Below are positions 1-64,000 of a stretch of 64,000 nucleotides of DNA, piece after piece. Position numbers and translations under genes: made by a program. Below the pieces are notes generated by a model. It did no database searches. It worked only from the letters and a program-made list of their open reading frames with translations, and was not told the DNA's origin. Position 1 is the first letter of the stretch, and the number at the start of each line of letters is the position of its first letter. This DNA comes from an uncultured Christensenella sp. (GTDB lineage: Bacteria; Bacillota; Clostridia; Christensenellales; UBA3700). Where the stretch lies: assembly GCA_949284695.1 (NCBI GenBank), contig CASDWJ010000029.1, positions 25,076 through 89,075 on the forward strand. The letters run 5' to 3'.

Positions 1-570
1 TACGCCGCGACCGCAGCGGGCAGTAAGGGTATTTACGCAGACGGCAAGCTGTGGAGACTCAAGGTAAGTATGAACGATCTTGAGTACGACGGCGAAGGCA
101 CCGGTCTTCTTTCCGTCAAGGAAGGCGCATGGAAGAAGGGTTCCGACTTCGGCAATAAAGACGAAACTTCCGCTCAGACTCAGAACAGAGAGGAATCCAA
201 AAAGACCGCCCTCAACTTCTCCTGCGAGAACATAATCAGCACCGAAGGCGTCAGCATCACCCACAACGAAGCGGGTTATTACGAGATCACCTTCAAGGCT
301 AACCTCGAAGTAGCAAATGCCGACGAAACCACCATTTCGAGACTCGAGCAGGACAACAGCGCAAGCGGCATGAGCTTCAACAAACTCGAAGTCACCGTGC
401 AGGTCTGGGATTGCGGTCTGATCAAAGAGATGGATTACTCCGAGAGCTGGAACGGCAAGATCATCGGCATGACCGGCACCGCAAATGCCGATACGCACAT
501 CGAGTATTCCTATACCCTCGAAGATTGCGATCACACCGAGACTCAGGCGATCATCAATTCGCTCAAGTAA
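1..570 (+). CDS. hypothetical protein, C-terminal part (ORF is open to the window edge)
   Basis: Frame 1 has no stop from position 1 to the TAA at 568-570. A hairpin terminator follows at 596-625. I recognise no motif. Confidence 0.5.
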   Translation, partial: YAATAAGSKGIYADGKLWRLKVSMNDLEYDGEGTGLLSVKEGAWKKGSDFGNKDETSAQTQNREESKKTALNFSCENIISTEGVSITHNEAGYYEITFKANLEVANADETTISRLEQDNSASGMSFNKLEVTVQVWDCGLIKEMDYSESWNGKIIGMTGTANADTHIEYSYTLEDCDHTETQAIINSLK

Positions 571-595
571 TAAATTTTCACAAGATACAACGTTG

Positions 596-625
596 GCGCG
601 GCTTCCTTCGGGGGGTCGCGCTTTT
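596..625 (+). terminator. rho-independent terminator after the first ORF
   Basis: GC-rich stem gcgcggcttcc / gggggtcgcgc (with G-U pairs) around a ttcg loop, followed by tttt. Confidence 0.55.
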
Positions 626-632
626 GCCGGTG

Positions 633-969
633 TGACCGGCGGCATTAGTCGCTTCGCGTATCGGCATTTGTTTAAATTAGTGCAGTCTATACTGCAGTCG
701 CCACGCGACCCGGCGGCATTAGTCGCTTCGCGTATCGGCATTTGTTTAAATTAGTGCAGTCTATACTGCAGTCGCCACGCGACCCGGCGGCATTAGCCGC
801 TTCGCGTATCGGCATTTGTTTAAATTAGTGCAGTCTATACTGCAGTCGCCACGCGACCCGGCGGCATTAGTCGCTTCGCGTATCGGTACTTGTTTAAATT
901 AGCGCAGTCTATACTGCAGTCGCCACGCGACCCGGCGGCATTAGTCGCTTCGCGTATCGGCATTTGTTT
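633..969. repeat. tandem repeat, 74-bp unit x about 4.5 copies
   Basis: The marker cggcggcatt recurs at 637, 711, 785, 859 and 933, an exact 74-bp period. The unit is cggcggcattagtcgcttcgcgtatcggcatttgtttaaattagtgcagtctatactgcagtcgccacgcgacc. There are only 4-5 substitutions in total. Each unit contains the hairpin tgcagt-ctat-actgca. Confidence 0.95.
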
Positions 970-1015
970 CGATCGACAAGCTTTTATCTGTATCCCGACC
1001 ATTTTGTTATAAAAA

Positions 1016-1044
1016 ATCCGTCAGCGTTTGCGGACGGATTTTTA
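1016..1044. terminator. bidirectional terminator (serves nadE on the minus strand)
   Basis: aaaaaa-atccgtc-agcgtttgc-ggacggat-ttttt. The stem is flanked by an A-run and a T-run. Confidence 0.7.
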
Positions 1045-1072
1045 TTCGGCTTATTTAGCTTTGATTTTCTTG

Positions 1073-2998
1073 CTATTGCTTTTTAGACGGGTCGCAGTTT
1101 TCGAGGTCTTTTATCCACTCTGCCTTGCACGCGTCGCTCGGCATACGCCAGCCGCCTCTCGGAGAGAGGTCTACGCTGCCCACTTTGGGTCCGTCGGGCA
1201 GGCACGAACGCTTGAACTGCTGCGCGAAGAAGCGCGAAACGAAGGTCTTTAGCCACCTGTAGATCGTCTCGTCGTCGAAGTCTCCTTTGAACGCGTATTT
1301 CGCGAGCCTGAACGTCTTGGACGGCTTGAATCCCCACCTGACGATATTGTAGAGGAAAAAGTCGTGAAGTTCGTAAGGTCCGACGATCTCCTCTGTCTTC
1401 TGTGCGATCTCTCCGTCCTTGGCGGGTATAAGCTCCGGGCTGACGGGGGTGTCGAGAATGTCGAGCAAAACCGCTCTCGCCTTCGCGGTTGCGACGCTCT
1501 CTGCATAATAGCGGACAAGATGTCTGACCAGCGTCTTGGGCACGGAGCCGTTGACACCGTACATCGACATGTGGTCGCCGTTGTAGGTCGCCCAACCGAG
1601 CGCGAGCTCTGAAAGATCGCCCGTACCGACGACGAGCCCGCCCATCCTGTTGGCGTAATCCATAAGCACCTGCGTGCGCTCTCTCGCCTGCGCGTTCTCG
1701 AACGCGACGTCGCCGGTCACGCCGTCGTGACCTATGTCTTTGAGGTGTCTCTGCACCGTCTTGCCTATGTCTATCTTTTTGAAGTTCACACCGAGCGCGC
1801 GCGCAAGTTTTTCCGCATTGGAGCGGGTGCGCTTTGTCGTGCCGAAGCAGGGCATCGTGATCGCGGTAATGCAGGAGAGGTCGAGTCCTTCGATCTCTGC
1901 CGCTTTGCACATCACGAGGAGCGCGAGCGCGCTGTCAAGCCCGCCAGAGAGACCTACGACGAGGTTTCTGCAACCCGTATGTCTCATGCGCTTGGCAAGC
2001 CCGTGCGCCTGTATCGCGAACACTCTCTCGCACCTTGCGGCTCTGTCCGCGTCGCCCTCGGGCACAAACGGAGTCTTTTCTATCTTCACGGTCAGTTGCG
2101 TCTCGCAGAGCGCGCAGTCGAAGCACACTTCCTTGACGGGCACCGACGGGGTCGTATTCTGTTTTATCCTGTCCGACGCGAGCTTGTCAACGTCGATTTC
2201 GGCGACTGCGTAACCGCAACCGAAAGGTCTGCTCTCTGCGATCACAGAGCCGTTTTCGGCAATGATATCGTGCGCGGAAAATACGAGATCGGTACTGCTC
2301 TCCCCGTCTCCGCAGTCGCAGTAAACGTATGCCGCGTTGCACTTGCCGGAAGCCGACTTTACGAGAAGCCTGCGGTAATCGTCCTTGCCGACGGTCTCGT
2401 CGCTCGCGGACAGATTGCATATCACCGTCGCGCCGCCCGCACAGAGCGCGTCAGCGGGTCCTCCCGCTATCCACATATCCTCGCATATCTCGATGCCTAT
2501 GCAGAAGTTCCTCATATTGCGGCATCTGAACACGGCTTTGGAACAGACTTCGACTTCGTGTCCGCAGTAAACCGTTTTGTCGACGCCGTCGAGTTTGTCG
2601 CCGGTCTCAAAATATCTGCCCTCGTAAAATTCGGAATACGACGGCACGTTGCGCTTGGGCACTATACCGAGTATCCTGCCGTCGAAGATCGCGACCGCCG
2701 CGTTGTAGAGTTTGCCGCATATCACGACGGGAGCGCCCACCGCGACGAAGATCTGTTTGCCCGTGCAATGCTCCGCGATCTTTTCGACCGCGTTTTCAGC
2801 CGCTTCGAGCAACACGCTCTGCAAAAGGAGATCGCCCGCGGTGTAGCCGCATACGCAAAGCTCGGGGAAAACGACCAGTTTGCAACCGTCGGCATACGCC
2901 CTGTCTATGCCTTTGCAGACGCTCTCTGCATTGAAAGCGCAATCCGCGACTTTTATCTCGGGGCTGACCGCCGCGACCTTGACAAATCCGTCTTTCAT
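1073..2998 (-). CDS. nadE: glutamine-dependent NAD+ synthetase
   Basis: 641 aa from the internal ATG at 2998 (MKDGFVKVAAV...). The 44-aa Arg/Leu-rich track extension is implausible. The N-terminal half is CN-hydrolase-like. The C-terminal half has the NAD-synthetase PP-loop VVGLSGGLDSALALLV. Confidence 0.9.
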   Translation of the reverse strand: MKDGFVKVAAVSPEIKVADCAFNAESVCKGIDRAYADGCKLVVFPELCVCGYTAGDLLLQSVLLEAAENAVEKIAEHCTGKQIFVAVGAPVVICGKLYNAAVAIFDGRILGIVPKRNVPSYSEFYEGRYFETGDKLDGVDKTVYCGHEVEVCSKAVFRCRNMRNFCIGIEICEDMWIAGGPADALCAGGATVICNLSASDETVGKDDYRRLLVKSASGKCNAAYVYCDCGDGESSTDLVFSAHDIIAENGSVIAESRPFGCGYAVAEIDVDKLASDRIKQNTTPSVPVKEVCFDCALCETQLTVKIEKTPFVPEGDADRAARCERVFAIQAHGLAKRMRHTGCRNLVVGLSGGLDSALALLVMCKAAEIEGLDLSCITAITMPCFGTTKRTRSNAEKLARALGVNFKKIDIGKTVQRHLKDIGHDGVTGDVAFENAQARERTQVLMDYANRMGGLVVGTGDLSELALGWATYNGDHMSMYGVNGSVPKTLVRHLVRYYAESVATAKARAVLLDILDTPVSPELIPAKDGEIAQKTEEIVGPYELHDFFLYNIVRWGFKPSKTFRLAKYAFKGDFDDETIYRWLKTFVSRFFAQQFKRSCLPDGPKVGSVDLSPRGGWRMPSDACKAEWIKDLENCDPSKKQ

Positions 2999-3156
2999 TT
3001 TACACTCCAAACAATTGATTTTTAAATTGCAAATATATATACTGTATATGCGCAATAAAGACAGCCGCGCGCGTCTCCGCACGCGCAAAAATTTTAACCG
3101 TCCGCAGTTATTATTGTATTTTATTCGCAATAAAATGTCAATATTTGAGAGTGAAA

Positions 3157-4890
3157 ATGAAAAGATTGGCGATCCATCTGAAGAACTACAAAGCGCACCT
3201 GATACTGGGTCCGTTTTTTAAACTGCTCGAAGCGATCTTCGAGCTGATAGTGCCGCTCGTCATGGCGCAGGTCATAGACGAAGGCATCAACAACAACGCA
3301 GGCACCGGCTATATCCTGTCGCGCGGTTTTCTGATACTCGCGCTGGGCGTCGTCGGTCTGTGCTGTGCGCTGATATGCCAGTACGTCGCGAGCAAATGCT
3401 CGCAAGGTTACGGCACACTTCTTCGCAACGACCTGTTCTCTCACGTCAACAAGCTGTCCTATAAAGAGCTCGACAAGTTCGGCGCGGCGACCCTCGTCAA
3501 CCGCCTCACCGCAGACGTCAATCAGATGCAGAACTTCGTCGCCATGATGATAAGACTTTTCATCCGCGCGCCCTTCCTCGTGATCGGCGCGGCGGTCATG
3601 GCAATGATAATCAACCTCAAGCTCGCGCTCGTCTTCCTCGCGGCGGCTCCGCTGATCGCGCTCGTGCTTTATATCATAATGTCGCGCACCGTGCCGCACT
3701 ACAAGACGGTGCAGAAAAAGCTGGACACCGTGACGGGCATCACCCGCGAAAACCTCTCCGGAGTGCGCGTCGTCAGAGCTTTTGCGAATCAGGACTACGA
3801 ACGCGCCCGCTTCAAGGACGCGGCGGAAGATCTGACCCGCACGAGCAATACCGTGGGCGCTATATCCGCGCTTCTCAACCCGCTGACCTTTGCGATAATC
3901 AACGTCGCGATTCTCGCGATACTTTACTTCGGCGGCGGCATAGTCAACGAAGGCGAAATGACCCAGGGCGAGATCATCGCGTTCGTCAATTATATGACGC
4001 AGATCTCTCTCGCGCTCGTAGTCGTCGCCAATATGGTGATATTGATAACAAAATCTTCGGCATCGGCTTCCCGCGTGCTCGAAGTGCTCGAAACTCAGCC
4101 GTCGATAACCGACGAAGGCAATACTCAGGTCGCGCCCGACGACGACGCGCCCGCCGTCAGTTTCGATCACGTCTGTTTCGGTTACGGAGACGGCGAATAC
4201 GCGCTCGACTCTCTGACCGTCGACGTGAAACGCGGCGAGACCGTGGGCGTGATAGGCGGTACGGGAAGCGGCAAATCCACGCTTATCAATCTGCTGGGCA
4301 GATTCTACGACGTCAGCGAAGGTTGCGTCAGACTGTTCGGCACCGACGTCAGAAAATATCCGCTCGAACAACTGCGCACGACGATCGCTTACGTGCCGCA
4401 AAAGGCGGTGCTCGCGAGCGGCACGATACGCAGCAATATGCAATGGGCGAAAAAGGACGCGACCGACGAGGAGATCTGGCGCGCGCTTGAGATCGCACAG
4501 GCGGCAGAATTCGTCCGCGCCAAGAAAAAGGGTCTGGACGAAATAGTGGAACGCGACGGCAGAAACTTTTCTGGCGGTCAGAGACAGAGGCTTACGATAG
4601 CGAGAGCGCTCGTGGGCTCTCCCCGCATACTCGTATTCGACGACAGCTCCAGCGCGCTCGACTTCGCGACAGACTACGCTCTGAGAAAGGCTATAGCCGA
4701 CAGCAAGGGCGACGCGACCGTGTTCTGGGTCTCGCAACGAGCGACCTCGATAAAGAACGCGGACAAGATAATCGTCCTCGACGAAGGCGAAGTCAAAGGC
4801 ATAGGCACTCACGAGGAGCTTTTCGACTCGTGCGAAGTGTACCGCGAAATATGTCTCTCGCAGGTCAGCAAGGAGGAAAACGCAAGATGA
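3157..4890 (+). CDS. ABC exporter, fused permease/ATPase subunit (degenerate-site partner of a heterodimer)
   Basis: Six-TM exporter domain. Walker A GGTGSGKST, signature FSGGQRQRLTIARAL, Walker B ILVFDDSSSALD. Asp replaces the catalytic Glu, as in the degenerate half of heterodimeric exporters. ATG at 3157 is preferred over the TTG at 3145. Confidence 0.85.
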   Translation: MKRLAIHLKNYKAHLILGPFFKLLEAIFELIVPLVMAQVIDEGINNNAGTGYILSRGFLILALGVVGLCCALICQYVASKCSQGYGTLLRNDLFSHVNKLSYKELDKFGAATLVNRLTADVNQMQNFVAMMIRLFIRAPFLVIGAAVMAMIINLKLALVFLAAAPLIALVLYIIMSRTVPHYKTVQKKLDTVTGITRENLSGVRVVRAFANQDYERARFKDAAEDLTRTSNTVGAISALLNPLTFAIINVAILAILYFGGGIVNEGEMTQGEIIAFVNYMTQISLALVVVANMVILITKSSASASRVLEVLETQPSITDEGNTQVAPDDDAPAVSFDHVCFGYGDGEYALDSLTVDVKRGETVGVIGGTGSGKSTLINLLGRFYDVSEGCVRLFGTDVRKYPLEQLRTTIAYVPQKAVLASGTIRSNMQWAKKDATDEEIWRALEIAQAAEFVRAKKKGLDEIVERDGRNFSGGQRQRLTIARALVGSPRILVFDDSSSALDFATDYALRKAIADSKGDATVFWVSQRATSIKNADKIIVLDEGEVKGIGTHEELFDSCEVYREICLSQVSKEENAR

Positions 4891-6635
4891 ACATGTCGAC
4901 CAAAGAACTCGTAAAACGCTTGCTGAAATACGTGAGACCTTACCGTTTTCTGCTGTTCGTCGCGGTGATAAGCTCGTTCATCAGCGTCGCGGCTTCTCTG
5001 CTTACGCCCGTGCTGATCGGCGACGCGATAGACTTCATCGTCGGCAAGGACAACGTCGACTTCTCTCAGGTCATACGCTATATCGGCTACCTCGGCATAA
5101 CGATCGCCTTTGCGACAATCTTCCAATGGCTGCTCTCGTGGAGCACAAATAAACTCTCTTTCTCGACGGTCAAGGATATGCGCGAAGATCTGTTCAACCA
5201 TATCGACAGACTCCCGCTCAAGTATATCGACTCGCACGCGCACGGCGACCTGATAACCCGTATGGGCAACGATATCGAGCAGATCTCGACAGGTCTCCTG
5301 CAAGGCTTTTCACAGCTTCTCAACGGCATATTCACTATACTCGGCACGCTCGTCGTGATGTTTATCGTCAACTGGATACTTGCGCTAGTTGTCGTGCTGA
5401 TAACCCCCGTGTCGCTGTTCGTCGCGGCGTTCATAGCCAAGCACACGCACGATATGTTCATCAAACAGGCGACCGTGCAGGGCAAACTCAGCGGCTTCGG
5501 TGAAGAAATGATCTCCAACGCGAAAGTCGTGCAGGCGTTCTCCTACGGCGACGACGCAGAAAAATACTATGCCGAAGTCAACCGGGAGCTGTACAACTAC
5601 GGCTACAAGGCGCAGTTCTACAGCGCGATGAGCAACCCGTGCACCCGCTTCGTCAACGGTCTCGTCTATGCGGCGGTCGGCATTACCGGCGCGCTCCTCG
5701 CGGTCAACGGGATAGGCGCGGTCAGCGCGGGACTTCTTTCCACTTTCCTGATGTACTCCAACCAGTATACCAAGCCGTTCAACGAGATAACGGGCGTGAT
5801 AACGGAACTTCAGACGGCTATGGCGGGCGCGCGCAGAGTGTTCGCGGTGCTCGACGAGCCGACCGAGTCCGAAGACTCGCTTCTCCCCGAGATAAAAGAG
5901 TGCGACGGCACGGTGCGCCTCGACGACGTCAGCTTCGGGTATACGCAGGACAGGATACTCCTGCAACATATCGACCTCGCGGTGAAGAACGGTCAGAAGA
6001 TAGCGATCGTTGGTCCCACAGGTTGCGGCAAAACCACCCTCATCAACCTGCTGATGAGATATTACGACGTGACGGACGGCGGCATACTCGTCTCCTCTCA
6101 CGACGTCAGAGAAGTCAGACGCGACAGCCTGAGAAAGTGCTTCGGTATGGTATTGCAGGAGACCTGGCTGACAGGCGGCACGATAAAGGAAAATATCGCT
6201 TACGGCAAACGCGACGCTACCGACGAGGAGATAATCGCGGCGGCGAAGGCGGCGAACGCGCACGGCTTCATCACCAAGATGTCCAAGGGATACGACACCG
6301 TCGTTTCCGAGGGCGGCGACAACCTCTCGCAGGGACAGAGACAGCTCCTCTGCATAGCGCGTATCATGCTGACCCATCCGCCCATGCTTATACTCGACGA
6401 AGCTACTTCTTCGATAGACACGCGCACCGAGATAAAAATCCAGAAGGCGTTCGGCACGATGATGCAAGGAAGAACGAGCTTTATCGTCGCGCACCGTCTG
6501 TCCACGATAAAGGAAGCCGATCTGATACTCGTAATGAACGACGGCAACATCATCGAGCAAGGCACGCACGACGAGCTGCTCGCGAAAAAAGGCTTCTATT
6601 ATAACCTCTACAACAGCCAGTTCGCGCCCGTCTGA
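4887..6635 (+). CDS. ABC exporter, fused permease/ATPase subunit (consensus-site partner)
   Basis: Walker A GPTGCGKTT, signature LSQGQRQLLCIARIM, Walker B LILDEATSSID. The ATG at 4887 overlaps the upstream stop (ATGA). AGGAGG lies at 4871-4876. Confidence 0.85.
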   Translation: MNMSTKELVKRLLKYVRPYRFLLFVAVISSFISVAASLLTPVLIGDAIDFIVGKDNVDFSQVIRYIGYLGITIAFATIFQWLLSWSTNKLSFSTVKDMREDLFNHIDRLPLKYIDSHAHGDLITRMGNDIEQISTGLLQGFSQLLNGIFTILGTLVVMFIVNWILALVVVLITPVSLFVAAFIAKHTHDMFIKQATVQGKLSGFGEEMISNAKVVQAFSYGDDAEKYYAEVNRELYNYGYKAQFYSAMSNPCTRFVNGLVYAAVGITGALLAVNGIGAVSAGLLSTFLMYSNQYTKPFNEITGVITELQTAMAGARRVFAVLDEPTESEDSLLPEIKECDGTVRLDDVSFGYTQDRILLQHIDLAVKNGQKIAIVGPTGCGKTTLINLLMRYYDVTDGGILVSSHDVREVRRDSLRKCFGMVLQETWLTGGTIKENIAYGKRDATDEEIIAAAKAANAHGFITKMSKGYDTVVSEGGDNLSQGQRQLLCIARIMLTHPPMLILDEATSSIDTRTEIKIQKAFGTMMQGRTSFIVAHRLSTIKEADLILVMNDGNIIEQGTHDELLAKKGFYYNLYNSQFAPV

Positions 6636-6718
6636 TCAAACGCGGCAAATAGCCGTCGATAAAAGTGCAGAATACCGATGCGCATCGCTTTTAAACCGGC
6701 AACAAACATCGAAACGAT

Positions 6719-6750
6719 AAAAGCCTCCCGGGCAATCCGGGAGGCTTTTA
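6719..6750. terminator. bidirectional terminator between convergent genes
   Basis: Perfect 9-bp stem gcctcccgg / ccgggaggc, loop gcaat, flanked by aaaa and tttt. Confidence 0.8.
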
Positions 6751-6938
6751 TCGCGTGTAAAACGCCGTAGCACAAAAAAATGTCTTTTCCGCCTGTATCG
6801 TGTCCCGCACTGCAAGGAAAGTTTTTTAACGGGCAGTCAGATAAAGCTCGGGATATTGTAAAATCCCGAAAGAGTCTTTAAAAACACCTGCCCGTCGCTT
6901 GCCCGAGCCGATTGGAATTACTCCGTTCCCTATACGGG

Positions 6939-8078
6939 TCACGGCACGATCTCGAAATGCAAAACGACAGGATCTCCGTAAAACGCGTCCGAATCCTCTG
7001 TCGGGTAAACCGTTATCGTTGCGGTGCCCACCTCGACGTTGTTTTCGTAAACGGCTTCATAGTCGCCGTAATCGACTTTGTAACCCTCTTTCACAAAATA
7101 GATCGCAGGCTTATGAGCCGTTCCGTCATACTTACGAGTATACTCGGACAGGGAGATCTCAAACTCCGTCAAAGGATATCTGCGGCTGATATAGTTTATC
7201 GTGTTGCCCACAATATCGCTGTCGGTATAAAACTTGTTTTCGGAACTGTTTTTCACGTCTCCGCCGTTTGAAAAAGCGCCGTAATTGTAAAAATCGACAT
7301 ATTTGTTGAACGTGACGATCCCCTCATTGCCAAAATTGCCGTAATTGCGCGCGGCGAGTCTGTTTCCGTCCTTGCCGTTGAGGTATATCTCTCCCGTATT
7401 CAGCAATTTGCCGTCGTTGACAAGCGCTTCGCGGTCTTCCGTCGACACGTAAAGCAATATCTTGCCTTTATTGGTCAACGTGCCGTTGTTTTCGAGAAGA
7501 TTGCCCGTGCCGTATTCGTTGTAAACGATCTCGCCTTTATTCTCCAGATTGCCGTTGTTGACGAGAGCGTAGCCGAAAGCGTCGACGACGACTCCCTTTT
7601 CCACGGTCAGGCTCTGCCCTTCGGGCACGGTGACGTCGGCGGTCAGGACGACGTTGGCATAACCGCCGCCGTCAAGATATTTCTTAAGGGTCTGAAAATC
7701 CCCTGCGTTCACCTTTTTTGTCTGTTGAACTATCTGAAATTGCCCGATGACGCGCCCCGTATATTTGCCACCGTTCACGGCAGTCACCGTGACCGTTGCC
7801 GTTCCTACGTACATATTGGCGTCGTAAGTCACGATAATATCGTCGTTGTGCTCGCCGAAATTATACTCTTCGAGCACGTCGTAGCCGTCTACTATCTGAA
7901 AGCCGGGATACAGAGGCGACCCCGTATATTCATATTGCGATTTTAAAAACACGATTTCGATCTTATCCCCGGAAAGGTCTACAGCTTCGTCTTTACCGAA
8001 GTCGCATGATGCGAGCGTAAACGCCGCCGTTGTCAGAACGAAAACGAACAATACTGATAATGCCAACCGTCTTTTCAT
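6939..8078 (-). CDS. putative surface lipoprotein with internal Asn/Gly-rich repeats
   Basis: Signal peptide plus lipobox (LTTAAFTLASC). At least five repeats of about 22-25 aa follow the pattern N-x-G-x-L/F-x-N-x-G-x-I: NNGNLENKGEIV, ENNGTLTNKGKIL, VNDGKLLNTGEIY, NYGNFGNEGIV, NYGAFSNGGDV. Beta-rich ends carry YTGSP and YDGTAHKP motifs. Confidence 0.6.
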   Translation of the reverse strand: MKRRLALSVLFVFVLTTAAFTLASCDFGKDEAVDLSGDKIEIVFLKSQYEYTGSPLYPGFQIVDGYDVLEEYNFGEHNDDIIVTYDANMYVGTATVTVTAVNGGKYTGRVIGQFQIVQQTKKVNAGDFQTLKKYLDGGGYANVVLTADVTVPEGQSLTVEKGVVVDAFGYALVNNGNLENKGEIVYNEYGTGNLLENNGTLTNKGKILLYVSTEDREALVNDGKLLNTGEIYLNGKDGNRLAARNYGNFGNEGIVTFNKYVDFYNYGAFSNGGDVKNSSENKFYTDSDIVGNTINYISRRYPLTEFEISLSEYTRKYDGTAHKPAIYFVKEGYKVDYGDYEAVYENNVEVGTATITVYPTEDSDAFYGDPVVLHFEIVP

Positions 8079-8175
8079 AATTCCTCCGCTTTATATCATT
8101 ATATCCTATAAGCTGTTTTTTGTCAATTACGGGGGTTTTGCGGCGACCGCGCCTCCCGACTGCCACGATAAAAAG

Positions 8176-8207
8176 AATAAAAAAATCCCCGAGGAAAACC
8201 TCGGGGA
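8176..8207 (-). terminator. terminator of the ilvN-like gene
   Basis: Stem tccccgagg / cctcgggga with an aaaa loop. The minus-strand U-run comes from plus-strand aataaaaaaa. Confidence 0.7.
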
Positions 8208-8226
8208 AAACTTGTGATTTCAAATA

Positions 8227-8721
8227 TCAGACGCCTCTGTCGATCGCGGTGATACCCGTGCGGCAGACGTTCTTGACGCGCATATCCTTGCCGTTGCAAA
8301 GCGCCATGACCGCGTCCATGAATTTGTCTATCTTGTGGCTCGTACCCGTAAGCTCGAGGATCATCGACTTGGAGGTGATATCGAGTATCAGCGCGCCGAA
8401 CTCGTCTGCAAGCTGAACGATACCGTTGTCGAAAGAACTCTCGGTGACGACTTTGACGAGGATGAGCTCTCTGCAGACGCTGTCCTCCTCTTTGAGAGCG
8501 GTGACGTTGATCGTCTCCTCGAGTTTGAAAGTCTGCTTGACGATCTGATCGAGGGTGTTTTCGTCGCCCTCGGCGGTGATGGTTATTCTCGAGATCTTGG
8601 GGTCGTCGGTGGTCGCGACGGAAAGAGAATCGATGTTGAATCCTCTGCGGCCGAAAAGACCGGATATCCTCGCGAGAACGCTGGGATTGTTGTATACGAC
8701 AACCGATACTATGTGTTTCAT
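8227..8721 (-). CDS. ilvN: acetolactate synthase small (regulatory, ACT-domain) subunit-like protein
   Basis: 164 aa from the ATG at 8721. MKHIVSVVVYNNPSVLARISGLFGRRGFNIDSLSV is the typical AHAS small-subunit ACT N-terminus. No large-subunit gene lies next to it. Confidence 0.75.
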   Translation of the reverse strand: MKHIVSVVVYNNPSVLARISGLFGRRGFNIDSLSVATTDDPKISRITITAEGDENTLDQIVKQTFKLEETINVTALKEEDSVCRELILVKVVTESSFDNGIVQLADEFGALILDITSKSMILELTGTSHKIDKFMDAVMALCNGKDMRVKNVCRTGITAIDRGV

Positions 8722-8808
8722 AAAAATCGCACCTTCTATACAGTTATTGTTATATATTATACAACAGTTGCGCCCCGTTGGCAATACTTTTTTGATTTAT
8801 TTGACTCT

Positions 8809-9417
8809 TTAAAAGTATTTGCTGAGCAATCTGACGAGTTCTTCGTCTCCGTCCTCTCTGACCGTCGTCGGTTTCTTTGCCGCCTGCCTGTCGAGCGCGT
8901 TTCTCAGTTTTTCCCTTACGTCGTCCATACCGTCGTCCTCGTCGCGTTCTATCCCGGTATAAGGCAGAAAATCCCCGTTTTCCGCCGCCGCTTCCGCCGG
9001 CGCGTCGACGCTCTTTTTTATGATATAGCACGCGTCGCACCTGTCCGATACCGCGCTCTCGCTCTCAACCGCTATCAGCACCTTTTTGCCCTGAGCCTTG
9101 ATACCCGCTATCATCGGGAGCGCGTCCACCTCGGCGCAGATCAGAAGTATCGCGTCGATATGGGGATTTTTGCAGGCGCAGGCGACCGCGTCGACGACCT
9201 GTCTTACGTCAACTCTGACTTTTTTGCGGTTGTGAAGCGGCAACGCGACTTCTGCGCCCACCTCTCTGATATAGGGATTGAAGTCCCCGTTTTTCTTTGC
9301 GTTGTAGCCGTAGAATTTGACCTGTTCGCACTTGGCGCCGACCTCTGCGAGCAGACGGCTGTAACTTGCGAAATCGATTTTCGCGGCGCCGAGATCAATA
9401 AAACACGCGCAGTTCAT
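8809..9417 (-). CDS. NYN/LabA-like (PIN-related) domain protein with an acidic and basic C-terminal tail
   Basis: By eye the pattern matches the NYN family: CFIDLG..., ...VDVRQVVDAV...IDAILLICAEVDALPMIAGIKAQGKKVLIAV...SDRCDACYI. Confidence 0.5.
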   Translation of the reverse strand: MNCACFIDLGAAKIDFASYSRLLAEVGAKCEQVKFYGYNAKKNGDFNPYIREVGAEVALPLHNRKKVRVDVRQVVDAVACACKNPHIDAILLICAEVDALPMIAGIKAQGKKVLIAVESESAVSDRCDACYIIKKSVDAPAEAAAENGDFLPYTGIERDEDDGMDDVREKLRNALDRQAAKKPTTVREDGDEELVRLLSKYF

Positions 9418-9495
9418 GATACCTCCGTCAAGCTATATAAACTCTTTCCGAAGTCGCTTGTAAAAATCGGATTTTTTTCCTGCCCGTGTTTATTA

Positions 9496-10311
9496 TCAGT
9501 TGTTTTCTCTTTTGCCGAAAAACAGATATTGCTGTGCGTAACCGCTGAGATCGCCATAGACGGAGACGAGATATTTTCTGATCTCCTTGCCCGTGCCGTC
9601 CTTTCCCGTCATATCTCGATACACTTTCTTTATCCAGGTGTCGACAGGGAACACGTCGCTCTTGTGATACGCAAAAAGCAGTATGCAATCCGCTACCTTG
9701 GGACCGACTCCCTTGAGGGTGCAGAGATATCTGTTGGCTTCGTCTCCGGACATATACCTCGGATTTTCAAGGTCGAAGCCGTCCGCGACAGCCCTTGCCG
9801 TCTCGCTGAGATAGGGAGCTCTGTATCCCGCGCCGAGCGCCGCATAGTAATCCGCGTCCTTTGCCGCCATCGCTTCTGCCGTGGGGAACGCAAAGTAGCC
9901 GTCCTTCTTTTCTCCCAGCCCTTCGCATATCCTTGCGAGTATGCCCTTTATCCTCGGTATATGATTGTTGGCGGACACGATAAACGAGATCAGCATTTCA
10001 AAAGGATCCTGATTTAGTATGCGTATACCTCCGCCGGAGTCGATCGACTCCCTCATCATCGGTTTGTCGGCAAGCGCGCGCTTTATCGCGCCGTAGTCGT
10101 TGTCAAGATCGAAGAACCTGTGCCAGTACGCGGGGTCGTCGCTCTTTATCACAACGCTCTCCCCCTGCTCTACTACACAGCGCTTGTCGAGAGAAAGCAC
10201 TTCGTAGACGTTCTCGCCGACGAGCGAGTATCTGAATATCTGCCCGCAGTCGAGCGTCTGTCTTATATCGAAATCCTCTCTGTTCTTTACAATTATATCA
10301 TTGGTATCCAT
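9496..10311 (-). CDS. ogg: 8-oxoguanine DNA glycosylase (OGG1-type HhH-GPD)
   Basis: LKGVGPKVADCILLF...FPVDTW matches the OGG1 motif GVGTKVADC...PVDVH, including the catalytic Lys. The start is uncertain: ATG at 10311 or 10338. The Arg-rich track extension to 10443 is unlikely. Confidence 0.8.
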   Translation of the reverse strand: MDTNDIIVKNREDFDIRQTLDCGQIFRYSLVGENVYEVLSLDKRCVVEQGESVVIKSDDPAYWHRFFDLDNDYGAIKRALADKPMMRESIDSGGGIRILNQDPFEMLISFIVSANNHIPRIKGILARICEGLGEKKDGYFAFPTAEAMAAKDADYYAALGAGYRAPYLSETARAVADGFDLENPRYMSGDEANRYLCTLKGVGPKVADCILLFAYHKSDVFPVDTWIKKVYRDMTGKDGTGKEIRKYLVSVYGDLSGYAQQYLFFGKRENN

Positions 10312-10457
10312 CGCGTTTTCCAGCCTTTTTTGCGGCATTTTGCCGACTTTTGTATTATTTATTCCGAACCGCTTCGCCGCTCCCCGCCTGCGCCGCCGGG
10401 CGCTTCTTTCTCCCGCACCGTTGTCAGCCGCGACACGTCGCAAGAAATATTCTTTTT

Positions 10458-10760
10458 GTCGCGCACCGACCGTTTATCTCTCCCGCCTCGCGCAACGGGT
10501 AAGGTCGCGTTGCACGAATACCTTAACTTCTTATACGCCGCGAGAAATTTCATTTTAGTCGCGCGTCGTACGAATGTCCTCTCGCCTCGCGCAACGGGTA
10601 AGGTTGCGTTGCACGGCGTGACCGCGCCCGTTGCGCCGAGGCAATATACAAATTTTCAAGCGTACACCGCAGAAGGACGCCTTTAAGTCGTGTTGTACGA
10701 AAGCCCCACAACTTCCGATACGCCGCGACTGAACGGGTTGCAGTCATACTCTCGGGAGAT
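10458..10760. repeat. intergenic block of repeated hairpin modules
   Basis: tc(c/t)cgcctcgcgcaacgggtaaggt(c/t)gcgttgcacg occurs at about 10481-10518 and 10579-10615. atacgccgcga occurs twice and gt(c/t)gtacgaa twice. The hairpin is gcaacg-N-cgttgc with a ggtaagg loop. Confidence 0.8.
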
Positions 10761-10887
10761 GCGGTTTCATTGCGGATTTTTGAAGCGTGAGCGCAGATAA
10801 TAGTATACATATTATTAGCGAACGCTACGGAAAGACGCTTGAAAAGCGCTCCCCAGGGTGTGACCGCGTCCTTCAGACGCGGCGAAA

Positions 10888-10913
10888 ACAAAAAAAGCCG
10901 TCTTGCGACGGCC
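10888..10913 (-). terminator. terminator of the rplU-prp-rpmA operon
   Basis: Stem gccgtc / gacggc with a ttgc loop. The minus-strand U-run comes from plus-strand aaaaaaa at 10889-10896. Confidence 0.7.
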
Positions 10914-10930
10914 TTATTTTTGTTTTCCGA

Positions 10931-11212
10931 TTACTCAGCTTTTGCGTAAACGCTTACCTGCTTTTTGTCCTTGCCCTTTCTCTCAAACCTGACGACGCCG
11001 TCAACGAGCGCATACAAAGTATCGTCGCTGCCGATGCCCACGTTGTTGCCCGGGTGGATCTTGGTGCCTCTCTGTCTGACGAGGATATTGCCCGCGAGCA
11101 CGGACTGACCGTCAGAACGCTTTACGCCGAGGCGCTTTGCTTCTGAGTCTCTGCCGTTACGAGAGCTACCGACACCCTTCTTGTGTGCAAAAAGCTGTAT
11201 ATTGATAAACAT
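10931..11212 (-). CDS. rpmA: 50S ribosomal protein L27 (with cleavable N-terminal extension)
   Basis: [32 protein letters not shown]... is the canonical L27 sequence with the Firmicute pro-sequence. Confidence 0.95.
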
Positions 11213-11213
11213 A

Positions 11214-11543
11214 TCACTTTACCTCCAAATTTACAAAATCCGAAAAGCCCTGATTGAGGTCCGCTATCCCCAAAAGCATCGTGTCGAGAACTATGTCGCA
11301 TTCTTTGCGCATCTTTCTGTCCATATCTTCGGGGAGGGTCATTCTGAGGTATCCCCTCTTTTCGTCGGTGGTATATTCCACCTTCGCGCCGACCACCTGA
11401 AGCAGTCCGAGCAATGCCGTCTGTACTATCGAAGAAAGCGCCGCGCAAACCACGTCCTCGCCCTCAACGCCGTACCCGGTGTGCCCGTCGCACTCAACCG
11501 AGACTATGCTGTTGTTGTGTTTTACTACAACGACGTTTGTCAT
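11214..11543 (-). CDS. prp: ribosomal-processing cysteine protease Prp
   Basis: 109 aa between rplU and rpmA. GHTGYG...VCAALS matches the His/Cys motifs of the YsxB/Prp family. Confidence 0.85.
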
Positions 11544-11848
11544 TATGCCTTGATTTCGCTGATTTTGATCGCCGTATAGGGCTGTCTGTGACCTTGGCGC
11601 TTGCGCTCGTTCTTCTTGGACTTATACTTGAAGACGATGATCTTCTTAGCCTTGTCCTGCGCAACGACCTCACCCGTAACGACTACGTTTGCAGCAGCTT
11701 CACCGCAGACGATCTCGCCGTCCTTGTTGACCATAAGCGCGGTAAGCTCTACCTTGTCGCCCACGTTCGCGTCCAGCTTTTCGACTTTGATGATCTGATC
11801 CGGCTCAACCTTGTACTGTTTGCCGCCTGTCAAAACGATTGCGTACAT
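11543..11848 (-). CDS. rplU: 50S ribosomal protein L21
   Basis: MYAIVLTGGKQYKVEPDQIIKVEKL... is the canonical L21 sequence. Confidence 0.95.
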   Translation of the reverse strand: MYAIVLTGGKQYKVEPDQIIKVEKLDANVGDKVELTALMVNKDGEIVCGEAAANVVVTGEVVAQDKAKKIIVFKYKSKKNERKRQGHRQPYTAIKISEIKA

Positions 11849-11958
11849 GAAATTACCTCCTCTTTCCAGTCTCGCTGATGCGGGTGCCTTTGCAGGACTT
11901 GTAAACCCTTTTCATGCGGCTCGCAAATTATAATATCATAAAATAAAGAGGCTGTCAA
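11849..11958 (-). promoter_or_regulatory. rplU operon promoter plus about 80-nt 5' leader (possible L21-leader-type element)
   Basis: On the minus strand: TTGACA (plus 11953-11958), a 17-nt spacer, then TATTAT (plus 11930-11935). A GC-rich leader follows and ends in GAGGAGG before the ATG. The leader structure was not verified. Confidence 0.45.
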
Positions 11959-12225
11959 ACGTTTGTGCGAGTGTTTACAACCCTGTTTATGTAAAATCTC
12001 CGCGTTTCGCAGCGGTATTTTCCGCCTCCCGTTCGCGCTTCTGTCATAAAGGATATTGCGACTTCCTCGCCGTCGCGGCATTTTCTCTGCGCGGAGACCT
12101 TCTCCGCACTTGCCGCTGACCGTGGAGTCCCGCGAAGGGATAAGCAGAACTCTTTGTCGCGACCATGCGTTTATCCGTCGCGTAGTCTCTGCCTGATTTT
12201 GCGGTTTTTTGCGACACGTATCGCG

Positions 12226-13713
12226 TTAATACAACATTCTCGCGTTGTCGGGAAGATCGAGTATCGCAGAATTGAGCGTCTGGATCTTATACTTTTCTAT
12301 GTGCATAGACGGGTCGGGAATGATGTATATCCTCTTGTCCTTCCAGACCGTCTGGCACTCCTTTTCGAGATACCGCATCGAGAACATCTTGTTGAAAAGC
12401 GACGGCGCGACCGTGACTACGACCGCCTTTGCGCTTATGCCCTCGAATACCTGCGTTATCGCGGAGCGGATCTTCATTATCATGTGCTCGTCGCCGTAGA
12501 CGTAACCGTCGCCGCCGCAATAGGGACACGGCTGAAGCATGACGGTCTCTATCATACTGCGCGTCTTTTTGCGCGTCAGTTCGACGAGCCCGAGCGCGGT
12601 CAGTCCCACCAAAGAGGTCTTTACCCTGTCCTTTTCGAGCTCCGCGCCAAGCACTTCGAGCACTTTTTCTCTGTGCGCGGGGTCCTCCATATCTATAAAG
12701 TCGATGACGACAATGCCGCCGATGTTCCTTAGTCTCAGCTGTCTCGCGATCTCTACCGAAGCTATCTTGTTGGTCTCAAATACGGTTTCCTCGAGGTTCT
12801 TGTTGCCGACGAACTTGCCCGTATTCACGTCTATTACGGTCAGCGCCTCCGTCCTGTCGATGATCAGATACGCGCCGTTCTTGAGCACGACTTTGCGCTT
12901 GAGAAGCGCCTCTATCTGCTCCGAAAGGTCGTAATATTGCAACAGATCTTTCGCGCCGTTGTAATATTTGAATATATCCGGGCGGTTTTTCTCGACATAA
13001 GGAAAACTTTTTTTGAATTCGTTGTAGAGCTTCTCGTCGTTGATCACGACTTCGTCGACATCGGCGAGCATATCCCTGACTGCCCTTATCGCGAGATCCT
13101 GTTCTTTGTAGACGAGCGTGCCCGCGGGCTTTTTGAGGGTATCCTGTTTTATCCTCTCCCACAGTTCGGTCAGCTCTTTCATCTCCGCTCTGAGTTCGTC
13201 CTCGTCGCAGAACTGCGCCTGCGTGCGCAGTATGACACCGCAACCTTCGGGTTTTATCTCGGCGGCGAGCCTGACGAGCCTTTCCTTTACGGCTTCGTCC
13301 GTGATCTTGTGCGACACGCCGACATAATCAATCTGCGGCATATAGACGAGCACTCTGCCCGGCAGAGTTATGTTGGTCGTTATCCGTGCGCCCTTTGTGC
13401 CGAACTGGTCCTTTTCCACCTGACAAAGCACGCTGTCTCCCGCTTTGAGATTTATCCTGAGCTGTTCCGCACCCTCCAGCTTTTCGCCGTCTATGACTAT
13501 GTCTCCCGCATAGAGGAACGCGTTGCGTTCAAGACCGATATTGACGAAAGCCGCCTGCATGCCCGGCAGGACGTTCATGACCTTGCCTTTGTAGATGTTG
13601 CCGACGAGTTTGTTGATATTCTTGCGCTCTACCCAGAATTCTTCGAGCAAGCCGTCGTTGACTATGCAGACTTTGGTGCTCCTCGGATGTACGTCGATTA
13701 AAATTCTCTTCAC
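12226..13713 (-). CDS. rng: ribonuclease G (RNase E/G family)
   Basis: S1 domain GNIYKGKVMNVLPGMQAAFVNIG followed by the RNase E/G catalytic core. The GTG start overlaps the upstream stop (GTGA). Confidence 0.85.
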   Translation of the reverse strand: MKRILIDVHPRSTKVCIVNDGLLEEFWVERKNINKLVGNIYKGKVMNVLPGMQAAFVNIGLERNAFLYAGDIVIDGEKLEGAEQLRINLKAGDSVLCQVEKDQFGTKGARITTNITLPGRVLVYMPQIDYVGVSHKITDEAVKERLVRLAAEIKPEGCGVILRTQAQFCDEDELRAEMKELTELWERIKQDTLKKPAGTLVYKEQDLAIRAVRDMLADVDEVVINDEKLYNEFKKSFPYVEKNRPDIFKYYNGAKDLLQYYDLSEQIEALLKRKVVLKNGAYLIIDRTEALTVIDVNTGKFVGNKNLEETVFETNKIASVEIARQLRLRNIGGIVVIDFIDMEDPAHREKVLEVLGAELEKDRVKTSLVGLTALGLVELTRKKTRSMIETVMLQPCPYCGGDGYVYGDEHMIMKIRSAITQVFEGISAKAVVVTVAPSLFNKMFSMRYLEKECQTVWKDKRIYIIPDPSMHIEKYKIQTLNSAILDLPDNARMLY

Positions 13714-14354
13714 TGCAAAATCTCCTTCGCCGCGACGAACCTGCCGTCAAGCGACGCGAACTGTTCGATCCTGACTATGTCGTTTGCCGATGCCCTGACG
13801 CCGAAGCGCGAAAGGCTTTCCACAAAGCTGTCCACGCGCAGATTCTCGTTGCCCGTAGCGAGCGTCATAAACAGTTTATCGCCGTCCGTCTCCAGCGCGT
13901 ATATCCTGCTTCTGACTTCTTCGTCAATCTCCTGCCCTTTCTTTATTCTGCGCATACGGTACTCCGGCATACTCATTATCTTCAGGACTTCGTCCGTTAT
14001 TCTCTCTTCCGCCCTGACCTCGTAAGAAGAAGCGACGACCCTTGCCGCAAGATTGGGATTGCCTTTTGTCACGCGGCAGAGATCCGCCCTCATGCCCGAC
14101 GGCACACATGCGTTGAATCTGTCAAGCAATTCTTCCTCGTCTGTCAGCGGACTGTCGGCGACGAAATACTCGGCTACGCTCTGCACTCCGAGCGGAAGCG
14201 GAGTCGTGGTATAAGTCAGCATATGCGGCACGAATCCTTCGCTGTATCTGACCTCGGCTTTCATTCTCCTCATCGTGCGCTGAAGCACCCTCATCGCGTC
14301 TATATGCGACAAAAAGCTCGCGTCCCCCGTCTTGCGGTGTCTTAACACTATCAT
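13710..14354 (-). CDS. radical-SAM-associated protein (TIGR03936/DUF2344-like)
   Basis: 214 aa from the ATG at 14354, which overlaps the upstream stop (ATGA). DASFLSHIDAMRVLQRTMRR matches the family. The position between the B12-type radical SAM gene and rng is typical. The track ORF is over-extended to 14792. Confidence 0.7.
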   Translation of the reverse strand: MIVLRHRKTGDASFLSHIDAMRVLQRTMRRMKAEVRYSEGFVPHMLTYTTTPLPLGVQSVAEYFVADSPLTDEEELLDRFNACVPSGMRADLCRVTKGNPNLAARVVASSYEVRAEERITDEVLKIMSMPEYRMRRIKKGQEIDEEVRSRIYALETDGDKLFMTLATGNENLRVDSFVESLSRFGVRASANDIVRIEQFASLDGRFVAAKEILQ

Positions 14355-16102
14355 TGGAAGCACCTCCCGAGCTTGTTTGCTCCGCACCCGTTGCATTTGC
14401 CTATACAGTTGGGCGTTGTGACGCCTTCGTATGCAAGCGTACGCTCTTTGAGAAGATACGCCTTGGTCACGCCGTTGTCGATAAAATCCCAGGCGAGCGG
14501 CGCGTCGGTGGGTATCGCGCCCGTGTACTCTCTCGGGTCGATACCGCAATACGAAAAAGCGGCGATCCACTTGTCGTAATCGAAACACTCGTTCCAGCTG
14601 TCGAACACGCACCCGGTGCGATATGCCCTCTCGATGACGGCAGAGATCCTCCCGTCGCCTCTCGCGAGCGCCGCCTCTATCACGCTCGACCCGGCATCGT
14701 GCCAGCTGTATTTGACGTTCTTGAGTTTGAGTTCTCTTTTGAGATAATCCTGTTTTGCGTACATCTCGTCGATCGTGATCTGTTCTTCCCATTGAAACGG
14801 CGTGAGCGGTTTGGGTATGAACACCGCAGTCGAAACCGTGATGTTGATCAGCCTTGATCTGCCGTATTCCGCGTGCAGTTTTCTGACGAGCTTTACTATG
14901 TCGACAATGCCTTTGAGATCTTCCTCGGTCTCTGTCGGCAGTCCTATCATGAAATAGAGTTTGACGTTCTTCACGCCGTGCGCGAGCGCCGCTCTGAGCG
15001 ACGACAGAATGTTCTCGTCCGACACGTTCTTATTGATGACGTCTCTCAGTCTCTGCGTACCTGCCTCCGGCGCGAAAGTAAGCGACGCGCCCTTGGTGTC
15101 CTCGTATATCTCCGCTTCGAAGCTGTCAAGTCTCAGCGACGGAAGCGCAAGTTTTACTTTCTCTTTTTCCGCTTCTTCCTTTAGTCCGTCGACGAGTCCT
15201 TTAAGGTCTGAATAGTCGCTTGTACTAAGACTCGACAAACTCAATTCTTCGTAGCCCGTGTTGGTTATCAGCTCTTTTGCCTGTCTTAGCAAAGTGTCTT
15301 TCTTCCTCTCTCTGATAGGTCTGTAATAGAAGCATGCCTGACAGAATCTGCAACCGTTGGCGCAACCTCTGAACAGCTCGAGCGTGGAACGGTCGTGCAC
15401 GATGTCGCAGCTCGGCACGAGAATTTTGGTCGGGAAATACGCCTTGTCGAGATCTTTGACGACAGCCCTTCTGACCGTGCCGCCTATCGACGGAACGTAG
15501 ACCCCCTCGAGTTTCGCGGCGCGCTCGAGAAATTCTTTTTTGCTCAGTCCTTCAGCCTTGCACTTTCTGTGAAGCTCCACGAAAGAAGCGAGATTGACCT
15601 CTCCTTCTCCTACGAGTATCGCGTCGAAAAATGCAAGTATGGGCGCGGGATTGACCATGCACGGTCCTCCCGCAACGATCAGCGGATATTCCTCTCCCCT
15701 GTCCGCCGCGTAAAAAGGAACGCCCGCAAGATCCATCATATACAGGATATTGGTATACGCAAGCTCGAAGCCGACAGAAAATCCTACGACGTCGAAGTCG
15801 CAGAATTCCCGCCTCGTCTCGAGCGAAAAGAGCCTGAGACCGTTTTGTCTCATCTTCTCAGCCATATCTGTCGACGGTGCGAAGGCGCGCTCGCATACCA
15901 CGCCGTCGGTGTCGTTGAGCATATGGTAAAGTATCCTGAGACCTATATTGCTCATGCCGACCTCGTATTTGTCGGCAAAGCAAAGACAGACCCTTTCGTC
16001 GCAGGGCTTGTCCATATCGGGCAGATTGAATTCTCCTCCGAGGTATCTCGCGGGTTTTTCAACCTCGGGCAATATTTTCATGAGCAGTTTTTCGTCCGTC
16101 AT
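14351..16102 (-). CDS. B12-binding-domain radical SAM protein (TIGR03960-like)
   Basis: CxxxCxxC cluster CANGCRFCQAC. The N-terminus MTDEKLLMKILPEVEKPARYLGGEFN is typical of the family. Confidence 0.8.
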   Translation of the reverse strand: MTDEKLLMKILPEVEKPARYLGGEFNLPDMDKPCDERVCLCFADKYEVGMSNIGLRILYHMLNDTDGVVCERAFAPSTDMAEKMRQNGLRLFSLETRREFCDFDVVGFSVGFELAYTNILYMMDLAGVPFYAADRGEEYPLIVAGGPCMVNPAPILAFFDAILVGEGEVNLASFVELHRKCKAEGLSKKEFLERAAKLEGVYVPSIGGTVRRAVVKDLDKAYFPTKILVPSCDIVHDRSTLELFRGCANGCRFCQACFYYRPIRERKKDTLLRQAKELITNTGYEELSLSSLSTSDYSDLKGLVDGLKEEAEKEKVKLALPSLRLDSFEAEIYEDTKGASLTFAPEAGTQRLRDVINKNVSDENILSSLRAALAHGVKNVKLYFMIGLPTETEEDLKGIVDIVKLVRKLHAEYGRSRLINITVSTAVFIPKPLTPFQWEEQITIDEMYAKQDYLKRELKLKNVKYSWHDAGSSVIEAALARGDGRISAVIERAYRTGCVFDSWNECFDYDKWIAAFSYCGIDPREYTGAIPTDAPLAWDFIDNGVTKAYLLKERTLAYEGVTTPNCIGKCNGCGANKLGRCFQ

Positions 16103-17046
16103 TTCATCACCAGTGCCGCGGCGCCGATAATACCCGCTTTGTTGCCGAGGGTCGCGCCGATTATCCTTACTTTGGGATTGTACTCGTTTGCGATAAGACC
16201 CGAGTTGACCTTGTCCTCGAGCGGCGAAATGAGCGCCGCGCCCTCATTTGACACTCCGCCGCCAATGATTATAGCGTTGGGATGGAATATGTTGCCGAGG
16301 TTTATCAGCCCGGTAGCGATATAATCGATATAATTTTCAACGACCTTTTTACCCGCAGCGTCGCCTCGTTCCGCCGCGATAAAAGCCGTCCTGCCGCTTA
16401 TCTTGCCGTATTTGCGCACAATGTCGTGCATCAGACTGTGCGGGTCTGCGTCCATCGCTTCTTTGGTCTGTTCTACAAGCGCGGTCGCCGACGCATATCG
16501 CTCCCAGCACCCTCTGAGACCGCAGTTGCACTTCTTGCCGTCCTTGACGATTATCATGTGCCCCGCTTCTCCGCCCGCGCTCGCTACGCCGTCGAACAAC
16601 TTGCCGTCTATGATGATCCCCGAACCCACGCCCGTGCCGAGCGTGACGAGTATCACGTTGTCCATGCTCCTGCTCGCGCCGAACTTGTACTCTCCCCACG
16701 CCGCGCAGTTGGCATCGTTGGCGGCCTCAGCGTGTATGCCCGAAGCGACTTCGAGAGCGTGCACGATCGGCACGTCTCTCCACCCGAGATTGGCAGAATA
16801 GCTGACCGTACCCGTACGGCTGTCAACCATGCCGGGAACGCCCAGACCTATGCCTGCGATACCGTGATAATCCACACCCGCTTTTCTGCAGAGCAAGCGT
16901 ATGTCTTCGACGATCTCTTCGAGTATGCCTCTGTAATCCTTGTTCTTGTTGGTTTTGATCGAATTGTCTGCGATTATCGCACCTTTCATGTCGACCAGCC
17001 CGATCTTGATATTGGTGCCGCCGACGTCAACTCCGACGTATATCAT
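16099..17046 (-). CDS. glcK: ROK-family glucokinase
   Basis: VGVDVGGTNIKIG ATP-binding motif. ROK Zn motif GHMIIV...CNCGLRGCWERY. Confidence 0.85.
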   Translation of the reverse strand: MIYVGVDVGGTNIKIGLVDMKGAIIADNSIKTNKNKDYRGILEEIVEDIRLLCRKAGVDYHGIAGIGLGVPGMVDSRTGTVSYSANLGWRDVPIVHALEVASGIHAEAANDANCAAWGEYKFGASRSMDNVILVTLGTGVGSGIIIDGKLFDGVASAGGEAGHMIIVKDGKKCNCGLRGCWERYASATALVEQTKEAMDADPHSLMHDIVRKYGKISGRTAFIAAERGDAAGKKVVENYIDYIATGLINLGNIFHPNAIIIGGGVSNEGAALISPLEDKVNSGLIANEYNPKVRIIGATLGNKAGIIGAAALVMK

Positions 17047-17149
17047 GCATTTCCTCGAGTGCGCGCACGCGCGTTTATTATTATATTATATCAAAAGAAA
17101 TGCGATATTTCAAGTGCTGACTTAAGAAAAGAGCGCCTTTGGCGCCCTT

Positions 17150-17986
17150 TCAACAAAACGTCTTTCTGTATGCCTCGTCGACGGTCAGAGACAATTCACA
17201 TTCTTCACACATGACACCGACGTCGGCTTCGTCGAGTTCGTAGAGCACCCTGCCCGCCTCGTCGACGACTTCAAACGTAGACAAGCTGTCTCTGCCGACC
17301 TTGGTCAGGGCGCGGACGAGAGGCGCGTCTTTATACAGCATTATAACGCGCTTATCTACACCCGCACGGTAATTTTTGCAGAATTTGTTGTTTGCCGAAA
17401 CTTCGAGCGCTCGTTCTCCTCCCGCGCCGAAAACCGCCTCGTATATCAGGAAGCAACCGAACACCGCGATCGTCGGATTGAACTCGTACCATACGCTGAC
17501 TACGCCGAGAACGGTGAGGATACCGCCGGTTACGACCCCGGCGACCTTCATTACTCGTACCGCCCGCGATTTGTTTTTTGCAAGAGACACCGCCGCCCTG
17601 TACCCGTCGAGCGGATAAACGGGAAGCAGATTGACTATGCACATCGCGGTATTTGCCGTGCACACGTCGCGCGTATAAGAGTACGATTCGGGCACGAGCC
17701 ACCAGAGCGCGACGACCGACACAGCGCAGAGCGCGTTGAACACGGGCGCGGCAAGCGCTATGATCACCCCGTCCCTGTCGTCGTAATTGTCCCCTCCCGC
17801 TATCACGCCGCCGTAAGGCATAAGCGTGACCGTACCGAGGGTATACCCTCTCCACTCGGCGGCGCGCGAGTGAGCCACTTCGTGCGCGATAACGGCGAGC
17901 ACGTAGCCGCCAAACATGACCGCCCTGTCCGTCAACACGAAGTACAGCGCGATCAGCACGAAAAGGGGATGAAGTTTTATCTTCAT
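17150..17986 (-). CDS. site-2 (M50) metalloprotease, SpoIVFB-like
   Basis: HEVAHS zinc motif in a TM helix, multiple TM segments, and a soluble C-terminal domain. The start at 17986 is ATGA-coupled to the upstream small ORF. Confidence 0.7.
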   Translation of the reverse strand: MKIKLHPLFVLIALYFVLTDRAVMFGGYVLAVIAHEVAHSRAAEWRGYTLGTVTLMPYGGVIAGGDNYDDRDGVIIALAAPVFNALCAVSVVALWWLVPESYSYTRDVCTANTAMCIVNLLPVYPLDGYRAAVSLAKNKSRAVRVMKVAGVVTGGILTVLGVVSVWYEFNPTIAVFGCFLIYEAVFGAGGERALEVSANNKFCKNYRAGVDKRVIMLYKDAPLVRALTKVGRDSLSTFEVVDEAGRVLYELDEADVGVMCEECELSLTVDEAYRKTFC

Positions 17987-18165
17987 CCCATCGTGATAAA
18001 TCTCGTCAGAAGCACGGCGCAGCTTATCACCGCGCACACGATCGCCTGAACGACGAAGATGTCGAGAAGGCTGACCTTGGCGCGCTTTTTGCTGATCTTG
18101 CCGAACGTCACGTTTTCGTTGAGTTTTGCATCAATGCCTATGATTTCGCAATCGTCATATTTCAT
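17983..18165 (-). CDS. small single-TM protein, translationally coupled to the M50 protease
   Basis: 60 aa. GAGGTGA RBS before the ATG at 18165. C-terminal TM segment LLDIFVVQAIVCAVISCAVLL. The stop overlaps the protease start (ATGA). Confidence 0.4.
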   Translation of the reverse strand: MKYDDCEIIGIDAKLNENVTFGKISKKRAKVSLLDIFVVQAIVCAVISCAVLLTRFITMG

Positions 18166-18219
18166 ATCGTCACCTCGCAACAGTATGGTAAAGTATATGC
18201 CGCTTGCCGCGCGATATTC

Positions 18220-18453
18220 CTACACCGCCCTGATTTGTCTTATGTCGTCGGCAGTAGCCTTTATGCGCACCGTATATCCGTCGGCGGCTCCGTCAATGAA
18301 CACTTCGACGCCGTCGCCGCGCAACGACATATAATAGGACAGCACTCTGCCGACGTCGTTCCTCAGCGCACGCATAAATCCTTCGCTCATATTGAGTTTG
18401 TCTTTGATAAGCACGCTCCTCAGCCTGTTTACCGCGATTTTTCCCTCGTTCAT
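18220..18453 (-). CDS. minE: cell-division topological specificity factor MinE
   Basis: 77 aa, ATGA-coupled to minD. The pattern A.NRLRSVLIKD... then VEVFID... fits MinE. Confidence 0.7.
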   Translation of the reverse strand: MNEGKIAVNRLRSVLIKDKLNMSEGFMRALRNDVGRVLSYYMSLRGDGVEVFIDGAADGYTVRIKATADDIRQIRAV

Positions 18454-19244
18454 ATCTGCCTCCTGAGATAGGTCTTTATTCTTCCTAAAAAGCCTTTATA
18501 TTCGCCCGTGCAATCGTATATCCTGCGCGAGCCGCTGACGATGTTTTCGGCAACGTAAGTCATCGCCAGATCGCTGCGCGCGTTGCCCTTGCCGAGCCTG
18601 CCGAGCTGTGCGTAAACCGTCACGAAGTCGTCCTCGGGGATATAGCCGAGCGCGCGGTGTCGCAAAAGGCGGGAAATGTCGTCTGCGCTCATCATACTGC
18701 CGCCCGCGACCAGATCTCCCCTGACCCTGTTGACGATAAGGGATACCGAGTGCAAATCGTAAGTCTCGAGCAGAGAAAGCACCTTGTCTGCGTCGCGTAT
18801 CGCGCTTATATGCGGAGTAGTCACGACTATCGCTTCGTCAGCCGCGCACACAGCGCGGTGAAATCCCGTCTCTATGCCTGCGGGACAGTCTATCAGCACG
18901 AAATCGAATGCGTTTTCCGCTTCCGCGAGCATCTTCCTGAACGCCGACGACGGGAACTGCCCGTCCTCACCGCAATGCGACGACGCGAGCAGACAGAGCG
19001 TTGAATATTCGACGTCCTGCAATATCGCCTGTCTCAGCGAGCATTTGCCGCGAAGCACGTCCGACATGTCGTAAACTACCCTGCCTTCCATGCCCAGCGC
19101 TACGTCGAGGTTGTTGAGTCCCATATCTGCGTCGACGACGAGCACGCGCGCCCCTCTCTTTGCGAGCGCTATGCCTACGCCTGCGCATACGGTCGTCTTT
19201 CCCACCCCGCCCTTGCCCGAAGTGATAACTATTCTTCTTGCCAT
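18450..19244 (-). CDS. minD: septum site-determining ATPase MinD
   Basis: MARRIVITSGKGGVGKTT deviant Walker A. GAGGTG RBS before the ATG at 19244. Confidence 0.9.
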   Translation of the reverse strand: MARRIVITSGKGGVGKTTVCAGVGIALAKRGARVLVVDADMGLNNLDVALGMEGRVVYDMSDVLRGKCSLRQAILQDVEYSTLCLLASSHCGEDGQFPSSAFRKMLAEAENAFDFVLIDCPAGIETGFHRAVCAADEAIVVTTPHISAIRDADKVLSLLETYDLHSVSLIVNRVRGDLVAGGSMMSADDISRLLRHRALGYIPEDDFVTVYAQLGRLGKGNARSDLAMTYVAENIVSGSRRIYDCTGEYKGFLGRIKTYLRRQI

Positions 19245-19315
19245 ATTCACCTCACACGATACCGCCATTATACAACGGGAGCGCGCGCGTAAAACCGCTT
19301 ATTTTGCCGAAAGAG

Positions 19316-19349
19316 CGAAAAAAAAAGAAGAACTCCCTTGCGGGAGTCC
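19316..19349 (-). terminator. terminator after the mreB-like gene
   Basis: On the minus strand: GGACTCCC-GCAA-GGGAGTTC followed by TTCTTTTTTTTT. Confidence 0.7.
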
Positions 19350-19371
19350 GTCAACGCGTCTGAAAAGCGTA

Positions 19372-20382
19372 TCAGCCGTCGAGACCTTTGACGTTGAGAA
19401 GTCTCGCAAGCGACGCCTTGTCTGTAAAGAAGCGGCTCGCGCCCAGCGCGACGGCGTTCTCGGGCATATCGGGCACCCTGACCTTGAGCTGGAGCTGAGC
19501 GGAAATATAGTCTGCGAGTCCCGGGATATACGCGCTCCCACCGCAGAGCGTGAGGCCGTTCTCGTAGATCTCCTGAGCTATCCCCTCCGGGATCTGGAAA
19601 GAATAGTTGTAAGCGACCTCGACGATCTTGTCGATGACCGTGCATATCGCCTGCTTGAGCTCGCTCGCGACAAGCCTGACGCTTACGTTTTCTTCGCCGT
19701 GCAGAGCCTCGGTGTTGACTATCATCGGCGAATTGTCGTTGTCGTACATGCTCGCGATCTGGCGCTTGACCTTCTCTGCCGAGGACGGTTTTATCTTGCA
19801 CCTTCTCGTGTCTATGACGTAGTCGATTATCGCCTGATTGATGGAGTCGCCGCCGATATTTATACTGCATCCCGCGACGATGCCGTTCCTGTCTATTATC
19901 GCGATCTCGGTCTTGGAACCGCCGATATCCATGATAAAACTGCTGTTCTGCCCGCTGAGCCCCTGCGCGACCGCGAGAGGAGACTCGAGCACGAGCACTT
20001 CGCTTGCGCCCGCCTTGAGCAAAACCTTTTCCACATCCTTTTTCTCAATGTTGTTGAGACCGCACGAAACGCATGCGATGATCTTGACCTTGGGCGAAAT
20101 GAGCGAACTGCCGACCGCGCGGTTGATGAAATCGCGATACATAAGCACGGCGGCGCGCTCGTGAAAGATCGCTCCCTCCTTGATGGGAAAGAGTATCTGA
20201 AAGTCGTAACGGCGGGTATTCATCAGTCTCTGAGCGTTCTTGCCGCTCTCGAGAAGCGCCATCTTGTTGTGTTTGTTGTTGATGGCGACGACGCTCGGCT
20301 CCTGTATGATAAGACCGACGTCCTTTTTGAATATCGTCGTGACCTTGCTGCCTATATCGATAACGAGTTCTACGGTTCCCAT
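19372..20382 (-). CDS. mreB: MreB/Mbl-like actin-family protein (divergent)
   Basis: Actin-fold phosphate motifs VIDIGSKVTT, FIMDIGGSKTEIAII and LCGGSAYIPGL. QEPSVVAI resembles MreB. Confidence 0.75.
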   Translation of the reverse strand: MGTVELVIDIGSKVTTIFKKDVGLIIQEPSVVAINNKHNKMALLESGKNAQRLMNTRRYDFQILFPIKEGAIFHERAAVLMYRDFINRAVGSSLISPKVKIIACVSCGLNNIEKKDVEKVLLKAGASEVLVLESPLAVAQGLSGQNSSFIMDIGGSKTEIAIIDRNGIVAGCSINIGGDSINQAIIDYVIDTRRCKIKPSSAEKVKRQIASMYDNDNSPMIVNTEALHGEENVSVRLVASELKQAICTVIDKIVEVAYNYSFQIPEGIAQEIYENGLTLCGGSAYIPGLADYISAQLQLKVRVPDMPENAVALGASRFFTDKASLARLLNVKGLDG

Positions 20383-20383
20383 T

Positions 20384-20938
20384 TCAATCTCCGAGTATTT
20401 GTGCGAGCCTTCCGAGCGGAAGCCCGACGACGTTGTCTCTGTCTCCGATAACGCGTTTTACCACGCCTTCGTCCTGTATGCCGTATGCGCCCGCCTTGTC
20501 GAGAGGCGACCCGCTTTTTACGTATGCTTCGATAAAATCTTCGCCGAGGGCGTTGAATTCTACCTCAGACCTGCAATAATAACTTTCTTGGCGGCATTGC
20601 CCGTCCGCGCCCTTCTTTATCACGCAGACGCCCGTGTATACGCCGTGTTTTTTGCCCGAAAGCATTCTGAGAAATTCTGCCGCCTCTTTTTCGTCGCGGG
20701 GCTTGTTGAGCACCCTGCCGCGGAAGTACACTATCGTATCCGCCGCCACTACGGTATCTCCCGCCTTTGCGCCTTCGGCAACGCTCGCCGCCTTGCGCTC
20801 TGCAAGATCGACGACGTACAGATGCGGGCGTTTGTACGGGGTCTTTTCGTCCGTCCCGCTCGGTCTTACTTCAAAATCGCGCGCTATACGCGACAAAAGT
20901 TCTCTCCTTCTCGGAGAAGCGGACGCGAGAATTATCAT
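20384..20938 (-). CDS. maf: Maf-like nucleoside triphosphate pyrophosphatase
   Basis: MIILASASPRRRELL... and AGAYGIQD motifs. Confidence 0.85.
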   Translation of the reverse strand: MIILASASPRRRELLSRIARDFEVRPSGTDEKTPYKRPHLYVVDLAERKAASVAEGAKAGDTVVAADTIVYFRGRVLNKPRDEKEAAEFLRMLSGKKHGVYTGVCVIKKGADGQCRQESYYCRSEVEFNALGEDFIEAYVKSGSPLDKAGAYGIQDEGVVKRVIGDRDNVVGLPLGRLAQILGD

Positions 20939-23334
20939 TCGGTTGCGTCACCGCTATCCGACAGCGCGGATCCGTCTGTCTCCCCGGCTGCCTTCTCAGC
21001 GTTTGCCGAAGCCTTTGCCTCTGCCTTGGCTGCTTTGGCTTTGCTCTTTTTAGTATAGGAGTTGTCCCAATGCCCGTCGGCGCCCGCCTTGTAATGTTTC
21101 AGGTGTTTGAGAGCCTTTTTCTTCTTGCTGTCTCCGTCCTCGGAAAGGGCGAGCTTTGCATAATACAAAGACGCCTTGTCGCCGTCCGCCATGACGATCT
21201 TGCCTCTCTCGTAACTGCGTGCGACTTCGTAAGCGTATGCGAGGTCTCCCGTCAGCAGAGCGAGCTCTTTGTAGTGGAGCGCTTTTGCGGAATCCGCCGT
21301 GCCCTTGGTCGAATAATACTTGATGAGCCAGGTGCACGCCTTTCTGTAACCTGCGTCTGCGGCGCGCGTGATGAGTGCGAGCCCCTGCGTCTTGTCCTCC
21401 GGATAGACGATGCCCGCGCTCAGCATAAAGCCCTTCATGTAGATGCCGTTTATGCAACCTCTCTTGCAGGATTCTTCGATGAGATCGACCGCCTTGGTCT
21501 CGTCCTTTGCCACGCCTTTACCGGACAGATAGCAGTCTGCGAGATATGCAAGCGCCTCTCCGTCTCCTTTCTGCACCGCCTCGTTGAAGAAATATGCGCT
21601 CTTTTTCTCGTCGGTATTGTAACCCTTACCCTCTTTGCTGAACGCAATGCCGAGCTTGGTATAAGCCGATACGTATCCGAGACTTGCTGATTTTTCAAAG
21701 AATTTGACGGCGAGCTTTGTGTCTTTTCTGAAATACTTGCCGACGGAGTGCCCGAGACCGAGATAATAAGGCGCGATCGGATTGCCTTCTTTTGCGGCGG
21801 CATTGAGATACTGCTTGGCGAGTATCATATCTTTTTTGGCGCCTATGCCGAACATATATCTGTAGCCGACCTCAAGAAGCGCGTCGGTATAGCCGCTCGT
21901 TGCCGAAAGTTTAAAATATTCGAACGCTTTTTTCCTGCTTATCTCAACGCCTATGCCCTGCTCGTAGCAACGCGCAAGACCGTAACAGCCTCTTGCGCTT
22001 CCCGTTTCTGCCGCGCGCTTGAAATAATAGAACGCCGCGCCCTCGTCTCTCGCGACGATACCGCCCGCGTCGCTGATGATGCCCATCTTGACGAGCGCGG
22101 CGGGATAATCCGTCTGCGCCGCTCTGAAAAAGCAGTCGACGGCAATCTGGCTGTCGCCGTTCTTTTCAGCCAGCAGACCGCGTCTGTAAAGCGCGGGAGC
22201 GTATGCCGCGTCCGCCGCCTGTTCCATAAGCGCTTCGCCTTTATCGACGTCTTTTCTGACGTGGATACCGTTGTAATACATCTGTCCGACGACGTATTTG
22301 CCCGCATTGCTTCCTCTCGAAGCCGCCTTGCTGAAATATTTGAAGGACAGTCTCATGTTCTTTCTGACGTAGGGTTTGCCGTCGTAGAGGAAATATCCCA
22401 TTATGCACAGACAGTCGGGGTCGTTGAGCTTGACCCCCTTCTGCACCCATTTGTACGACTTTACCGCGCTCGGCTTTGTGCCTATGCCGAAACGGTAACA
22501 TCTCGCAACTTCTGAATACGCCTTTACGTGGCCGCCTTTGGCAAGCTGAAGATAGAGATCGAACGCCGCTTTTTCGTCCTTATCCATGCCGAGACCGCGC
22601 TGCATGCAGAACGCGAGGTTGAACATCGCGACCTCATTGCCCTGAGACGCGGATTTTTTGAACCAGTAGACCGCTTTGGGAAGATTTTGTTTTACTGCGT
22701 CGCCCTTGAGAAAACAGAGCGCGAGATAGCATTGAGCGTCTGAATCGCCCTGCTTTGCCGCCGGCACAAGATAGTGACCTGCAAGAAACGGGTTTTTCTG
22801 CGTGCCGTATCCGTTCTGATAGCAATAAGCAAGGCTGTATTTTGCCTTTTCGTGACCTTTCTTCGCAAGTTCGGTATAAAGAGCGACCGCCTGAGCCTCG
22901 TCTTTTGCCACTCCCTCTCCGTTGAGATAGAGATCCGCTATGCCCATCTTTGCGTCGGCATTGCCGAGTTCTTTCGCCTCTTTGTAGAGGTTCATCGCGC
23001 CTTCGGGGTTCTTTTTGCAGCCGAGACCTCTGCGGTAGAGATCTGCAAGTTTGACCATCGCCTTTGCGTTGCCGTTCCTCGCCGCCGCGTCGTAGCACTT
23101 CCTCGCTTTGACGTAATCGTTCTTGACTCCGAGCCCCTTCTCGTACATTCTGCCGAGGTAATATCTGCAATTGCTGTCCGCAATACCGCCCGAAGCCGCT
23201 TTATCCATCCAGTAGAACGCCTTTTTGTAATCGCGTGCTACTCCGTCGCCGTTGAAATACATAACTCCCAATTTATAGCACAGAGCCACGTCTTTCTTTG
23301 CTCTTTTCTCCAAGTCCTTGATATTCTCAGTCAT
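20935..23334 (-). CDS. large Sel1-like repeat (SLR) protein with Lys/Ala-rich C-terminal tail
   Basis: About 20 tandem units of about 36 aa with the SLR signature (e.g. KAFYWMDKAASGG, KARKCYDAAARNGNAKAMVKLADLY..GLG). I prefer the start at 23334 (GGAGTGGG RBS). The stop overlaps the maf start (ATGA). Confidence 0.8.
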   Translation of the reverse strand: MTENIKDLEKRAKKDVALCYKLGVMYFNGDGVARDYKKAFYWMDKAASGGIADSNCRYYLGRMYEKGLGVKNDYVKARKCYDAAARNGNAKAMVKLADLYRRGLGCKKNPEGAMNLYKEAKELGNADAKMGIADLYLNGEGVAKDEAQAVALYTELAKKGHEKAKYSLAYCYQNGYGTQKNPFLAGHYLVPAAKQGDSDAQCYLALCFLKGDAVKQNLPKAVYWFKKSASQGNEVAMFNLAFCMQRGLGMDKDEKAAFDLYLQLAKGGHVKAYSEVARCYRFGIGTKPSAVKSYKWVQKGVKLNDPDCLCIMGYFLYDGKPYVRKNMRLSFKYFSKAASRGSNAGKYVVGQMYYNGIHVRKDVDKGEALMEQAADAAYAPALYRRGLLAEKNGDSQIAVDCFFRAAQTDYPAALVKMGIISDAGGIVARDEGAAFYYFKRAAETGSARGCYGLARCYEQGIGVEISRKKAFEYFKLSATSGYTDALLEVGYRYMFGIGAKKDMILAKQYLNAAAKEGNPIAPYYLGLGHSVGKYFRKDTKLAVKFFEKSASLGYVSAYTKLGIAFSKEGKGYNTDEKKSAYFFNEAVQKGDGEALAYLADCYLSGKGVAKDETKAVDLIEESCKRGCINGIYMKGFMLSAGIVYPEDKTQGLALITRAADAGYRKACTWLIKYYSTKGTADSAKALHYKELALLTGDLAYAYEVARSYERGKIVMADGDKASLYYAKLALSEDGDSKKKKALKHLKHYKAGADGHWDNSYTKKSKAKAAKAEAKASANAEKAAGETDGSALSDSGDATE

Positions 23335-23528
23335 AATACCCACTCCGTCGGATTCCCCGAGGACTCCTCTTTCCTCAGGGTACACCTATAATATTATCAT
23401 TTTAGCATAATACACGTGCGTTTACAAGCATATTTTCGCACAACTTGAACGCAAAAAAACAGCGCGACCGCTCAGACCGTGTCTGCGCAGTCAGAAAAAC
23501 GCGTATTTTGCCGCAATTTATACAACAC

Positions 23529-23554
23529 AAAAAAAGCGAAGGCTTTCGCCTCCG
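23529..23554 (-). terminator. terminator of the ppx-like gene
   Basis: On the minus strand: GGAGGC-GAAA-GCCTTC followed by GCTTTTTTT. Confidence 0.65.
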
Positions 23555-23564
23555 CCCGTGTTTT

Positions 23565-25082
23565 TTACAGTATCTGCAATTGTTTTTTGTACGCCCGCTT
23601 GAAATCCTGTATGCTCGTCATCGCGTCCTTGATCTCGAGCGAACACTCTGCGCCTTCGCTGTCCGTCTTCATTATGACGCTGTCTCCGAGCACGTCGCAG
23701 GTGATCGTCTTTATCACGCCGCTCATGCTTCTGTCGAGGCTTTCCGCTATCCGCACTATAACGCCCAGCTTGAACACCGCGTCCACGTCCTCCTCTGTCA
23801 GCATCTCGCGGTAACGCATGAATTCAGACATATTGACGTCGCCCTTTCTGTGCATGCACGCCATAAACGCCGCCATGACCAGATCCTTGTGCGATATGCC
23901 GTAAAGGTTGCTGTTGAGGATAATATAGCAGGAGTGCTTGTGGTGGTCGTAATACTTGATACGGTTGCCTGAGTCGTGAAGCATCGCCGCCGTGCGCAAC
24001 ACCTTGACGTATGCCCTCGGGAGCTTGTGCAACACCTTGAGCTGTTTGAAAAGCTGTATCGAAAGGTTGTATACGTGCTCCGCGTGCGGGATATTCTCTC
24101 CGAAGAAGTTGAGCAACGAATAAATGCTGTGCCCCAGCACGTCTGATATCGGTTTTTCGTTGGTGGACGGCACCGCGTACTTGAACATCGCGCCCTCTCT
24201 CAAACCGCTGCCTGAAATGACGAGTTCTTCGAGATTGAGATAATTGATGACGCTCTTTATCGCGGCGAGCGCAGACGGGAAAATGTCTGCTCTCACGCTC
24301 GAAAGTCCCTTTATCTTCATCGTCTTGTCGAGATCGAGGTTCTTAATATTCCCGTAAATGCCGTTGAATTCCTGGTTGGTGACGACGTAGTTGTGCGCCA
24401 TCGACAGCGGGTATTTCTTGAGCATACGGCTGATCTTGCCGAGGTTGCGGAAGGAGCCGCCAACGCCGACCAGCTTGGTATCGGGAAGGATCTCTGCCAT
24501 CCACGGCACGTTCCTGAGCTGCTCGGTCACGTAGTCCTCTATCATCTTGTTCCTTTCCTGAGGAGAAATGCCCGGCTTGGAGAACATCTCGGTCAGAACG
24601 ACCGCGCCGAAAGGAAGGGTGATGTGCTGCAAAAGGTTCTTCCTGTTGTAATAGACGAACTGGGTACTGCCGCCGCCGATATCCATGATTATGCCGCGCG
24701 GGATATCCATAGAATTGATCACGCCCTGATATACGAGCTGAGCTTCTTCGTCGTCGTCGAGAACTTTGAGTTTGATGCCCGTGGTAGCGAGCACTTCGTC
24801 GAGGAAGCCTCTCTGATTCTTAGCCCTTCTGACCGCCGCCGTTGCGTAAGCGTAAATTTTTTCAACCTTGTTAGCGTCGCAGAGCCTCCTGAACATCTTG
24901 AGAGTCTTTATCGTCTGTGCGACTCTTGCGGGCTGCAAAAAGCCGTCAAGCTCCATATCCTGTGCGAGCCTCACGGTTTCTTTCAACTCGTCGACTACCG
25001 AAAAATAACCTCCTTCGAGTATGTCGACAAGCACCAGTCTCAGCGAATTGGAGCCGAGATCGATTATCGCAATTTTTTCCAT
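23565..25082 (-). CDS. ppx: Ppx/GppA-family phosphatase with C-terminal HD domain
   Basis: IIDLGSNSLRLV and DIGGGSTQ actin-like ATPase motifs. LHDSGN...HHKHS marks the HD region. Confidence 0.85.
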   Translation of the reverse strand: MEKIAIIDLGSNSLRLVLVDILEGGYFSVVDELKETVRLAQDMELDGFLQPARVAQTIKTLKMFRRLCDANKVEKIYAYATAAVRRAKNQRGFLDEVLATTGIKLKVLDDDEEAQLVYQGVINSMDIPRGIIMDIGGGSTQFVYYNRKNLLQHITLPFGAVVLTEMFSKPGISPQERNKMIEDYVTEQLRNVPWMAEILPDTKLVGVGGSFRNLGKISRMLKKYPLSMAHNYVVTNQEFNGIYGNIKNLDLDKTMKIKGLSSVRADIFPSALAAIKSVINYLNLEELVISGSGLREGAMFKYAVPSTNEKPISDVLGHSIYSLLNFFGENIPHAEHVYNLSIQLFKQLKVLHKLPRAYVKVLRTAAMLHDSGNRIKYYDHHKHSCYIILNSNLYGISHKDLVMAAFMACMHRKGDVNMSEFMRYREMLTEEDVDAVFKLGVIVRIAESLDRSMSGVIKTITCDVLGDSVIMKTDSEGAECSLEIKDAMTSIQDFKRAYKKQLQIL

Positions 25083-25445
25083 TTAATCTTATCCTCTGAT
25101 AAATTCGTTTTTTGACGACTAAATTATAGCACAAGAGTTGATTTTTGGCAATACCCAATATTCTGCCGCACGCACGCTTTATGCGCAGGCGCACGCGAAA
25201 TCGCCCGTTTTTTATAAAAAGCGCCGTCTCGCGCCGCAATATTTCTGAAAATTTACAACCGTCTTGTCTTCCTGCCGCGGACTGCCGCCCCGTATCGCCG
25301 CCCGAGCGCTCTCCCTCTGCGCCCGAACTTACTTCAACGCATCTCTGCCTCAGTAAAAAAACGACGCGGATTTTTCCTGCCCGTGTCGCTTTTCCCTATG
25401 CTGTGTAGTTTCGTCCGCACCGCGCTTTCCGACGGATTTAACCTT

Positions 25446-25961
25446 TCAGTTCCATCTCTCGTCGGTGCAGATCACAGGCTTTCCTTCGCGCAGGGTCGCC
25501 TGCACGTCGATCACCCTCTGATTGGACGAGCCTTTGAATTTTGCGTCATAGCATCTCTCGCTCTGCACGAAAGGTCCGTCCACGAGCACGTCGAGCTCTT
25601 TCATGAGATCGAGCGCGCCTTTCACCTTCCCTGCGAGCAGATCCTCGACGAGATAGCCCGTATAACACGCTACGTCGTCCACTCCGTTTTTTCTGAAGTC
25701 GGCGGCGAGCTCAGCAAGCGCCTCCGCCTGACACATCGGCTCTCCTCCGCTGAACGTCACGCCGCAGAGAAGCGGGTTCTGCAGTCCTTCTTCGAGAAGC
25801 TCACGTATGTCGACCTCTTTGCCGCCGCTAAAGTCGTGCGTCTGCGGGTTGTGACAGCCCTTGCAATTGTGCGGGCACCCCTGTACGAATATCGCGTACC
25901 TCAGCCCGGGTCCGTCGGTTATCGAATCGCTGACGGTGCCGGCTATCCTCAGCCTTGTCAT
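25446..25961 (-). CDS. nrdG: anaerobic ribonucleoside-triphosphate reductase activating protein
   Basis: DGPGLRYAIFVQGCPHNCKGCHNP radical-SAM activase motif. ATGA-coupled to nrdD. Confidence 0.9.
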   Translation of the reverse strand: MTRLRIAGTVSDSITDGPGLRYAIFVQGCPHNCKGCHNPQTHDFSGGKEVDIRELLEEGLQNPLLCGVTFSGGEPMCQAEALAELAADFRKNGVDDVACYTGYLVEDLLAGKVKGALDLMKELDVLVDGPFVQSERCYDAKFKGSSNQRVIDVQATLREGKPVICTDERWN

Positions 25962-28294
25962 TTATCCTCTTTGCCGAGGCCGTGTTTTACGCGGTCACGC
26001 TCCTCGGCGCGTTTTGCGTTGTTAAACCTGTCGAGAGTGCCGACGAGGTAACCCGTGATACGGCGGATCCTCTCGAACGCGACTCCGCTCTCGCCCTCTT
26101 TCCTGCCGCACTTGGGACAGCACTCGCCGATTATGCCGTTGTAGCCGCATACCGGGTCTCTGTCCACCGGGTGATTGATCGAGCCGTAGCCTACGCCAGC
26201 CTCTTTCATACATCTGACTATCTTCTCGAACGCCTCGACGTTGTTGGCGGTGTCACCGTCAAGCTCTACGTAGCTGATGTGTCCCGCATTGGTCAGCGCG
26301 TGGAAAGGAGCCTCTATCCTGATCTTGTCGAACGCGCGGATATTGTATCCTACGGGCACGTGGAACGAGTTGGTGTAATACTCCTTGTCCGTAACGCCCG
26401 GGATAACGCCGTATTTTTTCTTGTCTATCCTGACGAATCTGCCCGAAAGTCCCTCTGCCGGCGTCGCGATAAGACCGAAGTTGAGTCCCGTCTTCTGCGA
26501 CATTCTGTCGAGATATTCTCTCATAAAACGCACGATGTCCATGCCGAGGTTGAGCGACTCCTTGCTCTCGCCGTGGTGCTTGCCCGTAAGAGCGGTGAGC
26601 GTCTCGGCAAGACCGATGAAGCCCACGCTGAGCGTGCCGTGCTTGAGCACTTCGCCGACCTCGTCGTTGGGGCCGAGTTTGTCGGAATCTATCCAGACTC
26701 CCTGACCCATCAAGAAGGGGAAATTCCTGACCTTTTTCTTGGACTGGATCTTGAATCTGTCGAGAAGCTGCTGTACGACGAGATCCATCTTGCGTTCAAG
26801 CTCCTCGAAGAACCAGTCGACGTTGCCCTGGCTCTTGATCGCTATCCTCGGCAGGTTTATCGAAGTAAAGCTGAGGTTGCCTCTGCCGTAGGTTATCTCC
26901 CTCGAGGGGTCGTACACGTTGCCCATGACTCTGGTGCGGCAACCCATATACGCAATCTCCGTCTCGGGTCTGCCCGGCTTGTAATACTGCAGGTTGAACG
27001 GCGCGTCGATGAACGAGAAGTTGGGGAACAATCTCTTTGCGCTGACCTTGCATGCGAGCTTGAACAGATCGTAGTTGGGGTCGTTCTTGTTGTAGTTGAC
27101 GCCCTCTTTGACCTTGAAAATGTGGATAGGGAAGATGGGCGTTTCGCCGAAGCCGAGACCCGCTTCTTCGGCAAGCAGAATGTTTTTGATGACCATTCTG
27201 CCCTCGGGAGTGGTGTCCGTGCCGTAGTTGATAGAGCTGAACGGCGTCTGAGCGCCCGCGCGGGAGTGCATCGTGTTGAGGTTGTGGATCAACGCTTCCA
27301 TCGCCTGATAGGTAGCTCTGTCAGTCTCGCTCGCCGCCTTTTTGGTCGCGAACGCCTTGGCTTTCGCAAAGTCAGCCTCGGGGAAATCGGCAAAAGCCTC
27401 TTTCTCGGCTTTGTCGTATTCTTCGCTGCCCGCAAGGCAGGGATAAACGCCCTTTTCCTGCTCTATCTTCGCCACTCTCTTTTTCACGTCGTCGAGAGTG
27501 AGCGCGCTGTCGTCGATGAGCTCGAGCGCCTTGGTAAGGTTGGAGCAATACAGCCTCTTGTACGTCTTGACCACGCCCGGAGCGAGACCGTAATCGAAGT
27601 TGGGGATGCTCTGACCGCCGTGCTGGTCGTTCTGGTTGGACTGAATTGCTATGCAGGCGAGCGCCGCGTAGCTCTGGATATCGTTGGGCTCTCTGAGGAA
27701 GCCGTGTCCCGTGGAAAAACCGCCCTTGAACAGCTTGAGCAGGTCTATCTGACAGCAGGTCGTCGTCAGCGTGTAGAAGTCGAAGTCGTGAATGTGGATG
27801 TCGCCCTCTTTGTGCGCCTTGCTCTGCTCGGGAGGAAGAATGTATTTTTCGTAATAGTCCTTCGCGCCCTCACTGCCGTACTTGAGCATCGTGCCCATCG
27901 CGGTGTCGCCGTCGATATTGGCGTTGTCGCGCTTCATGTCGCTGTCGCCCGCGTCGGTAAAAGTAAGCTCGTTGTAAATGCGCATCAGCGCGGTGTTCAT
28001 TTCGCGCGACTTGGTACGCTCCGCACGGTAAAGGATATACTTCTTGGCGATGTACGCGTAACCGTTCTCCATCAGCACTTTTTCGACCATGTCCTGTATA
28101 TCCTCTATGGTCGGGCTCTTGGTCGTCTCGCCGTACTTTTCGACGAGTCTTTCTTCGACGAGGCGCGCCAGTCTCGCGCATTCCTGATCGTCCTTTCTTC
28201 CCGCCGAAGCCATTGCCTTGGATATCGCGGTCTGTATCTTGCTTATGTCGTAAGGTACTCTCCTGCCGTCTCTCTTGATGATGGTCTCAAACAT
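25958..28294 (-). CDS. nrdD: anaerobic ribonucleoside-triphosphate reductase
   Basis: N-terminal ATP-cone IIKRDGRRVPYDISKI. C-terminal Zn ribbon CCPKCG and glycyl-radical motif RRITGYLV. Confidence 0.95.
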   Translation of the reverse strand: MFETIIKRDGRRVPYDISKIQTAISKAMASAGRKDDQECARLARLVEERLVEKYGETTKSPTIEDIQDMVEKVLMENGYAYIAKKYILYRAERTKSREMNTALMRIYNELTFTDAGDSDMKRDNANIDGDTAMGTMLKYGSEGAKDYYEKYILPPEQSKAHKEGDIHIHDFDFYTLTTTCCQIDLLKLFKGGFSTGHGFLREPNDIQSYAALACIAIQSNQNDQHGGQSIPNFDYGLAPGVVKTYKRLYCSNLTKALELIDDSALTLDDVKKRVAKIEQEKGVYPCLAGSEEYDKAEKEAFADFPEADFAKAKAFATKKAASETDRATYQAMEALIHNLNTMHSRAGAQTPFSSINYGTDTTPEGRMVIKNILLAEEAGLGFGETPIFPIHIFKVKEGVNYNKNDPNYDLFKLACKVSAKRLFPNFSFIDAPFNLQYYKPGRPETEIAYMGCRTRVMGNVYDPSREITYGRGNLSFTSINLPRIAIKSQGNVDWFFEELERKMDLVVQQLLDRFKIQSKKKVRNFPFLMGQGVWIDSDKLGPNDEVGEVLKHGTLSVGFIGLAETLTALTGKHHGESKESLNLGMDIVRFMREYLDRMSQKTGLNFGLIATPAEGLSGRFVRIDKKKYGVIPGVTDKEYYTNSFHVPVGYNIRAFDKIRIEAPFHALTNAGHISYVELDGDTANNVEAFEKIVRCMKEAGVGYGSINHPVDRDPVCGYNGIIGECCPKCGRKEGESGVAFERIRRITGYLVGTLDRFNNAKRAEERDRVKHGLGKEDK

Positions 28295-28332
28295 GTTTCC
28301 TCCCGTGCGCGCCGTTTGCGTTTTTCTCTCTC

Positions 28333-28350
28333 ACCACAATATGTTGTGGT
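28333..28350. promoter_or_regulatory. putative NrdR box upstream of nrdD
   Basis: accACAAtATgTTGTggt is a near-perfect palindrome. It resembles the NrdR-box consensus acaCwAtATaTwGtgt and lies about 40 nt upstream of the nrdD ATG. I found only one box. Confidence 0.4.
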
Positions 28351-28605
28351 GTGCCGCGGCGCCGTTTACTTTATTTTGTATTTGCCTTATAAAGAATATC
28401 ACAAGCGGCATGCTCTGTCAACGACAAAAACGATAATAAAATCAAAATATTTTATGCGATTTTACTTGACAAATCGCGCGCCGTGTAGACGCGCTTTTCC
28501 GCAACTTTTTATTACTGCAATATACTGTTTGTTACAAGTCGGAAAAGTATTTTTAAGCAACCTTTACGCGGTCTGATCCCGATTGTAAAATTATGGAAAA
28601 CGCGG

Positions 28606-28635
28606 CGCAAAACAAAACGCCCTTGACGGGCGTTG
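28606..28635 (-). terminator. terminator of the LMW-PTP gene
   Basis: Stem aacgccc / gggcgtt. The minus-strand U-run comes from plus-strand aaaacaaaa. Confidence 0.6.
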
Positions 28636-28659
28636 ACGAGACCGCGCCTGCAACGGCGG

Positions 28660-29127
28660 TCACTCGCTTTTAATCTTGTCTGCGAGCTTTGTCAGAAAAC
28701 CTTTGATCAGATCCATCACCGCATAGTAATCGTCTATATTTTTCATCAGAAACGGGTCTGGAACGGTCGTATAATATCCGTCGACGTATTCGCTGAGCGT
28801 GACGAACTTCTTGTGATACCTGAGAGGAAGCGCGATCTTGTTCATCCGCGTCATGCCTATTATCAGGTCGGCTTCCCTGAACAAATAGCCGTCCCCCCAT
28901 TTGAACGCGGGTTTGTGCGCGGCGATCTCCTCCTCCGAAAACCCTTCGCGAAGAAGCGCGAGCCTTGCCTTGGGGTGTATCCTGAACGAGCGGTTGAATA
29001 CCGCGGCGCTCCTCACGCTCTCCACCTTTGCGGCGAGCGCGGGGTCTCCTTTCACCAGTCGGCGAAAAACGTATTCGCAGTACGGACTGCGGCATATATT
29101 GGACGAACAAACAAAAAGTATCTTCAT
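28660..29127 (-). CDS. low-molecular-weight protein-tyrosine phosphatase / ArsC-like
   Basis: 155 aa from the ATG at 29127. P-loop MKILFVCSSNICRS (C-X5-R-S). Confidence 0.8.
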   Translation of the reverse strand: MKILFVCSSNICRSPYCEYVFRRLVKGDPALAAKVESVRSAAVFNRSFRIHPKARLALLREGFSEEEIAAHKPAFKWGDGYLFREADLIIGMTRMNKIALPLRYHKKFVTLSEYVDGYYTTVPDPFLMKNIDDYYAVMDLIKGFLTKLADKIKSE

Positions 29128-29286
29128 ATATTGATTATATATTATAAGAGCGGTGCGGCGCAACACAATTTTTCAGACTGCCCGTTATTCTCACGATCTG
29201 CTGATGCGGGAAGCGAAAATTCTGACCGCCGGCGAGAAAATCCCCTGCGGTACGATCAGGACAAGCAAGCCGTCGCCTTTTCCCCG

Positions 29287-29313
29287 ATAAAAAAGAGAGG
29301 CTCGCGCCTCTCC
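29287..29313 (-). terminator. terminator of the condensation-domain gene
   Basis: On the minus strand: AGAGAGGCGCGAGCCTCTCT followed by TTTTTAT. Confidence 0.65.
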
Positions 29314-29333
29314 TTTGCCGACGGGATCGCCCG

Positions 29334-30632
29334 TCAGATCTTTTCGTCTCCGTAATCGCGGATAAGTCCTGTCATATACTCGAGGAATTCTCTCATAGTC
29401 ACGAGGTCCTTGTCCGAGCATCTTTCCGATATCGTGAACGTCGCGGCGCCTTTAAACGTCGTGCAGGCGACCTGCATATACGGTTTAAACTTGACCGTGC
29501 CCGTCATAAACGCATGGGTTGCGGGAGCGTCGACAAGATCTATATATTCGCTCTTGATAATGCCTATATTGGACATTCCGACGAGCGGATTGGTATACCC
29601 TATCTTTACCGCCAGCTGCGATATCGCAAACGGGAAAGCCTGGAAAGCAAACGCCATCAACGGCAGTCCCGCAAGTCCGAGGAGATTGTTTTCCTTGTGC
29701 GGTCTCAGCGTATCTTTCACCCTTGAGAGCGTTTCTTCGAAGCTGTCACCCGCGCCCCCGGTCATTTTGCACGGCATATACGAGGTGAGGTTTGTGTAAC
29801 CTTCGGTATCGTTGCCTTTCAGATATCTGCGCAGATCGAGCATGGAGGTTATCTCTGTCGGAGTCTTGCCGTCCACCCCGTCGAAGAACTTGACTATTGC
29901 CCTGAAAAACGCGGCGAGATATATGTCGTTGACGGTATAACCGTTTTTCTTGCCTCTGATCTTTGCCTTTTCGAGCGCAGACGCCTCGAGGTCTACCCTC
30001 ATGATATGCGACTTGTCAGTGTCCTTGTCAGGCTCGAACGGAAATTTCAGCTTAATATTCGTCCTCGACACGTTTTTGTAAAGCATCTTCGCCTTCTTCG
30101 CGAGTTCGGGCGGAAGATCGCGGTATACCTGCTTTGCGCTTCTCGATCCGTTTTTGACCTTTGCGACGTAGTTCGGGTCAGCCTTGAGACCGTTGTAAGT
30201 CTCGCAGACCGTCTTGCCGAACGAGATAAAGTCTCTGCCGTCAAAGCACATATGGTTGATAAGGAAGCATATCATGCTCCTGCCCTTGCCCTTGAGCAAC
30301 GTAAACTCGAACTGCAGCTTGCCACTGCAATCTATTCTCCTTGTGAGTATCTTCTGTATCTGCGTGATAAAATCGTCGTCCTCGACTACGGTAAGCACGT
30401 CGGCGTCCGTATAGTCGTAATTCACTCGCCAATAAGGGCTGACGGGATTGGCGACAAAACTGCTGTGCAATACGTCGATCTTGTCGACGACCTGCTTGAG
30501 CGCCTTTCTCAGAACGGCTTCGTCTACAATGCCCTCGTATTCGAACGCGCAATGCATCATACCGTCGTAATAGTTCTTGAAAATGTACTGGACTTTGTCC
30601 CACATTTCGGCTTTGATAGTCTTGGTTTTCAA
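29334..30632 (-). CDS. stand-alone condensation/acyltransferase-like protein (HHxxxDG superfamily)
   Basis: 432 aa. FLINHMCFDGRDF is a variant of the HHxxxDG motif. The apparent TTG start at 30632 has AAGGAG 8 nt upstream. Confidence 0.5.
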   Translation of the reverse strand: MKTKTIKAEMWDKVQYIFKNYYDGMMHCAFEYEGIVDEAVLRKALKQVVDKIDVLHSSFVANPVSPYWRVNYDYTDADVLTVVEDDDFITQIQKILTRRIDCSGKLQFEFTLLKGKGRSMICFLINHMCFDGRDFISFGKTVCETYNGLKADPNYVAKVKNGSRSAKQVYRDLPPELAKKAKMLYKNVSRTNIKLKFPFEPDKDTDKSHIMRVDLEASALEKAKIRGKKNGYTVNDIYLAAFFRAIVKFFDGVDGKTPTEITSMLDLRRYLKGNDTEGYTNLTSYMPCKMTGGAGDSFEETLSRVKDTLRPHKENNLLGLAGLPLMAFAFQAFPFAISQLAVKIGYTNPLVGMSNIGIIKSEYIDLVDAPATHAFMTGTVKFKPYMQVACTTFKGAATFTISERCSDKDLVTMREFLEYMTGLIRDYGDEKI

Positions 30633-31029
30633 AATCTTTCTCCTTTACCACATTATTTCCGTTATTTAAGTCCGCCCCGTAAGTCAACCTAATGATATAT
30701 AATCTTTCGCGCAAGTGTCAAATAATTAACAAGCAAAGTGACGCAAAACAGACAAGCCCCCTGCAAATTCTCATTTTGCCCCAAACGCGTAATAATATGC
30801 AAACGCGACACAACTTGCCGCGCGCGTACACGTTGATCTCCTTTCCCCTTCTCCCCTTTACATCATTTTGAATCCGTGACGCGTGCTTGTCGCAAAGAAA
30901 AGCGACGGCGCTCTCGTATAAAGACAAGCGCACGCCTGCTAAGCTCCGGAAGGTCGTAGCAAAGAAAATCACGACTAAAATCTTTTTCAGGAATTTTCAT
31001 TTCCCGTTGACATTTGCATTTTTAAATCT

Positions 31030-31520
31030 GAAAATCCCTCTCCTGCTGTCAAGCAAAAAAGCCGAGGCTGTTCACCTCTGTAATAGAGGGATATTCGCTC
31101 AGCTATTTCCTGCGGCGGTGTGACCGCAACAAAGGTAAGCTTGCGCTGAACGTAACAGGTTGCAATAAGCGAAGCCTTCCTTTGCTGTCGCCCCGCGACC
31201 GCTTTTGATGAGGGTTCGTGTATCCCTCTCCTGCTGTCAAGCAAAAAAGCCGAGGCAGTTCAGCTCGGCAATAGAGGGATATTCGCTCAGCTATTCCCTG
31301 CACAGATTGCTTATCCCTGCCAACCGCGAAAGCGACCGCATATCGGGATTGTTTCGCTCAGCTACTCTCTGCTCAGGTTGGAAATTATTGCTGACCGCGA
31401 AAGCAACCGCTACGCGGATCGCCGCACCCAATCAACGCTAATGCTTTTGATGAGGGTTCATGTATCCCTCTCCTGCTGTCAAGCAAAAAAGCCGAGGCAG
31501 TTCAGCTCGGCTTTTTTGCT
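31030..31520. repeat. three copies of a terminator-containing repeat downstream of tRNA-Ser
   Basis: atccctctcctgctgtcaagcaaaaaagccgagg... starts at 31034, 31222 and 31464. Copies 1 and 2 continue with aatagagggatattcgctcagctat. Copy 3 continues into the tRNA 3' end. Sub-repeats tagctgagcgaa (3x, minus strand) and gagggatacaYgaaccctcatcaaaagc (2x, minus strand) are also present. Confidence 0.9.
31484..31518 (-). terminator. terminator of tRNA-Ser
   Basis: Stem gccgag / ctcggc with a 9-nt loop, flanked by aaaaaa and tttttt. Confidence 0.7.
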
Positions 31521-31610
31521 TGGCGCAGAGAGAGGGATTCGAACCCTCGGTTGACTTTCATCAACACAGCATTTCGAGTGCTGCACCATCGACCTCTCGG
31601 ACATCTCTGC
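31521..31610 (-). tRNA. tRNA-Ser (anticodon CGA), encoded CCA
   Basis: The reverse complement folds by hand: acceptor GCAGAGA/TCTCTGC, anticodon stem CAGCA/TGCTG with loop CT-CGA-AA, a long variable arm, T-arm GAGGG-TTCGAAT-CCCTC, discriminator G, then CCA. Length is 90 nt. Confidence 0.9.
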
Positions 31611-31620
31611 GTGCTATGAT

Positions 31621-31649
31621 ATTGTACAATATCCGAATGGATTTGGCAA
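31621..31649 (-). promoter_or_regulatory. tRNA-Ser promoter
   Basis: On the minus strand: TTGCCA, a 17-nt spacer, then TACAAT. It ends about 10 nt before the mature tRNA 5' end. Confidence 0.5.
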
Positions 31650-31746
31650 ACGATATTGACCAAAATTTTAAATGACGCGCAAATTATCGGCGGGGCAAAG
31701 ACTTATACTCCGCCCCGTCCGTTTTGCGTGTTATACGTACTATACG

Positions 31747-32787
31747 TCAGACTATACCGCAAGCCGCCTTAAAGTCCTCGAGCTTGTCGGCTTTTACAGT
31801 CCCCTTGTCCACGTTGAGCGACAGTATCGTATGTATCGCCGCTTTGCTCGAAACGGAGCAATCGGTCACGTCGTCCGCGATAAAGTCTTTCATCACCACG
31901 TTGACGTCGGCGAGTTTATCCGCATCCTTGGCGACTACGTTTTTGAGATAATCGTCGAGCACGGGACGTATCAGCGCTTCTCTGCCCTCGAGCGGAGAGC
32001 CTGTGAGCTGACTTTGAAGCACAAAGAAAACACCGTCCTTCTTAACCGCAAAATATTTTTCCCATTGCGCCTTGAGTTTGTCTGTATCTCCTTTATGCTC
32101 GCTTCCCTGATAGTCGGATTGCAGATATACGCTTCTTTCAAACAGCCAGTCATGTTTCTCGCATATGTCGCTCGAAGTGTCCTTGTAAATGACGATTATG
32201 TTTTTGCCAAGCTCTCTCATCTTTCCGAAAGACACGGTAGTGGGATCTGCTACGTCTGTCTTTCTCAGCACTTTATCCATTGGAAGGAGGCTTTCGACAA
32301 ATTCGACAAGCCCTTCTTCGGTAGCCGTCCAGCTGTGCTGAAAGTCGAGTATCAGAACTTCTTCGGGATTGCTCTCGACAAAAGTCTTGATCGCTTCCAT
32401 ACTTTCTTCTACCAACTGACCGCAAGCGTTTTCAAGCACGGGCTTATTGCTGTCGGCGTGAACGAAATAATAAGTGTCCGTATTTCCCGAAACAGGCTTT
32501 GACGCACGAAAGTCGAAATATCTTGCGCCGGCTTTGAGCTGATTTTCGATCTTGCTGTGTTGTGTCTCCCACATCTTGTCTGCCCCCATCGTACCCGCGT
32601 CGTGCGCACCGGGCATCACGACGTCGCTGACGAGCGCTTCGTCGGATATATAACTCATCCATTGTTCTTCAAAAGTCTTTTCCACAGTCTCATCCTCTGC
32701 GCACGCGACGAACGCGAAAACCGCGATCGCGATGATCGCCGCCGCAACGATCGTTTTAAAGATCCTGCCTCTAAATATATTTTTCAT
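31747..32787 (-). CDS. lipoprotein with PI-PLC X-domain-like (PLC-like phosphodiesterase) fold
   Basis: 346 aa from the ATG at 32787 (GGAGGG RBS). Lipobox FAFVAC. MPGAHDAGT and GARYFDFR resemble the PGTHDSGT and GiRYfDiR motifs of bacterial PI-PLC. Confidence 0.6.
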   Translation of the reverse strand: MKNIFRGRIFKTIVAAAIIAIAVFAFVACAEDETVEKTFEEQWMSYISDEALVSDVVMPGAHDAGTMGADKMWETQHSKIENQLKAGARYFDFRASKPVSGNTDTYYFVHADSNKPVLENACGQLVEESMEAIKTFVESNPEEVLILDFQHSWTATEEGLVEFVESLLPMDKVLRKTDVADPTTVSFGKMRELGKNIIVIYKDTSSDICEKHDWLFERSVYLQSDYQGSEHKGDTDKLKAQWEKYFAVKKDGVFFVLQSQLTGSPLEGREALIRPVLDDYLKNVVAKDADKLADVNVVMKDFIADDVTDCSVSSKAAIHTILSLNVDKGTVKADKLEDFKAACGIV

Positions 32788-32844
32788 AATACAACCCTCC
32801 GACGTTATGATATCATAAAACCTGAGGTTTGACAACATTTGTTT

Positions 32845-34182
32845 TTAAAATTCTTTCCGTTCATTCTCTCCCGTCACGTGCGGGCGGTCGGTTTCCCTTT
32901 CGGCGGGCGCGATCTCCCCGTCGGAGAGAGACTCCGCCGCTTCTCCGCTCTCCGCTTGCAGGGCGGCTTCACTCTCCACGACACGAAGCGACGGTTTGAC
33001 GCAGCTGAATATGTTGCCCTTTCTTATCAGCAGATCGGTGAGCAACGCACCGAGCGGCGCGGTGAATATTATCGCTATCACGGCAACGGCGAGCACAGTA
33101 TGTCCGCATGCAAGTCCCATCGCGAGAGGCACGCCGCCTATCGCCGCCTGCACCGTCGCTTTGGGCATATACGCGACCACGCAGAACAGCCTCTCTTTTA
33201 CCGACAATTTCGTCTTTATCAGACAGCACAGCACTCCCGCCGCCCTGAATGCCAGTCCGCAAACGAGCATGAGCAATATCCACCCGAGCGACTTTGCCGC
33301 ATACGACAAGTCTACGCTCGCGCCAACGAGCACGAACAGCATGATCTCTGCGGCGATCCACAACTTGGAGAACTTGGACGAAAGCCTGACCGCGACGACC
33401 TCGCGTTTTTTTCTGAACGCCATACCGAAGCCCATGACGGCGAGAAGTCCGGAAAAAGGCACGACGTCTCCCCACAGCTGTTGCGCGGCGACGCAGAACA
33501 GGCAAAAACACAATATCAGCAAAGCCTTGAGCGAATCGCACATATGTATTTTGGAACAAGCGTATCCGAACGCGACGCCGACGAGCGCGCCGACAGCCGC
33601 GCCGAAAACTATCGAAAGCGGTATGCCCGCAAAGCTCCAGACCGAAGCGCTTCCGCCGTCCGCCATAGACGAAAAAGCGGTAAAAAGCACGATGACGAAC
33701 ACGTCGTCGACCGAGGCTCCCGCCATTATCATCTGCGGTATGCCCTTGTCTGCCCCGAGTCCTTTTTCCTGCATCAGCAACATGCGCGGTATGACCACCG
33801 CGGGAGATACTGCCGCAACGACCGTGCCTATGATCGCCGCTTCGACGTAGCTGACATTGAGAAAGATCGGCGCGAATATCACCATTGCGCATATCTCAAA
33901 ACACGCGGGCACGAAGCAAAGCAAAAGCGCGGGTCTGCCGATTTTTCTGAGGTCGTTCACGTCGAGCGCAAGTCCGGCGCGAAGCACTATGATTATCAGC
34001 GCGATCTGTCTGAGGTCGGCGGAGATCGCGAGTATAGACCCGTCGATCAGATCGAGCGCATAAGGTCCGAGCACTATGCCCGCGGCGAGCATACCGATAA
34101 GCGGCGGAAGCCTGAGAGCTTTCGCTATCTGCGAAAACGCAAAGCCGAGAGAAAAAATGAGCGCGATACTCAGCAGGAACAT
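32845..34182 (-). CDS. cation:proton antiporter (Na+/H+ exchanger family)
   Basis: 445 aa from the ATG at 34182 (GGAGGA RBS). About 12 TM segments. LPPLIGMLAAGIVLGP is a typical CPA N-terminus. Confidence 0.8.
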   Translation of the reverse strand: MFLLSIALIFSLGFAFSQIAKALRLPPLIGMLAAGIVLGPYALDLIDGSILAISADLRQIALIIIVLRAGLALDVNDLRKIGRPALLLCFVPACFEICAMVIFAPIFLNVSYVEAAIIGTVVAAVSPAVVIPRMLLMQEKGLGADKGIPQMIMAGASVDDVFVIVLFTAFSSMADGGSASVWSFAGIPLSIVFGAAVGALVGVAFGYACSKIHMCDSLKALLILCFCLFCVAAQQLWGDVVPFSGLLAVMGFGMAFRKKREVVAVRLSSKFSKLWIAAEIMLFVLVGASVDLSYAAKSLGWILLMLVCGLAFRAAGVLCCLIKTKLSVKERLFCVVAYMPKATVQAAIGGVPLAMGLACGHTVLAVAVIAIIFTAPLGALLTDLLIRKGNIFSCVKPSLRVVESEAALQAESGEAAESLSDGEIAPAERETDRPHVTGENERKEF

Positions 34183-34457
34183 ATCTTTGTCCTCCAAAAA
34201 AAATTGCCGACGGTTCCGCAACTTGCGCGGGCGTCGGCGACCCTCGCGCAAAAGCAGAAGTCATCAGCATGAAAGCGGTTCGGGCTATCGCCCCGGGAGG
34301 ACTTCATCCCCGTTCTTATTGTCAACGTAATTTTATCGCCGCCGTCGGATTTTGACAACCGTTGCAACTACATTTTCTCAGAAAGATCGGAAAGCGCTTT
34401 GTCTGTCTTCGTCTCTCTTTTACAATTTAAAAAATTTTCGTGCCCGTGTAGCTTTTA

Positions 34458-36419
34458 TCATATTTCTTCTATGCAATATCCGTACGGTGAGATCACCTTG
34501 CCGTCGAACGATACCGCTTCATCGTTGTGATTTATCGTGATCCTGACACCGCCTGCCGTGCCCTTTCTGACGACGCTCTCCACTCCTGCGGGAGTGTAGA
34601 AAGTCGCGACGCGACAAAAAGCGCAGACCTTTTGCGCGACGTCGTCGAGCACGCTGTCCTCAGGCGAGCACGCTATATAGAACGCAAGCCCGTTGCCGTA
34701 TCTGTTTTTTGTGACCGCCGCGCCGCCTCTGAAGAAATCGTCGTCGTAGCCGTACAACGTCTCTGCGGTCGTGACTGTGCATTTTTCCCTGAACACTCCC
34801 GCGAATGCGCATCTTTCGGCTGCCGCGCCGTAGCCTTTCAGCTTTGCGCCGTTTTGCTCCCACATGCTCTCGCTCTCGTCGACGGTGAGCCCGAAAAGAC
34901 CTGTCAGCCCTACCGGTAGTTTTTCTCCGAACACCAGGTTGTTGTCCTCGTCCTTGACCGACGTGCGGAAGGTCGCGACGACCGCGCCGCCGCCCGCGAC
35001 GAAAGTTTTCAGCCTTTCGCGTACCTCGGGTCTGCATATCACCATATTGGGCACTATGACCGCCTTGTAGCGTTCGAAGCAGTCGCAGGCGGGGATCACG
35101 TCCACTGGCACGTTGAGCCTGAAAAACGCCGCGTGAAGTCTTTGCATTTCTCTTTCGCCGTCGAATATCTCACTCTGTCTCTGCAACCTGAAAGAAGCGA
35201 GAGAGTCGAAGTCGTAGATCATACATATATCCGCTTTCAACGGCGAATCTGTCTTGCCGTCAAGCGCTTTGAAGTTCCTGAAAAAACGCTGCGCCTCTCG
35301 CCACTTTCTGCCCTCGGTATCGTCGGCGTCGATCAGACCGTAGCAATATTGTTCCGCGCCCTTGACAGCGCCGCGGTACCTGAAGAATACGAGCCCGTCG
35401 CAACCTCTTGCGACAGCCTGCATCGCCCATGCTTCCGCCTGACCGGGTCGCGGCACGAAACCGGTCACGTCGTGCCCCTGCGCGCCCATTATCGCCTCCG
35501 TTATCCAGAAGTTGTCCCCCTTGAGTCCTCTGATATAGTCGAGCGCAAACGCGGTCTCGTCGGGCGACAGAGGTTTTCTCTGCCCTCCCCATACGGGATA
35601 ATTGTTGTAAGCCGTCTTGTCTATGACGCGCGCAACGGCGGCGTAATCGAGACTCTTTGTTAGTCCTCCGCCGGAAAAGTCGTGTATCACCAAAGCCGTC
35701 GGTATAACGCTTTTTATCACGTCGACCTGCATACGTGCAAAGTCGCGTATCTTGTCCGAACAGAATCTCTCCCAGTCAAGTCTCAGCGACGGGTTGTGCA
35801 CGGTTATCGTCGCGTTGGGCGCGTTGATCTCGTCGAAAGAGTTGTACTGCTGACTCCAGAACGCGGTGCCGTATCTTTCGTTGAGCGCGGCGACGTCGCC
35901 GTACTTTTTCTCAAGCCATTTTCTGAAGCCGACGACGCACTTTTCGCACCAGCAGACGTCGCTCCCCTCGTGCCCGAGTTCGTTGTCGATCTGCCAGGCG
36001 ATTATCGCGTCCTCGTCGCGGTAGTGCTCCGCAAGTTTTCTGACGATGCGCCGCGAGCGATCGACGTAGACTTCGCTCGAATAGCAGCACGTATGCCGTC
36101 CGCCGTACGTCCTGACCGTGCCGTCGCGGAACTTCGAAGCGACCTCGGGGTATCTCCTCGCAAGCCATGCCGGCGCGGTCGCGGTCGGCGTGCCGAAGAT
36201 AACTCTGAGCTCTCTTTTCTTCGCTTCTTCTATAACTTTGTCGAAAAAGGAGAAGTCGTACTCTCCCTCCTCGCGCTCCATTATATGCCAGCCGAATTCG
36301 GCTATCCTTACCGTATCGCAACCCAGCCCGACTATCCTGTCGAGATCCCCGGACATAAGCGACTCGTCCCATTGCTCGGGATAATAAGCGACTCCGGCTA
36401 TCGTCGCCACTTCTTTCAT
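34458..36419 (-). CDS. beta-galactosidase, GH42
   Basis: GVAYYPEQWDE..., RIAEFGWHIMEREEGEYDF and WQIDNELG are GH42 hallmarks. ATGA-coupled to the upstream transporter. Confidence 0.9.
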   Translation of the reverse strand: MKEVATIAGVAYYPEQWDESLMSGDLDRIVGLGCDTVRIAEFGWHIMEREEGEYDFSFFDKVIEEAKKRELRVIFGTPTATAPAWLARRYPEVASKFRDGTVRTYGGRHTCCYSSEVYVDRSRRIVRKLAEHYRDEDAIIAWQIDNELGHEGSDVCWCEKCVVGFRKWLEKKYGDVAALNERYGTAFWSQQYNSFDEINAPNATITVHNPSLRLDWERFCSDKIRDFARMQVDVIKSVIPTALVIHDFSGGGLTKSLDYAAVARVIDKTAYNNYPVWGGQRKPLSPDETAFALDYIRGLKGDNFWITEAIMGAQGHDVTGFVPRPGQAEAWAMQAVARGCDGLVFFRYRGAVKGAEQYCYGLIDADDTEGRKWREAQRFFRNFKALDGKTDSPLKADICMIYDFDSLASFRLQRQSEIFDGEREMQRLHAAFFRLNVPVDVIPACDCFERYKAVIVPNMVICRPEVRERLKTFVAGGGAVVATFRTSVKDEDNNLVFGEKLPVGLTGLFGLTVDESESMWEQNGAKLKGYGAAAERCAFAGVFREKCTVTTAETLYGYDDDFFRGGAAVTKNRYGNGLAFYIACSPEDSVLDDVAQKVCAFCRVATFYTPAGVESVVRKGTAGGVRITINHNDEAVSFDGKVISPYGYCIEEI

Positions 36420-37867
36420 ATCTGACCTCCGTCGTCGGGTTTTTTCGTACCCGTGTTGTTTATTTCAATATTTTCGACATCTTCGCCGCCTGTATCGCTG
36501 CTTCCGCCGCGCTGCTTTCTCACGTCGAGTTCTGCAAGTATTCTGCGATAATTCTTATCGCCCAGCCTGTACCCTTTCAGATAGACGGCAAGGCAGACGA
36601 GCATTAGCAAAGCGGGGACGGCGATCATTATTATCCTCATTCCCGCGACCGTCGTCGCCGACTGCACCTTGTTCGCCTCGTAACCTATCACCTTGAGACC
36701 TATGCCCGATACGAGCGCGCTGAACGCACCCGCGAACTTGACGACAAAGGTCTGCGTAGAGAACAGCACGCTCTCGTTCCTCGACCCCATTTTGTACTCT
36801 CCGTAATCGACGACTTCCGAGAGTATGACCGTGAGTATCACGAGCATGAATCCTATGCCGATATTCACGACTACGCTCGACAGCGCGACCCACACCGCGC
36901 TCGTCGGCGCGAAATAACCCGCCGCGAAAAGGAGCGCGAACCCCGCCGCGGGGAGCAGACACGCGAGTATGAACAACAGCTTCTTGCCCACCTTTTTGCC
37001 GAGTATCGGGTAGCCGAGGAGCGCGCCCATCTGCGCGAATCCCGCGACCAGAGTGTAGACCGAGAACAGTTCGTCCTCTACCCCGCAGACGTACTCGAAG
37101 TAGTAGAGCGCAAAGCTGTTGGAGAGCTGATAAGCTATATTGAAAAACAGCGCGATCAGCAATACGACGAGCACCTGATCGTTTTTGAAAAGCACTTTCA
37201 TCATCTTTTTCAGATCTGTCTTTTCGCCGCTGCCCGACGTCGCGACGACCTTCTCGCGGACGTTGAAAACCGTTACGAGCGAGGAGACGACGAATATCAC
37301 GGCGACCGCTATCGCAAAACGCGAAAATCCGAGCGTCCTGCTCTCTCCGCCAAGGTATTTGACGATATAAAGCCCTCCCGAGCCGACGATGAGCCACGCC
37401 ATACTCGCGAAAAAGCGCGGTATAGCGCTGATCTGATTGCGCTCGTTTTCGTCGCTTGTCAGCGCGGGCACCATGCTCCAGTAAGGAATGTCCATCAGCG
37501 TATAGGTCATGCCCCACAGCACGTACATAAACCCGACGTAGACGGCGTACCGCGTCGGAGACAGATCTACGTCGGCGTACATCGCTATCAGCACCGCCGC
37601 GTTTATCAGCGTGCCGACGAGTATCCAGGGTCTGAACTTGCCCCAGCGTGTGCGCGTGTTGTCGACGATAATACCCATAAAGGTATCGTTTACCGCGTCC
37701 CATATTCTTGCGGCGGCGAACAGCACCGCAACGAATACGGGATCCGCAAGTCTGTAATCGGTCAGGTACTTCATAAAAAATGTGGATACGATCGCATAAA
37801 CCATATCCTTGCCGAAAGCGCCTATACCGAACGAAATTTTGCTTTTCCAGCTGAGTTTTTCCTGCAT
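36416..37867 (-). CDS. glycoside-pentoside-hexuronide (GPH):cation symporter
   Basis: 12-TM MFS-like protein. GPH signature RIWDAVNDTFMGIIVDNTRTRWGKFRPWIL. Confidence 0.85.
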   Translation of the reverse strand: MQEKLSWKSKISFGIGAFGKDMVYAIVSTFFMKYLTDYRLADPVFVAVLFAAARIWDAVNDTFMGIIVDNTRTRWGKFRPWILVGTLINAAVLIAMYADVDLSPTRYAVYVGFMYVLWGMTYTLMDIPYWSMVPALTSDENERNQISAIPRFFASMAWLIVGSGGLYIVKYLGGESRTLGFSRFAIAVAVIFVVSSLVTVFNVREKVVATSGSGEKTDLKKMMKVLFKNDQVLVVLLIALFFNIAYQLSNSFALYYFEYVCGVEDELFSVYTLVAGFAQMGALLGYPILGKKVGKKLLFILACLLPAAGFALLFAAGYFAPTSAVWVALSSVVVNIGIGFMLVILTVILSEVVDYGEYKMGSRNESVLFSTQTFVVKFAGAFSALVSGIGLKVIGYEANKVQSATTVAGMRIIMIAVPALLMLVCLAVYLKGYRLGDKNYRRILAELDVRKQRGGSSDTGGEDVENIEINNTGTKKPDDGGQI

Positions 37868-38069
37868 AATTTCTCCAATAAGTTATGTACGTCTCAACTC
37901 CCGCAAGAAAAGTTTTTCCCCATTATGCAAAAAAATACCGCCGCAACGCCCTCTCCTCTGCATTTTGAGAAAAATACGACCGCAAAGCGTTGCCGCCCGT
38001 TTTTCACGTTTTTATATTTTGCGTTGACTAATCACCGTATATAATTTAAAATAGATGTGTGAGGTGACT

Positions 38070-40565
38070 ATGAACTACATTTCTTTATGCGGAGAGTGGA
38101 AGCTCTCAAGAAACGACAGCAACGAAACGGTTACCGCTACGGTACCCGGTTGCAACTTTACCGACCTGCTCGCGGCAGACAAGATCCCCGATCCTTTTCT
38201 CGCGTGCTACGAAAAGAGCGTTCAATGGGTCGGCGAAAAGATATGGACGTACGAAAAGACCTTTCAGGCAGACCATGCGATCCTCTCCTCTGCAAAACAG
38301 GAGATCGTGTTCGAAATGCTCGACACTCTCGCCGAGATCTACCTCAACGGAGAGACGCTCGGCAAAACGCAGAACGCGTACAGAACGTACGTTTTCGACG
38401 TAAAAGGCATACTCAAAGAAGGCGAAAACACGGTCAAAGTCGTGTTCTTCTCCCCTCTCGACTATATCCGTCAATGGCACAAGGCGATGCCTTTGCCCAA
38501 CACGACCGAGGGCGAAGCGGGAAGCTGTCATATCCGCAAACCCGCCTATCACTTCGGCTGGGACTGGGCGCCTCACCTGTTGCATTGCGGCATAATGAAG
38601 CCCGCCTATATCCGCGCATACGACGGCGCGCGCCTTGACGGCGCAAGGATAAGGCAGATACACAAGGACGGCAAAGTCACGCTTGAGATCACGCCCGAGA
38701 TCACCGACGGCGAAAACGAGACCGTAGGTTACAGACTGACCTGCCCCGACGGCGAAACCCTTCTCGCGGCGGGAAAAGGCACGGTGAGCATAACCGTGGA
38801 AAACCCGCAACTCTGGTGGACTGCCGACCTCGGCGGTCAGCCGCTGTACAAACTCGAATGCACCCTCGGCAAACAGACCAGGACTTACAATATAGGTCTC
38901 AGGACTCTCGTCCTCGACCGCTCCGCCGACGAATACGGCGAAAACTTCCGCTTCGTACTCAACGGCGTCGGGATCTTCGCGCGCGGCGCCAACTGGGTGC
39001 CCGCGGACAGCTTCGTCTCGCGCATAAAGCGCGCCGACCTCGAAAGACTGCTCGTATCCGCACGCAACGCCAATATGAACATGCTCCGCGCCTGGGGCGG
39101 CGGCTATTACGAAAGCGACGACTTCTACGACCTGTGCGACAAACTTGGCATACTCGTATGGCAGGACTGCATGTTCGCCTGCTCGCCATACCCATATACG
39201 CGCAAAGACTATATGGAAGAAGTAGCGCTCGAGATCGCGGACAACGTCAGGAGACTGCGTCATCACGCTTCTCTCGCGCTCTGGTGCGGCAACAACGAGC
39301 TCGAGCAGATGAGCGGCGCCTGGATGGTCAGACAGGATATCATCGCGCAGGCGGGCGAGTATTTCTATAAGGAACTGCCCGCGATAATAAAGAAATACGA
39401 CGACGTGACGCCTTACCACCAAAGCTCTCCGAGCGGCAACGGCTATATGAAGAACTACAACAACGACGACTACGGCGACTGCCACCTGTGGAAGGTATGG
39501 CACGGCATGCGTCCGTCCGATTATCTGACAAAGCGCAACCCGCGCTTCTGCAGTGAATACGGTCTGCAATCCCTGCCCCACCGCAACACTCTCGTGCGTA
39601 TCAACGGCGGCGCGATGCCCGCGTCGATGAAAGACCCGGTCATGCAGGCGCACCAGAAAGCGCCTTTCGGCAACAGCCGTACCCTTTTCTATATCGTCGA
39701 CCGCTTCTGGTCTCCCGACAATATGGACGACCTCGTATATATGACCCAGCTGAGTCAGGCGTATTGCGCAAGGGTCGCGACAGAAAGCTGGCGCACGAGA
39801 AAGGGACGTTGCAACGGTTCGCTTTACTGGCAGCTCAACGACTGCTGGGGCGTGACGAGCTGGTCGGGATACGACTATTACGGCAACCCCAAGGCGGTGC
39901 ATTACGAGGCAAAGCGCTTCAACGCGCCGCAGACCGTCGTGATACTCAACGATAAAAACGAGCGCAGGATAACCGCGATCAACGATACCCTTGCCGACGC
40001 AGACTTCGACGTTGTGTACGGCATGAAGTCTTTCGACGGAAAGACCGTCTACGAACAGACCCGTCCCGTATCCCTCAAGGCGGGCGAAAGCAAGGAGATC
40101 GCCCGCATAAATCCCAAAGACCACCACGGCGGCAAGCACTGCGTCGTCTTTGCTGTGATGAAGACCAAAGACGGCAGAACGGTCGCCGAGAGATACCATA
40201 CCGCGTTCAAAGAGAAAAAATGTTCTCTGCCCGATCCCGCTATAAGCGTCGCGACGTCTCTCGACAACGGCGTTTACCGCATAGACCTCGCGGCAAAAAC
40301 GTATGCGCGCGGCGTGGAAATTTCTCTGACCGGTATCGACGGAGAATTTTCGGACAACTTCTTCGATATGCCCGCAGGCGGCAAAGCAAGCGTTAGCATA
40401 CGCGTCGGCTCCGACGATAAGGCGGAACTCGACAAGGCGCTCAGAGTGCGTAGCCTTTACGATGTCAGGCGCAAGCAGAACGGCATAAAAGACACGTTCT
40501 TTGCGACGAAAGTGTTCTTCGAGCCGTATAATCTCGTCAACTGGATTTACAGGACAAAGGAGTGA
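38070..40565 (+). CDS. beta-mannosidase, GH2
   Basis: LCGEWKL...VPGCNFTDLLAADKIPDPF N-terminus. LVWQDCMFACSPYP and WCGNNE motifs. GAGGTG RBS before the ATG at 38070. Confidence 0.85.
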   Translation: MNYISLCGEWKLSRNDSNETVTATVPGCNFTDLLAADKIPDPFLACYEKSVQWVGEKIWTYEKTFQADHAILSSAKQEIVFEMLDTLAEIYLNGETLGKTQNAYRTYVFDVKGILKEGENTVKVVFFSPLDYIRQWHKAMPLPNTTEGEAGSCHIRKPAYHFGWDWAPHLLHCGIMKPAYIRAYDGARLDGARIRQIHKDGKVTLEITPEITDGENETVGYRLTCPDGETLLAAGKGTVSITVENPQLWWTADLGGQPLYKLECTLGKQTRTYNIGLRTLVLDRSADEYGENFRFVLNGVGIFARGANWVPADSFVSRIKRADLERLLVSARNANMNMLRAWGGGYYESDDFYDLCDKLGILVWQDCMFACSPYPYTRKDYMEEVALEIADNVRRLRHHASLALWCGNNELEQMSGAWMVRQDIIAQAGEYFYKELPAIIKKYDDVTPYHQSSPSGNGYMKNYNNDDYGDCHLWKVWHGMRPSDYLTKRNPRFCSEYGLQSLPHRNTLVRINGGAMPASMKDPVMQAHQKAPFGNSRTLFYIVDRFWSPDNMDDLVYMTQLSQAYCARVATESWRTRKGRCNGSLYWQLNDCWGVTSWSGYDYYGNPKAVHYEAKRFNAPQTVVILNDKNERRITAINDTLADADFDVVYGMKSFDGKTVYEQTRPVSLKAGESKEIARINPKDHHGGKHCVVFAVMKTKDGRTVAERYHTAFKEKKCSLPDPAISVATSLDNGVYRIDLAAKTYARGVEISLTGIDGEFSDNFFDMPAGGKASVSIRVGSDDKAELDKALRVRSLYDVRRKQNGIKDTFFATKVFFEPYNLVNWIYRTKE

Positions 40566-40568
40566 CGT

Positions 40569-41381
40569 ATGAAAAAAGAATTTTTCACCACTCCTCTGAC
40601 TTCTCTCGCCGCGACGCTGTGCGACTTCGCGGGAGTACAGCCGCCCGAATTTGCCGCGCCCGCCTGCAAAGAACTCAAAGACGCACTCGTCGCGCAGAGC
40701 GGCAGGACAAGCGTGGACAGGATATTGATGTACACCCCCGACGCCGTCGCCGACTACATCTACGACAAATATTACGACAAGTTCGCGCCCTGCGAAAAGA
40801 TAGCGCCCGTCAGACAGCGGTTCATCACGGTCAACCCGCCCAAAACCCCCGTCTGCTTCGCGAGTATGTACACGGGCGCGCAACCCGAAAAACACGGCAT
40901 AACCAAATACGAAAAACCAGTCGTGAAGATTGACAGCGTGTTCGACGCGTTTATACGCGCGGGCAAAAAGCCGTGCATAGTCAGCGTAAAAAATCAGAGC
41001 ATGGACAAGATCTTCCGCGAGCGCGATATGGCGTATTATCAGGAAGCCTACGACGAAGAAGTCGTCGACCGTGCGCTCGAGCTGATAGAAAAAGACGAGT
41101 ACGATCTGATATGCGTATACAATCAGAGCTACGACGACTCGATGCACCGCACGCACCCCAACAGCAAACGCTCTCAGCGCGCGCTCGGTCTGTATGCGTC
41201 CTCTTTCGTCAAACTTGGAGAAAAAGTCAATACTTGTTGGCAAAATCACGACACGCTGATAGGCTTTGCACCCGATCACGGCGTGCACAGAATGTGGATA
41301 GGGCTGGGCAATCACGGCAGTTATATCCCCGAGGATATGAACATATCTCACCTTTACGGCATTATCCCTGAAAAGGCATGA
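40569..41381 (+). CDS. compact alkaline-phosphatase-superfamily protein (NPP / type I phosphodiesterase-like)
   Basis: 270 aa. LMYTPDAVA is a candidate metal-binding Asp. PKTPVCFASMYTGAQPEKHGI resembles PTxTxPxxxSxxTGxxPxxHGI. APDHGVH resembles sDHGM. It starts 4 nt after the beta-mannosidase stop. Confidence 0.6.
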   Translation: MKKEFFTTPLTSLAATLCDFAGVQPPEFAAPACKELKDALVAQSGRTSVDRILMYTPDAVADYIYDKYYDKFAPCEKIAPVRQRFITVNPPKTPVCFASMYTGAQPEKHGITKYEKPVVKIDSVFDAFIRAGKKPCIVSVKNQSMDKIFRERDMAYYQEAYDEEVVDRALELIEKDEYDLICVYNQSYDDSMHRTHPNSKRSQRALGLYASSFVKLGEKVNTCWQNHDTLIGFAPDHGVHRMWIGLGNHGSYIPEDMNISHLYGIIPEKA

Positions 41382-41400
41382 TTTGGTCCGACTTGACAAA

Positions 41401-41424
41401 AACGCGGCAAGTCCGCGTTTTTTT
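41401..41424 (+). terminator. terminator of the mannosidase operon
   Basis: aacgcgg-caagt-ccgcgtt followed by ttttt. Confidence 0.7.
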
Positions 41425-41603
41425 ATGTCTCGAGTCTGCTTTTGGTCTCACAAAACGCGGCTTTTCTTATGGTTTCCCGCTCAAAATTTTCTCCCGTTGC
41501 CGCCTCCCTTGTCCGGTCTCTGCCGCTCATTTGTTTTTTGTGACGCGGTCTCTTTCGCAATGCCGCAGGTATATACGCGCGCGCAGACGTCAATCATATT
41601 GTT

Positions 41604-42299
41604 ATGATATACAAGATTCTGCTCAACAGCGTCATAGCGTTCGTTTCTCTTTTCTTCATCGCAAAAATCCTCGGCAAAAAACAGATAGCGGAGCTCACTT
41701 TCTGCGACTACGTGGTGGGCATATCTCTCGGCTCAATTTCCGCAGAATGGGCGATCGACGACGAAAAACCCTGGTACGTTTACTGCACGGCAATATTGAT
41801 CTTCTTCGCGTTCAGCCTGATAGTTGACTTTGCCGAAAGAAAAAGTCCGTTCCTGAAAAAGATGTTCAAAGGCTCGCCGATAGTGCTCATCAGCGACGGA
41901 AAAATCGACTACATCAATCTCAAAAAGAGCAAGCTCGACGTCAATGCACTGCTTGGCATGTGCCGCGTGGCGGGGTACTTCGATCTGCGCGACGTCGCCT
42001 ATGCGGTTTTCGAGACGGGAGGCGAACTCAGCATCCTGCCCCGCTCCGACCGCCGCGCCGCGACTACGGAAGAACTCGGCGTAGTCACGCAAAAAGCGAG
42101 ACTAGTCCTCCCCTTCGTGATAGACGGAATGATATTTGACGACGCGCTCGCCCGCGCCGGCAAGTCGAGGGAGTGGCTGTTTGAAAAACTGCAGGGCAAA
42201 GACGTAAAACGCGTGCTCCTCGCCTCGTACGACCCCGAAAGCGACAAACTCACCCTGAGCATGAAAAACACCCGCAAATTCGCAGATATAGCAAAATGA
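41604..42299 (+). CDS. DUF421 (YetF-like) membrane protein
   Basis: N-terminal TM segments with GKKQIAELTFCDYVVGISLGS. C-terminal domain with VLISDGKIDYINLKKSKLDVNALL. Confidence 0.7.
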   Translation: MIYKILLNSVIAFVSLFFIAKILGKKQIAELTFCDYVVGISLGSISAEWAIDDEKPWYVYCTAILIFFAFSLIVDFAERKSPFLKKMFKGSPIVLISDGKIDYINLKKSKLDVNALLGMCRVAGYFDLRDVAYAVFETGGELSILPRSDRRAATTEELGVVTQKARLVLPFVIDGMIFDDALARAGKSREWLFEKLQGKDVKRVLLASYDPESDKLTLSMKNTRKFADIAK

Positions 42300-42308
42300 A
42301 AACGCGTA

Positions 42309-42337
42309 TTGACAACGCTTCTCGGTTGGTCTATGAT
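42309..42337 (+). promoter_or_regulatory. promoter of the YhhN-family gene (possibly a leaderless transcript)
   Basis: TTGACA (42309-42314), a 17-nt spacer, then TATGAT (42332-42337). The ATG at 42344 is only 7 nt downstream of the -10, and there is no RBS. Confidence 0.45.
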
Positions 42338-42343
42338 TAAGTT

Positions 42344-43054
42344 ATGGTTTTCTTCTATATTATAGGCGGGCTGTGCGTGGCGAGTTCTATTGCCAAAGCG
42401 TACTTCGATACGAAAAAAAATGTTAAGCCGGAGTTCATCGCAAAACTTCTCGCAAGCGTCAGCTTTATGTTCTGCGCGGTCTACGCGATATACAACAATC
42501 CCGACGCGGTCGAGTACGGGATCTTCATCCTGTGCGCGCTGATATTCGGCACGATAGGCGATATACTTCTCTGCCTCGACGGCTTCTTCCCCGACAACGA
42601 AAACTACTATAAATTCTTCAACACGGTGGGCACCGCGACCTTCTTCATCGGTCACTTGATGTATATGGCTCTGCTTTTCGTCTACGCGCCGATAAGCAGG
42701 ACTCCCTTCCTTCTCCTCGCCCTGCCGATAATGCCTCTGATAATGCTCGCGCTGATACTCACGGGACAAATATCTTTGCCCAGAATAAAGAGCTACCTTA
42801 TGGTCGTATACTTCCTCGTCGCGGGCGGAGTGATAATAGGAGCGGTCTCCTTCGTGATAAACGCCCATTCTTCGCCTGTCGGCTGGATAGTGCTCGCCGC
42901 GTCGATACTGTTCGCGTTTTCAGACTGCTTCCTCGGGCTGTTCCACTACTGCCCCGCGCTGAAGATAAGCGAAAAGGTCGCGCCGTATATCGTGATGCCT
43001 ACATATTGCATAGCGCAGGTGCTTTACGCGCTGTCGATATACTATATCGCCTGA
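42344..43054 (+). CDS. YhhN-family (lysoplasmalogenase-like) membrane protein
   Basis: 8-TM protein. FGTIGDILL and LFAFSDCFLG resemble the two conserved YhhN motifs. Confidence 0.65.
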   Translation: MVFFYIIGGLCVASSIAKAYFDTKKNVKPEFIAKLLASVSFMFCAVYAIYNNPDAVEYGIFILCALIFGTIGDILLCLDGFFPDNENYYKFFNTVGTATFFIGHLMYMALLFVYAPISRTPFLLLALPIMPLIMLALILTGQISLPRIKSYLMVVYFLVAGGVIIGAVSFVINAHSSPVGWIVLAASILFAFSDCFLGLFHYCPALKISEKVAPYIVMPTYCIAQVLYALSIYYIA

Positions 43055-43082
43055 CGAAAATTTAATTGTATTTCTAAAAGTA

Positions 43083-43111
43083 TTGACAAATTTATTTTAA
43101 TCGGTTATAAT
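43083..43111 (+). promoter_or_regulatory. consensus sigma-70-type promoter of the 903-aa island gene
   Basis: TTGACA (43083-43088), an exact 17-nt spacer, then TATAAT (43106-43111). AAGGAGG lies at 43138-43144, and the ATG is at 43156. Confidence 0.65.
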
Positions 43112-43155
43112 AATCTTCGGTAATACTTCAGAATTGCAAGGAGGTACTGAAGATC

Positions 43156-45867
43156 ATGGCGGGAGTTTATTATAAAAACGTAAGCAACAACGAAATCGAA
43201 AACGAATATGACGTATTCATCGGCTATCACGGCGTTTTTTCAGAGAGCAGCAGTTCTCTAAAGGAAGCCGAGGAGATTGCCCTTTATCTTTACAGCATCG
43301 GATTGAAACCCTTCCTGTTCAACAAATTCTGTTACGAAGCTGACAAGAACATTTACTTTCAGCGTACAGGACAAATTGCCAGACGCTCCAAGGCGTTTTT
43401 GATCGTTCTGAAACACTTTGACAATCTACAGCACATAATAAACGAAAACGGTATTTCTCCGCAGACTCAGCTTTTCGACGAAATCGGCGCATTCATTGAC
43501 GCAAAGCCCGACTGCGCGTTCATCAATGCCGTATATTTCGGACCTGACGATCTGGATCTCAGATCTTTTTACAGAAACATAGGTATCAACGGCGTATCGA
43601 TCAACAACTCCCCCATTACGTCCGGTAACGGCGAAAGCGTGCGTTTTGCAAGTCCTTGTGCCGTTCTCTATTACAAATTGCAAAACTGGCTTCATACTTG
43701 CGGCATATACACGAAAGAGCCAGCCGTCGCCGCAGACGCGGTAACTCTTAGTTACATAGACTACCCTCTGCCGAAATACGCAGACAATGCCACGGCTACC
43801 AGCCTGAAAATAGATTTTCTGCAAGATCTTTACCTCAAATTGCGCTGCAACGCGAGAGAACTGAATCTCGAGATACTTGACAATTACCTAGCCATACTTA
43901 CTGCGATAAAAGCTCATTACAAGCATCTCAGCACGGCGGTGTCTCAGCTAGAAGTTATCGTAAACGCCGCAAAAGAGACCCACAAAGAGGGGCAGATCAG
44001 AGTCAGCGTATTTATCAAACAAAAGATAGATTACTTTCAGAACGCTATTTCCAGTCTCGCTTCGGCAAGTGAAAAGATTATCAGGGAGAACGACAGCGTC
44101 CTGATATTCAGCAGAAGTTCCAGCGTCGAAGAGGTACTCAATACCGACGTCGAGAAAAAAAGCTCGGTATCCGTATACATCGCAGAATGCCGCCAGAAAA
44201 GTCCCTCGTCGTTCGCCGACGCAAAATGCTTCTACAACGGTATCAAGCAGAACAACTACGCAAAGTTTGTGTTTATATCCGACGCGACGGCATGTCAATA
44301 CATAACTTCGGGCAAGATAACCAAAGTCTTTATCGGGGCATGCAGCGTAATCACCGACGAAGACGGTCAGATAACCGAAATAGTCAACACCAACGGAAGT
44401 GCGGTGATAATCGACGCGGCGTTAAGACACAATATCCCCGTTTTTGTTTTTTACACAGAGGACAAGATCGTTGAAGTAAAGGACAGGGATTCGATATTCC
44501 TGCATGACAACGAAAGTATAATTTCAGAAGAAAACCCGGAAAACGGCGTATCATATGCCGACGAAAAATACTCTTTCATAAAGCGGAGACCCAATATGGT
44601 TTTCGTAACGAACGGCGGCACTATGAGCACCGACGATTATCTGTCGTATTTCCGCAGAGACACGTGGAAGGACGCCCGAAAAATTGCCAACTGCAACATG
44701 TGCCATTCAGAGCAAAAATGCTTTGTCAAATCGTGTATAAGCGAAGAAGAATTCAAAGTCGAACTCGCGATACTCAAATATATTGACGGCAAATACCCGC
44801 ATGCCGCCAGACTGTTGAGTTCCAACGCAAAAAAAGCGTCGTTCCACCTTGAAAAAATATCCGGCGCAAGGCTTTATGAAATAATAATGCTCTTGTCCGA
44901 ACTCGGGCGCAGAGGCGTTGCTATTGCGGACACCCTGAAAAACGGTCTGATTAACGAATGCAATAAGCACCAAAACTGCTTGACACTCAAATCCGGATCC
45001 GTACTTGACAATTTTTACAAAACCTATCGCAACGGCAATTCTCCTCTTGTCCCTTATCCCAAGTCAAAGATACGGGAAATGCTTCACAGCATGATCTACG
45101 TACACAGGTACATACTCGGCAGAAAACTCGATTACAACAGAGTAACTCTTGAAAACCAGATCGACGAGCTTTACAACGTCTTTGAAGAAAACGCCAACGT
45201 CCTGTTCCGCGACTCGACGGTTAAGAACATGGTACTCGAAGATATTGCCCTCGACGGTCTCGATCAACTCGAGACTCCGGACAAATATTATACCGCTCTC
45301 AGAAAGCTCAAGGCGATCATAACCTCTCCGTTTTTCGCTGAGGGAAATAGCGACGAAGATACGGTCAAAGACTATCTGCGCAAGCACAAAATACGTGAAT
45401 TCGACTTTTCCTCCTGCGTAAACCTTACAACAAAATGGGATGATCTGATCGGTCTTAATCTGCACGAATCCGTCTATTGTACTCGACAACTGAACAAGGT
45501 GTTGTCAAAACTCAAGCGTCAGAACAGGGCAGTCGAGATAGACGATCCGTGCACGGTTTTCATCACATCTCTGATCGTAAGATACATACGCTTCGGAGGG
45601 CGCAAATATCTGTACAGGTATCTCAATCCAAAGATCCACGCTGTCAGATTCCTTTACGACGACGAGAATTTCTATTTCAATACGCTTCAACATATATGCA
45701 ACGAAGTCCCTCGCAAAGATTGTCTCGAAAATTACAGCGAGATCATTTCCGTACTCAGGCAGATCGGCAGTTACCCACACGAATCAATGCCCTTTGATTC
45801 CATGGAAGCGATTTATCCCGAGGATGCCAAAAACAGGACTCCCTGGATGGGACTTTACAAATTGTAA
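43156..45867 (+). CDS. 903-aa multidomain protein: N-terminal TIR-like domain, central eIF2B/MtnA-like module, C-terminal APH/MtnK-type kinase-like domain (function unknown)
   Basis: Long uninterrupted ORF with a strong RBS. TIR-like: YDVFIGYHG, RRSKAFLIVL, QLFDEI, INAVYFGPDDLD (aa about 18-135). eIF2B-like: SVLIFSRSSSVEEVL, VSVYIAECRQKSP, FISDATACQYI, KVFIGACSVITDEDGQITEIVNTNGSAVIIDAALRHNIPVFVF, MVFVTNGG (aa about 285-495). Kinase-like: FRDSTVKNMVL, REFDFSSC (aa about 505-880). All domain calls are by eye. Confidence 0.6.
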   Translation: MAGVYYKNVSNNEIENEYDVFIGYHGVFSESSSSLKEAEEIALYLYSIGLKPFLFNKFCYEADKNIYFQRTGQIARRSKAFLIVLKHFDNLQHIINENGISPQTQLFDEIGAFIDAKPDCAFINAVYFGPDDLDLRSFYRNIGINGVSINNSPITSGNGESVRFASPCAVLYYKLQNWLHTCGIYTKEPAVAADAVTLSYIDYPLPKYADNATATSLKIDFLQDLYLKLRCNARELNLEILDNYLAILTAIKAHYKHLSTAVSQLEVIVNAAKETHKEGQIRVSVFIKQKIDYFQNAISSLASASEKIIRENDSVLIFSRSSSVEEVLNTDVEKKSSVSVYIAECRQKSPSSFADAKCFYNGIKQNNYAKFVFISDATACQYITSGKITKVFIGACSVITDEDGQITEIVNTNGSAVIIDAALRHNIPVFVFYTEDKIVEVKDRDSIFLHDNESIISEENPENGVSYADEKYSFIKRRPNMVFVTNGGTMSTDDYLSYFRRDTWKDARKIANCNMCHSEQKCFVKSCISEEEFKVELAILKYIDGKYPHAARLLSSNAKKASFHLEKISGARLYEIIMLLSELGRRGVAIADTLKNGLINECNKHQNCLTLKSGSVLDNFYKTYRNGNSPLVPYPKSKIREMLHSMIYVHRYILGRKLDYNRVTLENQIDELYNVFEENANVLFRDSTVKNMVLEDIALDGLDQLETPDKYYTALRKLKAIITSPFFAEGNSDEDTVKDYLRKHKIREFDFSSCVNLTTKWDDLIGLNLHESVYCTRQLNKVLSKLKRQNRAVEIDDPCTVFITSLIVRYIRFGGRKYLYRYLNPKIHAVRFLYDDENFYFNTLQHICNEVPRKDCLENYSEIISVLRQIGSYPHESMPFDSMEAIYPEDAKNRTPWMGLYKL

Positions 45868-45895
45868 TGCGATTGCAGTTAAACACTCTGCGCAA

Positions 45896-45928
45896 CAAAA
45901 AAGGTTCCGTAATTCGGAACCTTTTTTG
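45896..45928. terminator. bidirectional terminator shared by the island gene and the convergent transporter
   Basis: aaaaaa-ggttccg-taatt-cggaacc-tttttt. Confidence 0.8.
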
Positions 45929-45956
45929 TCACCACATCGCTTTAATGCTGCAAACC

Positions 45957-47369
45957 TTATTTTTCTGTCCCACAATTTTTTCTTGCTTCAAGTTCTTTTT
46001 TGATCTCGGCGAACCTCTCTCTGCCCATATTCGCGCGGTAGGCGAATATCACTGATATAAGGAATATCACGCTGGGTACGACCGCAAGCACGACTCTTAT
46101 CGCGATCAGCGCCGACTCAGGCTGATCTATCACGGTGTTGTCAGTGCTCTCTATATAGCCGAAAAGCTCGAGCACGAGCGAGACCACCGCGACGGCAACG
46201 CCCGAAGCGAGCTTGTACATAAACTGCGTGATCCCGTAAAACGCGCCCTCTCTCCTGACGCCGTTGACGTATTCGTCGACCTCGACGACGTCGGGCAGGC
46301 TCGCATAAGGCAGTATCTGTATCGCGGACATGCCGAGCCCTGCGATAACGCACATCAAGACCGTGCTCCATACGACCTGTTCGGGCACGAAAAGCGCGAG
46401 CGACAGCGCGAGGGTCATATATACGCACGCGACGGCGTAAACCTTGTGTTTGCTGAACTTCTCGCTCGCCTTGACCCATATGAAAGAGGACAGTATCGCG
46501 CAGACAAGCGGCGTTGCGATAAACACCATGCTCATCGTGCCGCCTCCGAAGCCCATCGTGTCGTTGATGAAGAACATGAACACGCTCATTATTATATCGA
46601 AGCCGACCATGCTGAGAAGATATGTCGCGATCACGTTGCGGAATTCTTTGAGTCTGAAAAGCTCTTTGAGGGTCGTGAAGAACCCCTGAGTGTTCTCGTG
46701 AGACGTTTCCTTGTTTTCCTTTACAGTCAGCGAGCAGACGAAGAATATCAGCGAAGCGAGCACGCCGAATATGACGGACGCTACTGCGTATGCCTTGCTG
46801 AGAGACCCGAGCGCGCCGTAAAGTATGCTCTCGGTGCCGTCTGCGAGCAACGCGAATACCGCCGCGCCGAGGAGCATGCCGACGTTGGTCATCGCTATCC
46901 TTATGCCGCTGATCGAAGTGCGCTCGTCGTAATCGTCGGTCATGTTGGCGGTCAGCGCGTTGTACGGGATATAGACGACCGTCCAGACCGTGTTGTAAAG
47001 CATGTATACGAGCGTGTAGTAGATCATCTTGGCGACCTGCGCGTTTTCTCCGAAAGGCGCAAGCCATAGCAGAATGAAACTCAGACCGTAGGGTATCGCG
47101 CCGAAGATCATATACACCCTGCGCTTGCCCCATTTGCCGAACTTGGTCTTGTCGACTATCCTGCCCATCATATAGTCGGTGATCGCGTCCCACGCGCGGG
47201 CGATGATGAACACCACCGACGCGAGACCGGCTTTGAGACCTCCGACGTTTACGAAAAAGTAAAGCAGATAAAAAGATATGGCGGCGAACAGAATGTTCAC
47301 CGACATATCGCCGCTGCCGTAAGCAATTTTCTGACCCAAAGATATCTTACCTTTGCGCTCTTCTTCCAT
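45957..47369 (-). CDS. GPH-family sugar:cation symporter
   Basis: 12-TM protein. ARAWDAITDYMMGRIVDKTKFGKWGKRRVYMIFG is a GPH-type motif. Confidence 0.8.
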   Translation of the reverse strand: MEEERKGKISLGQKIAYGSGDMSVNILFAAISFYLLYFFVNVGGLKAGLASVVFIIARAWDAITDYMMGRIVDKTKFGKWGKRRVYMIFGAIPYGLSFILLWLAPFGENAQVAKMIYYTLVYMLYNTVWTVVYIPYNALTANMTDDYDERTSISGIRIAMTNVGMLLGAAVFALLADGTESILYGALGSLSKAYAVASVIFGVLASLIFFVCSLTVKENKETSHENTQGFFTTLKELFRLKEFRNVIATYLLSMVGFDIIMSVFMFFINDTMGFGGGTMSMVFIATPLVCAILSSFIWVKASEKFSKHKVYAVACVYMTLALSLALFVPEQVVWSTVLMCVIAGLGMSAIQILPYASLPDVVEVDEYVNGVRREGAFYGITQFMYKLASGVAVAVVSLVLELFGYIESTDNTVIDQPESALIAIRVVLAVVPSVIFLISVIFAYRANMGRERFAEIKKELEARKNCGTEK

Positions 47370-47386
47370 AATTTTTTCCCGGAGAC

Positions 47387-49105
47387 TTATCTGTATTTTT
47401 TCATTTCCTCGTCGATTATCTCTCTGACCTTTGCCACGCAGTCCTTGATCGCGACTCTTTCCGCCTTCTTGGTCGCGCGCATGCAGATCTCGACCTCGCC
47501 GTCTGCGAGCGTCTTGGGAGAGACGACCATTCTGATCGGCATACCCATGAGATCCGCGTCGGCAAACTTGACTCCCGCGCCGCAGTTCCTGTCGTCGAAA
47601 AGCACCTCTACGCCGCTCTCCTCGAGCTGTTTCAAGACCTCGTCGGCGTTCTTCCTGACGTTCTCGTCGTCATAACGGAGCACGCAGATATGCACCTGCC
47701 ACGGAGCGACCGACATCGGCAGTATCAGACCGTTTTCGTCGTTGGATTCTTCGGCAATCGAAGCGATCGCCCTGCCCACGCCTATGCCGTAACAACCCAT
47801 TATCGGGTTGAACGCCTGACCGTCCCTGCCGTGCACGGTCATGCCCATAGCCTTGGTGTATTTTGTGCCCAGCTGGAATATATTGCCTATTTCGATACCG
47901 TTCTCGACCCTGAGTTCGCCTCCGCAGACGGGGCATCTCTGACCCGCTTTGACCTTGGATACGTCGACGTATTTCACGTTCTTGAAATCGCGGTCGGGGC
48001 TGACTCCCGTATAGTGATACTCGGGCTTGTTGGCGCCGCATACCATATTGTTCGTGCCCTCGATCGACTTGTCGAAGATCACGGTCAGTTTGTCCGAAAG
48101 CCCTATCGCGCCGATATTGCCGCAGACGATGTCCTCGCTGATACCGCCGTCGTAAGCGACGACGTTCTTGCCCAGCGCCTTTTTGAGTTTGGCTTCGTTG
48201 ACCTCGAGATCACCTCTGACGAACGCGACGACAAGTTCGTCCTGCTCGCCTTTCACGGCGTAAACGACCGCCTTGATCGTCTTATACTCCGGTATATTCA
48301 GCCTCTTGCAGACTTCTTCTATCGTCTTGTCCTCGCCCGTGAACACCTCTTTGAGTTCGCACGGCTCGTCGTCGTGCTTGTCGAGCACAGAAGTCGCGAC
48401 TTCCATATTCGCGCGGTAATCGCAGTCGTTGCAGAACACGATACTGTCCTCTCCCGCCTCCGTTATCAGCATAAACTCGTGAGCGATACTGCCGCCCATC
48501 ATGCCGGTGTCGGACTTTACGTCAACAAACTTTTTGAGTCCTATCCTTCTGAAAATGCGGTAGTACGCGTCGAACATCCTGTAATAATACTCCCCGAGTT
48601 CTTTCGCGTCGTTGTGGAAGGAATAAGCGTCCTTCATCGTGAATTCCCTGACTCTTATGAGTCCGCCGCGAGCGCGCGCCTCGTCGCGGTATTTGGTCTG
48701 GATCTGATATATCATCATCGGCAGCTGCTGATAGCTCGAAACCGTATGGTTGGCAAGATGCACCGCCGCTTCTTCGTGCGTCATGCCGAGGAGCATATCG
48801 TGCTCGTTCCTGTCCTTGAAGCGCACCATTTCGGAGCCTATCGAGGTATATCTGCCGCTGGACTCCCACAGCTCTCTGGGCATAACGACGGGGAAAAGCA
48901 CTTCCTGCCCGTCTTCTCTGTCCATTTCCTCGCGGATTATAGCCTGGATCTTTCTGCTCATTCTCTGGCAGGGCGGGGTCATCGTATAAATACCTCCGTA
49001 AACCTGCTTGATAAATCCCGCTCTCGACAGGAGAACGTGGCTTCTGATCTTAGCGTCCTGAGGCGCTTCTTTGGTCCTTTCGCATACCAGCTTGCTGAGT
49101 AACAT
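47387..49105 (-). CDS. proS: prolyl-tRNA synthetase (bacterial type with editing insertion)
   Basis: 572 aa from the ATG at 49105. Class II motifs, e.g. LLSRAGFIKQ, RFKDRN...LLGMTHEE, REFTMKDAYSF, GCYGIGVGR. Confidence 0.95.
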   Translation of the reverse strand: MLLSKLVCERTKEAPQDAKIRSHVLLSRAGFIKQVYGGIYTMTPPCQRMSRKIQAIIREEMDREDGQEVLFPVVMPRELWESSGRYTSIGSEMVRFKDRNEHDMLLGMTHEEAAVHLANHTVSSYQQLPMMIYQIQTKYRDEARARGGLIRVREFTMKDAYSFHNDAKELGEYYYRMFDAYYRIFRRIGLKKFVDVKSDTGMMGGSIAHEFMLITEAGEDSIVFCNDCDYRANMEVATSVLDKHDDEPCELKEVFTGEDKTIEEVCKRLNIPEYKTIKAVVYAVKGEQDELVVAFVRGDLEVNEAKLKKALGKNVVAYDGGISEDIVCGNIGAIGLSDKLTVIFDKSIEGTNNMVCGANKPEYHYTGVSPDRDFKNVKYVDVSKVKAGQRCPVCGGELRVENGIEIGNIFQLGTKYTKAMGMTVHGRDGQAFNPIMGCYGIGVGRAIASIAEESNDENGLILPMSVAPWQVHICVLRYDDENVRKNADEVLKQLEESGVEVLFDDRNCGAGVKFADADLMGMPIRMVVSPKTLADGEVEICMRATKKAERVAIKDCVAKVREIIDEEMKKYR

Positions 49106-49137
49106 AAAACATCTTCCTTTTTTGTTCGTTTGTTGAA

Positions 49138-49166
49138 ATTTTAGCATAAGGCACACGCAAAATCAA
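49138..49166 (-). promoter_or_regulatory. proS promoter
   Basis: On the minus strand: TTGATT, a 17-nt spacer, then the extended -10 TGcTAAAAT. The 5' UTR is about 30 nt. I saw no T-box sequence. Confidence 0.45.
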
Positions 49167-49215
49167 GCGATATGTAATAAGATGAATACATTCTGCGCGC
49201 GGCGCGCGTCTTTAT

Positions 49216-49287
49216 ATGCACGTATGCGCATATCGACGTATGCGGATAATACCGTTTGCACGTATCGGCATATATTCATACGTGCAT
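49216..49287. promoter_or_regulatory. operator-like repeat cluster in the proS/tkt divergent region
   Basis: 11-bp inverted repeat: atgcacgtatg (49216-49226) and catacgtgcat (49277-49287). It encloses three direct repeats acgtatScg at about 49220, 49236 and 49260. Confidence 0.4.
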
Positions 49288-49554
49288 TTTTTATATGCGC
49301 AACAGTTCATATCAACGAGCGTTCATACGAAAAACGCGCCGCTTACGATACGGCGGGGTTTTTCCCCGCTCCCCGTGTACGGGCGACAATGCTCCCCTCC
49401 TTTCCTGCCTGAGACTTTTTACCGCTCAAAGCGCGTGAAAAGCGGAAAAAGCCGTTTTTCTTCTCTAAACTGCTCCCTTATTTTCGCACGCTATAAAGGT
49501 GATATCCGTCAAAAAATTAACTTGCCAAAGTACGCAAAAAATCGACAAAAGCTA

Positions 49555-49583
49555 TTTGAACTCGGCAGGGTTTGTGGTATAAT
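49555..49583 (+). promoter_or_regulatory. transketolase operon promoter
   Basis: TTGAAC (49555-49560), a 17-nt spacer, then the extended -10 TGgTATAAT (TATAAT at 49578-49583). GGAGG precedes the ATG at 49600. Confidence 0.5.
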
Positions 49584-49599
49584 GGTTGCGGAGGACTTT

Positions 49600-50424
49600 A
49601 TGGACAAGCAAAAACTCGAATTTCTCAACGCTAAATCCGACGAGATACGCAAGATCCTTATCGAAATGATAGGTCGTCTCGGCGTCGGACACGTCGGCGG
49701 CTCGCTCTCGGTAGTCGATCTGCTGACCGTTTTATATTACGACCTCGCCAAGGTCGACCCGAAGAACCCGACCGATCCCGACAGAGACCGCATCGTTATG
49801 AGCAAGGGTCACGCAGGTCCCGCTCTCTATGCGGCGCTCGCTTCAAAGGGCTATTTCCCTATGGACGAGATCAAGACCCTCAACAAATCGGGCACCCGTC
49901 TCCCCTCTCACTGCGACATGAACAAGACTGTGGGCGTGGATATGACCGCAGGTTCTCTCGGTCAGGGTATCAGCGCGGCTGTGGGAATGGCTCTCGCCGG
50001 CAAGATGGACAAAAAAGACTATCACGTCTACGCAATAATAGGCGACGGCGAATCTCAGGAAGGTCAGGTATGGGAAGCGATCATGCTTGCAGGCAATAAA
50101 AAACTCGACAATCTGACCATCTTCCTCGACAACAACAGAATGCAGATCGACGATTACGTCGACAACATCAACAGCGTCGAGCCGTTCGACAAGAAGTGCG
50201 AAGCCTTCAATATGCAGGCGATACGCGTCAACGGGCACGATCTCGAGGAGCTCGAAAATGCCATACTCAAGGCAAAGAGCACAAAAGACAAATGCACCTG
50301 CATCGTCATGGATACTGTCAAGGGTTACGGCGTTCCTTGGGCGGTCAGCAAGGGCGTGGGCAGCCACAGCTTCTCTATTTCGGAAAAAGAATGGAGAGAA
50401 TTCTGCAATAAGGAGACGGACTGA
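49600..50424 (+). CDS. transketolase, N-terminal (ThDP-binding) subunit
   Basis: 274 aa from the ATG at 49600. GHVGGSLS, SKGHAGPALY and GDGESQEGQVWEA motifs. The track ORF is over-extended upstream through the promoter. Confidence 0.9.
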   Translation: MDKQKLEFLNAKSDEIRKILIEMIGRLGVGHVGGSLSVVDLLTVLYYDLAKVDPKNPTDPDRDRIVMSKGHAGPALYAALASKGYFPMDEIKTLNKSGTRLPSHCDMNKTVGVDMTAGSLGQGISAAVGMALAGKMDKKDYHVYAIIGDGESQEGQVWEAIMLAGNKKLDNLTIFLDNNRMQIDDYVDNINSVEPFDKKCEAFNMQAIRVNGHDLEELENAILKAKSTKDKCTCIVMDTVKGYGVPWAVSKGVGSHSFSISEKEWREFCNKETD

Positions 50425-51362
50425 TGCAAGACACAAAAGAATTACGCGAAATATATTGCGACAGCCTTCTCGAAATGGCTGCCACCAACAAAGACATCGT
50501 CGTCGTAGAAGCCGACCTGACCAACTGTATCAAGACGGGTCGTTTCAAGGCGGCATATCCCGACAGATTTGTCAACGTCGGCATTGCAGAAGCCAATATG
50601 ATCGGCGTTTGCGCAGGTCTTTCCACCTGCGGCAAAGTGCCCTTCTGCTCCTCTTTCGCGCCGTTTGCGACGCGCCGCTGTTACGATCAGATATTCATAT
50701 CCGTCGCTTACAGCAAGCAGAACGTCAAGATCGTCGGCACCGACCCCGGCATTACCGCGGAGCTTAACGGCGGCACGCATATGCCTTTCGAGGACATGGG
50801 CATCATGAGAAATATACCCGATATGGTCTGCATAGAGCCGACCGACGCGGCGATGCTCAAATCGCTTATGCCCAAGATAGCGGCTTATAAAGGTCCCGTA
50901 TATCTGCGCATTATGAGAAAGAAGTGCGAGCAGATCTACGGCGAAGGCGCTGAGTTCGATATGTTCAGGGCGTTCACTCTCCGTCAGGGAAGCGACGTCA
51001 CGATCTTCGCGAGCGGCATAATGGTGTCGCGCGCTCTCGAAGCGGCTGACAGACTCAAAGCCGAGGGCATAAACGCAGAGGTCGTCAACGTGTACTGCTG
51101 GAAGCCGATCGACGTCGAGACCGTAGTAAAGAGCGTGTCAAAGACGAAATGCTGCGTGGTCGCGGAAAACCACAACGTGCACAACGGTCTTTTCGGCGCG
51201 GTGACGGAGGTACTCGCACAGCACTGCCCCGTGCCCGCAGAAAGCGTTTCGGTAAAAGACCTGTTCGGCGAAGTGGGCAAGATCCCCTATCTCGAAGAAA
51301 AGTTCGCTCTGCGCGCGGCAGACATCTACGACGCGGCTAAAAAGGTCGTCGCAAGAAAGTAA
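50424..51362 (+). CDS. transketolase, C-terminal (pyrimidine-binding) subunit
   Basis: RFVNVGIAEANMIGVCAGL plus the conserved C-terminal domain. The start overlaps the upstream stop. Confidence 0.9.
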   Translation: MQDTKELREIYCDSLLEMAATNKDIVVVEADLTNCIKTGRFKAAYPDRFVNVGIAEANMIGVCAGLSTCGKVPFCSSFAPFATRRCYDQIFISVAYSKQNVKIVGTDPGITAELNGGTHMPFEDMGIMRNIPDMVCIEPTDAAMLKSLMPKIAAYKGPVYLRIMRKKCEQIYGEGAEFDMFRAFTLRQGSDVTIFASGIMVSRALEAADRLKAEGINAEVVNVYCWKPIDVETVVKSVSKTKCCVVAENHNVHNGLFGAVTEVLAQHCPVPAESVSVKDLFGEVGKIPYLEEKFALRAADIYDAAKKVVARK

Positions 51363-51382
51363 ACGAAAAACAAATACTGATA

Positions 51383-51416
51383 AGACGGAAGGCGATCCCG
51401 CTTTCCGTCTTTTTTG
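51383..51416 (+). terminator. transketolase operon terminator
   Basis: agacggaa ... ttccgtct followed by ttttt. Confidence 0.7.
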
Positions 51417-51558
51417 TGCGCTGAACGGCGTTGACCGCGGACTTCCCGTCAATAACCGCGCCGCTCTGTTCTTTGCCCGCAAAATGCGTCGGACATCCGT
51501 TCACGGTTTTGCTTTTATATATTTTCTGTCTCTCGGAGACCGCGGCGTTTTCCTCTTT

Positions 51559-51648
51559 GCGATACGGTATAAATGTCACCCTCAGCTTCCCGCGCGCCGC
51601 CGTCGCGATACGGTATAAACTGTCGCCCGCAACTTCCCGTGCGCCGTC
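51559..51648. repeat. 46-bp direct repeat, 2 copies
   Basis: gcgatacggtataaatgtcaccctcagcttcccgcgcgccg and gcgatacggtataaactgtcgcccgcaacttcccgtgcgccg, starting at 51559 and 51605. Confidence 0.8.
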
Positions 51649-51656
51649 TTAACGGC

Positions 51657-51691
51657 ATAAAAAAAGAAGCGGTCGCCCGCTTCTTTTTTTA
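51657..51691. terminator. bidirectional terminator (serves the 51703..53361 transporter)
   Basis: aaaaaaa-gaagcgg-tcgc-ccgcttc-ttttttt. Confidence 0.75.
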
Positions 51692-51702
51692 TTTGAAAGT
51701 TG

Positions 51703-53361
51703 TCAGTCCTTTTTGTCGTCGTTTTCAACGCTTGCGGTGTCCGCAACACTGTCGACGCTTTCGACGTTTACGATGTCCGCGTCCGCCACGGTTTCGCTTG
51801 CGGGAGCTGCGTCTGCGACTACGTCTTCTGCCGCTTCGCCTTCAGGCATAGCCACGCCTTCGGCGATCGCCCTTCTGCGCTCTATCTCTGCCTTGATCTC
51901 GTCGTATCTCGCGCCGTAGAGGTTGTATTTCTTCTTGTAGACGATATATCCGATGAGGCAGATCGGGATCGGGATCAGGAACATGAACACTCTGAGTATA
52001 GTCAGCGCGTCGAGGCTGAGAACTCCGGTTTCGAGGTCCGCGACCTGTTCGTACTTGCCAGTTGCATCGTTCCACTGGCTGACGATTGACGGAAGTTTCG
52101 CGACCTTGATACCGATACCGAGCAGGAGCATTGCGATCGCGCCCGCGAACTTGGTCAGAAGGGTCTGCACCGAGAAGATGATGCTGTCGCCTCTCTTGCC
52201 GTTGAGGTACTCGCCGTAATCTACGACGTCCGCAATCATGACCGTCGAGCCTATCTGGTTGAGACCGTTGCTCGTCATCAGGAACGCGCCTGCAATAGCG
52301 ACTATTACGACGTTGAGCCATCTCGAACCGCTGTTGCCGAAGCCGTAATCCGATTGAAGCACGAAGAACACGAGGAAGAGCGCCGCCATGCCTATCATCG
52401 CCATGAAGTAGTTGGCGCCGTATATCTTCTCTCTCGGGATCTTCTTGGTGATCAGGTTGTAGAAGAACATCGCGATACCCTGACCCGTGCAGGCTACGAT
52501 CGTGAACACCGTATAGCCCACGTTGGGGTCGAGGATGCCTATCGCGTCGTTGCCGTAATAGATGAAGATGTAGAGTATCTGGAACAGAGCTATCGTCGTA
52601 GCCGAACAGAACAGCACGTATGATACCGCATAAGACCTGAGCTGGTCGTTGCTCTTGAAGAAGCCGAATATCTCTTTTATGCCGACGTCACCGGTCGGAA
52701 TCTTGTATTTTTCCTTGTTGCAAAGTACGGTGACCATTATGAAGCAGAACATAAGGACCGCAACGATGATGCCCATCGCGAGATACGCCATCTTGACGCC
52801 GTAGTTGGGCGTTATGAGCGGCATGCACAGAGAAGTGCCTATCGTAGAAGCGACGAAACCTCCGAAACCGCCGATCAGCCTTGCGAGCGAGCTGAGCTTG
52901 TTGCGCTCATCGGTCGAGTTCGCGATAGTCGGGATCATAGACCAGAACGGAACGTCTACTACCGTAAACGTCATGCCCCAGATGATGTACATGAATATGT
53001 AATAGAAATATCTGACGCCTTCAACAGTGGTTTCCGTATTGAGAGGAATAAACATTGCTACGAGCGAAACCGCGTTGAGAAGCGCACCCACCGCTATCCA
53101 CGGACGGAATTTGCCCCATCTCTTGCTTGCTTTCGTGTTGTTGACGAGAGTCGCAAGCAACGGGTCGTTGACGGTATCCCAAAGTTTTGCGATGACGAAC
53201 GCGACCGTGAGCACGAGAGCGTCGAGTCCCATATAGATATTGAGATACGCAAGGAAAAATACGTTGATGCAGTTGTTGCTTAATTCTCTGCCCAGGGAAC
53301 CGAGCGAATAGGTGATGTTTTCGCCCCAGGTAAGCCCTTTGTTCAAAGCCTTAGAACTCAT
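51703..53361 (-). CDS. GPH-family sugar:cation symporter with acidic C-terminal tail
   Basis: AKLWDTVNDPLLATLVNNTKASKRWGKFRPWIAVG GPH signature. 12 TM segments. AAGGAG RBS. Confidence 0.8.
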   Translation of the reverse strand: MSSKALNKGLTWGENITYSLGSLGRELSNNCINVFFLAYLNIYMGLDALVLTVAFVIAKLWDTVNDPLLATLVNNTKASKRWGKFRPWIAVGALLNAVSLVAMFIPLNTETTVEGVRYFYYIFMYIIWGMTFTVVDVPFWSMIPTIANSTDERNKLSSLARLIGGFGGFVASTIGTSLCMPLITPNYGVKMAYLAMGIIVAVLMFCFIMVTVLCNKEKYKIPTGDVGIKEIFGFFKSNDQLRSYAVSYVLFCSATTIALFQILYIFIYYGNDAIGILDPNVGYTVFTIVACTGQGIAMFFYNLITKKIPREKIYGANYFMAMIGMAALFLVFFVLQSDYGFGNSGSRWLNVVIVAIAGAFLMTSNGLNQIGSTVMIADVVDYGEYLNGKRGDSIIFSVQTLLTKFAGAIAMLLLGIGIKVAKLPSIVSQWNDATGKYEQVADLETGVLSLDALTILRVFMFLIPIPICLIGYIVYKKKYNLYGARYDEIKAEIERRRAIAEGVAMPEGEAAEDVVADAAPASETVADADIVNVESVDSVADTASVENDDKKD

Positions 53362-53576
53362 AATCTTCTCCTTTCACCTTAATAAAATAATTTTAACACA
53401 TGCGGCGCGCGTTTTCAACAATATTAAAATACAAAATAGTCTAATGTTTTTACGGTTTTGTATATAAAATATGCGCAAAATCGTCGTTTTTCGCAAAAAA
53501 CCCGTTTATCCGCCGACCCGGGCGACTTCGCCTTCTGCAAGAAGCCTCTTTGCCTTTCGACGCCTCGAGGCGACGG

Positions 53577-55301
53577 TCAGATCAGATATACCGCCGCTTC
53601 GAAAGGACGCAGAGTCCTGTTGCCGAGCGGCAACACGTCGTCGTAATTGCACAGTTCCGCGTGCGCGCTCCTGCCCTTCCATTCGTCGGGCAGTCTGAAT
53701 TTGACGGGTTTGCCCGTGAAGTTGCATATCACCGCGAGCGCCTTGTCTCCTATGCGCCTTTCGTACACGTAGATCTTGTTGCTCTTTGCGTAAAACTCGT
53801 TGAACTCTCCGTCGATCACATACTCGTTGCCGAGGCGGTACTTTATCAGTCTCCTGTAAAAATTCCATATACTCGACGGGTCTCGCTTCTGAACGTCTAC
53901 GTTCTTATAAACGTAATTCGGGTTGACCTCCATCCACGGCGTGACGCCTGCGGCAGAGAAACCCGCGTTGACTTCCGCACTCCATTGCATCGGCGAGCGC
54001 GCGTGATCTCGCGCGACCTTGGCAAGCACTTTGCTCGCAACGGGGATAAGAAAAGGCGCTTTCTTCAAAGCCTTGTATACGTTGACCGAAAGCACGTCTT
54101 TGTATACGTCGACCGAATTCATCACCGCTTTTTCGCGATCGTCGCATTCTGCGAGATACTTCGCCTCTTTTACCGGCAGATTGGTCATGCCTATCTCCTG
54201 CCCCTGATAGACGAACGGCACTCCCCTCTGCATATACAGCGCGACCGCGAGCATCTTTGCCGCCTCGTCGAAATGCCCTTTGCATTTGTACGAAACGAAC
54301 CTCGGCATACAGCGCGGCTGATCGTGGTTTTCCATAAAAAGCGTCGGCGCGCAGGTCTTGGGGAGCGCCTGCCAGCGCGCGAATATCGCCTTGAGCTTTC
54401 TGACGTTCATGCCGTGCGGCAGTATCTGCATATATCTGTCCGCGTTCGTGTGCTCGAACGAGAACACGCAGTCGAGCTCTCCCGCACTTTCGTCGATATA
54501 CTCTCTTGCGTTTGCGCTCGTTATGCCCATCGCCTCGCCGACCATCGTCGTATCGTATCTGTTCCACGATCTGTCCGCAAGTTCTTTTATGAATTTGTGA
54601 TAATTTTCCGTCAGGCAATACTGCTCGAAGCCTATCAGAGGAAGTCTTATCTTGCCGTCGGGCAGCCCGTCTTTTTTGGATATGTACGTAATCACGTCGC
54701 ACCTGAAGCCGTCCACACCCTTTTCAAACCAGAAATTGCAGATGTCCGCGACTTCCTGCCTTACCTTGGGATTGTTCCAGTTGAGGTCGGGCTGCTTGTA
54801 CGAGAACAAGTGCATATACCACTCGTCCGTCTCCTTCTCGTACTTCCAGGCGGGTCCGAGGAAGTTGGACATCCAGTTGTTGGGCGGGCGGTTGCCTTTC
54901 TTCCCTCTGCCCTTTTTCCAGTAATAGTAATCGCGGTAGGGGTTGTCCTTGCCCTTTCTGCTCTCCTTGAACCAGGAATGTTCGTCAGACGTATGGTTGA
55001 CGACGAGATCCATTATCAGCCTTATCCCGCGCGCGTGGAGCCCTGCGATAAGCTCGTCGAAATCTGCCATCGTGCCGAATTCGTCCATGATGTCGCGGTA
55101 GTCGCTTATGTCGTACCCGTTGTCGTCGTTGGGCGACTTGTAACAGGGCGACAGCCACACCGCCGTCACGCCGAGTTCCTTCAGATAATCGAGTTTTGAA
55201 ATTATACCGCGTATATCGCCTATGCCGTCCCCGTTGGAATCGCAGAAACTGCGCGGATAGATCTGATAAAAAAAGCTGTCCTTATACCATCTCGTCTTCA
55301 T
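53577..55301 (-). CDS. alpha-glucosidase / oligo-1,6-glucosidase, GH13
   Basis: 574 aa from the ATG at 55301. YQIYPRSF, DLVVNHTSDEH, GFRCDVI, VGEA and FMENHDQPR are GH13 conserved regions I-IV. Confidence 0.9.
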   Translation of the reverse strand: MKTRWYKDSFFYQIYPRSFCDSNGDGIGDIRGIISKLDYLKELGVTAVWLSPCYKSPNDDNGYDISDYRDIMDEFGTMADFDELIAGLHARGIRLIMDLVVNHTSDEHSWFKESRKGKDNPYRDYYYWKKGRGKKGNRPPNNWMSNFLGPAWKYEKETDEWYMHLFSYKQPDLNWNNPKVRQEVADICNFWFEKGVDGFRCDVITYISKKDGLPDGKIRLPLIGFEQYCLTENYHKFIKELADRSWNRYDTTMVGEAMGITSANAREYIDESAGELDCVFSFEHTNADRYMQILPHGMNVRKLKAIFARWQALPKTCAPTLFMENHDQPRCMPRFVSYKCKGHFDEAAKMLAVALYMQRGVPFVYQGQEIGMTNLPVKEAKYLAECDDREKAVMNSVDVYKDVLSVNVYKALKKAPFLIPVASKVLAKVARDHARSPMQWSAEVNAGFSAAGVTPWMEVNPNYVYKNVDVQKRDPSSIWNFYRRLIKYRLGNEYVIDGEFNEFYAKSNKIYVYERRIGDKALAVICNFTGKPVKFRLPDEWKGRSAHAELCNYDDVLPLGNRTLRPFEAAVYLI

Positions 55302-56094
55302 TTTCTCCCTCCCCGTCGCCCGTCTCGGACGGAACTTTGTATTTCGTGCTCGCAAACGTGAGTACGCTTACGCTTTTCGCCTTAGCCTTGAGAAGCACTC
55401 TCGCGACTTCGCTCGCCGTAGCGCCCGTAGTCAGCACGTCGTCCACTACCAGCACCCGTCTGCCCTTCACCGCCGCGGCGTCGACAACTTTGTATACGCC
55501 CTTGACGTTTTCTTCGCGGCTGACGTGACCGAGTTTTGCCTGTTCCTCGTTGTCTTTCGTCTTTACGACGACGCCTTTCAGGTAGTCGAGCCGGAGCGCC
55601 CGCGAGATCTCCCTCGCAAGAAGCTCGGACTGATTGTATCCTCTCTTCCTCTTTCTCCTGTCAGACAGCGGCACCGCCGCAATGCAGTCGCAGTCAAACC
55701 TTTCGTCAAGATACTTGTCCGTCATCATATTGGCGAGATATGGCGCAAAATACCTCTTATTGCCGAACTTCAGACCGTGCACCAACGCCGTCGCCCCGTC
55801 CTCGTATACGCAGACCGAACGCGCCACGTCGAAATACCTGTCGTTGTTCTGACACGTGTTGCAGTAATCCGCCTCGTTGGCAAGCGTCCTGCCGCATTTT
55901 TTGCATATTTCCCCGTCGTTGAGCGGAAGTTTTGCAAGACACGAAGGACACAGCCCGCTCCTGTTCTTTTCTGTGAGCTCTCTGCCGCACAGCAGACAGT
56001 TGCAATCGTCGACGAACAATATTTTCGCAATACGTGTCGACAATATCGCAACTTTTTCAGAGCGTTTCTCTCCGTAAGGCGGATACTTCTTCAT
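55282..56094 (-). CDS. comFC: ComF-family protein (zinc ribbon plus phosphoribosyltransferase domain)
   Basis: CLLCG...CPSC and CKKCG...CNTC Cys pairs. PRTase motif RVLVVDDVLTTGAT. The ATG at 56094 shares its A with the cysK stop. Confidence 0.75.
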   Translation of the reverse strand: MKKYPPYGEKRSEKVAILSTRIAKILFVDDCNCLLCGRELTEKNRSGLCPSCLAKLPLNDGEICKKCGRTLANEADYCNTCQNNDRYFDVARSVCVYEDGATALVHGLKFGNKRYFAPYLANMMTDKYLDERFDCDCIAAVPLSDRRKRKRGYNQSELLAREISRALRLDYLKGVVVKTKDNEEQAKLGHVSREENVKGVYKVVDAAAVKGRRVLVVDDVLTTGATASEVARVLLKAKAKSVSVLTFASTKYKVPSETGDGEGENEDEMV

Positions 56095-57014
56095 CAGTCG
56101 AAAAGTCCCGTGGACATATATCTTTCGCCGCAGTCGGGCAGGATCACGACGATCCTCTTGCCCTTGTTTTCCTCTCGTTTTGCGACCTCGATAGCCGCCG
56201 CAAGCGCCGCGCCCGACGATATGCCGCACAGCAGTCCTTCTTCTTTGGCGAGTTCTCTCGTCACTTCTTTCGCCCTCTCGTCGGTCACGTCCACGACTTC
56301 GTCGACAATATCCCTGTCGAGTATGTCGGGAATAAAATTGGCGCCTATGCCCTGTATCGCGTGCGAACCCGCATAGCCTTTGGTCAGAAGCGGGCTCGAA
56401 GCGGGCTCTACCGCAACGACCCTGACGTTGTTGTCAAACGCCTTGAGCGCCCTTCCCGTGCCCGTCAGAGTGCCTCCCGTGCCGACCGCCGACACGAATA
56501 CGTCGACGTGCCCGTCGGTATCTGCGATTATTTCTTTTGCCGTCGTCAGTTCGTGCGCTCTCGGATTGGCGGGATTGGCAAACTGGTTGGCGATATATCC
56601 GCCCGTCTCCTTTGCCATTTCCTCAGCCTTGTCGAGCGCACCCTGCATACCCGCGGCGGCAGGGGTCAGCACCACTTCCGCGCCGAGCGCCGCGACGAGT
56701 TTACGTCTCTCTATACTCATACTTTCGGGCATGACAAGTACGACGCGGTAACCCTTGAGCGCGCCGATGAACGCAAGTCCTATGCCTGTATTGCCTGAGG
56801 TCGGCTCTATGATCGTACCGCCCTTTCTGAGTCTGCCGTCTTTTTCTGCCTGAGCCACTATCTCACGGGCAACCCTGTCCTTTACGCTGAACGGGTTGAA
56901 GCTCTCGACCTTGGCGCATATCTCCGCTCTCAAGCCGTATTTTTTGCACATTCTTTCAAGTCTCACAAGCGGCGTATTGCCTATAAGCGCCGTCACGTCC
57001 GGATATATTTTCAT
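56094..57014 (-). CDS. cysK: cysteine synthase A (O-acetylserine sulfhydrylase)
   Basis: NPFSVKDR (PLP Lys), TSGNTGIGLA and GISSGA motifs. Confidence 0.9.
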   Translation of the reverse strand: MKIYPDVTALIGNTPLVRLERMCKKYGLRAEICAKVESFNPFSVKDRVAREIVAQAEKDGRLRKGGTIIEPTSGNTGIGLAFIGALKGYRVVLVMPESMSIERRKLVAALGAEVVLTPAAAGMQGALDKAEEMAKETGGYIANQFANPANPRAHELTTAKEIIADTDGHVDVFVSAVGTGGTLTGTGRALKAFDNNVRVVAVEPASSPLLTKGYAGSHAIQGIGANFIPDILDRDIVDEVVDVTDERAKEVTRELAKEEGLLCGISSGAALAAAIEVAKREENKGKRIVVILPDCGERYMSTGLFD

Positions 57015-57164
57015 ATTGCACCTCTCTTTTTCTATTTTAAATAATACAATATTTGATATTCGTTTTCAATACCCACGGCGCGATTTTTTGACGAAAAAGC
57101 GCCGATTTTTCTGTGCGTATTGAAAAAACATCGGCATTATTGTATAATTGTTTCGGAGGCTGAT

Positions 57165-58877
57165 ATGACGAATCTTAAGACACCGTGGTCGGACGAGCCG
57201 TACACTACGGCATATCCGCGCCCGCAAATGGTAAGAGACAGCTATTTCCCGCTCGACGGGGAATGGGATTATATGATACGAAAGGGCGACCTTTCCGTGA
57301 AGCCGTCTGCCGACTCTGTCTACGACGGCAAGATACTCGTGCCCTTTTCTCCCGAGTGTATGCTTTCAGGCGTAAACCGCACGCTGATGCCGGGCGAAGT
57401 GCTGATATACCGCACTTTCTTCAAAAGAGAGGGAGACGGGGTCGCTCTGCTCCACTTCGGCGCGGTGGACTACGAATGCAAGGTCTACGTCAACGGCGAT
57501 CTTGCCGCTGAGCATATCGGAGGCTATACCCCGTTTTCGTGCGAGATACAATCCTTTCTTAAAGACGGCGACAACGAACTGACCGTATGCGTCGTCGATC
57601 CGAGCGACACGGCGCCTATAAGCCGCGGGAAACAGGCGACGAAGCACGGAGGGATATGGTATACGCCGCAGAGCGGGATATGGCAGAGCGTGTGGCTCGA
57701 GTATCTGCCAAAGACCTATGTTAAAAAGCTGAAGATAACGCCCGACTTTGACTCAAAGACGGTAACGATAAGCGTATTAACCAACACGGGCACCGAAAAA
57801 TTTACCGTGACCACAAAGGACGGAGAACGCTTTGAGTCAAACGGCGAAGCCGTCACGCTCGACTGCTCAGACTGCACTCCGTGGACTCCCGAGACACCTT
57901 ATCTGTACGACTTCGAGGTCACGTGCGGCGAGGACAAAGTGGGGAGTTACTTCGCTCTCAGAAAGTTCTCAATCGGCACGAGAGAGGACGGCAAGCCGTG
58001 CTTTATGCTCAACGACAAACCCTATTTTATGACTGGACTTCTCGATCAGGGTTACTGGTCGGACGGGCTGTATACCGCGCCGAGCGACGACGCGCTCGTT
58101 TACGATGTAGAGCTTGCAAAAAAATGCGGCTTCAACACTCTGAGAAAGCACATCAAAGTCGAGCCTCTCAGGTGGTATTACCATTGCGACCGCCTCGGCA
58201 TGATCGTCTGGCAGGACTTCGTCAACGGCGGCGGGAAATACAATCCTTTCGCTATACTTCTCCTCCCCAATATCGGGATAAACGTCAGAGACGACCGCTA
58301 CGGCTTTTACTCCCGAAAAGACAAGACGGGGCGCGATCTTTACTACAAGGAGATGGACGAGGTGGTCGATACCCTTTACAACTGCCCTTGCATCGCGCTG
58401 TGGACGCCGTTCAACGAGGGCTGGGGGCAGTTCGACAGTCTGAAGGCGTGCGCACGACTGTGCGCTCTCGACTATACGAGGCTGATCGACCACGCGAGCG
58501 GCTGGAGCGATCAGGGCGGCGAGATCAGGAGCATACACAAATATTTCGTACCTTTCAGAATGCCCAAGCGCGAAAAGCGCCCGGTGATACTCAGCGAATT
58601 CGGCGGTTACAGCATGAAGACAGAGGATCACTCTTTTTCCGACAAGATATTCGGCTATGCGGTATACGACGAAGCGGACAAGCTCGACGCCGCGATACGC
58701 AAGCTGTGGGAGACCGAGCTCGTGCCCGCCAAAGATAAGGGATTGTGCGCGTGCATATATACCCAGCTTACCGACGTGCAGAGCGAAGTGAACGGACTCG
58801 TCACCTACGACCGCAGAGTCGTAAAAGTCGACGAAGCAGCACTCAAAGCGCTCAACGAAAAACTTACGAGCAGATAA
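57165..58877 (+). CDS. GH2-family glycoside hydrolase
   Basis: LHFGAVDYECKVYVNGDLAAEHIGGYTPFSCEI sugar-binding domain. FNTLRKHIKVEP...GMIVWQDF TIM-barrel region. GGAGG RBS before the ATG at 57165. Confidence 0.8.
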   Translation: MTNLKTPWSDEPYTTAYPRPQMVRDSYFPLDGEWDYMIRKGDLSVKPSADSVYDGKILVPFSPECMLSGVNRTLMPGEVLIYRTFFKREGDGVALLHFGAVDYECKVYVNGDLAAEHIGGYTPFSCEIQSFLKDGDNELTVCVVDPSDTAPISRGKQATKHGGIWYTPQSGIWQSVWLEYLPKTYVKKLKITPDFDSKTVTISVLTNTGTEKFTVTTKDGERFESNGEAVTLDCSDCTPWTPETPYLYDFEVTCGEDKVGSYFALRKFSIGTREDGKPCFMLNDKPYFMTGLLDQGYWSDGLYTAPSDDALVYDVELAKKCGFNTLRKHIKVEPLRWYYHCDRLGMIVWQDFVNGGGKYNPFAILLLPNIGINVRDDRYGFYSRKDKTGRDLYYKEMDEVVDTLYNCPCIALWTPFNEGWGQFDSLKACARLCALDYTRLIDHASGWSDQGGEIRSIHKYFVPFRMPKREKRPVILSEFGGYSMKTEDHSFSDKIFGYAVYDEADKLDAAIRKLWETELVPAKDKGLCACIYTQLTDVQSEVNGLVTYDRRVVKVDEAALKALNEKLTSR

Positions 58878-58889
58878 AACTTAAAAGCA

Positions 58890-58925
58890 GAAAAAATACG
58901 CCCGAGGAAAACCCCGGGCGTTTAA
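58890..58925. terminator. bidirectional terminator between convergent genes
   Basis: acgcccg ... cgggcgt stem, with aaaaaat upstream and tttaacttt downstream. Confidence 0.55.
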
Positions 58926-58965
58926 CTTTGCGCGATCGGGCGCTCTGCCCGTCTTTTGCAACGTG

Positions 58966-60537
58966 TTATCTTCTCGCTCTTACTCTGCGGGCTTTTTCTT
59001 TGTATTCTTCGGACGTCTCCAACAGCTTCTCCGCCTCGTCCCGGAGCGCGTCGTCCATATCCATCGCTGTGTCGTAATAACAGCGAGAAAGACCGGTATA
59101 GAACTCTGCAAGCGTCTCTGCGTGCCTGTCACGGTCGATATTGTAAACCGCCTCTGCAACGGACAGCGCTCCTTTTATGATTTCCTTGTCCAGCTCGTCT
59201 ATAATCTCATCGCATTTTAGATAAAATATCGTCTCCTTCAGGTACTCGCCGAGATACTCTTCGGAATCCTGATATATCAGATCGTGCAGAGAGATCATTG
59301 TGAACGAGATCCTCTCTGCGTCTTCGTTTCTGCCGTTCTGCATATAAAGTTCTGCAAGCTCTGTCCCCGCCGCCGAGAATATCCTGCCTTCAGCGATCTC
59401 GCAATCTGCGTTTTCCATGACGATATCAATGCACTTTTCGAGATATCCGACAGCGCTCTCCTTTGACATTTCTTTCGCGAAAACACCGCTGACGAGCAAT
59501 GCCTGCGCCTTTTCAATGTCAAACCTCTCCCCGGACTTTTCACTCAATTGCTCGTATACGGACAATATCTCACTCAACTTGTCGCATACGCCGTCGCTCG
59601 CTTCCGTTCTCAACGCGCACGTCGTTAGCGCAACATCGAGTGCGGCAGGAAAAGAGATGCCCGGGCAATTGAGGAACCCCTCTGCCCTTACGAGCGCATA
59701 TCTGATGAGACAAGGCAACGCTTCGTCTTTTCTCCCCGCTTTATTATATGCGTCCGCGATCGTTACGAGAGATTCCATATACGCGCGGACGTACCCCTTA
59801 AAATCGATCTCAAGAAGTTTTCGGTAATACTTCTCAACGGCTTCGACGCTCTCTTTGTCCGCTTGTTCGCCCGTCTTTATCGCCAAGCGCGCCTTTTCCG
59901 TCGATATGATAGCGTTGCGGTAAGTCATTATGTCGTCACCGTATTGCTGATCGAACCAGCGCTCCTCCTCCGCTTCGAAGGCGGCTTCAAGTATCGCGTC
60001 GATCTTTGCGAGCGCCGCCTTTTTCTCTCTCAGCGCGAGAGCGTGTTTCACAACGTCGCTGTATTCCGTTGCCGCCAACTGCTCGTCTGCCGTGGCGATC
60101 TCCTTGAGCGCAGGCGCCGCTTCGGGACAGGTTTTCAGCCATTTCTCCGCCATCTCGTCCAAGGCTTCAAATTCCTGTCCGCATACGAGAAGTTTTCCGC
60201 CGCCGACCTCGACGGTCACGTAGGGAAAAGCCTTTTCGACCGCGGCAATAAGCGCGATCGCCGCCTCGGCACGGTCTTTCACTCTGAACGCGCCGACCGC
60301 CGCGAGCTCTCTGCCCGCCGCTTCCTCGACTACCTCGTCCGTATCCGCACCGAACGAAAAGACAACCCTACGCGACCCGTCGGCAAGGCTTCCGACGTCA
60401 GCTCTCATCAGGCTTATTCCCACGTTTGTAAACAGGTATTCCCCCAGCTTTTCCGCAAAGTCGCAAAAAGCCTTTTCCTCGGTTTTTCCCGCTTCGTCCG
60501 AGATAACAGATAAGTACAGCACGTTGTCGTTTTTCAT
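58966..60537 (-). CDS. hypothetical protein: N-terminal alpha/beta domain plus helical-repeat (TPR-like) region; paralogue of the next gene
   Basis: 523 aa, AGGAG RBS. The N-terminal block RRVVFSFGADTDEVVEEAAGRELAAVGAFRVKD aligns with the neighbouring gene. Confidence 0.6.
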   Translation of the reverse strand: MKNDNVLYLSVISDEAGKTEEKAFCDFAEKLGEYLFTNVGISLMRADVGSLADGSRRVVFSFGADTDEVVEEAAGRELAAVGAFRVKDRAEAAIALIAAVEKAFPYVTVEVGGGKLLVCGQEFEALDEMAEKWLKTCPEAAPALKEIATADEQLAATEYSDVVKHALALREKKAALAKIDAILEAAFEAEEERWFDQQYGDDIMTYRNAIISTEKARLAIKTGEQADKESVEAVEKYYRKLLEIDFKGYVRAYMESLVTIADAYNKAGRKDEALPCLIRYALVRAEGFLNCPGISFPAALDVALTTCALRTEASDGVCDKLSEILSVYEQLSEKSGERFDIEKAQALLVSGVFAKEMSKESAVGYLEKCIDIVMENADCEIAEGRIFSAAGTELAELYMQNGRNEDAERISFTMISLHDLIYQDSEEYLGEYLKETIFYLKCDEIIDELDKEIIKGALSVAEAVYNIDRDRHAETLAEFYTGLSRCYYDTAMDMDDALRDEAEKLLETSEEYKEKARRVRARR

Positions 60538-60616
60538 ATTTTCTCCTGCGAATTGTTATTTTCCCCGTCTGAAATCCTGCCGCCAAAAGCAGGTTTAACC
60601 TACACGGGCACGTGTT

Positions 60617-62251
60617 TTATAGTTTGTCCGAGTATTTCTTCTTCAGCTCTGACAATCTCTTTGCCGATTGCGCGCGTATTTCGTCAACCGCGTCCAAGCC
60701 GTCAAGTCTTGAGAGCAACACGTCTGCCGTGGCGATCGTCTCTTTCAATCTACCGACGTACTGCTCCGACACGTCGTCACACAAAACGCCGTACCTTTCC
60801 GCCGCAGAAAGGCAATATCCGAGGGCGGTCGCTACAATGTCGTTATTATCTGTTCCGCGCGCCGCGTACAGCTTCGCGAGAGTATAACTGACATCTGCCG
60901 CAACGTCGGCATACAACGCGATTATCGAAGCGTCCTCTCCGTCAAGCCGTCTGCTCGCCCGAAGCAGATACTGTTCCGCGTCGCCGTACTCGCCGCACTC
61001 ATAACTCGCTATACCCGCGCGGGCGGCGGCAAAGTCCGAGTAAAAACTCAGATCTTTGCTTTTTGCGCTTTTGTATTTGTCGGCTACGTTTTTAAACCGC
61101 GACATCGCCTTTCTGTAATCCTTGTCAAAAAAGAAGCTGTGTTCTCCCTCTTTTATTCCGAGCATCGCTCCGCTCTTTTCCGTGTCTGCGTCCTTGCCGT
61201 CCAGTTCTTTCTCAAACGCGAGAGCCCTTTCAAGAAGGCTCTTTCTGAAAATACCGCCGCTGTCCGTCTCGTCGGTAAACGCGTCATAAGCCAGCAGACA
61301 GGCTTTGACGAGAGGAAGGGCAAGCCTTGCTCTTTCCGCGGTCTCTACCGCTTTGAGCGCGTACGTGATCGCAAGTTTTCTCGATCCCGAGTGTCTGCAT
61401 ATATCCGCGCAAAGATAATACGCTCTGAAAAACAAGTCTGCGCGCAGAGAATCGAAGCCGACTTCATCCGCCGTCTGCACGGCTTTGCGCGCTATCTCTT
61501 TCGCTTTGTCGTAATCGTCGAATCTCGCAAAAGCCTCAGCAGATTTAAGACAAGCGGCGATATACGCCTTTTCTGCTTTAACGTCGACAAAGCCGTCATT
61601 GAAAACGCTTAGTTTTGCATACGCGTTCAATCCGTCGTCTGATAGTTTTTCTGCTCGTTCAAACTCTCCCTGCGCGAGACGCACGGCGCAGAACTCTGTG
61701 CACGCCGAGGCAAAAAGCTCCCCGTAAAGCCCGAAATCCTCGTCAGCGAGCGATCTGAATTGTTTCACGCCCAACGGCAATGGTACCGTCGCGATCTCTT
61801 TACCTCCCAACAGAAGTTTGCCTCTGTCCACCGTGGGTTTCACTCTTCCGCCCGCGAATTCCGAGAGGTCGACGATGATCCTCAGCGCAAGCGTAAATTC
61901 GTCGGCAAAGCGGCGCACTTTGCACCCGTATCCTCTCAGACTTTCCTCTACCTCACCGCAAGCGGTATCTTTGACGTAGGCGATCAGACGGCAATTCGTG
62001 CCGCCGCAAGCGCGCAATATATCCTGCAGTCCGTCATCCGTGCCGTCGGTGACCGCAAAAAATATTTTTTTGCAGTCGGGAAAAATGCGGGATATTCGAG
62101 CATTGATGGCTTGTGTTCCGACACCAAGCGCAGAGCCGAGCGTCTTTGCCGTCTCCTGCACATAATTTTCGGGGACGTATTTCGCAAATTCTCCGTATAC
62201 GGCATATATTACAGCCAATCCGGGTTTGACGCTGTTTTTCGTCACAGCCAT
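60617..62251 (-). CDS. hypothetical protein: N-terminal alpha/beta domain plus helical-repeat (TPR-like) region
   Basis: 544 aa from the ATG at 62251 (GAGGTGG RBS); the track starts at the GTG at 62260. The N-terminal block KKIFFAVTDGTDDGLQDILRACGGTNCRLIAYVKD is paralogous to the downstream gene. Confidence 0.6.
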   Translation of the reverse strand: MAVTKNSVKPGLAVIYAVYGEFAKYVPENYVQETAKTLGSALGVGTQAINARISRIFPDCKKIFFAVTDGTDDGLQDILRACGGTNCRLIAYVKDTACGEVEESLRGYGCKVRRFADEFTLALRIIVDLSEFAGGRVKPTVDRGKLLLGGKEIATVPLPLGVKQFRSLADEDFGLYGELFASACTEFCAVRLAQGEFERAEKLSDDGLNAYAKLSVFNDGFVDVKAEKAYIAACLKSAEAFARFDDYDKAKEIARKAVQTADEVGFDSLRADLFFRAYYLCADICRHSGSRKLAITYALKAVETAERARLALPLVKACLLAYDAFTDETDSGGIFRKSLLERALAFEKELDGKDADTEKSGAMLGIKEGEHSFFFDKDYRKAMSRFKNVADKYKSAKSKDLSFYSDFAAARAGIASYECGEYGDAEQYLLRASRRLDGEDASIIALYADVAADVSYTLAKLYAARGTDNNDIVATALGYCLSAAERYGVLCDDVSEQYVGRLKETIATADVLLSRLDGLDAVDEIRAQSAKRLSELKKKYSDKL

Positions 62252-62360
62252 TGTTGCCACCTCGATGTAAGTATTGCAGATTTATTTTAACACTTCGCGT
62301 CGGTTTTTGCAACCGTTGGTGATATTTTACCGTTGAGCTTCTGCGCGCTGTCTCTTGGGC

Positions 62361-62397
62361 AAAAAAAACGGACGGCTTGCGCCGCCCGTTTTTTTTG
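62361..62397. terminator. bidirectional terminator
   Basis: aaaaaaa-acggacggc-ttgc-gccgcccgt-tttttttt (one mismatch in the stem). Confidence 0.65.
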
Positions 62398-62409
62398 AGT
62401 CATTTCCGA

Positions 62410-62670
62410 TTACTTGGAAGCCTTTTTGCTTGCTTTCTTAGCCGCGGGCTTCTTCTCTGCGGTCTTGACTTCTGCCTTTGCAGCCGCTTTCTTAGCAACA
62501 GCCTTTTCAGCCTTAGCATTGAACGCGTCGTAAGCTACCGCGCAGGGATATTCTGCCTGCTTGTCACACTTAGCGCAAAAATCGTAGCTGCCGCAGCAGT
62601 CGTAACCTTTCTGCTCGCTGTCGATCCATTTCTGAACGTCGAGAGCGCTTTGTCTTTCTGCCTTGTCCAT
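62410..62670 (-). CDS. small Cys-rich protein with Lys/Ala-rich (histone-H1-like) C-terminal tail
   Basis: 86 aa from the ATG at 62670 (GGAGGA RBS). Cys cluster YDCCGSYDFCAKCDKQAEYPC. Tail AKAEKAVAKKAAAKAEVKTAEKKPAAKKASKKASK. Confidence 0.55.
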   Translation of the reverse strand: MDKAERQSALDVQKWIDSEQKGYDCCGSYDFCAKCDKQAEYPCAVAYDAFNAKAEKAVAKKAAAKAEVKTAEKKPAAKKASKKASK

Positions 62671-62821
62671 CTTACAATCCTCCGATGAAAAATATTTTTT
62701 GTTCTGCATAGTTATAACATTAAATCACGAAGATGTCAAATAAATGACGGCGAAAAAGAACTTTTTACATAAAAATTATATTTTCGCATACGATTCGCGA
62801 CTTTAAAAAATTTTGAGCGTA

Positions 62822-62850
62822 TTGACACTTCCGACTGCAGATCTTATAAT
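62822..62850 (+). promoter_or_regulatory. consensus promoter of the GH16 gene
   Basis: TTGACA (62822-62827), a 17-nt spacer, then TATAAT (62845-62850). Confidence 0.6.
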
Positions 62851-62884
62851 GAAATCGCAGACGACACTACTGAGAGGTATCGAG

Positions 62885-63913
62885 ATGAAAAAAAGAATTG
62901 CGATTCTGCTTTGCGTGCTTATGCTTTTCTCAAGCACATTCGTCCTTGTCTCCTGCAAAGACGACAGTTTTGACAAAAAAGGTTACGACCTTTCTCTTCC
63001 CGTACTCGGCGAGGACGGCTGGTATCTCGTTTTTCAGGACGACTTTGACGGCGACGCTCTGAACGAAAACATTGTTTTCGGCGAAAATTACAACGGCAAT
63101 ACAGAAATATGGACGACTTCTCCCCATTCCGTGCGGTGGGAAAGCGACGACAAAAACAAACCTGAGCAAAACGTTTACTGGTGTCCCGAAGCAGTATCGG
63201 TCTCCGACGGCACTCTGCAGATAAGAAGTTTTTATTCCTCCGACCACGTCTGCAGCGACGGCCTGTGCCCGTCTCAAGGCAGATTTACCGGCGGCATAGA
63301 AACGCGCGCGCTTACAGAGGCGGGAGAAGACAAAGGAACTTCTGACGAACTGCTTTTCTCTCAGGCGTTCGGATATTTTGAAGTCAGGGTAAAATTCCCC
63401 GACGCGACGGGACTGTGGTCCGCATTCTGGCTGCAATCGTCGAACATGCGCAAGACGGGTGCAGAAGGCGTGGACGGCACAGAAATCGACGTGTTTGAAA
63501 GCGCGTTTATAAAACATCCCGAAAAGATAGGACACGCTTTGCTCTGGAACGGCTACGGCGAATACGGTCAAGTCGACGATTTCGTCACGGACACGGGCAA
63601 AAATCTCTACGACGGATATCACACGTTCGCTCTCAAATGGACTCCTTTATATTACGTATTCTATGTAGACGGACAACCGACCTGGGCAAGCGCTGCGGGC
63701 GGCGTTTCACACGTCAGAGAGTTCCTGCGTCTGACTGTGGAAATCGACGCGGGCGACGGATACGGTCCTCACGGTCAACGTATAGGCAAATTCGACGAAG
63801 AAAGCGAAAGCGTATTTTACGTGGATTATGTAAAAGTGTGGCAGAATTCGGGTTATTCTCAATACGAGATCCCCGACGAGTGTTTTGCAGGCGAGCTTGA
63901 CATGACCAACTGA
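62885..63913 (+). CDS. GH16-family beta-glucanase lipoprotein
   Basis: 342 aa from the ATG at 62885. Lipobox FVLVSC. GH16 catalytic motif ExDxxE in DGTEIDVFES. WSAFWL is also present. Confidence 0.75.
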   Translation: MKKRIAILLCVLMLFSSTFVLVSCKDDSFDKKGYDLSLPVLGEDGWYLVFQDDFDGDALNENIVFGENYNGNTEIWTTSPHSVRWESDDKNKPEQNVYWCPEAVSVSDGTLQIRSFYSSDHVCSDGLCPSQGRFTGGIETRALTEAGEDKGTSDELLFSQAFGYFEVRVKFPDATGLWSAFWLQSSNMRKTGAEGVDGTEIDVFESAFIKHPEKIGHALLWNGYGEYGQVDDFVTDTGKNLYDGYHTFALKWTPLYYVFYVDGQPTWASAAGGVSHVREFLRLTVEIDAGDGYGPHGQRIGKFDEESESVFYVDYVKVWQNSGYSQYEIPDECFAGELDMTN

Positions 63914-63922
63914 AATACGACA

Positions 63923-63951
63923 AACGACGTCCGCAAAAGGACGTCGTTTTC
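63923..63951 (+). terminator. terminator of the GH16 gene
   Basis: acgacgtcc-gcaaaa-ggacgtcgt followed by ttt. Confidence 0.65.
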
Positions 63952-64000
63952 TGCAGGCGGTGCTTCCTGCTGCTTTCTGACGGGACTTTTCAGACTCCCG

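Follow-up and report, generated by a model that had tools for sequence, protein, structure and literature searches.

A putative immune-type protein of an uncultured Christensenella joins a divergent TIR-like domain to IF-2B-like and kinase-like domains

INTRODUCTION

In bacteria, plants and animals alike, immunity relies on TIR and SIR2 NADases as central effectors, and the way in which they are activated differs between systems. TIR NADases need composite active sites. In ThsA of type I Thoeris (SIR2-SLOG), TIR-SAVED, TIR-STING and TIR-APAZ (SPARTA), an NAD+-cleaving N-terminus is joined to a Rossmann-like, ligand-sensing C-terminus. Members of the IF-2B family are obligately dimeric or hexameric and close on the ligand that they bind, and the eIF2B-type fold regulates the eukaryotic integrated stress response, where it is a viral target.

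Here we describe a gene within a 64,000-nucleotide stretch of DNA (the window) from an uncultured Christensenella species, whose product combines TIR-like, IF-2B-like and kinase-like domains. The arrangement proposed for this protein is that of the effectors above; however, the sensor slot is taken by an IF-2B fold and not by SLOG, SAVED, STING or APAZ, and, compared with ThsA-type effectors, a kinase-like domain or gene is added. A TIR + IF-2B + kinase-like architecture was not found described in the literature searched. On balance, we consider it probable that this one gene encodes a self-contained three-domain conflict or anti-phage-defence protein whose effector is a TIR NADase; the NADase activity, trigger and ligand are what we infer.

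RESULTS

An intact gene under purifying selection

The features of the gene are given in Table 1. Its promoter is the sole perfect TTGACA-17 nt-TATAAT consensus match in the region and, since the total count of promoter-like sites in the region does not exceed the shuffle expectation, promoter function is proposed from its position 5′ of the ATG. All domains are under purifying selection: dN/dS is 0.11 overall, 0.08–0.15 across every domain, and 0.147 for the TIR segment. An ortholog, P0001, is 90% identical and shares synteny with the window gene. With its own consensus promoter, ribosome-binding site and low dN/dS, the gene appears to be functional. Its GC content of 45% is lower than the roughly 55% of the flanking DNA, and a motif scan found a relative in only 2 of 185,579 species-representative genomes; the low GC and this sparse distribution make lateral acquisition probable. 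No relatives were found on phages or plasmids in the searches made.

Table 1. Features of the three-domain gene (window coordinates)
Feature	Coordinates	Strand	Basis or remark
Complete ORF, 903 aa + stop; TIR-like, IF-2B-like and kinase-like domains	43156..45867	+	ORF intact
Sigma-70-type promoter, TTGACA-17 nt-TATAAT, 12/12 consensus match	43083..43111	+	45 nt upstream of ATG
Ribosome-binding site, GGAGG	43140..43144	+	11 nt before ATG; read directly from sequence
Divergent TIR domain, residues ~17–185; includes 43207–43560, flagged earlier	43204..43710	+	Supported by family profile and model
Glu109 codon GAA, candidate catalytic glutamate, helix alpha-C	43480..43482	+	Invariant; aligned to TIR Glu
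IF-2B-family domain, residues ~210–490	43783..44625	+	Pfam PF01008, Foldseek
Predicted protein-kinase-like domain, residues ~491–903	44626..45864	+	Conserved motifs, profile
FRDSTVKN, residues 684–691	45205–45228	+	Kinase-like domain motif
EFDFSS, residues 748–753	45397–45414	+	Kinase-like domain motif
RFGGRK, residues 812–817	45589–45606	+	Kinase-like domain motif

The gene lies among GH2, phosphodiesterase-like, DUF421, YhhN, MFS, ProRS and transketolase genes, a setting of housekeeping and sugar-utilisation functions with no recognisable defence island at the window locus. Neighbours differ wholly among relatives, being rpoBC in L007 and GH3 with AraC in L015. Thoeris, CBASS and other PADLOC-listed systems were rejected as assignments because the window protein and relatives P0006 and P0008 matched 0 PADLOC families, and no ThsB, CD-NTase or Argonaute partner gene lies near the window gene.

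Evidence for a divergent TIR domain

A preliminary description had assigned positions 43207–43560 (forward strand) to a TIR module. The translation, YDVFIGYHGVFSESSSSLKEAEEIALYLYSIGLKPFLFNKFCYEADKNIYFQRTGQIARRSKAFLIVLKHFDNLQHIINENGISPQTQLFDEIGAFIDAKPDCAFINAVYFGPDDLDL, corresponds to residues 18–135 of the 903-residue ORF, and the strings quoted in that description are reproduced in it exactly. The window sequence itself was matched by none of the Pfam TIR, TIR_2 and TIR-like (DUF1863) profiles, nor by any other TIR-family HMM of Pfam, PADLOC or NCBIfam, at E ≤ 10, whether searched as the full protein or as residues 1–181 or 1–185, and the protein had no PADLOC or PHROG match. TIR_2 was matched, below threshold, by three of the seven family N-termini (best E = 2.7e-6); P0006 scored 25.8 bits (E = 1.6e-5) and P0008 24.2 bits (E = 5e-5) against a gathering cut-off of 28. 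By BLASTP, the window N-terminus alone is related to those of P0081 (E = 9e-10) and P0006 (E = 7e-4).

A profile of the N-terminal family was aligned by hhalign with the SARM1 TIR at a probability of 89.9% (E = 1.7e-6, 101 columns) and with the TIR_2 domains of P0117 (82.2%, E = 1e-5) and P0138 (60.5%, E = 8.4e-5), whereas the flavodoxin-fold controls CheY and flavodoxin gave 0.5% and 0.1% (E 0.13–0.42); the central 57 residues of the SARM1 query were confirmed by a HMMER alignment, which shows the same register as hhalign. The TIR assignment thus holds at the level of the family profile, where the controls fail, and in the topology of the structural model.

That model, an AlphaFold prediction of residues 1–185 of moderate confidence (pLDDT 64.5, pTM 0.68), has the element order bA-aA-bB-(BB loop)-aB-bC-aC-bD-aD-bE-aE, the five-stranded beta-alpha topology of TIR domains, and the same beta-A to alpha-E order is found in SARM1-type TIR NADases and in Pfam TIR_2 (PF13676) and TIR (PF01582). 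All the secondary-structure assignments made earlier from the letters agree with the model. The proposed beta-A, YDVFIGY, is strand 18–24, the amphipathic helix LKEAEEIALYLYS is helix 34–47, and PFL of beta-B is strand 52–54; QIARRS forms the end of helix 64–77 and AFLIVLKH strand 78–85, QLFDEIGAFI falls in helix 102–116 with Glu109 mid-helix, and INAVY is strand 123–127. In a Foldseek comparison with known structures in the PDB, the SARM1 TIR ranked first (E = 9.5e-4), and 18 of the best 30 matches were TIR domains by hand count; the TIRs of TIR-STING, SPARTA and BcThsB were among the matches. Most of the other top-30 places went to ArsH- and AzoR-type flavodoxin-like reductases with similar scores, so that structure alone discriminates a TIR only moderately.

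Conservation is concentrated on few positions. Across ten N-termini, 15–31% identical to that of the window, F21, Y24 and G26 of the beta-A strand are invariant, and outside this strand Glu109 is the only invariant residue; it is also invariant in the seven full-length relatives. In the SARM1 alignment the family G-f-D-x-C falls opposite GALDKC, and Glu109 opposite the Glu of HKEI, which we take to be the SARM1 catalytic Glu642, while in the alignments with the TIR_2 domains of P0138 and P0117 Glu109 falls on the Glu of SEWVKFESD. These alignments support the earlier placing of Glu109 as the equivalent of the TIR catalytic glutamate and a candidate for catalysis. The window TIR also has in common with TIR NADases the beta-A F-I-x-Y-[RH]-G and, as in SARM1, a G-x-x-D-x-C after beta-C. 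Unlike SARM1-type TIRs, it lacks the Trp four residues before the Glu (W-x-x-x-E, here Q105), has His (H25) where Y-R-G at the strand end has Arg, has longer insertions between beta-C and alpha-C and between beta-D and alpha-E, and carries IF-2B-like and kinase-like domains where SARM1 has ARM/SAM. Together, the data support residues ~17–185 being a very divergent, SARM1-like TIR domain.

A complete IF-2B-family fold with an altered catalytic dyad

The middle of the protein matches Pfam PF01008 with E = 4.9e-11 (42.8 bits, the cut-off being 22.4; E = 6e-12 for the isolated region), and the 50 best Foldseek matches in the PDB are without exception eIF2B alpha, beta or delta subunits or ribose-1,5-bisphosphate isomerases, aligned over about 300 columns. 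The matches show a complete IF-2B-family fold at residues ~210–490, with an N-terminal helical subdomain (210–310) and a Rossmann-like subdomain (311–490). Conservation extends to the motifs of the sugar-phosphate pocket (S-x-S, E-x-R-x-K, D355, D376, N-x-x-G-S/T and K437), the window protein keeping ECRQK (44185–44199) and K437; E-x-R-x-K, G-A-x, N-x-x-G-[ST] and the Lys are pocket motifs common to this domain and the IF-2B family at large.

The catalytic residues of the isomerases are replaced. The Cys of the T-H-C motif corresponds to Ser319, and the Asp of the G-A-D motif to C396 within GAC (44335–44343); of 74 family sequences, 54 carry His at the catalytic-Asp position, 7 carry Cys and 3 carry Asp. 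With this dyad replaced, the window domain is closer to the non-catalytic, ligand-binding eIF2B subunits than to the isomerases. Membership of the isomerase branch (ribose-1,5-bisphosphate or methylthioribose-1-phosphate) was rejected on the absence of the Cys/Asp dyad and an NCBIfam score of 19.9 bits against an equivalog cut-off of 314.

A predicted kinase-like C-terminal domain

For residues ~491–903 no Pfam family match was obtained, and no MtnK/APH similarity was detectable in Pfam. In the PDB, a profile of the family found protein-kinase N-lobes and nothing else, with weak matches that were in register; weak BFVD matches of the domain were mostly to kinases and NTP-transferase fusions, and its relatives gave weak RIO1 and ABC1 matches. 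Conservation was counted in 92 relatives, using at each position only those that cover it. K525 is Lys in 67 and Arg in 9, E536 is Glu in 75 of 76, D686 and N691 are each invariant in 85 of 85 and D750 in 92 of 92, and an invariant Arg/Lys basic cluster is also kept. At the level of motifs, the region is thus a predicted new protein-kinase-like domain with five canonical catalytic residues. The beta-3 Lys, alpha-C Glu, D-x-x-x-x-N and D-F-x are common to this domain and the small PKL kinases (RIO, ABC1/UbiB, APH/MtnK-type); in contrast to these, it has an unusual R-D-x-T-x-K-N loop and additional invariant elements, DD (762–763), H770 and R-F-G-G-R-K.

A conserved module behind interchangeable N-terminal domains

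In relatives, the N-terminal position is occupied by several different domains. P0117 and P0138 have TIR_2 (53.7 and 87.4 bits; cut-off 28) followed by IF-2B and the same C-terminal domain, and Metallophos precedes IF-2B and the kinase-like domain in P0011, P0013–15, P0021 and P0070; P0011 and P0013, the two that were scanned, both match the PADLOC CBASS 'Effector' model PDLC00736. SIR2_2 is fused to IF-2B in P0036, P0037, P0044 and P0046, where the SIR2 domain matches PADLOC ThsA with E-values down to 1.3e-32, while P0147 is HD-CE + IF-2B, its downstream gene giving no match to the kinase-like profile, and P0148 is TIR-like + SIR2_2 + IF-2B.

The three-domain fusions occur as stand-alone genes. 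In two-gene versions, a kinase-like gene lies directly downstream of a SIR2/TIR–IF-2B gene in L012, L013 and L017, and in L021 it lies beyond an IS insertion from such a gene; at two loci the downstream gene is not kinase-like. These arrangements show that the IF-2B-like and kinase-like pair is a conserved module, fused or as neighbouring genes, behind interchangeable N-terminal domains.

An SDR gene adjoins the two-gene module in L012, L013, L017 and L021, and HAD phosphatase genes adjoin the module in L018–20 and L021. Such recurrent neighbours of the two-gene versions suggest small-molecule chemistry and not pure sensing. MobA-like NTP transferases are joined to the kinase-like domain in P0038, P0050, P0053, P0061 and P0124, fusions which we take to resemble pairs of a sugar-1-kinase and a nucleotidyltransferase.

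DISCUSSION

In the mechanism that we propose, the N-terminal domain would be a toxic effector under the control of the IF-2B-like and kinase-like module, which would serve as sensor and regulator. An anionic phospho-ligand would be bound or made by the kinase, or the kinase would respond to infection; this ligand, a sugar phosphate or nucleotide, would be received in the IF-2B-like pocket. Because IF-2B proteins are obligately dimeric or hexameric, ligand binding could gather the TIRs into composite active sites. With Glu109 as the catalytic residue, these sites would cleave NAD+, giving NAD+ depletion or an ADPR-derived signal and arrest of the infected cell. Several observations count against this mechanism: the window sequence matches no TIR HMM directly, its N-terminal model is of moderate confidence with flavodoxin-like reductases scoring near the TIRs, the motif Trp and strand-end Arg are missing, the gene lies in a housekeeping and sugar-utilisation setting, relatives were not found on phages or plasmids, SDR and HAD genes accompany the two-gene versions, and two loci have a downstream gene that is not kinase-like.

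A broader and more tentative reading, which we think possible though doubtful, is that the pair defines a new bacterial immune family, with the eIF2B-type pocket as receptor for interchangeable TIR, SIR2, HD-CE or Metallophos effectors and the kinase (with SDR or HAD enzymes in the split versions) making or modifying a new messenger of phospho-ribose or ADPR-derived type. In this family, the all-in-one TIR version would be represented by the window protein.

The domains might instead form a processing chain, in which ADP-ribose from the TIR would be phosphorylated by the kinase on the anomeric 1''-OH, as by MtnK or AmgK-type enzymes, and the IF-2B-like domain would bind or isomerise the resulting 5-substituted ribose-1-phosphate, a compound of the kind on which MtnA and ribose-1,5-bisphosphate isomerase act. 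Such a chain would yield a new signal molecule, or cause a loss of NAD+ beyond reversal by phage NAD+-reconstitution pathways. The five kinase residues and the conserved Arg/Lys cluster suit an anionic small-molecule substrate, the IF-2B pocket hardly varies and has an acid/base-capable His or Cys at the catalytic-Asp position, SIR2 and TIR N-termini both give ADPR, and the adjoining SDR and HAD genes and the five MobA-like fusions are consistent with such chemistry. However, Metallophos and HD-CE at the same position would give no ADPR from NAD+, the canonical isomerase dyad is absent, the C-terminal domain lacks detectable Pfam MtnK/APH similarity, and the chemistry is conjectural throughout; we regard the chain as unlikely.

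A housekeeping salvage fusion with no immune role is quite improbable. It would combine an N-glycosidase of the TIR/nucleoside-2-deoxyribosyltransferase-like fold with a sugar kinase and a sugar-1-phosphate isomerase, in the manner of MtnN-MtnK-MtnA or the 5-deoxyribose enzymes DrdK-DrdI. The IF-2B family includes MtnA and ribose-1,5-bisphosphate isomerase (seen as weak NCBIfam and as PDB profile matches), genes for glycosidase, sugar-transporter and transketolase functions surround the window gene, SDR and HAD genes adjoin the two-gene versions, and all domains are under purifying selection. Against this, both isomerase catalytic residues are replaced and the NCBIfam score is far below the equivalog cut-off; the module is fused in relatives to typical conflict effectors (ThsA-like SIR2, HD-CE, Metallophos matching the CBASS effector model, and TIR_2); and the distribution is extremely sparse, with a low GC that suggests acquisition and wholly different neighbours between relatives.

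Least probable of all is an inert TIR-like or generic flavodoxin-fold N-terminus serving as an oligomerisation or adaptor surface, with Glu109 structural and the activity in the kinase: the missing direct TIR HMM match, the near-TIR Foldseek scores of ArsH- and AzoR-type folds, the loss of the motif Trp and strand-end Arg and the moderate model confidence would fit it, but it is opposed by the invariance of Glu109 in ten divergent sequences, its alignment with the SARM1 catalytic and TIR_2 motif glutamates, the failure of the flavodoxin-fold controls and the enzymatic effectors SIR2, HD-CE and Metallophos in the same slot of relatives.

If, as in the TIR effector reading that we prefer, the module is a sensor, the switch position would hold an eIF2B/ribose-1-phosphate-isomerase fold, for which no earlier link to immunity was found in the literature searched, together with a kinase-like domain outside any Pfam family. 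It would represent a new receptor class, probably with a new small-molecule ligand, in prokaryotic immune signalling, and a prokaryotic counterpart of ligand-regulated eIF2B. An enzymatic module would instead make this the first defence protein that further processes the product of its NADase. E109, C396, K437, D686 and D750 are candidate sites for mutation, and the natural split and fused versions of the family allow comparison. For genome annotation, the N-terminal domain suggests that a real TIR domain can escape every standard TIR HMM.

N-terminal TIR-like domain

By profile comparison and structural modelling, the N-terminal domain of the 903-aa protein is predicted to belong to the TIR superfamily as a new and strongly divergent member, nearest to the SARM1-type TIRs. 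The preliminary description had read a TIR domain here, with Glu109 as candidate catalytic Glu. The translation on which it was based is exact, but the direct HMM match was not obtained: at a threshold as loose as E ≤ 10, no TIR, TIR_2 or TIR-like model of Pfam, PADLOC, NCBIfam or PHROGs matched the N-terminus or the full protein. The same libraries gave no defence or kinase match, and weak matches to TetR_C_42, SWC7 and RecG_wedge, all under cut-offs, were taken as noise. Support for the TIR/Glu109 reading comes from profile, conservation, architecture and model evidence.

In BLASTP, the isolated N-terminus matched those of two relatives, P0081 (E = 9e-10, 34% identity over residues 19-113) and P0006 (E = 7e-4). 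Among ten N-termini, 15-31% identical to that of the 903-aa protein, the sole invariant residues are F21, Y24, G26 and E109. Sub-threshold matches to TIR_2 were given by 3 of 7 family N-termini (best E = 2.7e-6) and to TIR PF01582 by 2 of 7. With hhalign, the N-terminal family profile aligned with the SARM1 TIR over 101 columns (89.9%, E = 1.7e-6) and with the TIR_2 domains of the relatives P0117 (82.2%, E = 1e-5) and P0138 (60.5%, E = 8.4e-5), against control values of 0.5% (E = 0.13) for CheY and 0.1% (E = 0.42) for E. coli flavodoxin. The Glu109 column falls on the Glu of P0138 'SEWVKFESD' and of SARM1 'DWVHKEI', which we take to be the catalytic Glu642; the HMMER alignment agrees, and the family G-f-D-x-C aligns with 'GALDKC' of SARM1. 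A profile search of PDB sequences reached SARM1 at E ∼1 only, and an ATP-synthase gamma ranked above it was judged spurious. The window protein differs from typical NADase TIRs in having His25 for the strand-end Arg and in lacking the Trp four residues before the Glu.

The N-terminus was poorly modelled in the full-length prediction (pLDDT 30-60). A domain-only model, computed from a 9-sequence alignment with bona fide TIRs deliberately omitted, reached pLDDT 64.5 and pTM 0.68, with the elements bA(18-24)-aA(34-47)-bB(52-54)-short helix(57-62)-aB(64-77)-bC(78-85)-aC(102-116)-bD(123-127)-aD(135-142)-bE(146-149)-aE(167-181); each secondary-structure assignment proposed earlier from the translation matches this order. 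In a Foldseek search of the PDB the SARM1 TIR ranked first (E = 9.5e-4) and TIRs made up 18 of the 30 best matches (IL-18R-beta, IL-1RAPL2, BcThsB, RPS4/RRS1, SPARTA TIR-APAZ, TIR-STING and MyD88 among them), with ArsH-/AzoR-type flavodoxin-like reductases interleaved at similar scores.

IF-2B-like and kinase-like domains

The main interest lies in the domains joined to the TIR, more than in the TIR itself. The only significant Pfam match of the protein is IF-2B (PF01008; E = 4.9e-11; score 42.8 bits, cut-off 22.4) at residues 271-445. All 50 best PDB matches of the full model belong to the IF-2B family (eIF2B alpha, beta and delta subunits and ribose-1,5-bisphosphate (R15P) isomerases), and since the alignments span ∼300 columns, residues ∼210-490 form a complete two-subdomain IF-2B fold. 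In a profile search of PDB sequences, eIF2B-alpha (E = 3.2e-9) and R15P isomerase (E = 5.7e-9) were matched. The T-H-C position of the isomerase corresponds to Ser319 (the aligned chain, 5yfs, is a C135S mutant), G-A-D to G-A-C396, and E-T-R-P-K to E-C-R-Q-K. In 74 more distant members the pocket (S319, S321, E344, R346, K348, D355, D376, G394, N411, G414, K437) is nearly invariant, and at the catalytic-Asp position 54 have His, 7 Cys and 3 Asp. The pocket is thus under strong constraint, and with Ser319 and Cys396 in its place the canonical Cys/Asp dyad is lost, a state shared with the ligand-binding, non-catalytic eIF2B subunits. Functions as methylthioribose-1-phosphate isomerase (MtnA) or R15P isomerase were rejected on the missing dyad; His or Cys at the Asp site would be compatible with altered catalysis.

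No Pfam family matches the C-terminal domain. In 92 relatives, with counts restricted to sequences covering the position in question, K525 is Lys in 67 and Arg in 9, E536 is Glu in 75 of 76, and R685-D686 and K690-N691 hardly vary (84-85 of 85); little or no variation is seen at D750-F751, D762-D763, H770, R809, R812, R816, K817, Y820, R831 and Y840. Read from conservation, the Lys / Glu / D-x-x-x-x-N / D-F-x pattern is a protein-kinase-like signature, accompanied by a basic cluster. A 41-sequence profile matched 49 PDB sequences, 48 of them protein kinases (MARK, DAPK, MLCK), weakly (E 0.04-0.25) and with the printed MARK3 alignments in register across beta-3, alpha-C and hinge. Relatives gave faint matches to RIO1 and ABC1, and BFVD matches were weak and mostly to kinases and NTP-transferase fusions. 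The domain is probably kinase-like, with predicted phosphotransferase activity.

Relatives and domain architectures

A word-indexed search recovered only 87-90% identical orthologs (two near-identical proteins), even with the family profile, and the N-terminus as sole query gave no match. HMMER, run exhaustively over 1.84 billion cluster representatives, returned 176 proteins at E ≤ 1e-3, which were sorted by Pfam, PADLOC and local HMMs. Motif-based scans found relatives in only two rabbit-gut Clostridia MAGs among GTDB genomes and none in JGI metagenomes or IMG/VR, and tblastn of plasmids and phages with the 903-aa protein or the stand-alone kinase-like P0016 gave nothing.

Architectures among the relatives of the 903-aa protein
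Group	Members	Size, identity	Architecture
a	P0003, P0006-P0009, L015 ORF	830-914 aa, 26-28% (alignment A2)	Collinear with the 903-aa protein
b	P0117, P0138		Bona fide TIR_2 + IF-2B + C-terminal domain as in the 903-aa protein
c	P0011, P0013-15, P0021, P0029, P0070		Long N-terminal region, then IF-2B + C-terminal domain
d	∼55 proteins	Many 550-620 aa	C-terminal IF-2B-like domain, without kinase-like C-terminal domain
e	P0147; P0148 (P0081 similar)		HD-CE + IF-2B; TIR-like + SIR2_2 + IF-2B
f	∼75 proteins	∼375 aa if stand-alone	C-terminal domain alone, stand-alone or behind MobA-like NTP transferase

The IF-2B-type and kinase-type domains form a conserved module, preceded interchangeably by TIR, SIR2, HD-CE or Metallophos domains. 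Group a N-termini read Y-x-[IV]-F-I-C-Y-R-G. In group b, P0117 and P0138 score 53.7 and 87.4 bits for TIR_2 (cut-off 28), and the C-terminal domain is matched by local jackhmmer at E ∼1e-50. The N-terminal region of group c is Metallophos in 6/6 members scanned with Pfam (all but P0029), and P0011 and P0013 match the CBASS 'Effector' model of PADLOC. The group d members scanned (P0036, P0037, P0044, P0046) are SIR2_2 + IF-2B in 4/4 cases, and their SIR2 part matches PADLOC ThsA (best E = 1.3e-32).

Gene neighbourhoods pair groups d and f, which are thus partners: L012 and L013 have the order SDR (short-chain dehydrogenase, adh_short), SIR2-IF-2B, kinase-like gene (gap 5 nt), L017 has SDR, TIR-like-IF-2B, kinase-like gene, and in L021 an IS element (IS630/DDE_3) has inserted within the set. 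A universal two-gene rule was rejected, as the IF-2B gene in L011 and L018-20 is followed by something other than a kinase-like gene. Where the TIR is fused in a three-domain protein, the gene stands alone, and the contexts are unrelated.

Several individual relatives deserve mention. P0148 (751 aa) combines two NADase-type domains in a single chain, its TIR-like N-terminus being of the same His-variant type as that of the 903-aa protein (F-I-A-Y-H-G-T) and its IF-2B-like domain having G-A-H-D at the catalytic-Asp site. P0081 (755 aa) has the same kind of N-terminus and a C-terminal IF-2B-like domain; Pfam gives no SIR2_2 match in its middle region. Fusions of a MobA-like NTP transferase (NTP_transf_3) with the kinase-like domain behind it occur in P0038, P0050, P0053, P0061 (with an extra sub-threshold DIT1_PvcA match, 25.2 bits against 26.4) and P0124, a combination reminiscent of sugar-1-kinase plus nucleotidyltransferase pairs. 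At L021 the module is preceded by RelA_SpoT and PFK-like genes and followed by an HAD/S6PP-type phosphatase gene. P0147 lies between an HAD hydrolase gene upstream and, downstream, an unannotated gene for a 343-aa protein; the latter is matched by neither of the two profiles, kinase-like and IF-2B, and may be an alternative partner. The genes upstream of P0006, a TIR-like three-domain relative, encode a YpsA-family (SLOG-fold) protein, an unannotated 232-aa protein and an HTH_26 regulator, and rpoB and rpoC are found downstream.

Proposed mechanism and alternatives

The N-terminal domains would act as effectors, and the differences in their chemistry argue for outputs rather than steps of a single pathway. 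Control over them would rest with the pair of IF-2B-like and kinase-like domains. Members of the IF-2B family form dimers or hexamers and close around their ligand, and TIR NADases depend on TIR domains assembling with each other. In the simplest model that follows, assembly driven by ligand or phosphorylation would switch on NAD+ cleavage via Glu109.

An attractive rival, the main one within the immune reading, is that the kinase and IF-2B-like domain process ADPR made by the TIR or SIR2 domain, first phosphorylating it at 1'' and then binding, or isomerising, a 5-substituted ribose-1-phosphate. This would account for the conserved active sites and the recurring SDR, HAD and NTP-transferase partners, but sits poorly with the versions that carry Metallophos or HD-CE. 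The lost dyad, effector swapping, sparse distribution and variable context make a purely metabolic salvage fusion unlikely, and the invariant Glu109 does the same for an inert adaptor TIR.

Under the preferred model of module-controlled effectors, the window protein is classified as a predicted effector-sensor NADase protein with a regulatory module of a new type. It differs from Thoeris, CBASS, SPARTA and all PADLOC-listed systems; membership of Thoeris or CBASS was rejected for want of partner genes and of a PADLOC match. Neither the TIR + IF-2B-like + kinase-like architecture nor the wider swappable-effector module is in PADLOC 2.0 or was found in a survey of NAD+-ADPr conflict systems (PMC9503650) or elsewhere in the literature covered, which includes only a minority of subscription-journal papers; no paper there was found to tie IF-2B/eIF2B-like domains to SIR2/TIR defence.

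Expression signals, selection and genomic setting

Coordinates of features in the window and in loci carrying relatives
Feature	Sequence	Coordinates	Strand	Remark
ORF	Window	43156..45867	+	903 aa
Promoter TTGACA-17-TATAAT	Window	43083-43111		Perfect match
Ribosome-binding site GGAGG	Window			11 nt before ATG
Segment first read as TIR	Window	43207-43560	+	Residues 18-135
Glu109 codon GAA	Window	43480-43482
Terminator-like hairpin + T-run	Window	43549-43565	+	Within coding sequence, at end of segment first read as TIR
Low-GC island (903-aa gene)	Window	43000-46000		GC ∼0.45, GC3 0.56
Phosphodiest-like gene	Window	40569-41381	+	270 aa, 4 nt past GH2 mannosidase stop
Antisense ORF	Window	38106-41399	-
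Antisense ORF	Window	47690-49102	+
Split module with adjoining adh_short gene	L012	764-4399
Same	L013	242-3877
Same	L017	1724-5898
Same	L021	6001-12123
P0081	L017	2426-4693
P0147 with neighbours	L018 (also L019, L020)	371-4177
Genes upstream of P0006	L007 (also L008, L009)	3229-5240

With a promoter and ribosome-binding site of its own and a convergent MFS transporter gene, the 903-aa gene seems to be transcribed independently. An ortholog, P0001, is 90% identical and occupies the same site on six metagenomic contigs, in the order GH2 mannosidase, phosphodiesterase-like gene, DUF421, YhhN, 903-aa gene, MFS, ProRS, transketolase. The dN/dS values against this ortholog are, part by part: TIR-like, 0.147; linker and helical, 0.14; IF-2B Rossmann, 0.078; C-terminal domain, 0.080. 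Purifying selection thus acts on every part. Divergence of the YhhN gene in the flank is about the same, so the 903-aa gene is older than the split of the two lineages. Its GC content is ∼45%, against ∼55% in the flanks, which with its site is consistent with an old lateral acquisition. The gene stands amid housekeeping and sugar-utilisation genes; the neighbouring GH2 gene has GC 0.56 and GC3 0.73.

The intragenic terminator-like hairpin is probably due to chance, since the region holds 3 such sites against 3.4 expected from shuffling. ORFs of up to 1097 aa antisense to GH2 and ProRS (the two tabulated and similar ones), rich in Arg/Ala/Gly/Val, were rejected as genes, being typical shadow ORFs of GC-rich coding sequence. 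The 270-aa gene has only a weak Phosphodiest (PF01663) match and is kept in the contigs of the P0001 ortholog.

What the first reader, a model, noticed from the sequence alone, without database searches (positions are those of the whole stretch)
44008..44640. Central eIF2B/MtnA-like module appears to lack the catalytic Asp (GAD to GAC), suggesting a ligand-sensing role
Block-by-block resemblance to the IF-2B family: QKIDYFQNAISSLASASEKIIRENDSVLIFSRSSSVEEVL (compare a..ia..g...i.dgd.iLTh.nS..v...l); SVSVYIAECRQKSP (compare f.V.v.EsRP...G); FISDATACQYITSGKITKVFIGACSVITDEDGQITEIVNTNGSAVIIDAALRHNIPVFVF (compare li.DsAv.y.m..vd.VivGAD.i..nG.v.NKiGT..lAl.Ak.h.vPfyV); and MVFVTNGG (compare aiITe.G). 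As far as I recall, the Asp of the GAD motif is a catalytic base in MtnA. Here it is Cys396, and the NKIGT motif reads NTNGS. Regulatory eIF2B subunits use this fold to bind sugar phosphates without catalysis. A non-catalytic ribose-phosphate sensor next to a TIR domain would be a new regulatory logic.
Basis: inference. Interest (0 to 1): 0.65.

Follow-up and report, generated by a model that had tools for sequence, protein, structure and literature searches.

The report
Dead isomerase domain in TIR-kinase protein
The flagged stretch is a genuine relative of sugar-phosphate isomerases and eIF2B that has lost both catalytic residues but kept its phosphate- and sugar-binding residues, and it belongs to a previously unannotated family in which this domain always travels with a small-molecule kinase-like module and a swappable NAD-destroying or nuclease-type domain, which suggests a new ligand-gated bacterial conflict system.

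Summary
Residues about 200-489 of a 903-aa ORF (43156-45867, + strand) form an IF-2B-fold domain (Pfam E=4.9e-11; clade profile vs P. horikoshii R15P isomerase E=2.6e-21; Foldseek top 50 all IF-2B). GAD is GAC (Cys396). The second catalytic residue, Cys, is also gone (Ser319).

In 84 relatives, none has the Cys and 3 have the Asp. The 5-phosphate and sugar ligands (Ser321, Lys437, Asn411) are 94-100% conserved.

The protein is a divergent TIR (Glu109 aligns with the SARM1 catalytic Glu), then the IF-2B-like domain, then an unannotated APH/choline-kinase-fold domain with intact catalytic D/N/D residues.

Relatives show a modular family:
- a three-gene operon, SDR | SIR2(ThsA-like)-IF2B-like | kinase-like
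- calcineurin-type phosphoesterase-IF2B-like-kinase fusions
- TIR-SIR2-IF2B-like proteins

In the window the gene is a 2.9-kb low-GC single-gene insertion with its own promoter and terminator. Syntenic relatives lack it, and it is under purifying selection (dN/dS 0.11).

Best reading: a non-isomerase ligand-binding switch between a kinase-like input and a TIR output. Ligand, kinase substrate and defence role are inferred, not shown.

The parts
43058..45975 (+). 2.9-kb single-gene insertion (promoter, gene, terminator) between YhhN and the convergent MFS transporter gene
   Evidence: blastn of window 41000-48000 against the syntenic relatives L107 and L108 aligns 41603-43057 and 45976-47966 but nothing in between. 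In L107 and L108, YhhN and MFS are only 40-130 bp apart, separated by a hairpin. GC is 45.1% and GC3 55.5%, against 51-56% and 68-73% in neighbouring genes.
43083..43111 (+). sigma-70-type promoter, TTGACA-17-TATAAT (12 of 12 matches)
43138..43144 (+). Shine-Dalgarno sequence AAGGAGG, 11 nt before the ATG
   Evidence: read directly from the sequence printed
43156..45867 (+). ORF of 903 aa: TIR-like, IF-2B-like and APH-fold kinase-like modules
   Evidence: dN/dS against the 90%-identical orthologue in L001 is 0.11.
43195..43698 (+). divergent TIR domain (aa about 14-181); invariant Glu109 at 43480-43482
   Evidence: The family HMM covers aa 14-161. Profile A5 against PDB hits SARM1/TIR-1 TIR at E=1.2e-5 to 4e-5, with Glu109 aligned to the 'KE' Glu of SARM1. 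Pfam TIR_2 matches 9 of 12 family members but not the window protein itself. Model confidence is low here (pLDDT about 50-60).
43756..44079 (+). IF-2B-like domain, N-terminal helical subdomain (aa about 201-308)
   Evidence: The model shows helices 205-308. The profile alignment to R15P isomerase starts at its residue 24. Lys252 aligns with the 1-phosphate ligand Arg65.
44080..44622 (+). IF-2B-like domain, Rossmann-like subdomain (aa about 309-489); this is most of the flagged interval
44110..44118 (+). Ser319-Arg320-Ser321. Ser319 replaces the catalytic Cys; Ser321 is the invariant 5-phosphate ligand.
   Evidence: the Cys135 column is S71/A6/G5/V1/I1 with no Cys; the Ser137 column is S in 84 of 84.
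44341..44343 (+). Cys396, which replaces the catalytic Asp of the GAD motif
   Evidence: the column is H62/C9/D3/V3/N3. Every TIR-IF2B-kinase member has Cys.
44386..44400 (+). NTNGS (aa 411-415), equivalent to NKIGT. Asn411 (sugar ligand) is kept; Lys215 is replaced by Thr412 (1-phosphate ligand lost); Gly414 is invariant.
44464..44466 (+). Lys437, equivalent to the 5-phosphate ligand Lys240 of R15P isomerase and Lys234 of eIF2B-alpha
   Evidence: K in 82 of 84; PMC5789824; PMC8187479
44623..45864 (+). C-terminal APH/choline-kinase-fold domain (aa 490-903) with no Pfam family. Catalytic loop FRDSTVKN (Asp686, Asn691; 45205-45228), DFS motif (Asp750; 45403-45405), RFGGRK motif (aa 812-817).
   Evidence: Model pLDDT is 93. 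Foldseek PDB matches are 3csv, 8agy, 2qg7, LicA, PsiK and MTR kinase. Asp686, Asn691, Asp750, Asp762, Asp763, Arg809, Arg812 and Arg816 are invariant in 80 sequences; Lys525 is K68/R9 and Glu536 is 76 of 80.
45895..45929 (.). perfect 15-bp hairpin flanked by an A-run and a T-run; a bidirectional terminator shared with the convergent MFS gene
   Evidence: inverted repeat I1

Best explanation
The flagged module is a catalytically disabled member of the ribose-1,5-bisphosphate-isomerase/eIF2B fold. It most likely acts as a ligand-binding, oligomerising switch in the middle of a three-part protein.

Modules:
- Output (inferred): the N-terminal TIR, with its catalytic-type Glu109, would cleave NAD+ once TIRs are brought together.
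- Input (inferred from fold, invariant D/N/D residues and fusion partners): the C-terminal APH/choline-kinase-fold domain would phosphorylate a small hydroxyl-bearing metabolite, probably of sugar or nucleoside type.
- Switch: the IF-2B-like domain keeps the pocket residues that hold a terminal phosphate and the sugar (Ser321, Lys437, Asn411, Gly414) and the Glu344/Arg346 pair, which PMC5789824 lists among the dimer-interface salt bridges of the isomerase. It lacks the Cys and Asp needed to isomerise. It would therefore hold a phosphorylated ligand rather than turn it over, and would convert binding into a change of closure or assembly that switches on the effector. This is how sugar phosphates promote eIF2B assembly through eIF2B-alpha, and it parallels the SLOG domain of ThsA gating its SIR2 domain.

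The same IF-2B-like plus kinase-like core is combined elsewhere with SIR2, TIR+SIR2 or a calcineurin-type phosphoesterase. This marks the N-terminal position as an exchangeable effector slot, typical of conflict (anti-phage or abortive-infection) systems.

Shown: homology, loss of catalytic residues, conservation of binding residues, domain architecture, operon and fusion linkage, accessory-gene status, purifying selection.

Inferred: ligand binding, kinase activity and substrate, NADase activity, defence role.
For: IF-2B homology and fold:
- Pfam PF01008 E=4.9e-11.
- Clade profile vs R15P isomerase E=2.6e-21.
- Foldseek top 50 all IF-2B.

Pocket residues:
- Catalytic residues are replaced clade-wide, while the 5-phosphate and sugar ligands are 94-100% conserved.
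- Residue roles come from PMC5789824. Its C135S and D204N mutants no longer isomerise but still hold the substrate.
- Glu160/Arg162, which PMC5789824 lists among the dimer salt bridges, are kept in 73 and 71 of 84 sequences.
- Precedent for ligand-driven assembly in this pocket: eIF2B-alpha with F6P (PMC8187479).

Flanking modules:
- TIR: the family profile hits SARM1 at E=1.2e-5 and the invariant Glu aligns with the catalytic Glu.
- Kinase-like domain: APH/ChoK fold with invariant catalytic-loop Asp/Asn and DFx Asp.

Linkage:
- The kinase-like gene lies immediately downstream of, and often overlaps, a SIR2-IF2B-like gene in 12 of 35 genome loci and about 30 of 65 metagenome loci.
- Fused TIR-, phosphoesterase- and IF2B-kinase proteins occur in others.
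- The SIR2 part matches PADLOC ThsA at E=9e-25. The phosphoesterase part matches PADLOC model PDLC00736 ('Effector', 'Endonuclease') at E=2e-21.

Gene status:
- Accessory: empty site in syntenic relatives, low GC/GC3, own promoter and terminator.
- Functional: dN/dS 0.08-0.16 in all three modules.
Against: - No binding, kinase, NADase or phage-resistance data exist.
- PADLOC finds nothing for the window protein or for eight large neighbours of relatives.
- No copies were found on plasmids, phages or IMG/VR contigs, and no defence-island context was seen.
- The commonest family form carries a short-chain dehydrogenase, and sometimes a HAD phosphatase or Fe-alcohol dehydrogenase. The kinase-like domain is fused to NTP transferases in cyanobacteria and betaproteobacteria. 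All of this has a metabolic flavour.
- His is strongly conserved at the former Asp position (62 of 84), and Ser at the former Cys position. They could form a new catalytic pair.
- The TIR of the window protein is not recognised by Pfam on its own, and its model confidence is low.
Confidence: 0.5

Rival explanations
1. The IF-2B-like domain is still an enzyme, with a new active site: Ser at the old Cys position plus His (or Cys in the TIR subfamily) at the old Asp position. It would act on the product of the adjacent kinase in a small metabolic pathway for an NAD- or nucleotide-derived sugar. TIR, SIR2 or the phosphoesterase would supply the substrate. The dehydrogenase and phosphatase would complete the pathway.
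For: - A conserved operon with an adh_short dehydrogenase, with HAD Hydrolase_3 or Fe-ADH genes downstream in some loci.
- Kinase-like domain fused to NTP_transf_3, as in sugar-activation pathways.
- Ser in 71 of 84 and His in 62 of 84 sequences at the two former catalytic positions.
- MtnK (APH fold) and MtnA (IF-2B fold) are consecutive enzymes in methionine salvage. MtnK is among the fold matches of the kinase-like domain.
Against: - The former Asp position varies (H, C, D, V, N, T, Y, Q, G), including non-ionisable Val and Gly.
- C135S abolishes catalysis in the P. horikoshii enzyme (PMC5789824).
- The 1-phosphate ligands needed for MtnA/R15Pi-type substrates are lost.
- The gene is a strain-variable single-gene insertion with no dehydrogenase or phosphatase nearby in the window.
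- Swapping TIR, SIR2 and a nuclease-like phosphoesterase at one position is hard to explain as substrate supply.
Confidence: 0.2
2. The IF-2B-like domain is only an oligomerisation scaffold (dimer or hexamer) that holds TIR or SIR2 domains in place. It binds no ligand. The kinase-like domain is the real sensor, for example a pseudokinase-like receptor for a phage protein or nucleotide.
For: - IF-2B-family proteins are obligate dimers, hexamers or decamers (PMC5789824; PMC8187479).
- The Glu/Arg pair listed among the dimer salt bridges is conserved.
- TIR NADases need self-association (established knowledge of SARM1 and bacterial TIRs).
Against: - Pocket residues that are not at the dimer interface (Ser321 in 84 of 84, Lys437 in 82 of 84, Asn411 in 79 of 84, Gly414 in 84 of 84) are more conserved than the interface pair.
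- The kinase-like domain keeps every catalytic residue, which argues against a pseudokinase.
Confidence: 0.12
3. It is a fused Thoeris-like circuit. The TIR makes an ADP-ribose-derived signal from NAD+, and the IF-2B-like pocket reads that signal through its ribose-5-phosphate moiety. The kinase-like domain triggers or modifies this step rather than writing the signal itself.
For: - TIR-SIR2-IF2B-like triple fusions place a TIR, a ThsA-like SIR2 and the IF-2B-like domain in one chain (L018, L021, L057, L062).
- The window TIR is closest to those TIRs, at 25-28% identity against 15-20% for the others.
- The conserved half of the pocket is the 5-phosphate and sugar site.
Against: - Most family members (SIR2-IF2B-like and phosphoesterase-IF2B-like-kinase) have no TIR at all, yet keep the same pocket and the kinase partner. 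The common signal source is therefore more likely the kinase.
- No ThsB-like or SLOG match was found.
Confidence: 0.13

Closest known systems
[quoted passage not shown]
   Same: Same two-subdomain fold over the whole length; these are the best sequence and structure matches. Shared motifs: ExRPK, D(S/A)A, N-x-x-G-(S/T), AE-x-x-K, ITE-x-G. Shared 5-phosphate and sugar ligands and the Glu/Arg pair listed among the dimer salt bridges.
   Different: Both catalytic residues are replaced (Cys to Ser319, Asp to Cys396). The 1-phosphate ligands Lys215 and Gln166 are lost. It scores far below the NCBIfam equivalog cut-offs (19.9 vs 314 bits). It is embedded in a multidomain protein instead of being a free-standing metabolic enzyme.
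eIF2B-alpha regulatory subunit (sugar-phosphate sensor of the integrated stress response)
   Same: An IF-2B fold without isomerase activity. The catalytic Cys is replaced. The phosphate Lys and sugar Asn are kept while the 1-phosphate site is lost. Ligand binding promotes assembly of a larger complex (PMC5789824; PMC8187479).
   Different: eIF2B-alpha keeps an acidic residue (Glu198) at the Asp position and uses it to bind the sugar; here the residue is Cys (His in most relatives). It is bacterial, has no eIF2B partners, and is fused to a TIR and a kinase-like domain.
ThsA of type I Thoeris (SIR2-SLOG, gated by 3'cADPR)
   Same: The relatives' SIR2 domain matches PADLOC ThsA models (E=9e-25) and is followed by a C-terminal nucleotide/sugar-phosphate-binding-type domain. 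The partner gene sits next door. The logic of a ligand-gated NADase is the same.
   Different: The sensor position holds an IF-2B-like domain instead of SLOG. The partner gene is an APH-fold kinase-like protein (plus a dehydrogenase) instead of a TIR ThsB. The window protein has a TIR, not SIR2, and everything is fused into one chain. No PADLOC model matches it.
APH/choline-kinase-like small-molecule kinases (putative APH 3csv, corramycin phosphotransferase, ethanolamine/choline kinases, LicA, PsiK, MTR kinase MtnK)
   Same: Bilobal kinase fold of the C-terminal module (Foldseek E=5e-5 to 1e-2, TM up to 0.58). Catalytic-loop D-x4-N, a DFx Mg-binding Asp, and a beta-strand Lys/helix Glu pair are conserved.
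   Different: No Pfam or NCBIfam family matches. It has extra invariant motifs (RFGGRK, DD, RF-YD-FYF). Its substrate is unknown.
SARM1/TIR-1 and bacterial TIR NADases
   Same: The family profile matches SARM1 TIR (E=1.2e-5). The DVFI-Y-G start motif is shared, and an invariant Glu aligns with the catalytic Glu.
   Different: Very divergent: the window sequence alone has no Pfam TIR hit, and the structure model is of low confidence. Activity has not been tested.

Membership tests
IF-2B superfamily (Pfam PF01008) | Significant match to the family profile above the curated cut-off | tested here: met
   42.8 bits vs gathering score 22.4, E=4.9e-11. Relatives score up to 75 bits.
IF-2B superfamily (Pfam PF01008) | Two-subdomain fold (N-terminal helical bundle plus Rossmann-like domain) | tested here: met
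   The confident AF2 model aligns over 280-340 columns with eIF2B subunits and R15P/M1P isomerases, and these fill all 50 top hits.
R15P / MTR-1-P isomerases (catalytic IF-2B members) | Catalytic Cys (Ph Cys135 / Tk Cys133; Bs MtnA Cys160 from memory) | tested here: not met
   Ser319 in the window protein; 0 of 84 clade members have Cys.
R15P / MTR-1-P isomerases (catalytic IF-2B members) | Catalytic Asp of the GAD motif (Ph Asp204 / Tk Asp202) | tested here: not met
   Cys396 in the window protein; clade column is H62/C9/D3 of 84.
R15P / MTR-1-P isomerases (catalytic IF-2B members) | 1-phosphate ligands (Arg65, Gln166, Lys215) | tested here: not met
   Lys252 (conservative change), Pro350 and Thr412. 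No Lys or Gln occurs at the latter two positions anywhere in the clade.
R15P / MTR-1-P isomerases (catalytic IF-2B members) | NCBIfam equivalog score | tested here: not met
   TIGR00511 19.9 bits vs cut-off 314; TIGR00524 16.6 vs 186.
Non-catalytic, ligand-sensing IF-2B members (eIF2B-alpha type) | Phosphate- and sugar-binding pocket residues kept (Ser, Lys, Asn) without the catalytic Cys | tested here: met
   Ser321 in 84 of 84, Lys437 in 82 of 84, Asn411 in 79 of 84; the Cys is absent. Residue roles are from PMC5789824 and PMC8187479.
Non-catalytic, ligand-sensing IF-2B members (eIF2B-alpha type) | Actual binding of a sugar phosphate or nucleotide | not testable with these tools
TIR-domain NADases | TIR sequence signature | tested here: inconclusive
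   The window N-terminus alone has no Pfam TIR hit. The 12-member family profile hits SARM1/TIR-1 at E=1.2e-5, and 9 of 12 members hit TIR_2.
TIR-domain NADases | Catalytic Glu | tested here: met
   The invariant Glu109 aligns with the 'KE' Glu of SARM1. That this is SARM1 Glu642 is from memory.
Thoeris (ThsA/ThsB) | SLOG or Macro sensor domain, ThsB partner, PADLOC model match | tested here: not met
   PADLOC gives no hit for the window protein. Only the SIR2 part of relatives matches ThsA. The sensor position holds an IF-2B-like domain.
APH/choline-kinase-like kinases | Kinase fold with catalytic-loop Asp/Asn and a Mg-binding Asp | tested here: met
   Foldseek matches. Asp686, Asn691 and Asp750 are invariant in 80 sequences.
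APH/choline-kinase-like kinases | Match to a curated family model (e.g. Pfam APH PF01636) | tested here: not met
   No Pfam or NCBIfam hit in aa 490-903 or in the stand-alone relative P0022.
Known anti-phage defence systems (PADLOC-DB 2.0) | Match of the protein, or defence genes in the neighbourhood | tested here: not met

The most novel reading that the evidence does not exclude
This is one form of an undescribed family of bacterial conflict systems. In it, an APH-fold small-molecule kinase (helped by a dehydrogenase in the three-gene form) writes a phosphorylated sugar- or nucleotide-type signal. A catalytically dead ribose-bisphosphate-isomerase/eIF2B-like domain reads that signal and switches on a TIR, SIR2 or nuclease effector. 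That would be a kinase-based immune second-messenger pathway. It would also show that the metabolite-sensing regulatory use of the eIF2B fold exists in bacterial immunity.
Probability: 0.3. Interest if true: 0.85.

Novelty: new variant of a known kind. Interest (0 to 1): 0.7.

Why it matters
Ligand-gated NAD+-depleting effectors are a central theme of bacterial immunity. Examples are ThsA with SLOG, and TIR-SAVED and SIR2 effectors of CBASS or Pycsar type. An IF-2B/eIF2B-fold sensor and an APH-fold kinase partner are not among the modules found in PADLOC or in the literature I could search.

If the reading is right, it would:
- add a new sensor domain and a new way of making the signal (phosphorylation rather than cyclisation);
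- give a bacterial counterpart to sugar-phosphate sensing by eIF2B-alpha;
- define a testable family of about 180 detectable members at 50% clustering, spread across Clostridia, Mollicutes, Bacteroidota, Fibrobacterota, Pseudomonadota, Actinomycetota, Acidobacteriota and Paceibacterota (CPR).

If it is instead metabolic, it would still define a new enzyme chemistry on the isomerase scaffold, linked to NAD+ cleavage.

Tried and rejected
Searches that led nowhere:
- The search for homologous proteins with the whole protein found only the 90% cluster and one fragment. With the 28-sequence domain alignment it found almost nothing. The word index evidently misses this family; the exhaustive HMMER search found it.
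I used the kinase-like core alignment instead.
- PADLOC on the protein, on relatives and on eight large neighbours gave only hits to the SIR2 and phosphoesterase domains.
- PHROGs gave nothing meaningful.
- tblastn against plasmids and phages gave no match. IMG/VR gave no confirmed match. BFVD fold search gave only weak kinase or NTP-transferase matches.
- Five literature searches for IF-2B/eIF2B/MtnA or a short-chain dehydrogenase together with SIR2, TIR, SLOG or defence terms found nothing relevant.
- An exact look-up of the YhhN neighbour failed. I found the empty site through MFS orthologues instead.

Ideas rejected:
- That this is an ordinary MtnA or e2b2 metabolic gene: catalytic residues are missing, it is multidomain, and it is an accessory insertion.
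- That the upstream YhhN and DUF421 genes belong to the system: they have host-like GC, are present at the empty site, and are absent near relatives.
- That the insertion came with a recognisable mobile element: there are no flanking repeats, tRNA or integrase.


Full report
**1. What is at the coordinates**

The interval 44008-44640 lies inside one long ORF, 43156..45867 on the + strand, of 903 aa. It covers aa 285-495.

The gene has:
- a perfect TTGACA-17-TATAAT promoter at 43083-43111;
- an AAGGAGG ribosome-binding site 11 nt before the ATG;
- a perfect 15-bp hairpin with A- and T-runs at 45895-45929.

**2. Is it IF-2B?**

Yes, by four lines of evidence.
- Pfam PF01008 matches aa 271-445 at E=4.9e-11, 42.8 bits against a gathering score of 22.4.
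- A single-sequence search of the PDB is only marginal (E about 1).
- A profile of 28 clade members matches P. horikoshii and T. kodakarensis ribose-1,5-bisphosphate isomerase (R15Pi) over the whole domain at E=2.6e-21 and 8.8e-21. Weaker matches follow for eIF2B beta, alpha and delta and for MtnA.
- An AlphaFold model of the full protein, built on 150 relatives, has pLDDT 80 and pTM 0.75. The IF-2B region and the C-terminal domain are confident. Its 50 best Foldseek PDB matches are all eIF2B subunits or R15P/M1P isomerases, with 280-340 aligned columns.

The domain therefore spans about aa 200-489. It includes an N-terminal helical subdomain that lies upstream of the flagged start.

**3. Catalytic and binding residues**

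For P. horikoshii R15Pi, PMC5789824 gives these roles:
- catalytic: Cys135 and Asp204;
- 1-phosphate ligands: Arg22, Arg65, Gln166, Lys215;
- 5-phosphate ligands: Ser137 and Lys240, plus backbone amides;
- sugar ligands: Asp204, Asn214, Lys215.

Mutating Cys135 or Asp204 stops isomerisation, and the C135S and D204N proteins still hold the substrate.

I aligned that sequence with 84 IF-2B-like domains of this clade:

| Ph R15Pi residue | Role | Clade column (84 sequences) | Window residue |
|---|---|---|---|
| Cys135 | catalytic | S71/A6/G5/V1/I1, no Cys | Ser319 |
| Asp204 | catalytic, sugar | H62/C9/D3/V3/N3/others | Cys396 |
| Ser137 | 5-phosphate | S 84 of 84 | Ser321 |
| Lys240 | 5-phosphate | K 82 of 84 | Lys437 |
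| Asn214 | sugar | N 79 of 84 | Asn411 |
| Gly217 | (not assigned) | G 84 of 84 | Gly414 |
| Lys215 | 1-phosphate, sugar | T68/A8/S4, no Lys | Thr412 |
| Gln166 | 1-phosphate | mostly Pro, no Gln | Pro350 |
| Arg65 | 1-phosphate | R43/K28 | Lys252 |

Glu160 and Arg162, which PMC5789824 lists among the dimer salt bridges, are kept in 73 and 71 of 84 sequences (window Glu344 and Arg346). Cys at the Asp position is exclusive to the TIR-IF2B-kinase subfamily.

The paper describes the same pattern for eIF2B-alpha: the 5-phosphate and sugar site is kept, the 1-phosphate site is lost, and the catalytic Cys is replaced. eIF2B-alpha is now known to bind sugar phosphates in this pocket and thereby promote decamer assembly (PMC8187479).

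One difference remains. eIF2B-alpha keeps an acidic Glu198 at the Asp position and uses it to bind the sugar. This clade has His or Cys there.

**4. The rest of the protein**

*N-terminus.* The window N-terminus (aa 1-200) has no Pfam hit of its own. An alignment with 11 homologous N-termini has invariant Phe21, Tyr24, Gly26 and Glu109. As a profile it hits SARM1 and TIR-1 TIR domains at E=1.2e-5 to 4e-5, and then plant TIRs. Glu109 aligns with the 'KE' Glu of SARM1. Nine of the 12 members hit Pfam TIR_2. The structure model is poor here (pLDDT about 50-60).

*C-terminus.* The 414 C-terminal residues have no Pfam, NCBIfam, PADLOC or PHROG family. A dedicated model has pLDDT 93. It matches APH/choline-kinase-type small-molecule kinases: putative APH 3csv, corramycin phosphotransferase, ethanolamine and choline kinases, LicA, PsiK and 5-methylthioribose kinase. 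Foldseek E runs from 5e-5 to 1e-2, with TM up to 0.58.

In 80 homologues the following are invariant or nearly so:
- the catalytic-loop FRDxxxKN (Asp686, Asn691);
- the DFx Asp750;
- Asp762 and Asp763;
- the RFGGRK motif;
- a beta-strand Lys525 and helix Glu536.

This predicts an active phosphotransferase.

**5. The family**

The word-indexed search found only a 90%-identical cluster. The exhaustive HMMER search of 1.84 billion representatives found 176 proteins at E<=1e-3.

Domain mapping with my own HMMs and with Pfam and PADLOC gives five architectures:
- (a) TIR-IF2Blike-kinaselike, 830-915 aa;
- (b) calcineurin-type phosphoesterase-IF2Blike-kinaselike, 1020-1090 aa. The N-terminus matches PADLOC model PDLC00736 ('Effector', 'Endonuclease') at E=2e-21;
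- (c) SIR2_2-IF2Blike, 550-590 aa. The SIR2 part matches PADLOC ThsA at E=9e-25;
- (d) kinase-like alone, about 375 aa;
- (e) NTP_transf_3-kinaselike.

I scanned one genome per species with the kinase-like core and got 35 loci. In 12 of them a stand-alone kinase-like gene lies directly downstream of a SIR2-IF2Blike or TIR-SIR2-IF2Blike gene and often overlaps it. In 11 of those 12, the gene directly upstream is a roughly 230-aa adh_short dehydrogenase.

A metagenome scan gave 65 loci. Of these, 28 show the complete operon SDR | SIR2-IF2Blike | kinase-like, and 8 show the phosphoesterase fusion.

The IF-2B-like and kinase-like modules are thus a conserved pair, either fused or translationally coupled. 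A variable N-terminal TIR, SIR2, TIR+SIR2 or phosphoesterase module is attached.

Hosts span Clostridia, Mollicutes, Bacteroidota, Fibrobacterota, Pseudomonadota, Actinomycetota, Holophagales and Paceibacterota.

**6. Status of the gene in the window**

- Six metagenomic contigs carry the 90%-identical orthologue in the same context: GH42, MFS, GH2, phosphodiesterase, DUF421, YhhN, gene, MFS, ProRS.
- Two closer-than-genus relatives with the same synteny (MFS 87-89% identical) lack the gene. In them, YhhN and MFS are separated by only 40-130 bp containing a hairpin. Window 43058-45975 has no counterpart.
- The gene has 45.1% GC and 55.5% GC3, against 51-56% and 68-73% for its neighbours.
- dN/dS against the orthologue is 0.11 overall: 0.16 for the TIR, 0.10 for the IF-2B-like domain and 0.08 for the kinase-like domain. 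All key residues are unchanged.

It is therefore a horizontally acquired, strain-variable, functional single-gene cassette. No repeats, tRNA or integrase mark the insertion.

**7. Interpretation**

The best-supported reading is a three-part protein: a kinase-like input, an IF-2B-like switch and a TIR output. Four things support it:
- an isomerase pocket that can still hold a phosphosugar-type ligand but cannot isomerise it;
- obligatory pairing with an apparently active small-molecule kinase;
- an exchangeable N-terminal slot filled by domains that act as toxic effectors in Thoeris, CBASS and related systems;
- accessory-gene behaviour.

The fusion of the same kinase family to NTP transferases elsewhere suggests that its product is a phosphorylated small molecule handed on to the next module. 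Here that next module would be the IF-2B-like pocket.

The eIF2B-alpha precedent shows that occupying this pocket can drive assembly, and TIR NADases need assembly to become active.

The closest functional analogue is ThsA (SIR2-SLOG). Membership in Thoeris fails, because there is no SLOG, no ThsB and no PADLOC match.

**8. Caveats and rivals**

- Nothing is shown biochemically.
- No defence genes were seen nearby, and no copies were found on plasmids or phages.
- The dehydrogenase, and the occasional HAD phosphatase or Fe-ADH genes, point towards metabolism. The strongly conserved His (or Cys) and Ser at the old catalytic positions could be a new active site.
- I give about 0.2 to an enzymatic-pathway reading, 0.12 to a scaffold-only reading, and 0.13 to a fused Thoeris-like circuit in which the TIR makes the ligand.

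**9. Novelty**

I found no family model, PADLOC entry or paper that connects an IF-2B/eIF2B-fold domain with TIR or SIR2, or that describes the kinase-like family. The searchable library is incomplete, so this is absence of evidence.

I rate it a new variant of a known kind (ligand-gated NADase or nuclease conflict systems; non-catalytic IF-2B-fold sensors). There is a realistic chance that it is a new signalling pathway.

Noticed in passing
L017:6951-10606 (also L013, L016, L019, L023, L027, L033, L045-L106 and many others): A conserved three-gene operon: adh_short dehydrogenase (about 230 aa) | SIR2(ThsA-like)-IF2B-like (560-590 aa) | APH-fold kinase-like (370-400 aa). Genes often overlap. 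It is the commonest form of the family and appears unannotated.
   Followed up: partly
L021:7215-9443 and L021:13783-16536 (Porcipelethomonas ammoniilytica): Two paralogous TIR-SIR2-IF2B-like genes lie in one locus. Only the first is followed by a kinase-like gene. The second has an extra N-terminal region of about 218 aa.
   Followed up: no
L009:3-737 and L009:1017-2096: A kinase-like gene, cut by the contig end, is followed by a separate 359-aa protein with a TIR-like N-terminus (Pfam TIR_2 E=2e-4). This is another arrangement of the same modules.
   Followed up: no
L024, L029, L032, L036, L038 (cyanobacteria); L035, L037 (Hydrogenophaga, Pigmentiphaga): The same kinase-like domain is fused to an N-terminal MobA-like NTP transferase (NTP_transf_3), with no IF-2B-like gene nearby. 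This looks like a kinase plus nucleotidyltransferase sugar-activation pair and hints at the type of substrate.
   Followed up: partly
L013:10658-11473, L027:10612-11391; L011:10670-11842; L010:10606-11628 (with L023, L028): The genes directly downstream of the kinase-like gene vary. They are a HAD Hydrolase_3 phosphatase (L013, L027), an Fe-alcohol dehydrogenase (L011), or a conserved 341-366-aa protein with no Pfam match (L010, L023, L028; 35-38% identical to each other).
   Followed up: partly
L010:7702-9440: In this Chitinophagaceae MAG the SIR2-IF2B-like gene is broken into three ORFs (SIR2, then two IF-2B-like pieces). It is either a pseudogene or carries long-read assembly frameshifts.
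   Followed up: no
window 34458-41381 and 45957-47369: The insertion sits in a glycan-utilisation neighbourhood: GH42 beta-galactosidase, two GPH/MFS sugar transporters, a GH2 beta-mannosidase-like gene, and a type I phosphodiesterase-like gene. These genes have host-like GC and are unrelated to the finding.
   Followed up: partly
window 38106-41399 (-): A 1097-aa ORF runs antisense to the GH2 and phosphodiesterase genes. No start context or homology was examined. It is most likely a chance open frame in GC-rich coding DNA.
   Followed up: no
window 42309-42337: A second near-consensus promoter (TTGACA-17-TATGAT, 11 of 12) lies just upstream of the YhhN gene. A terminator-like hairpin at 41398-41422 follows the phosphodiesterase-like gene.
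   Followed up: no
window 31521-31610 (-): tRNA-Ser (anticodon CGA), the only tRNA in the window. It is 11.5 kb from the insertion, and I found nothing linking the two.
   Followed up: no
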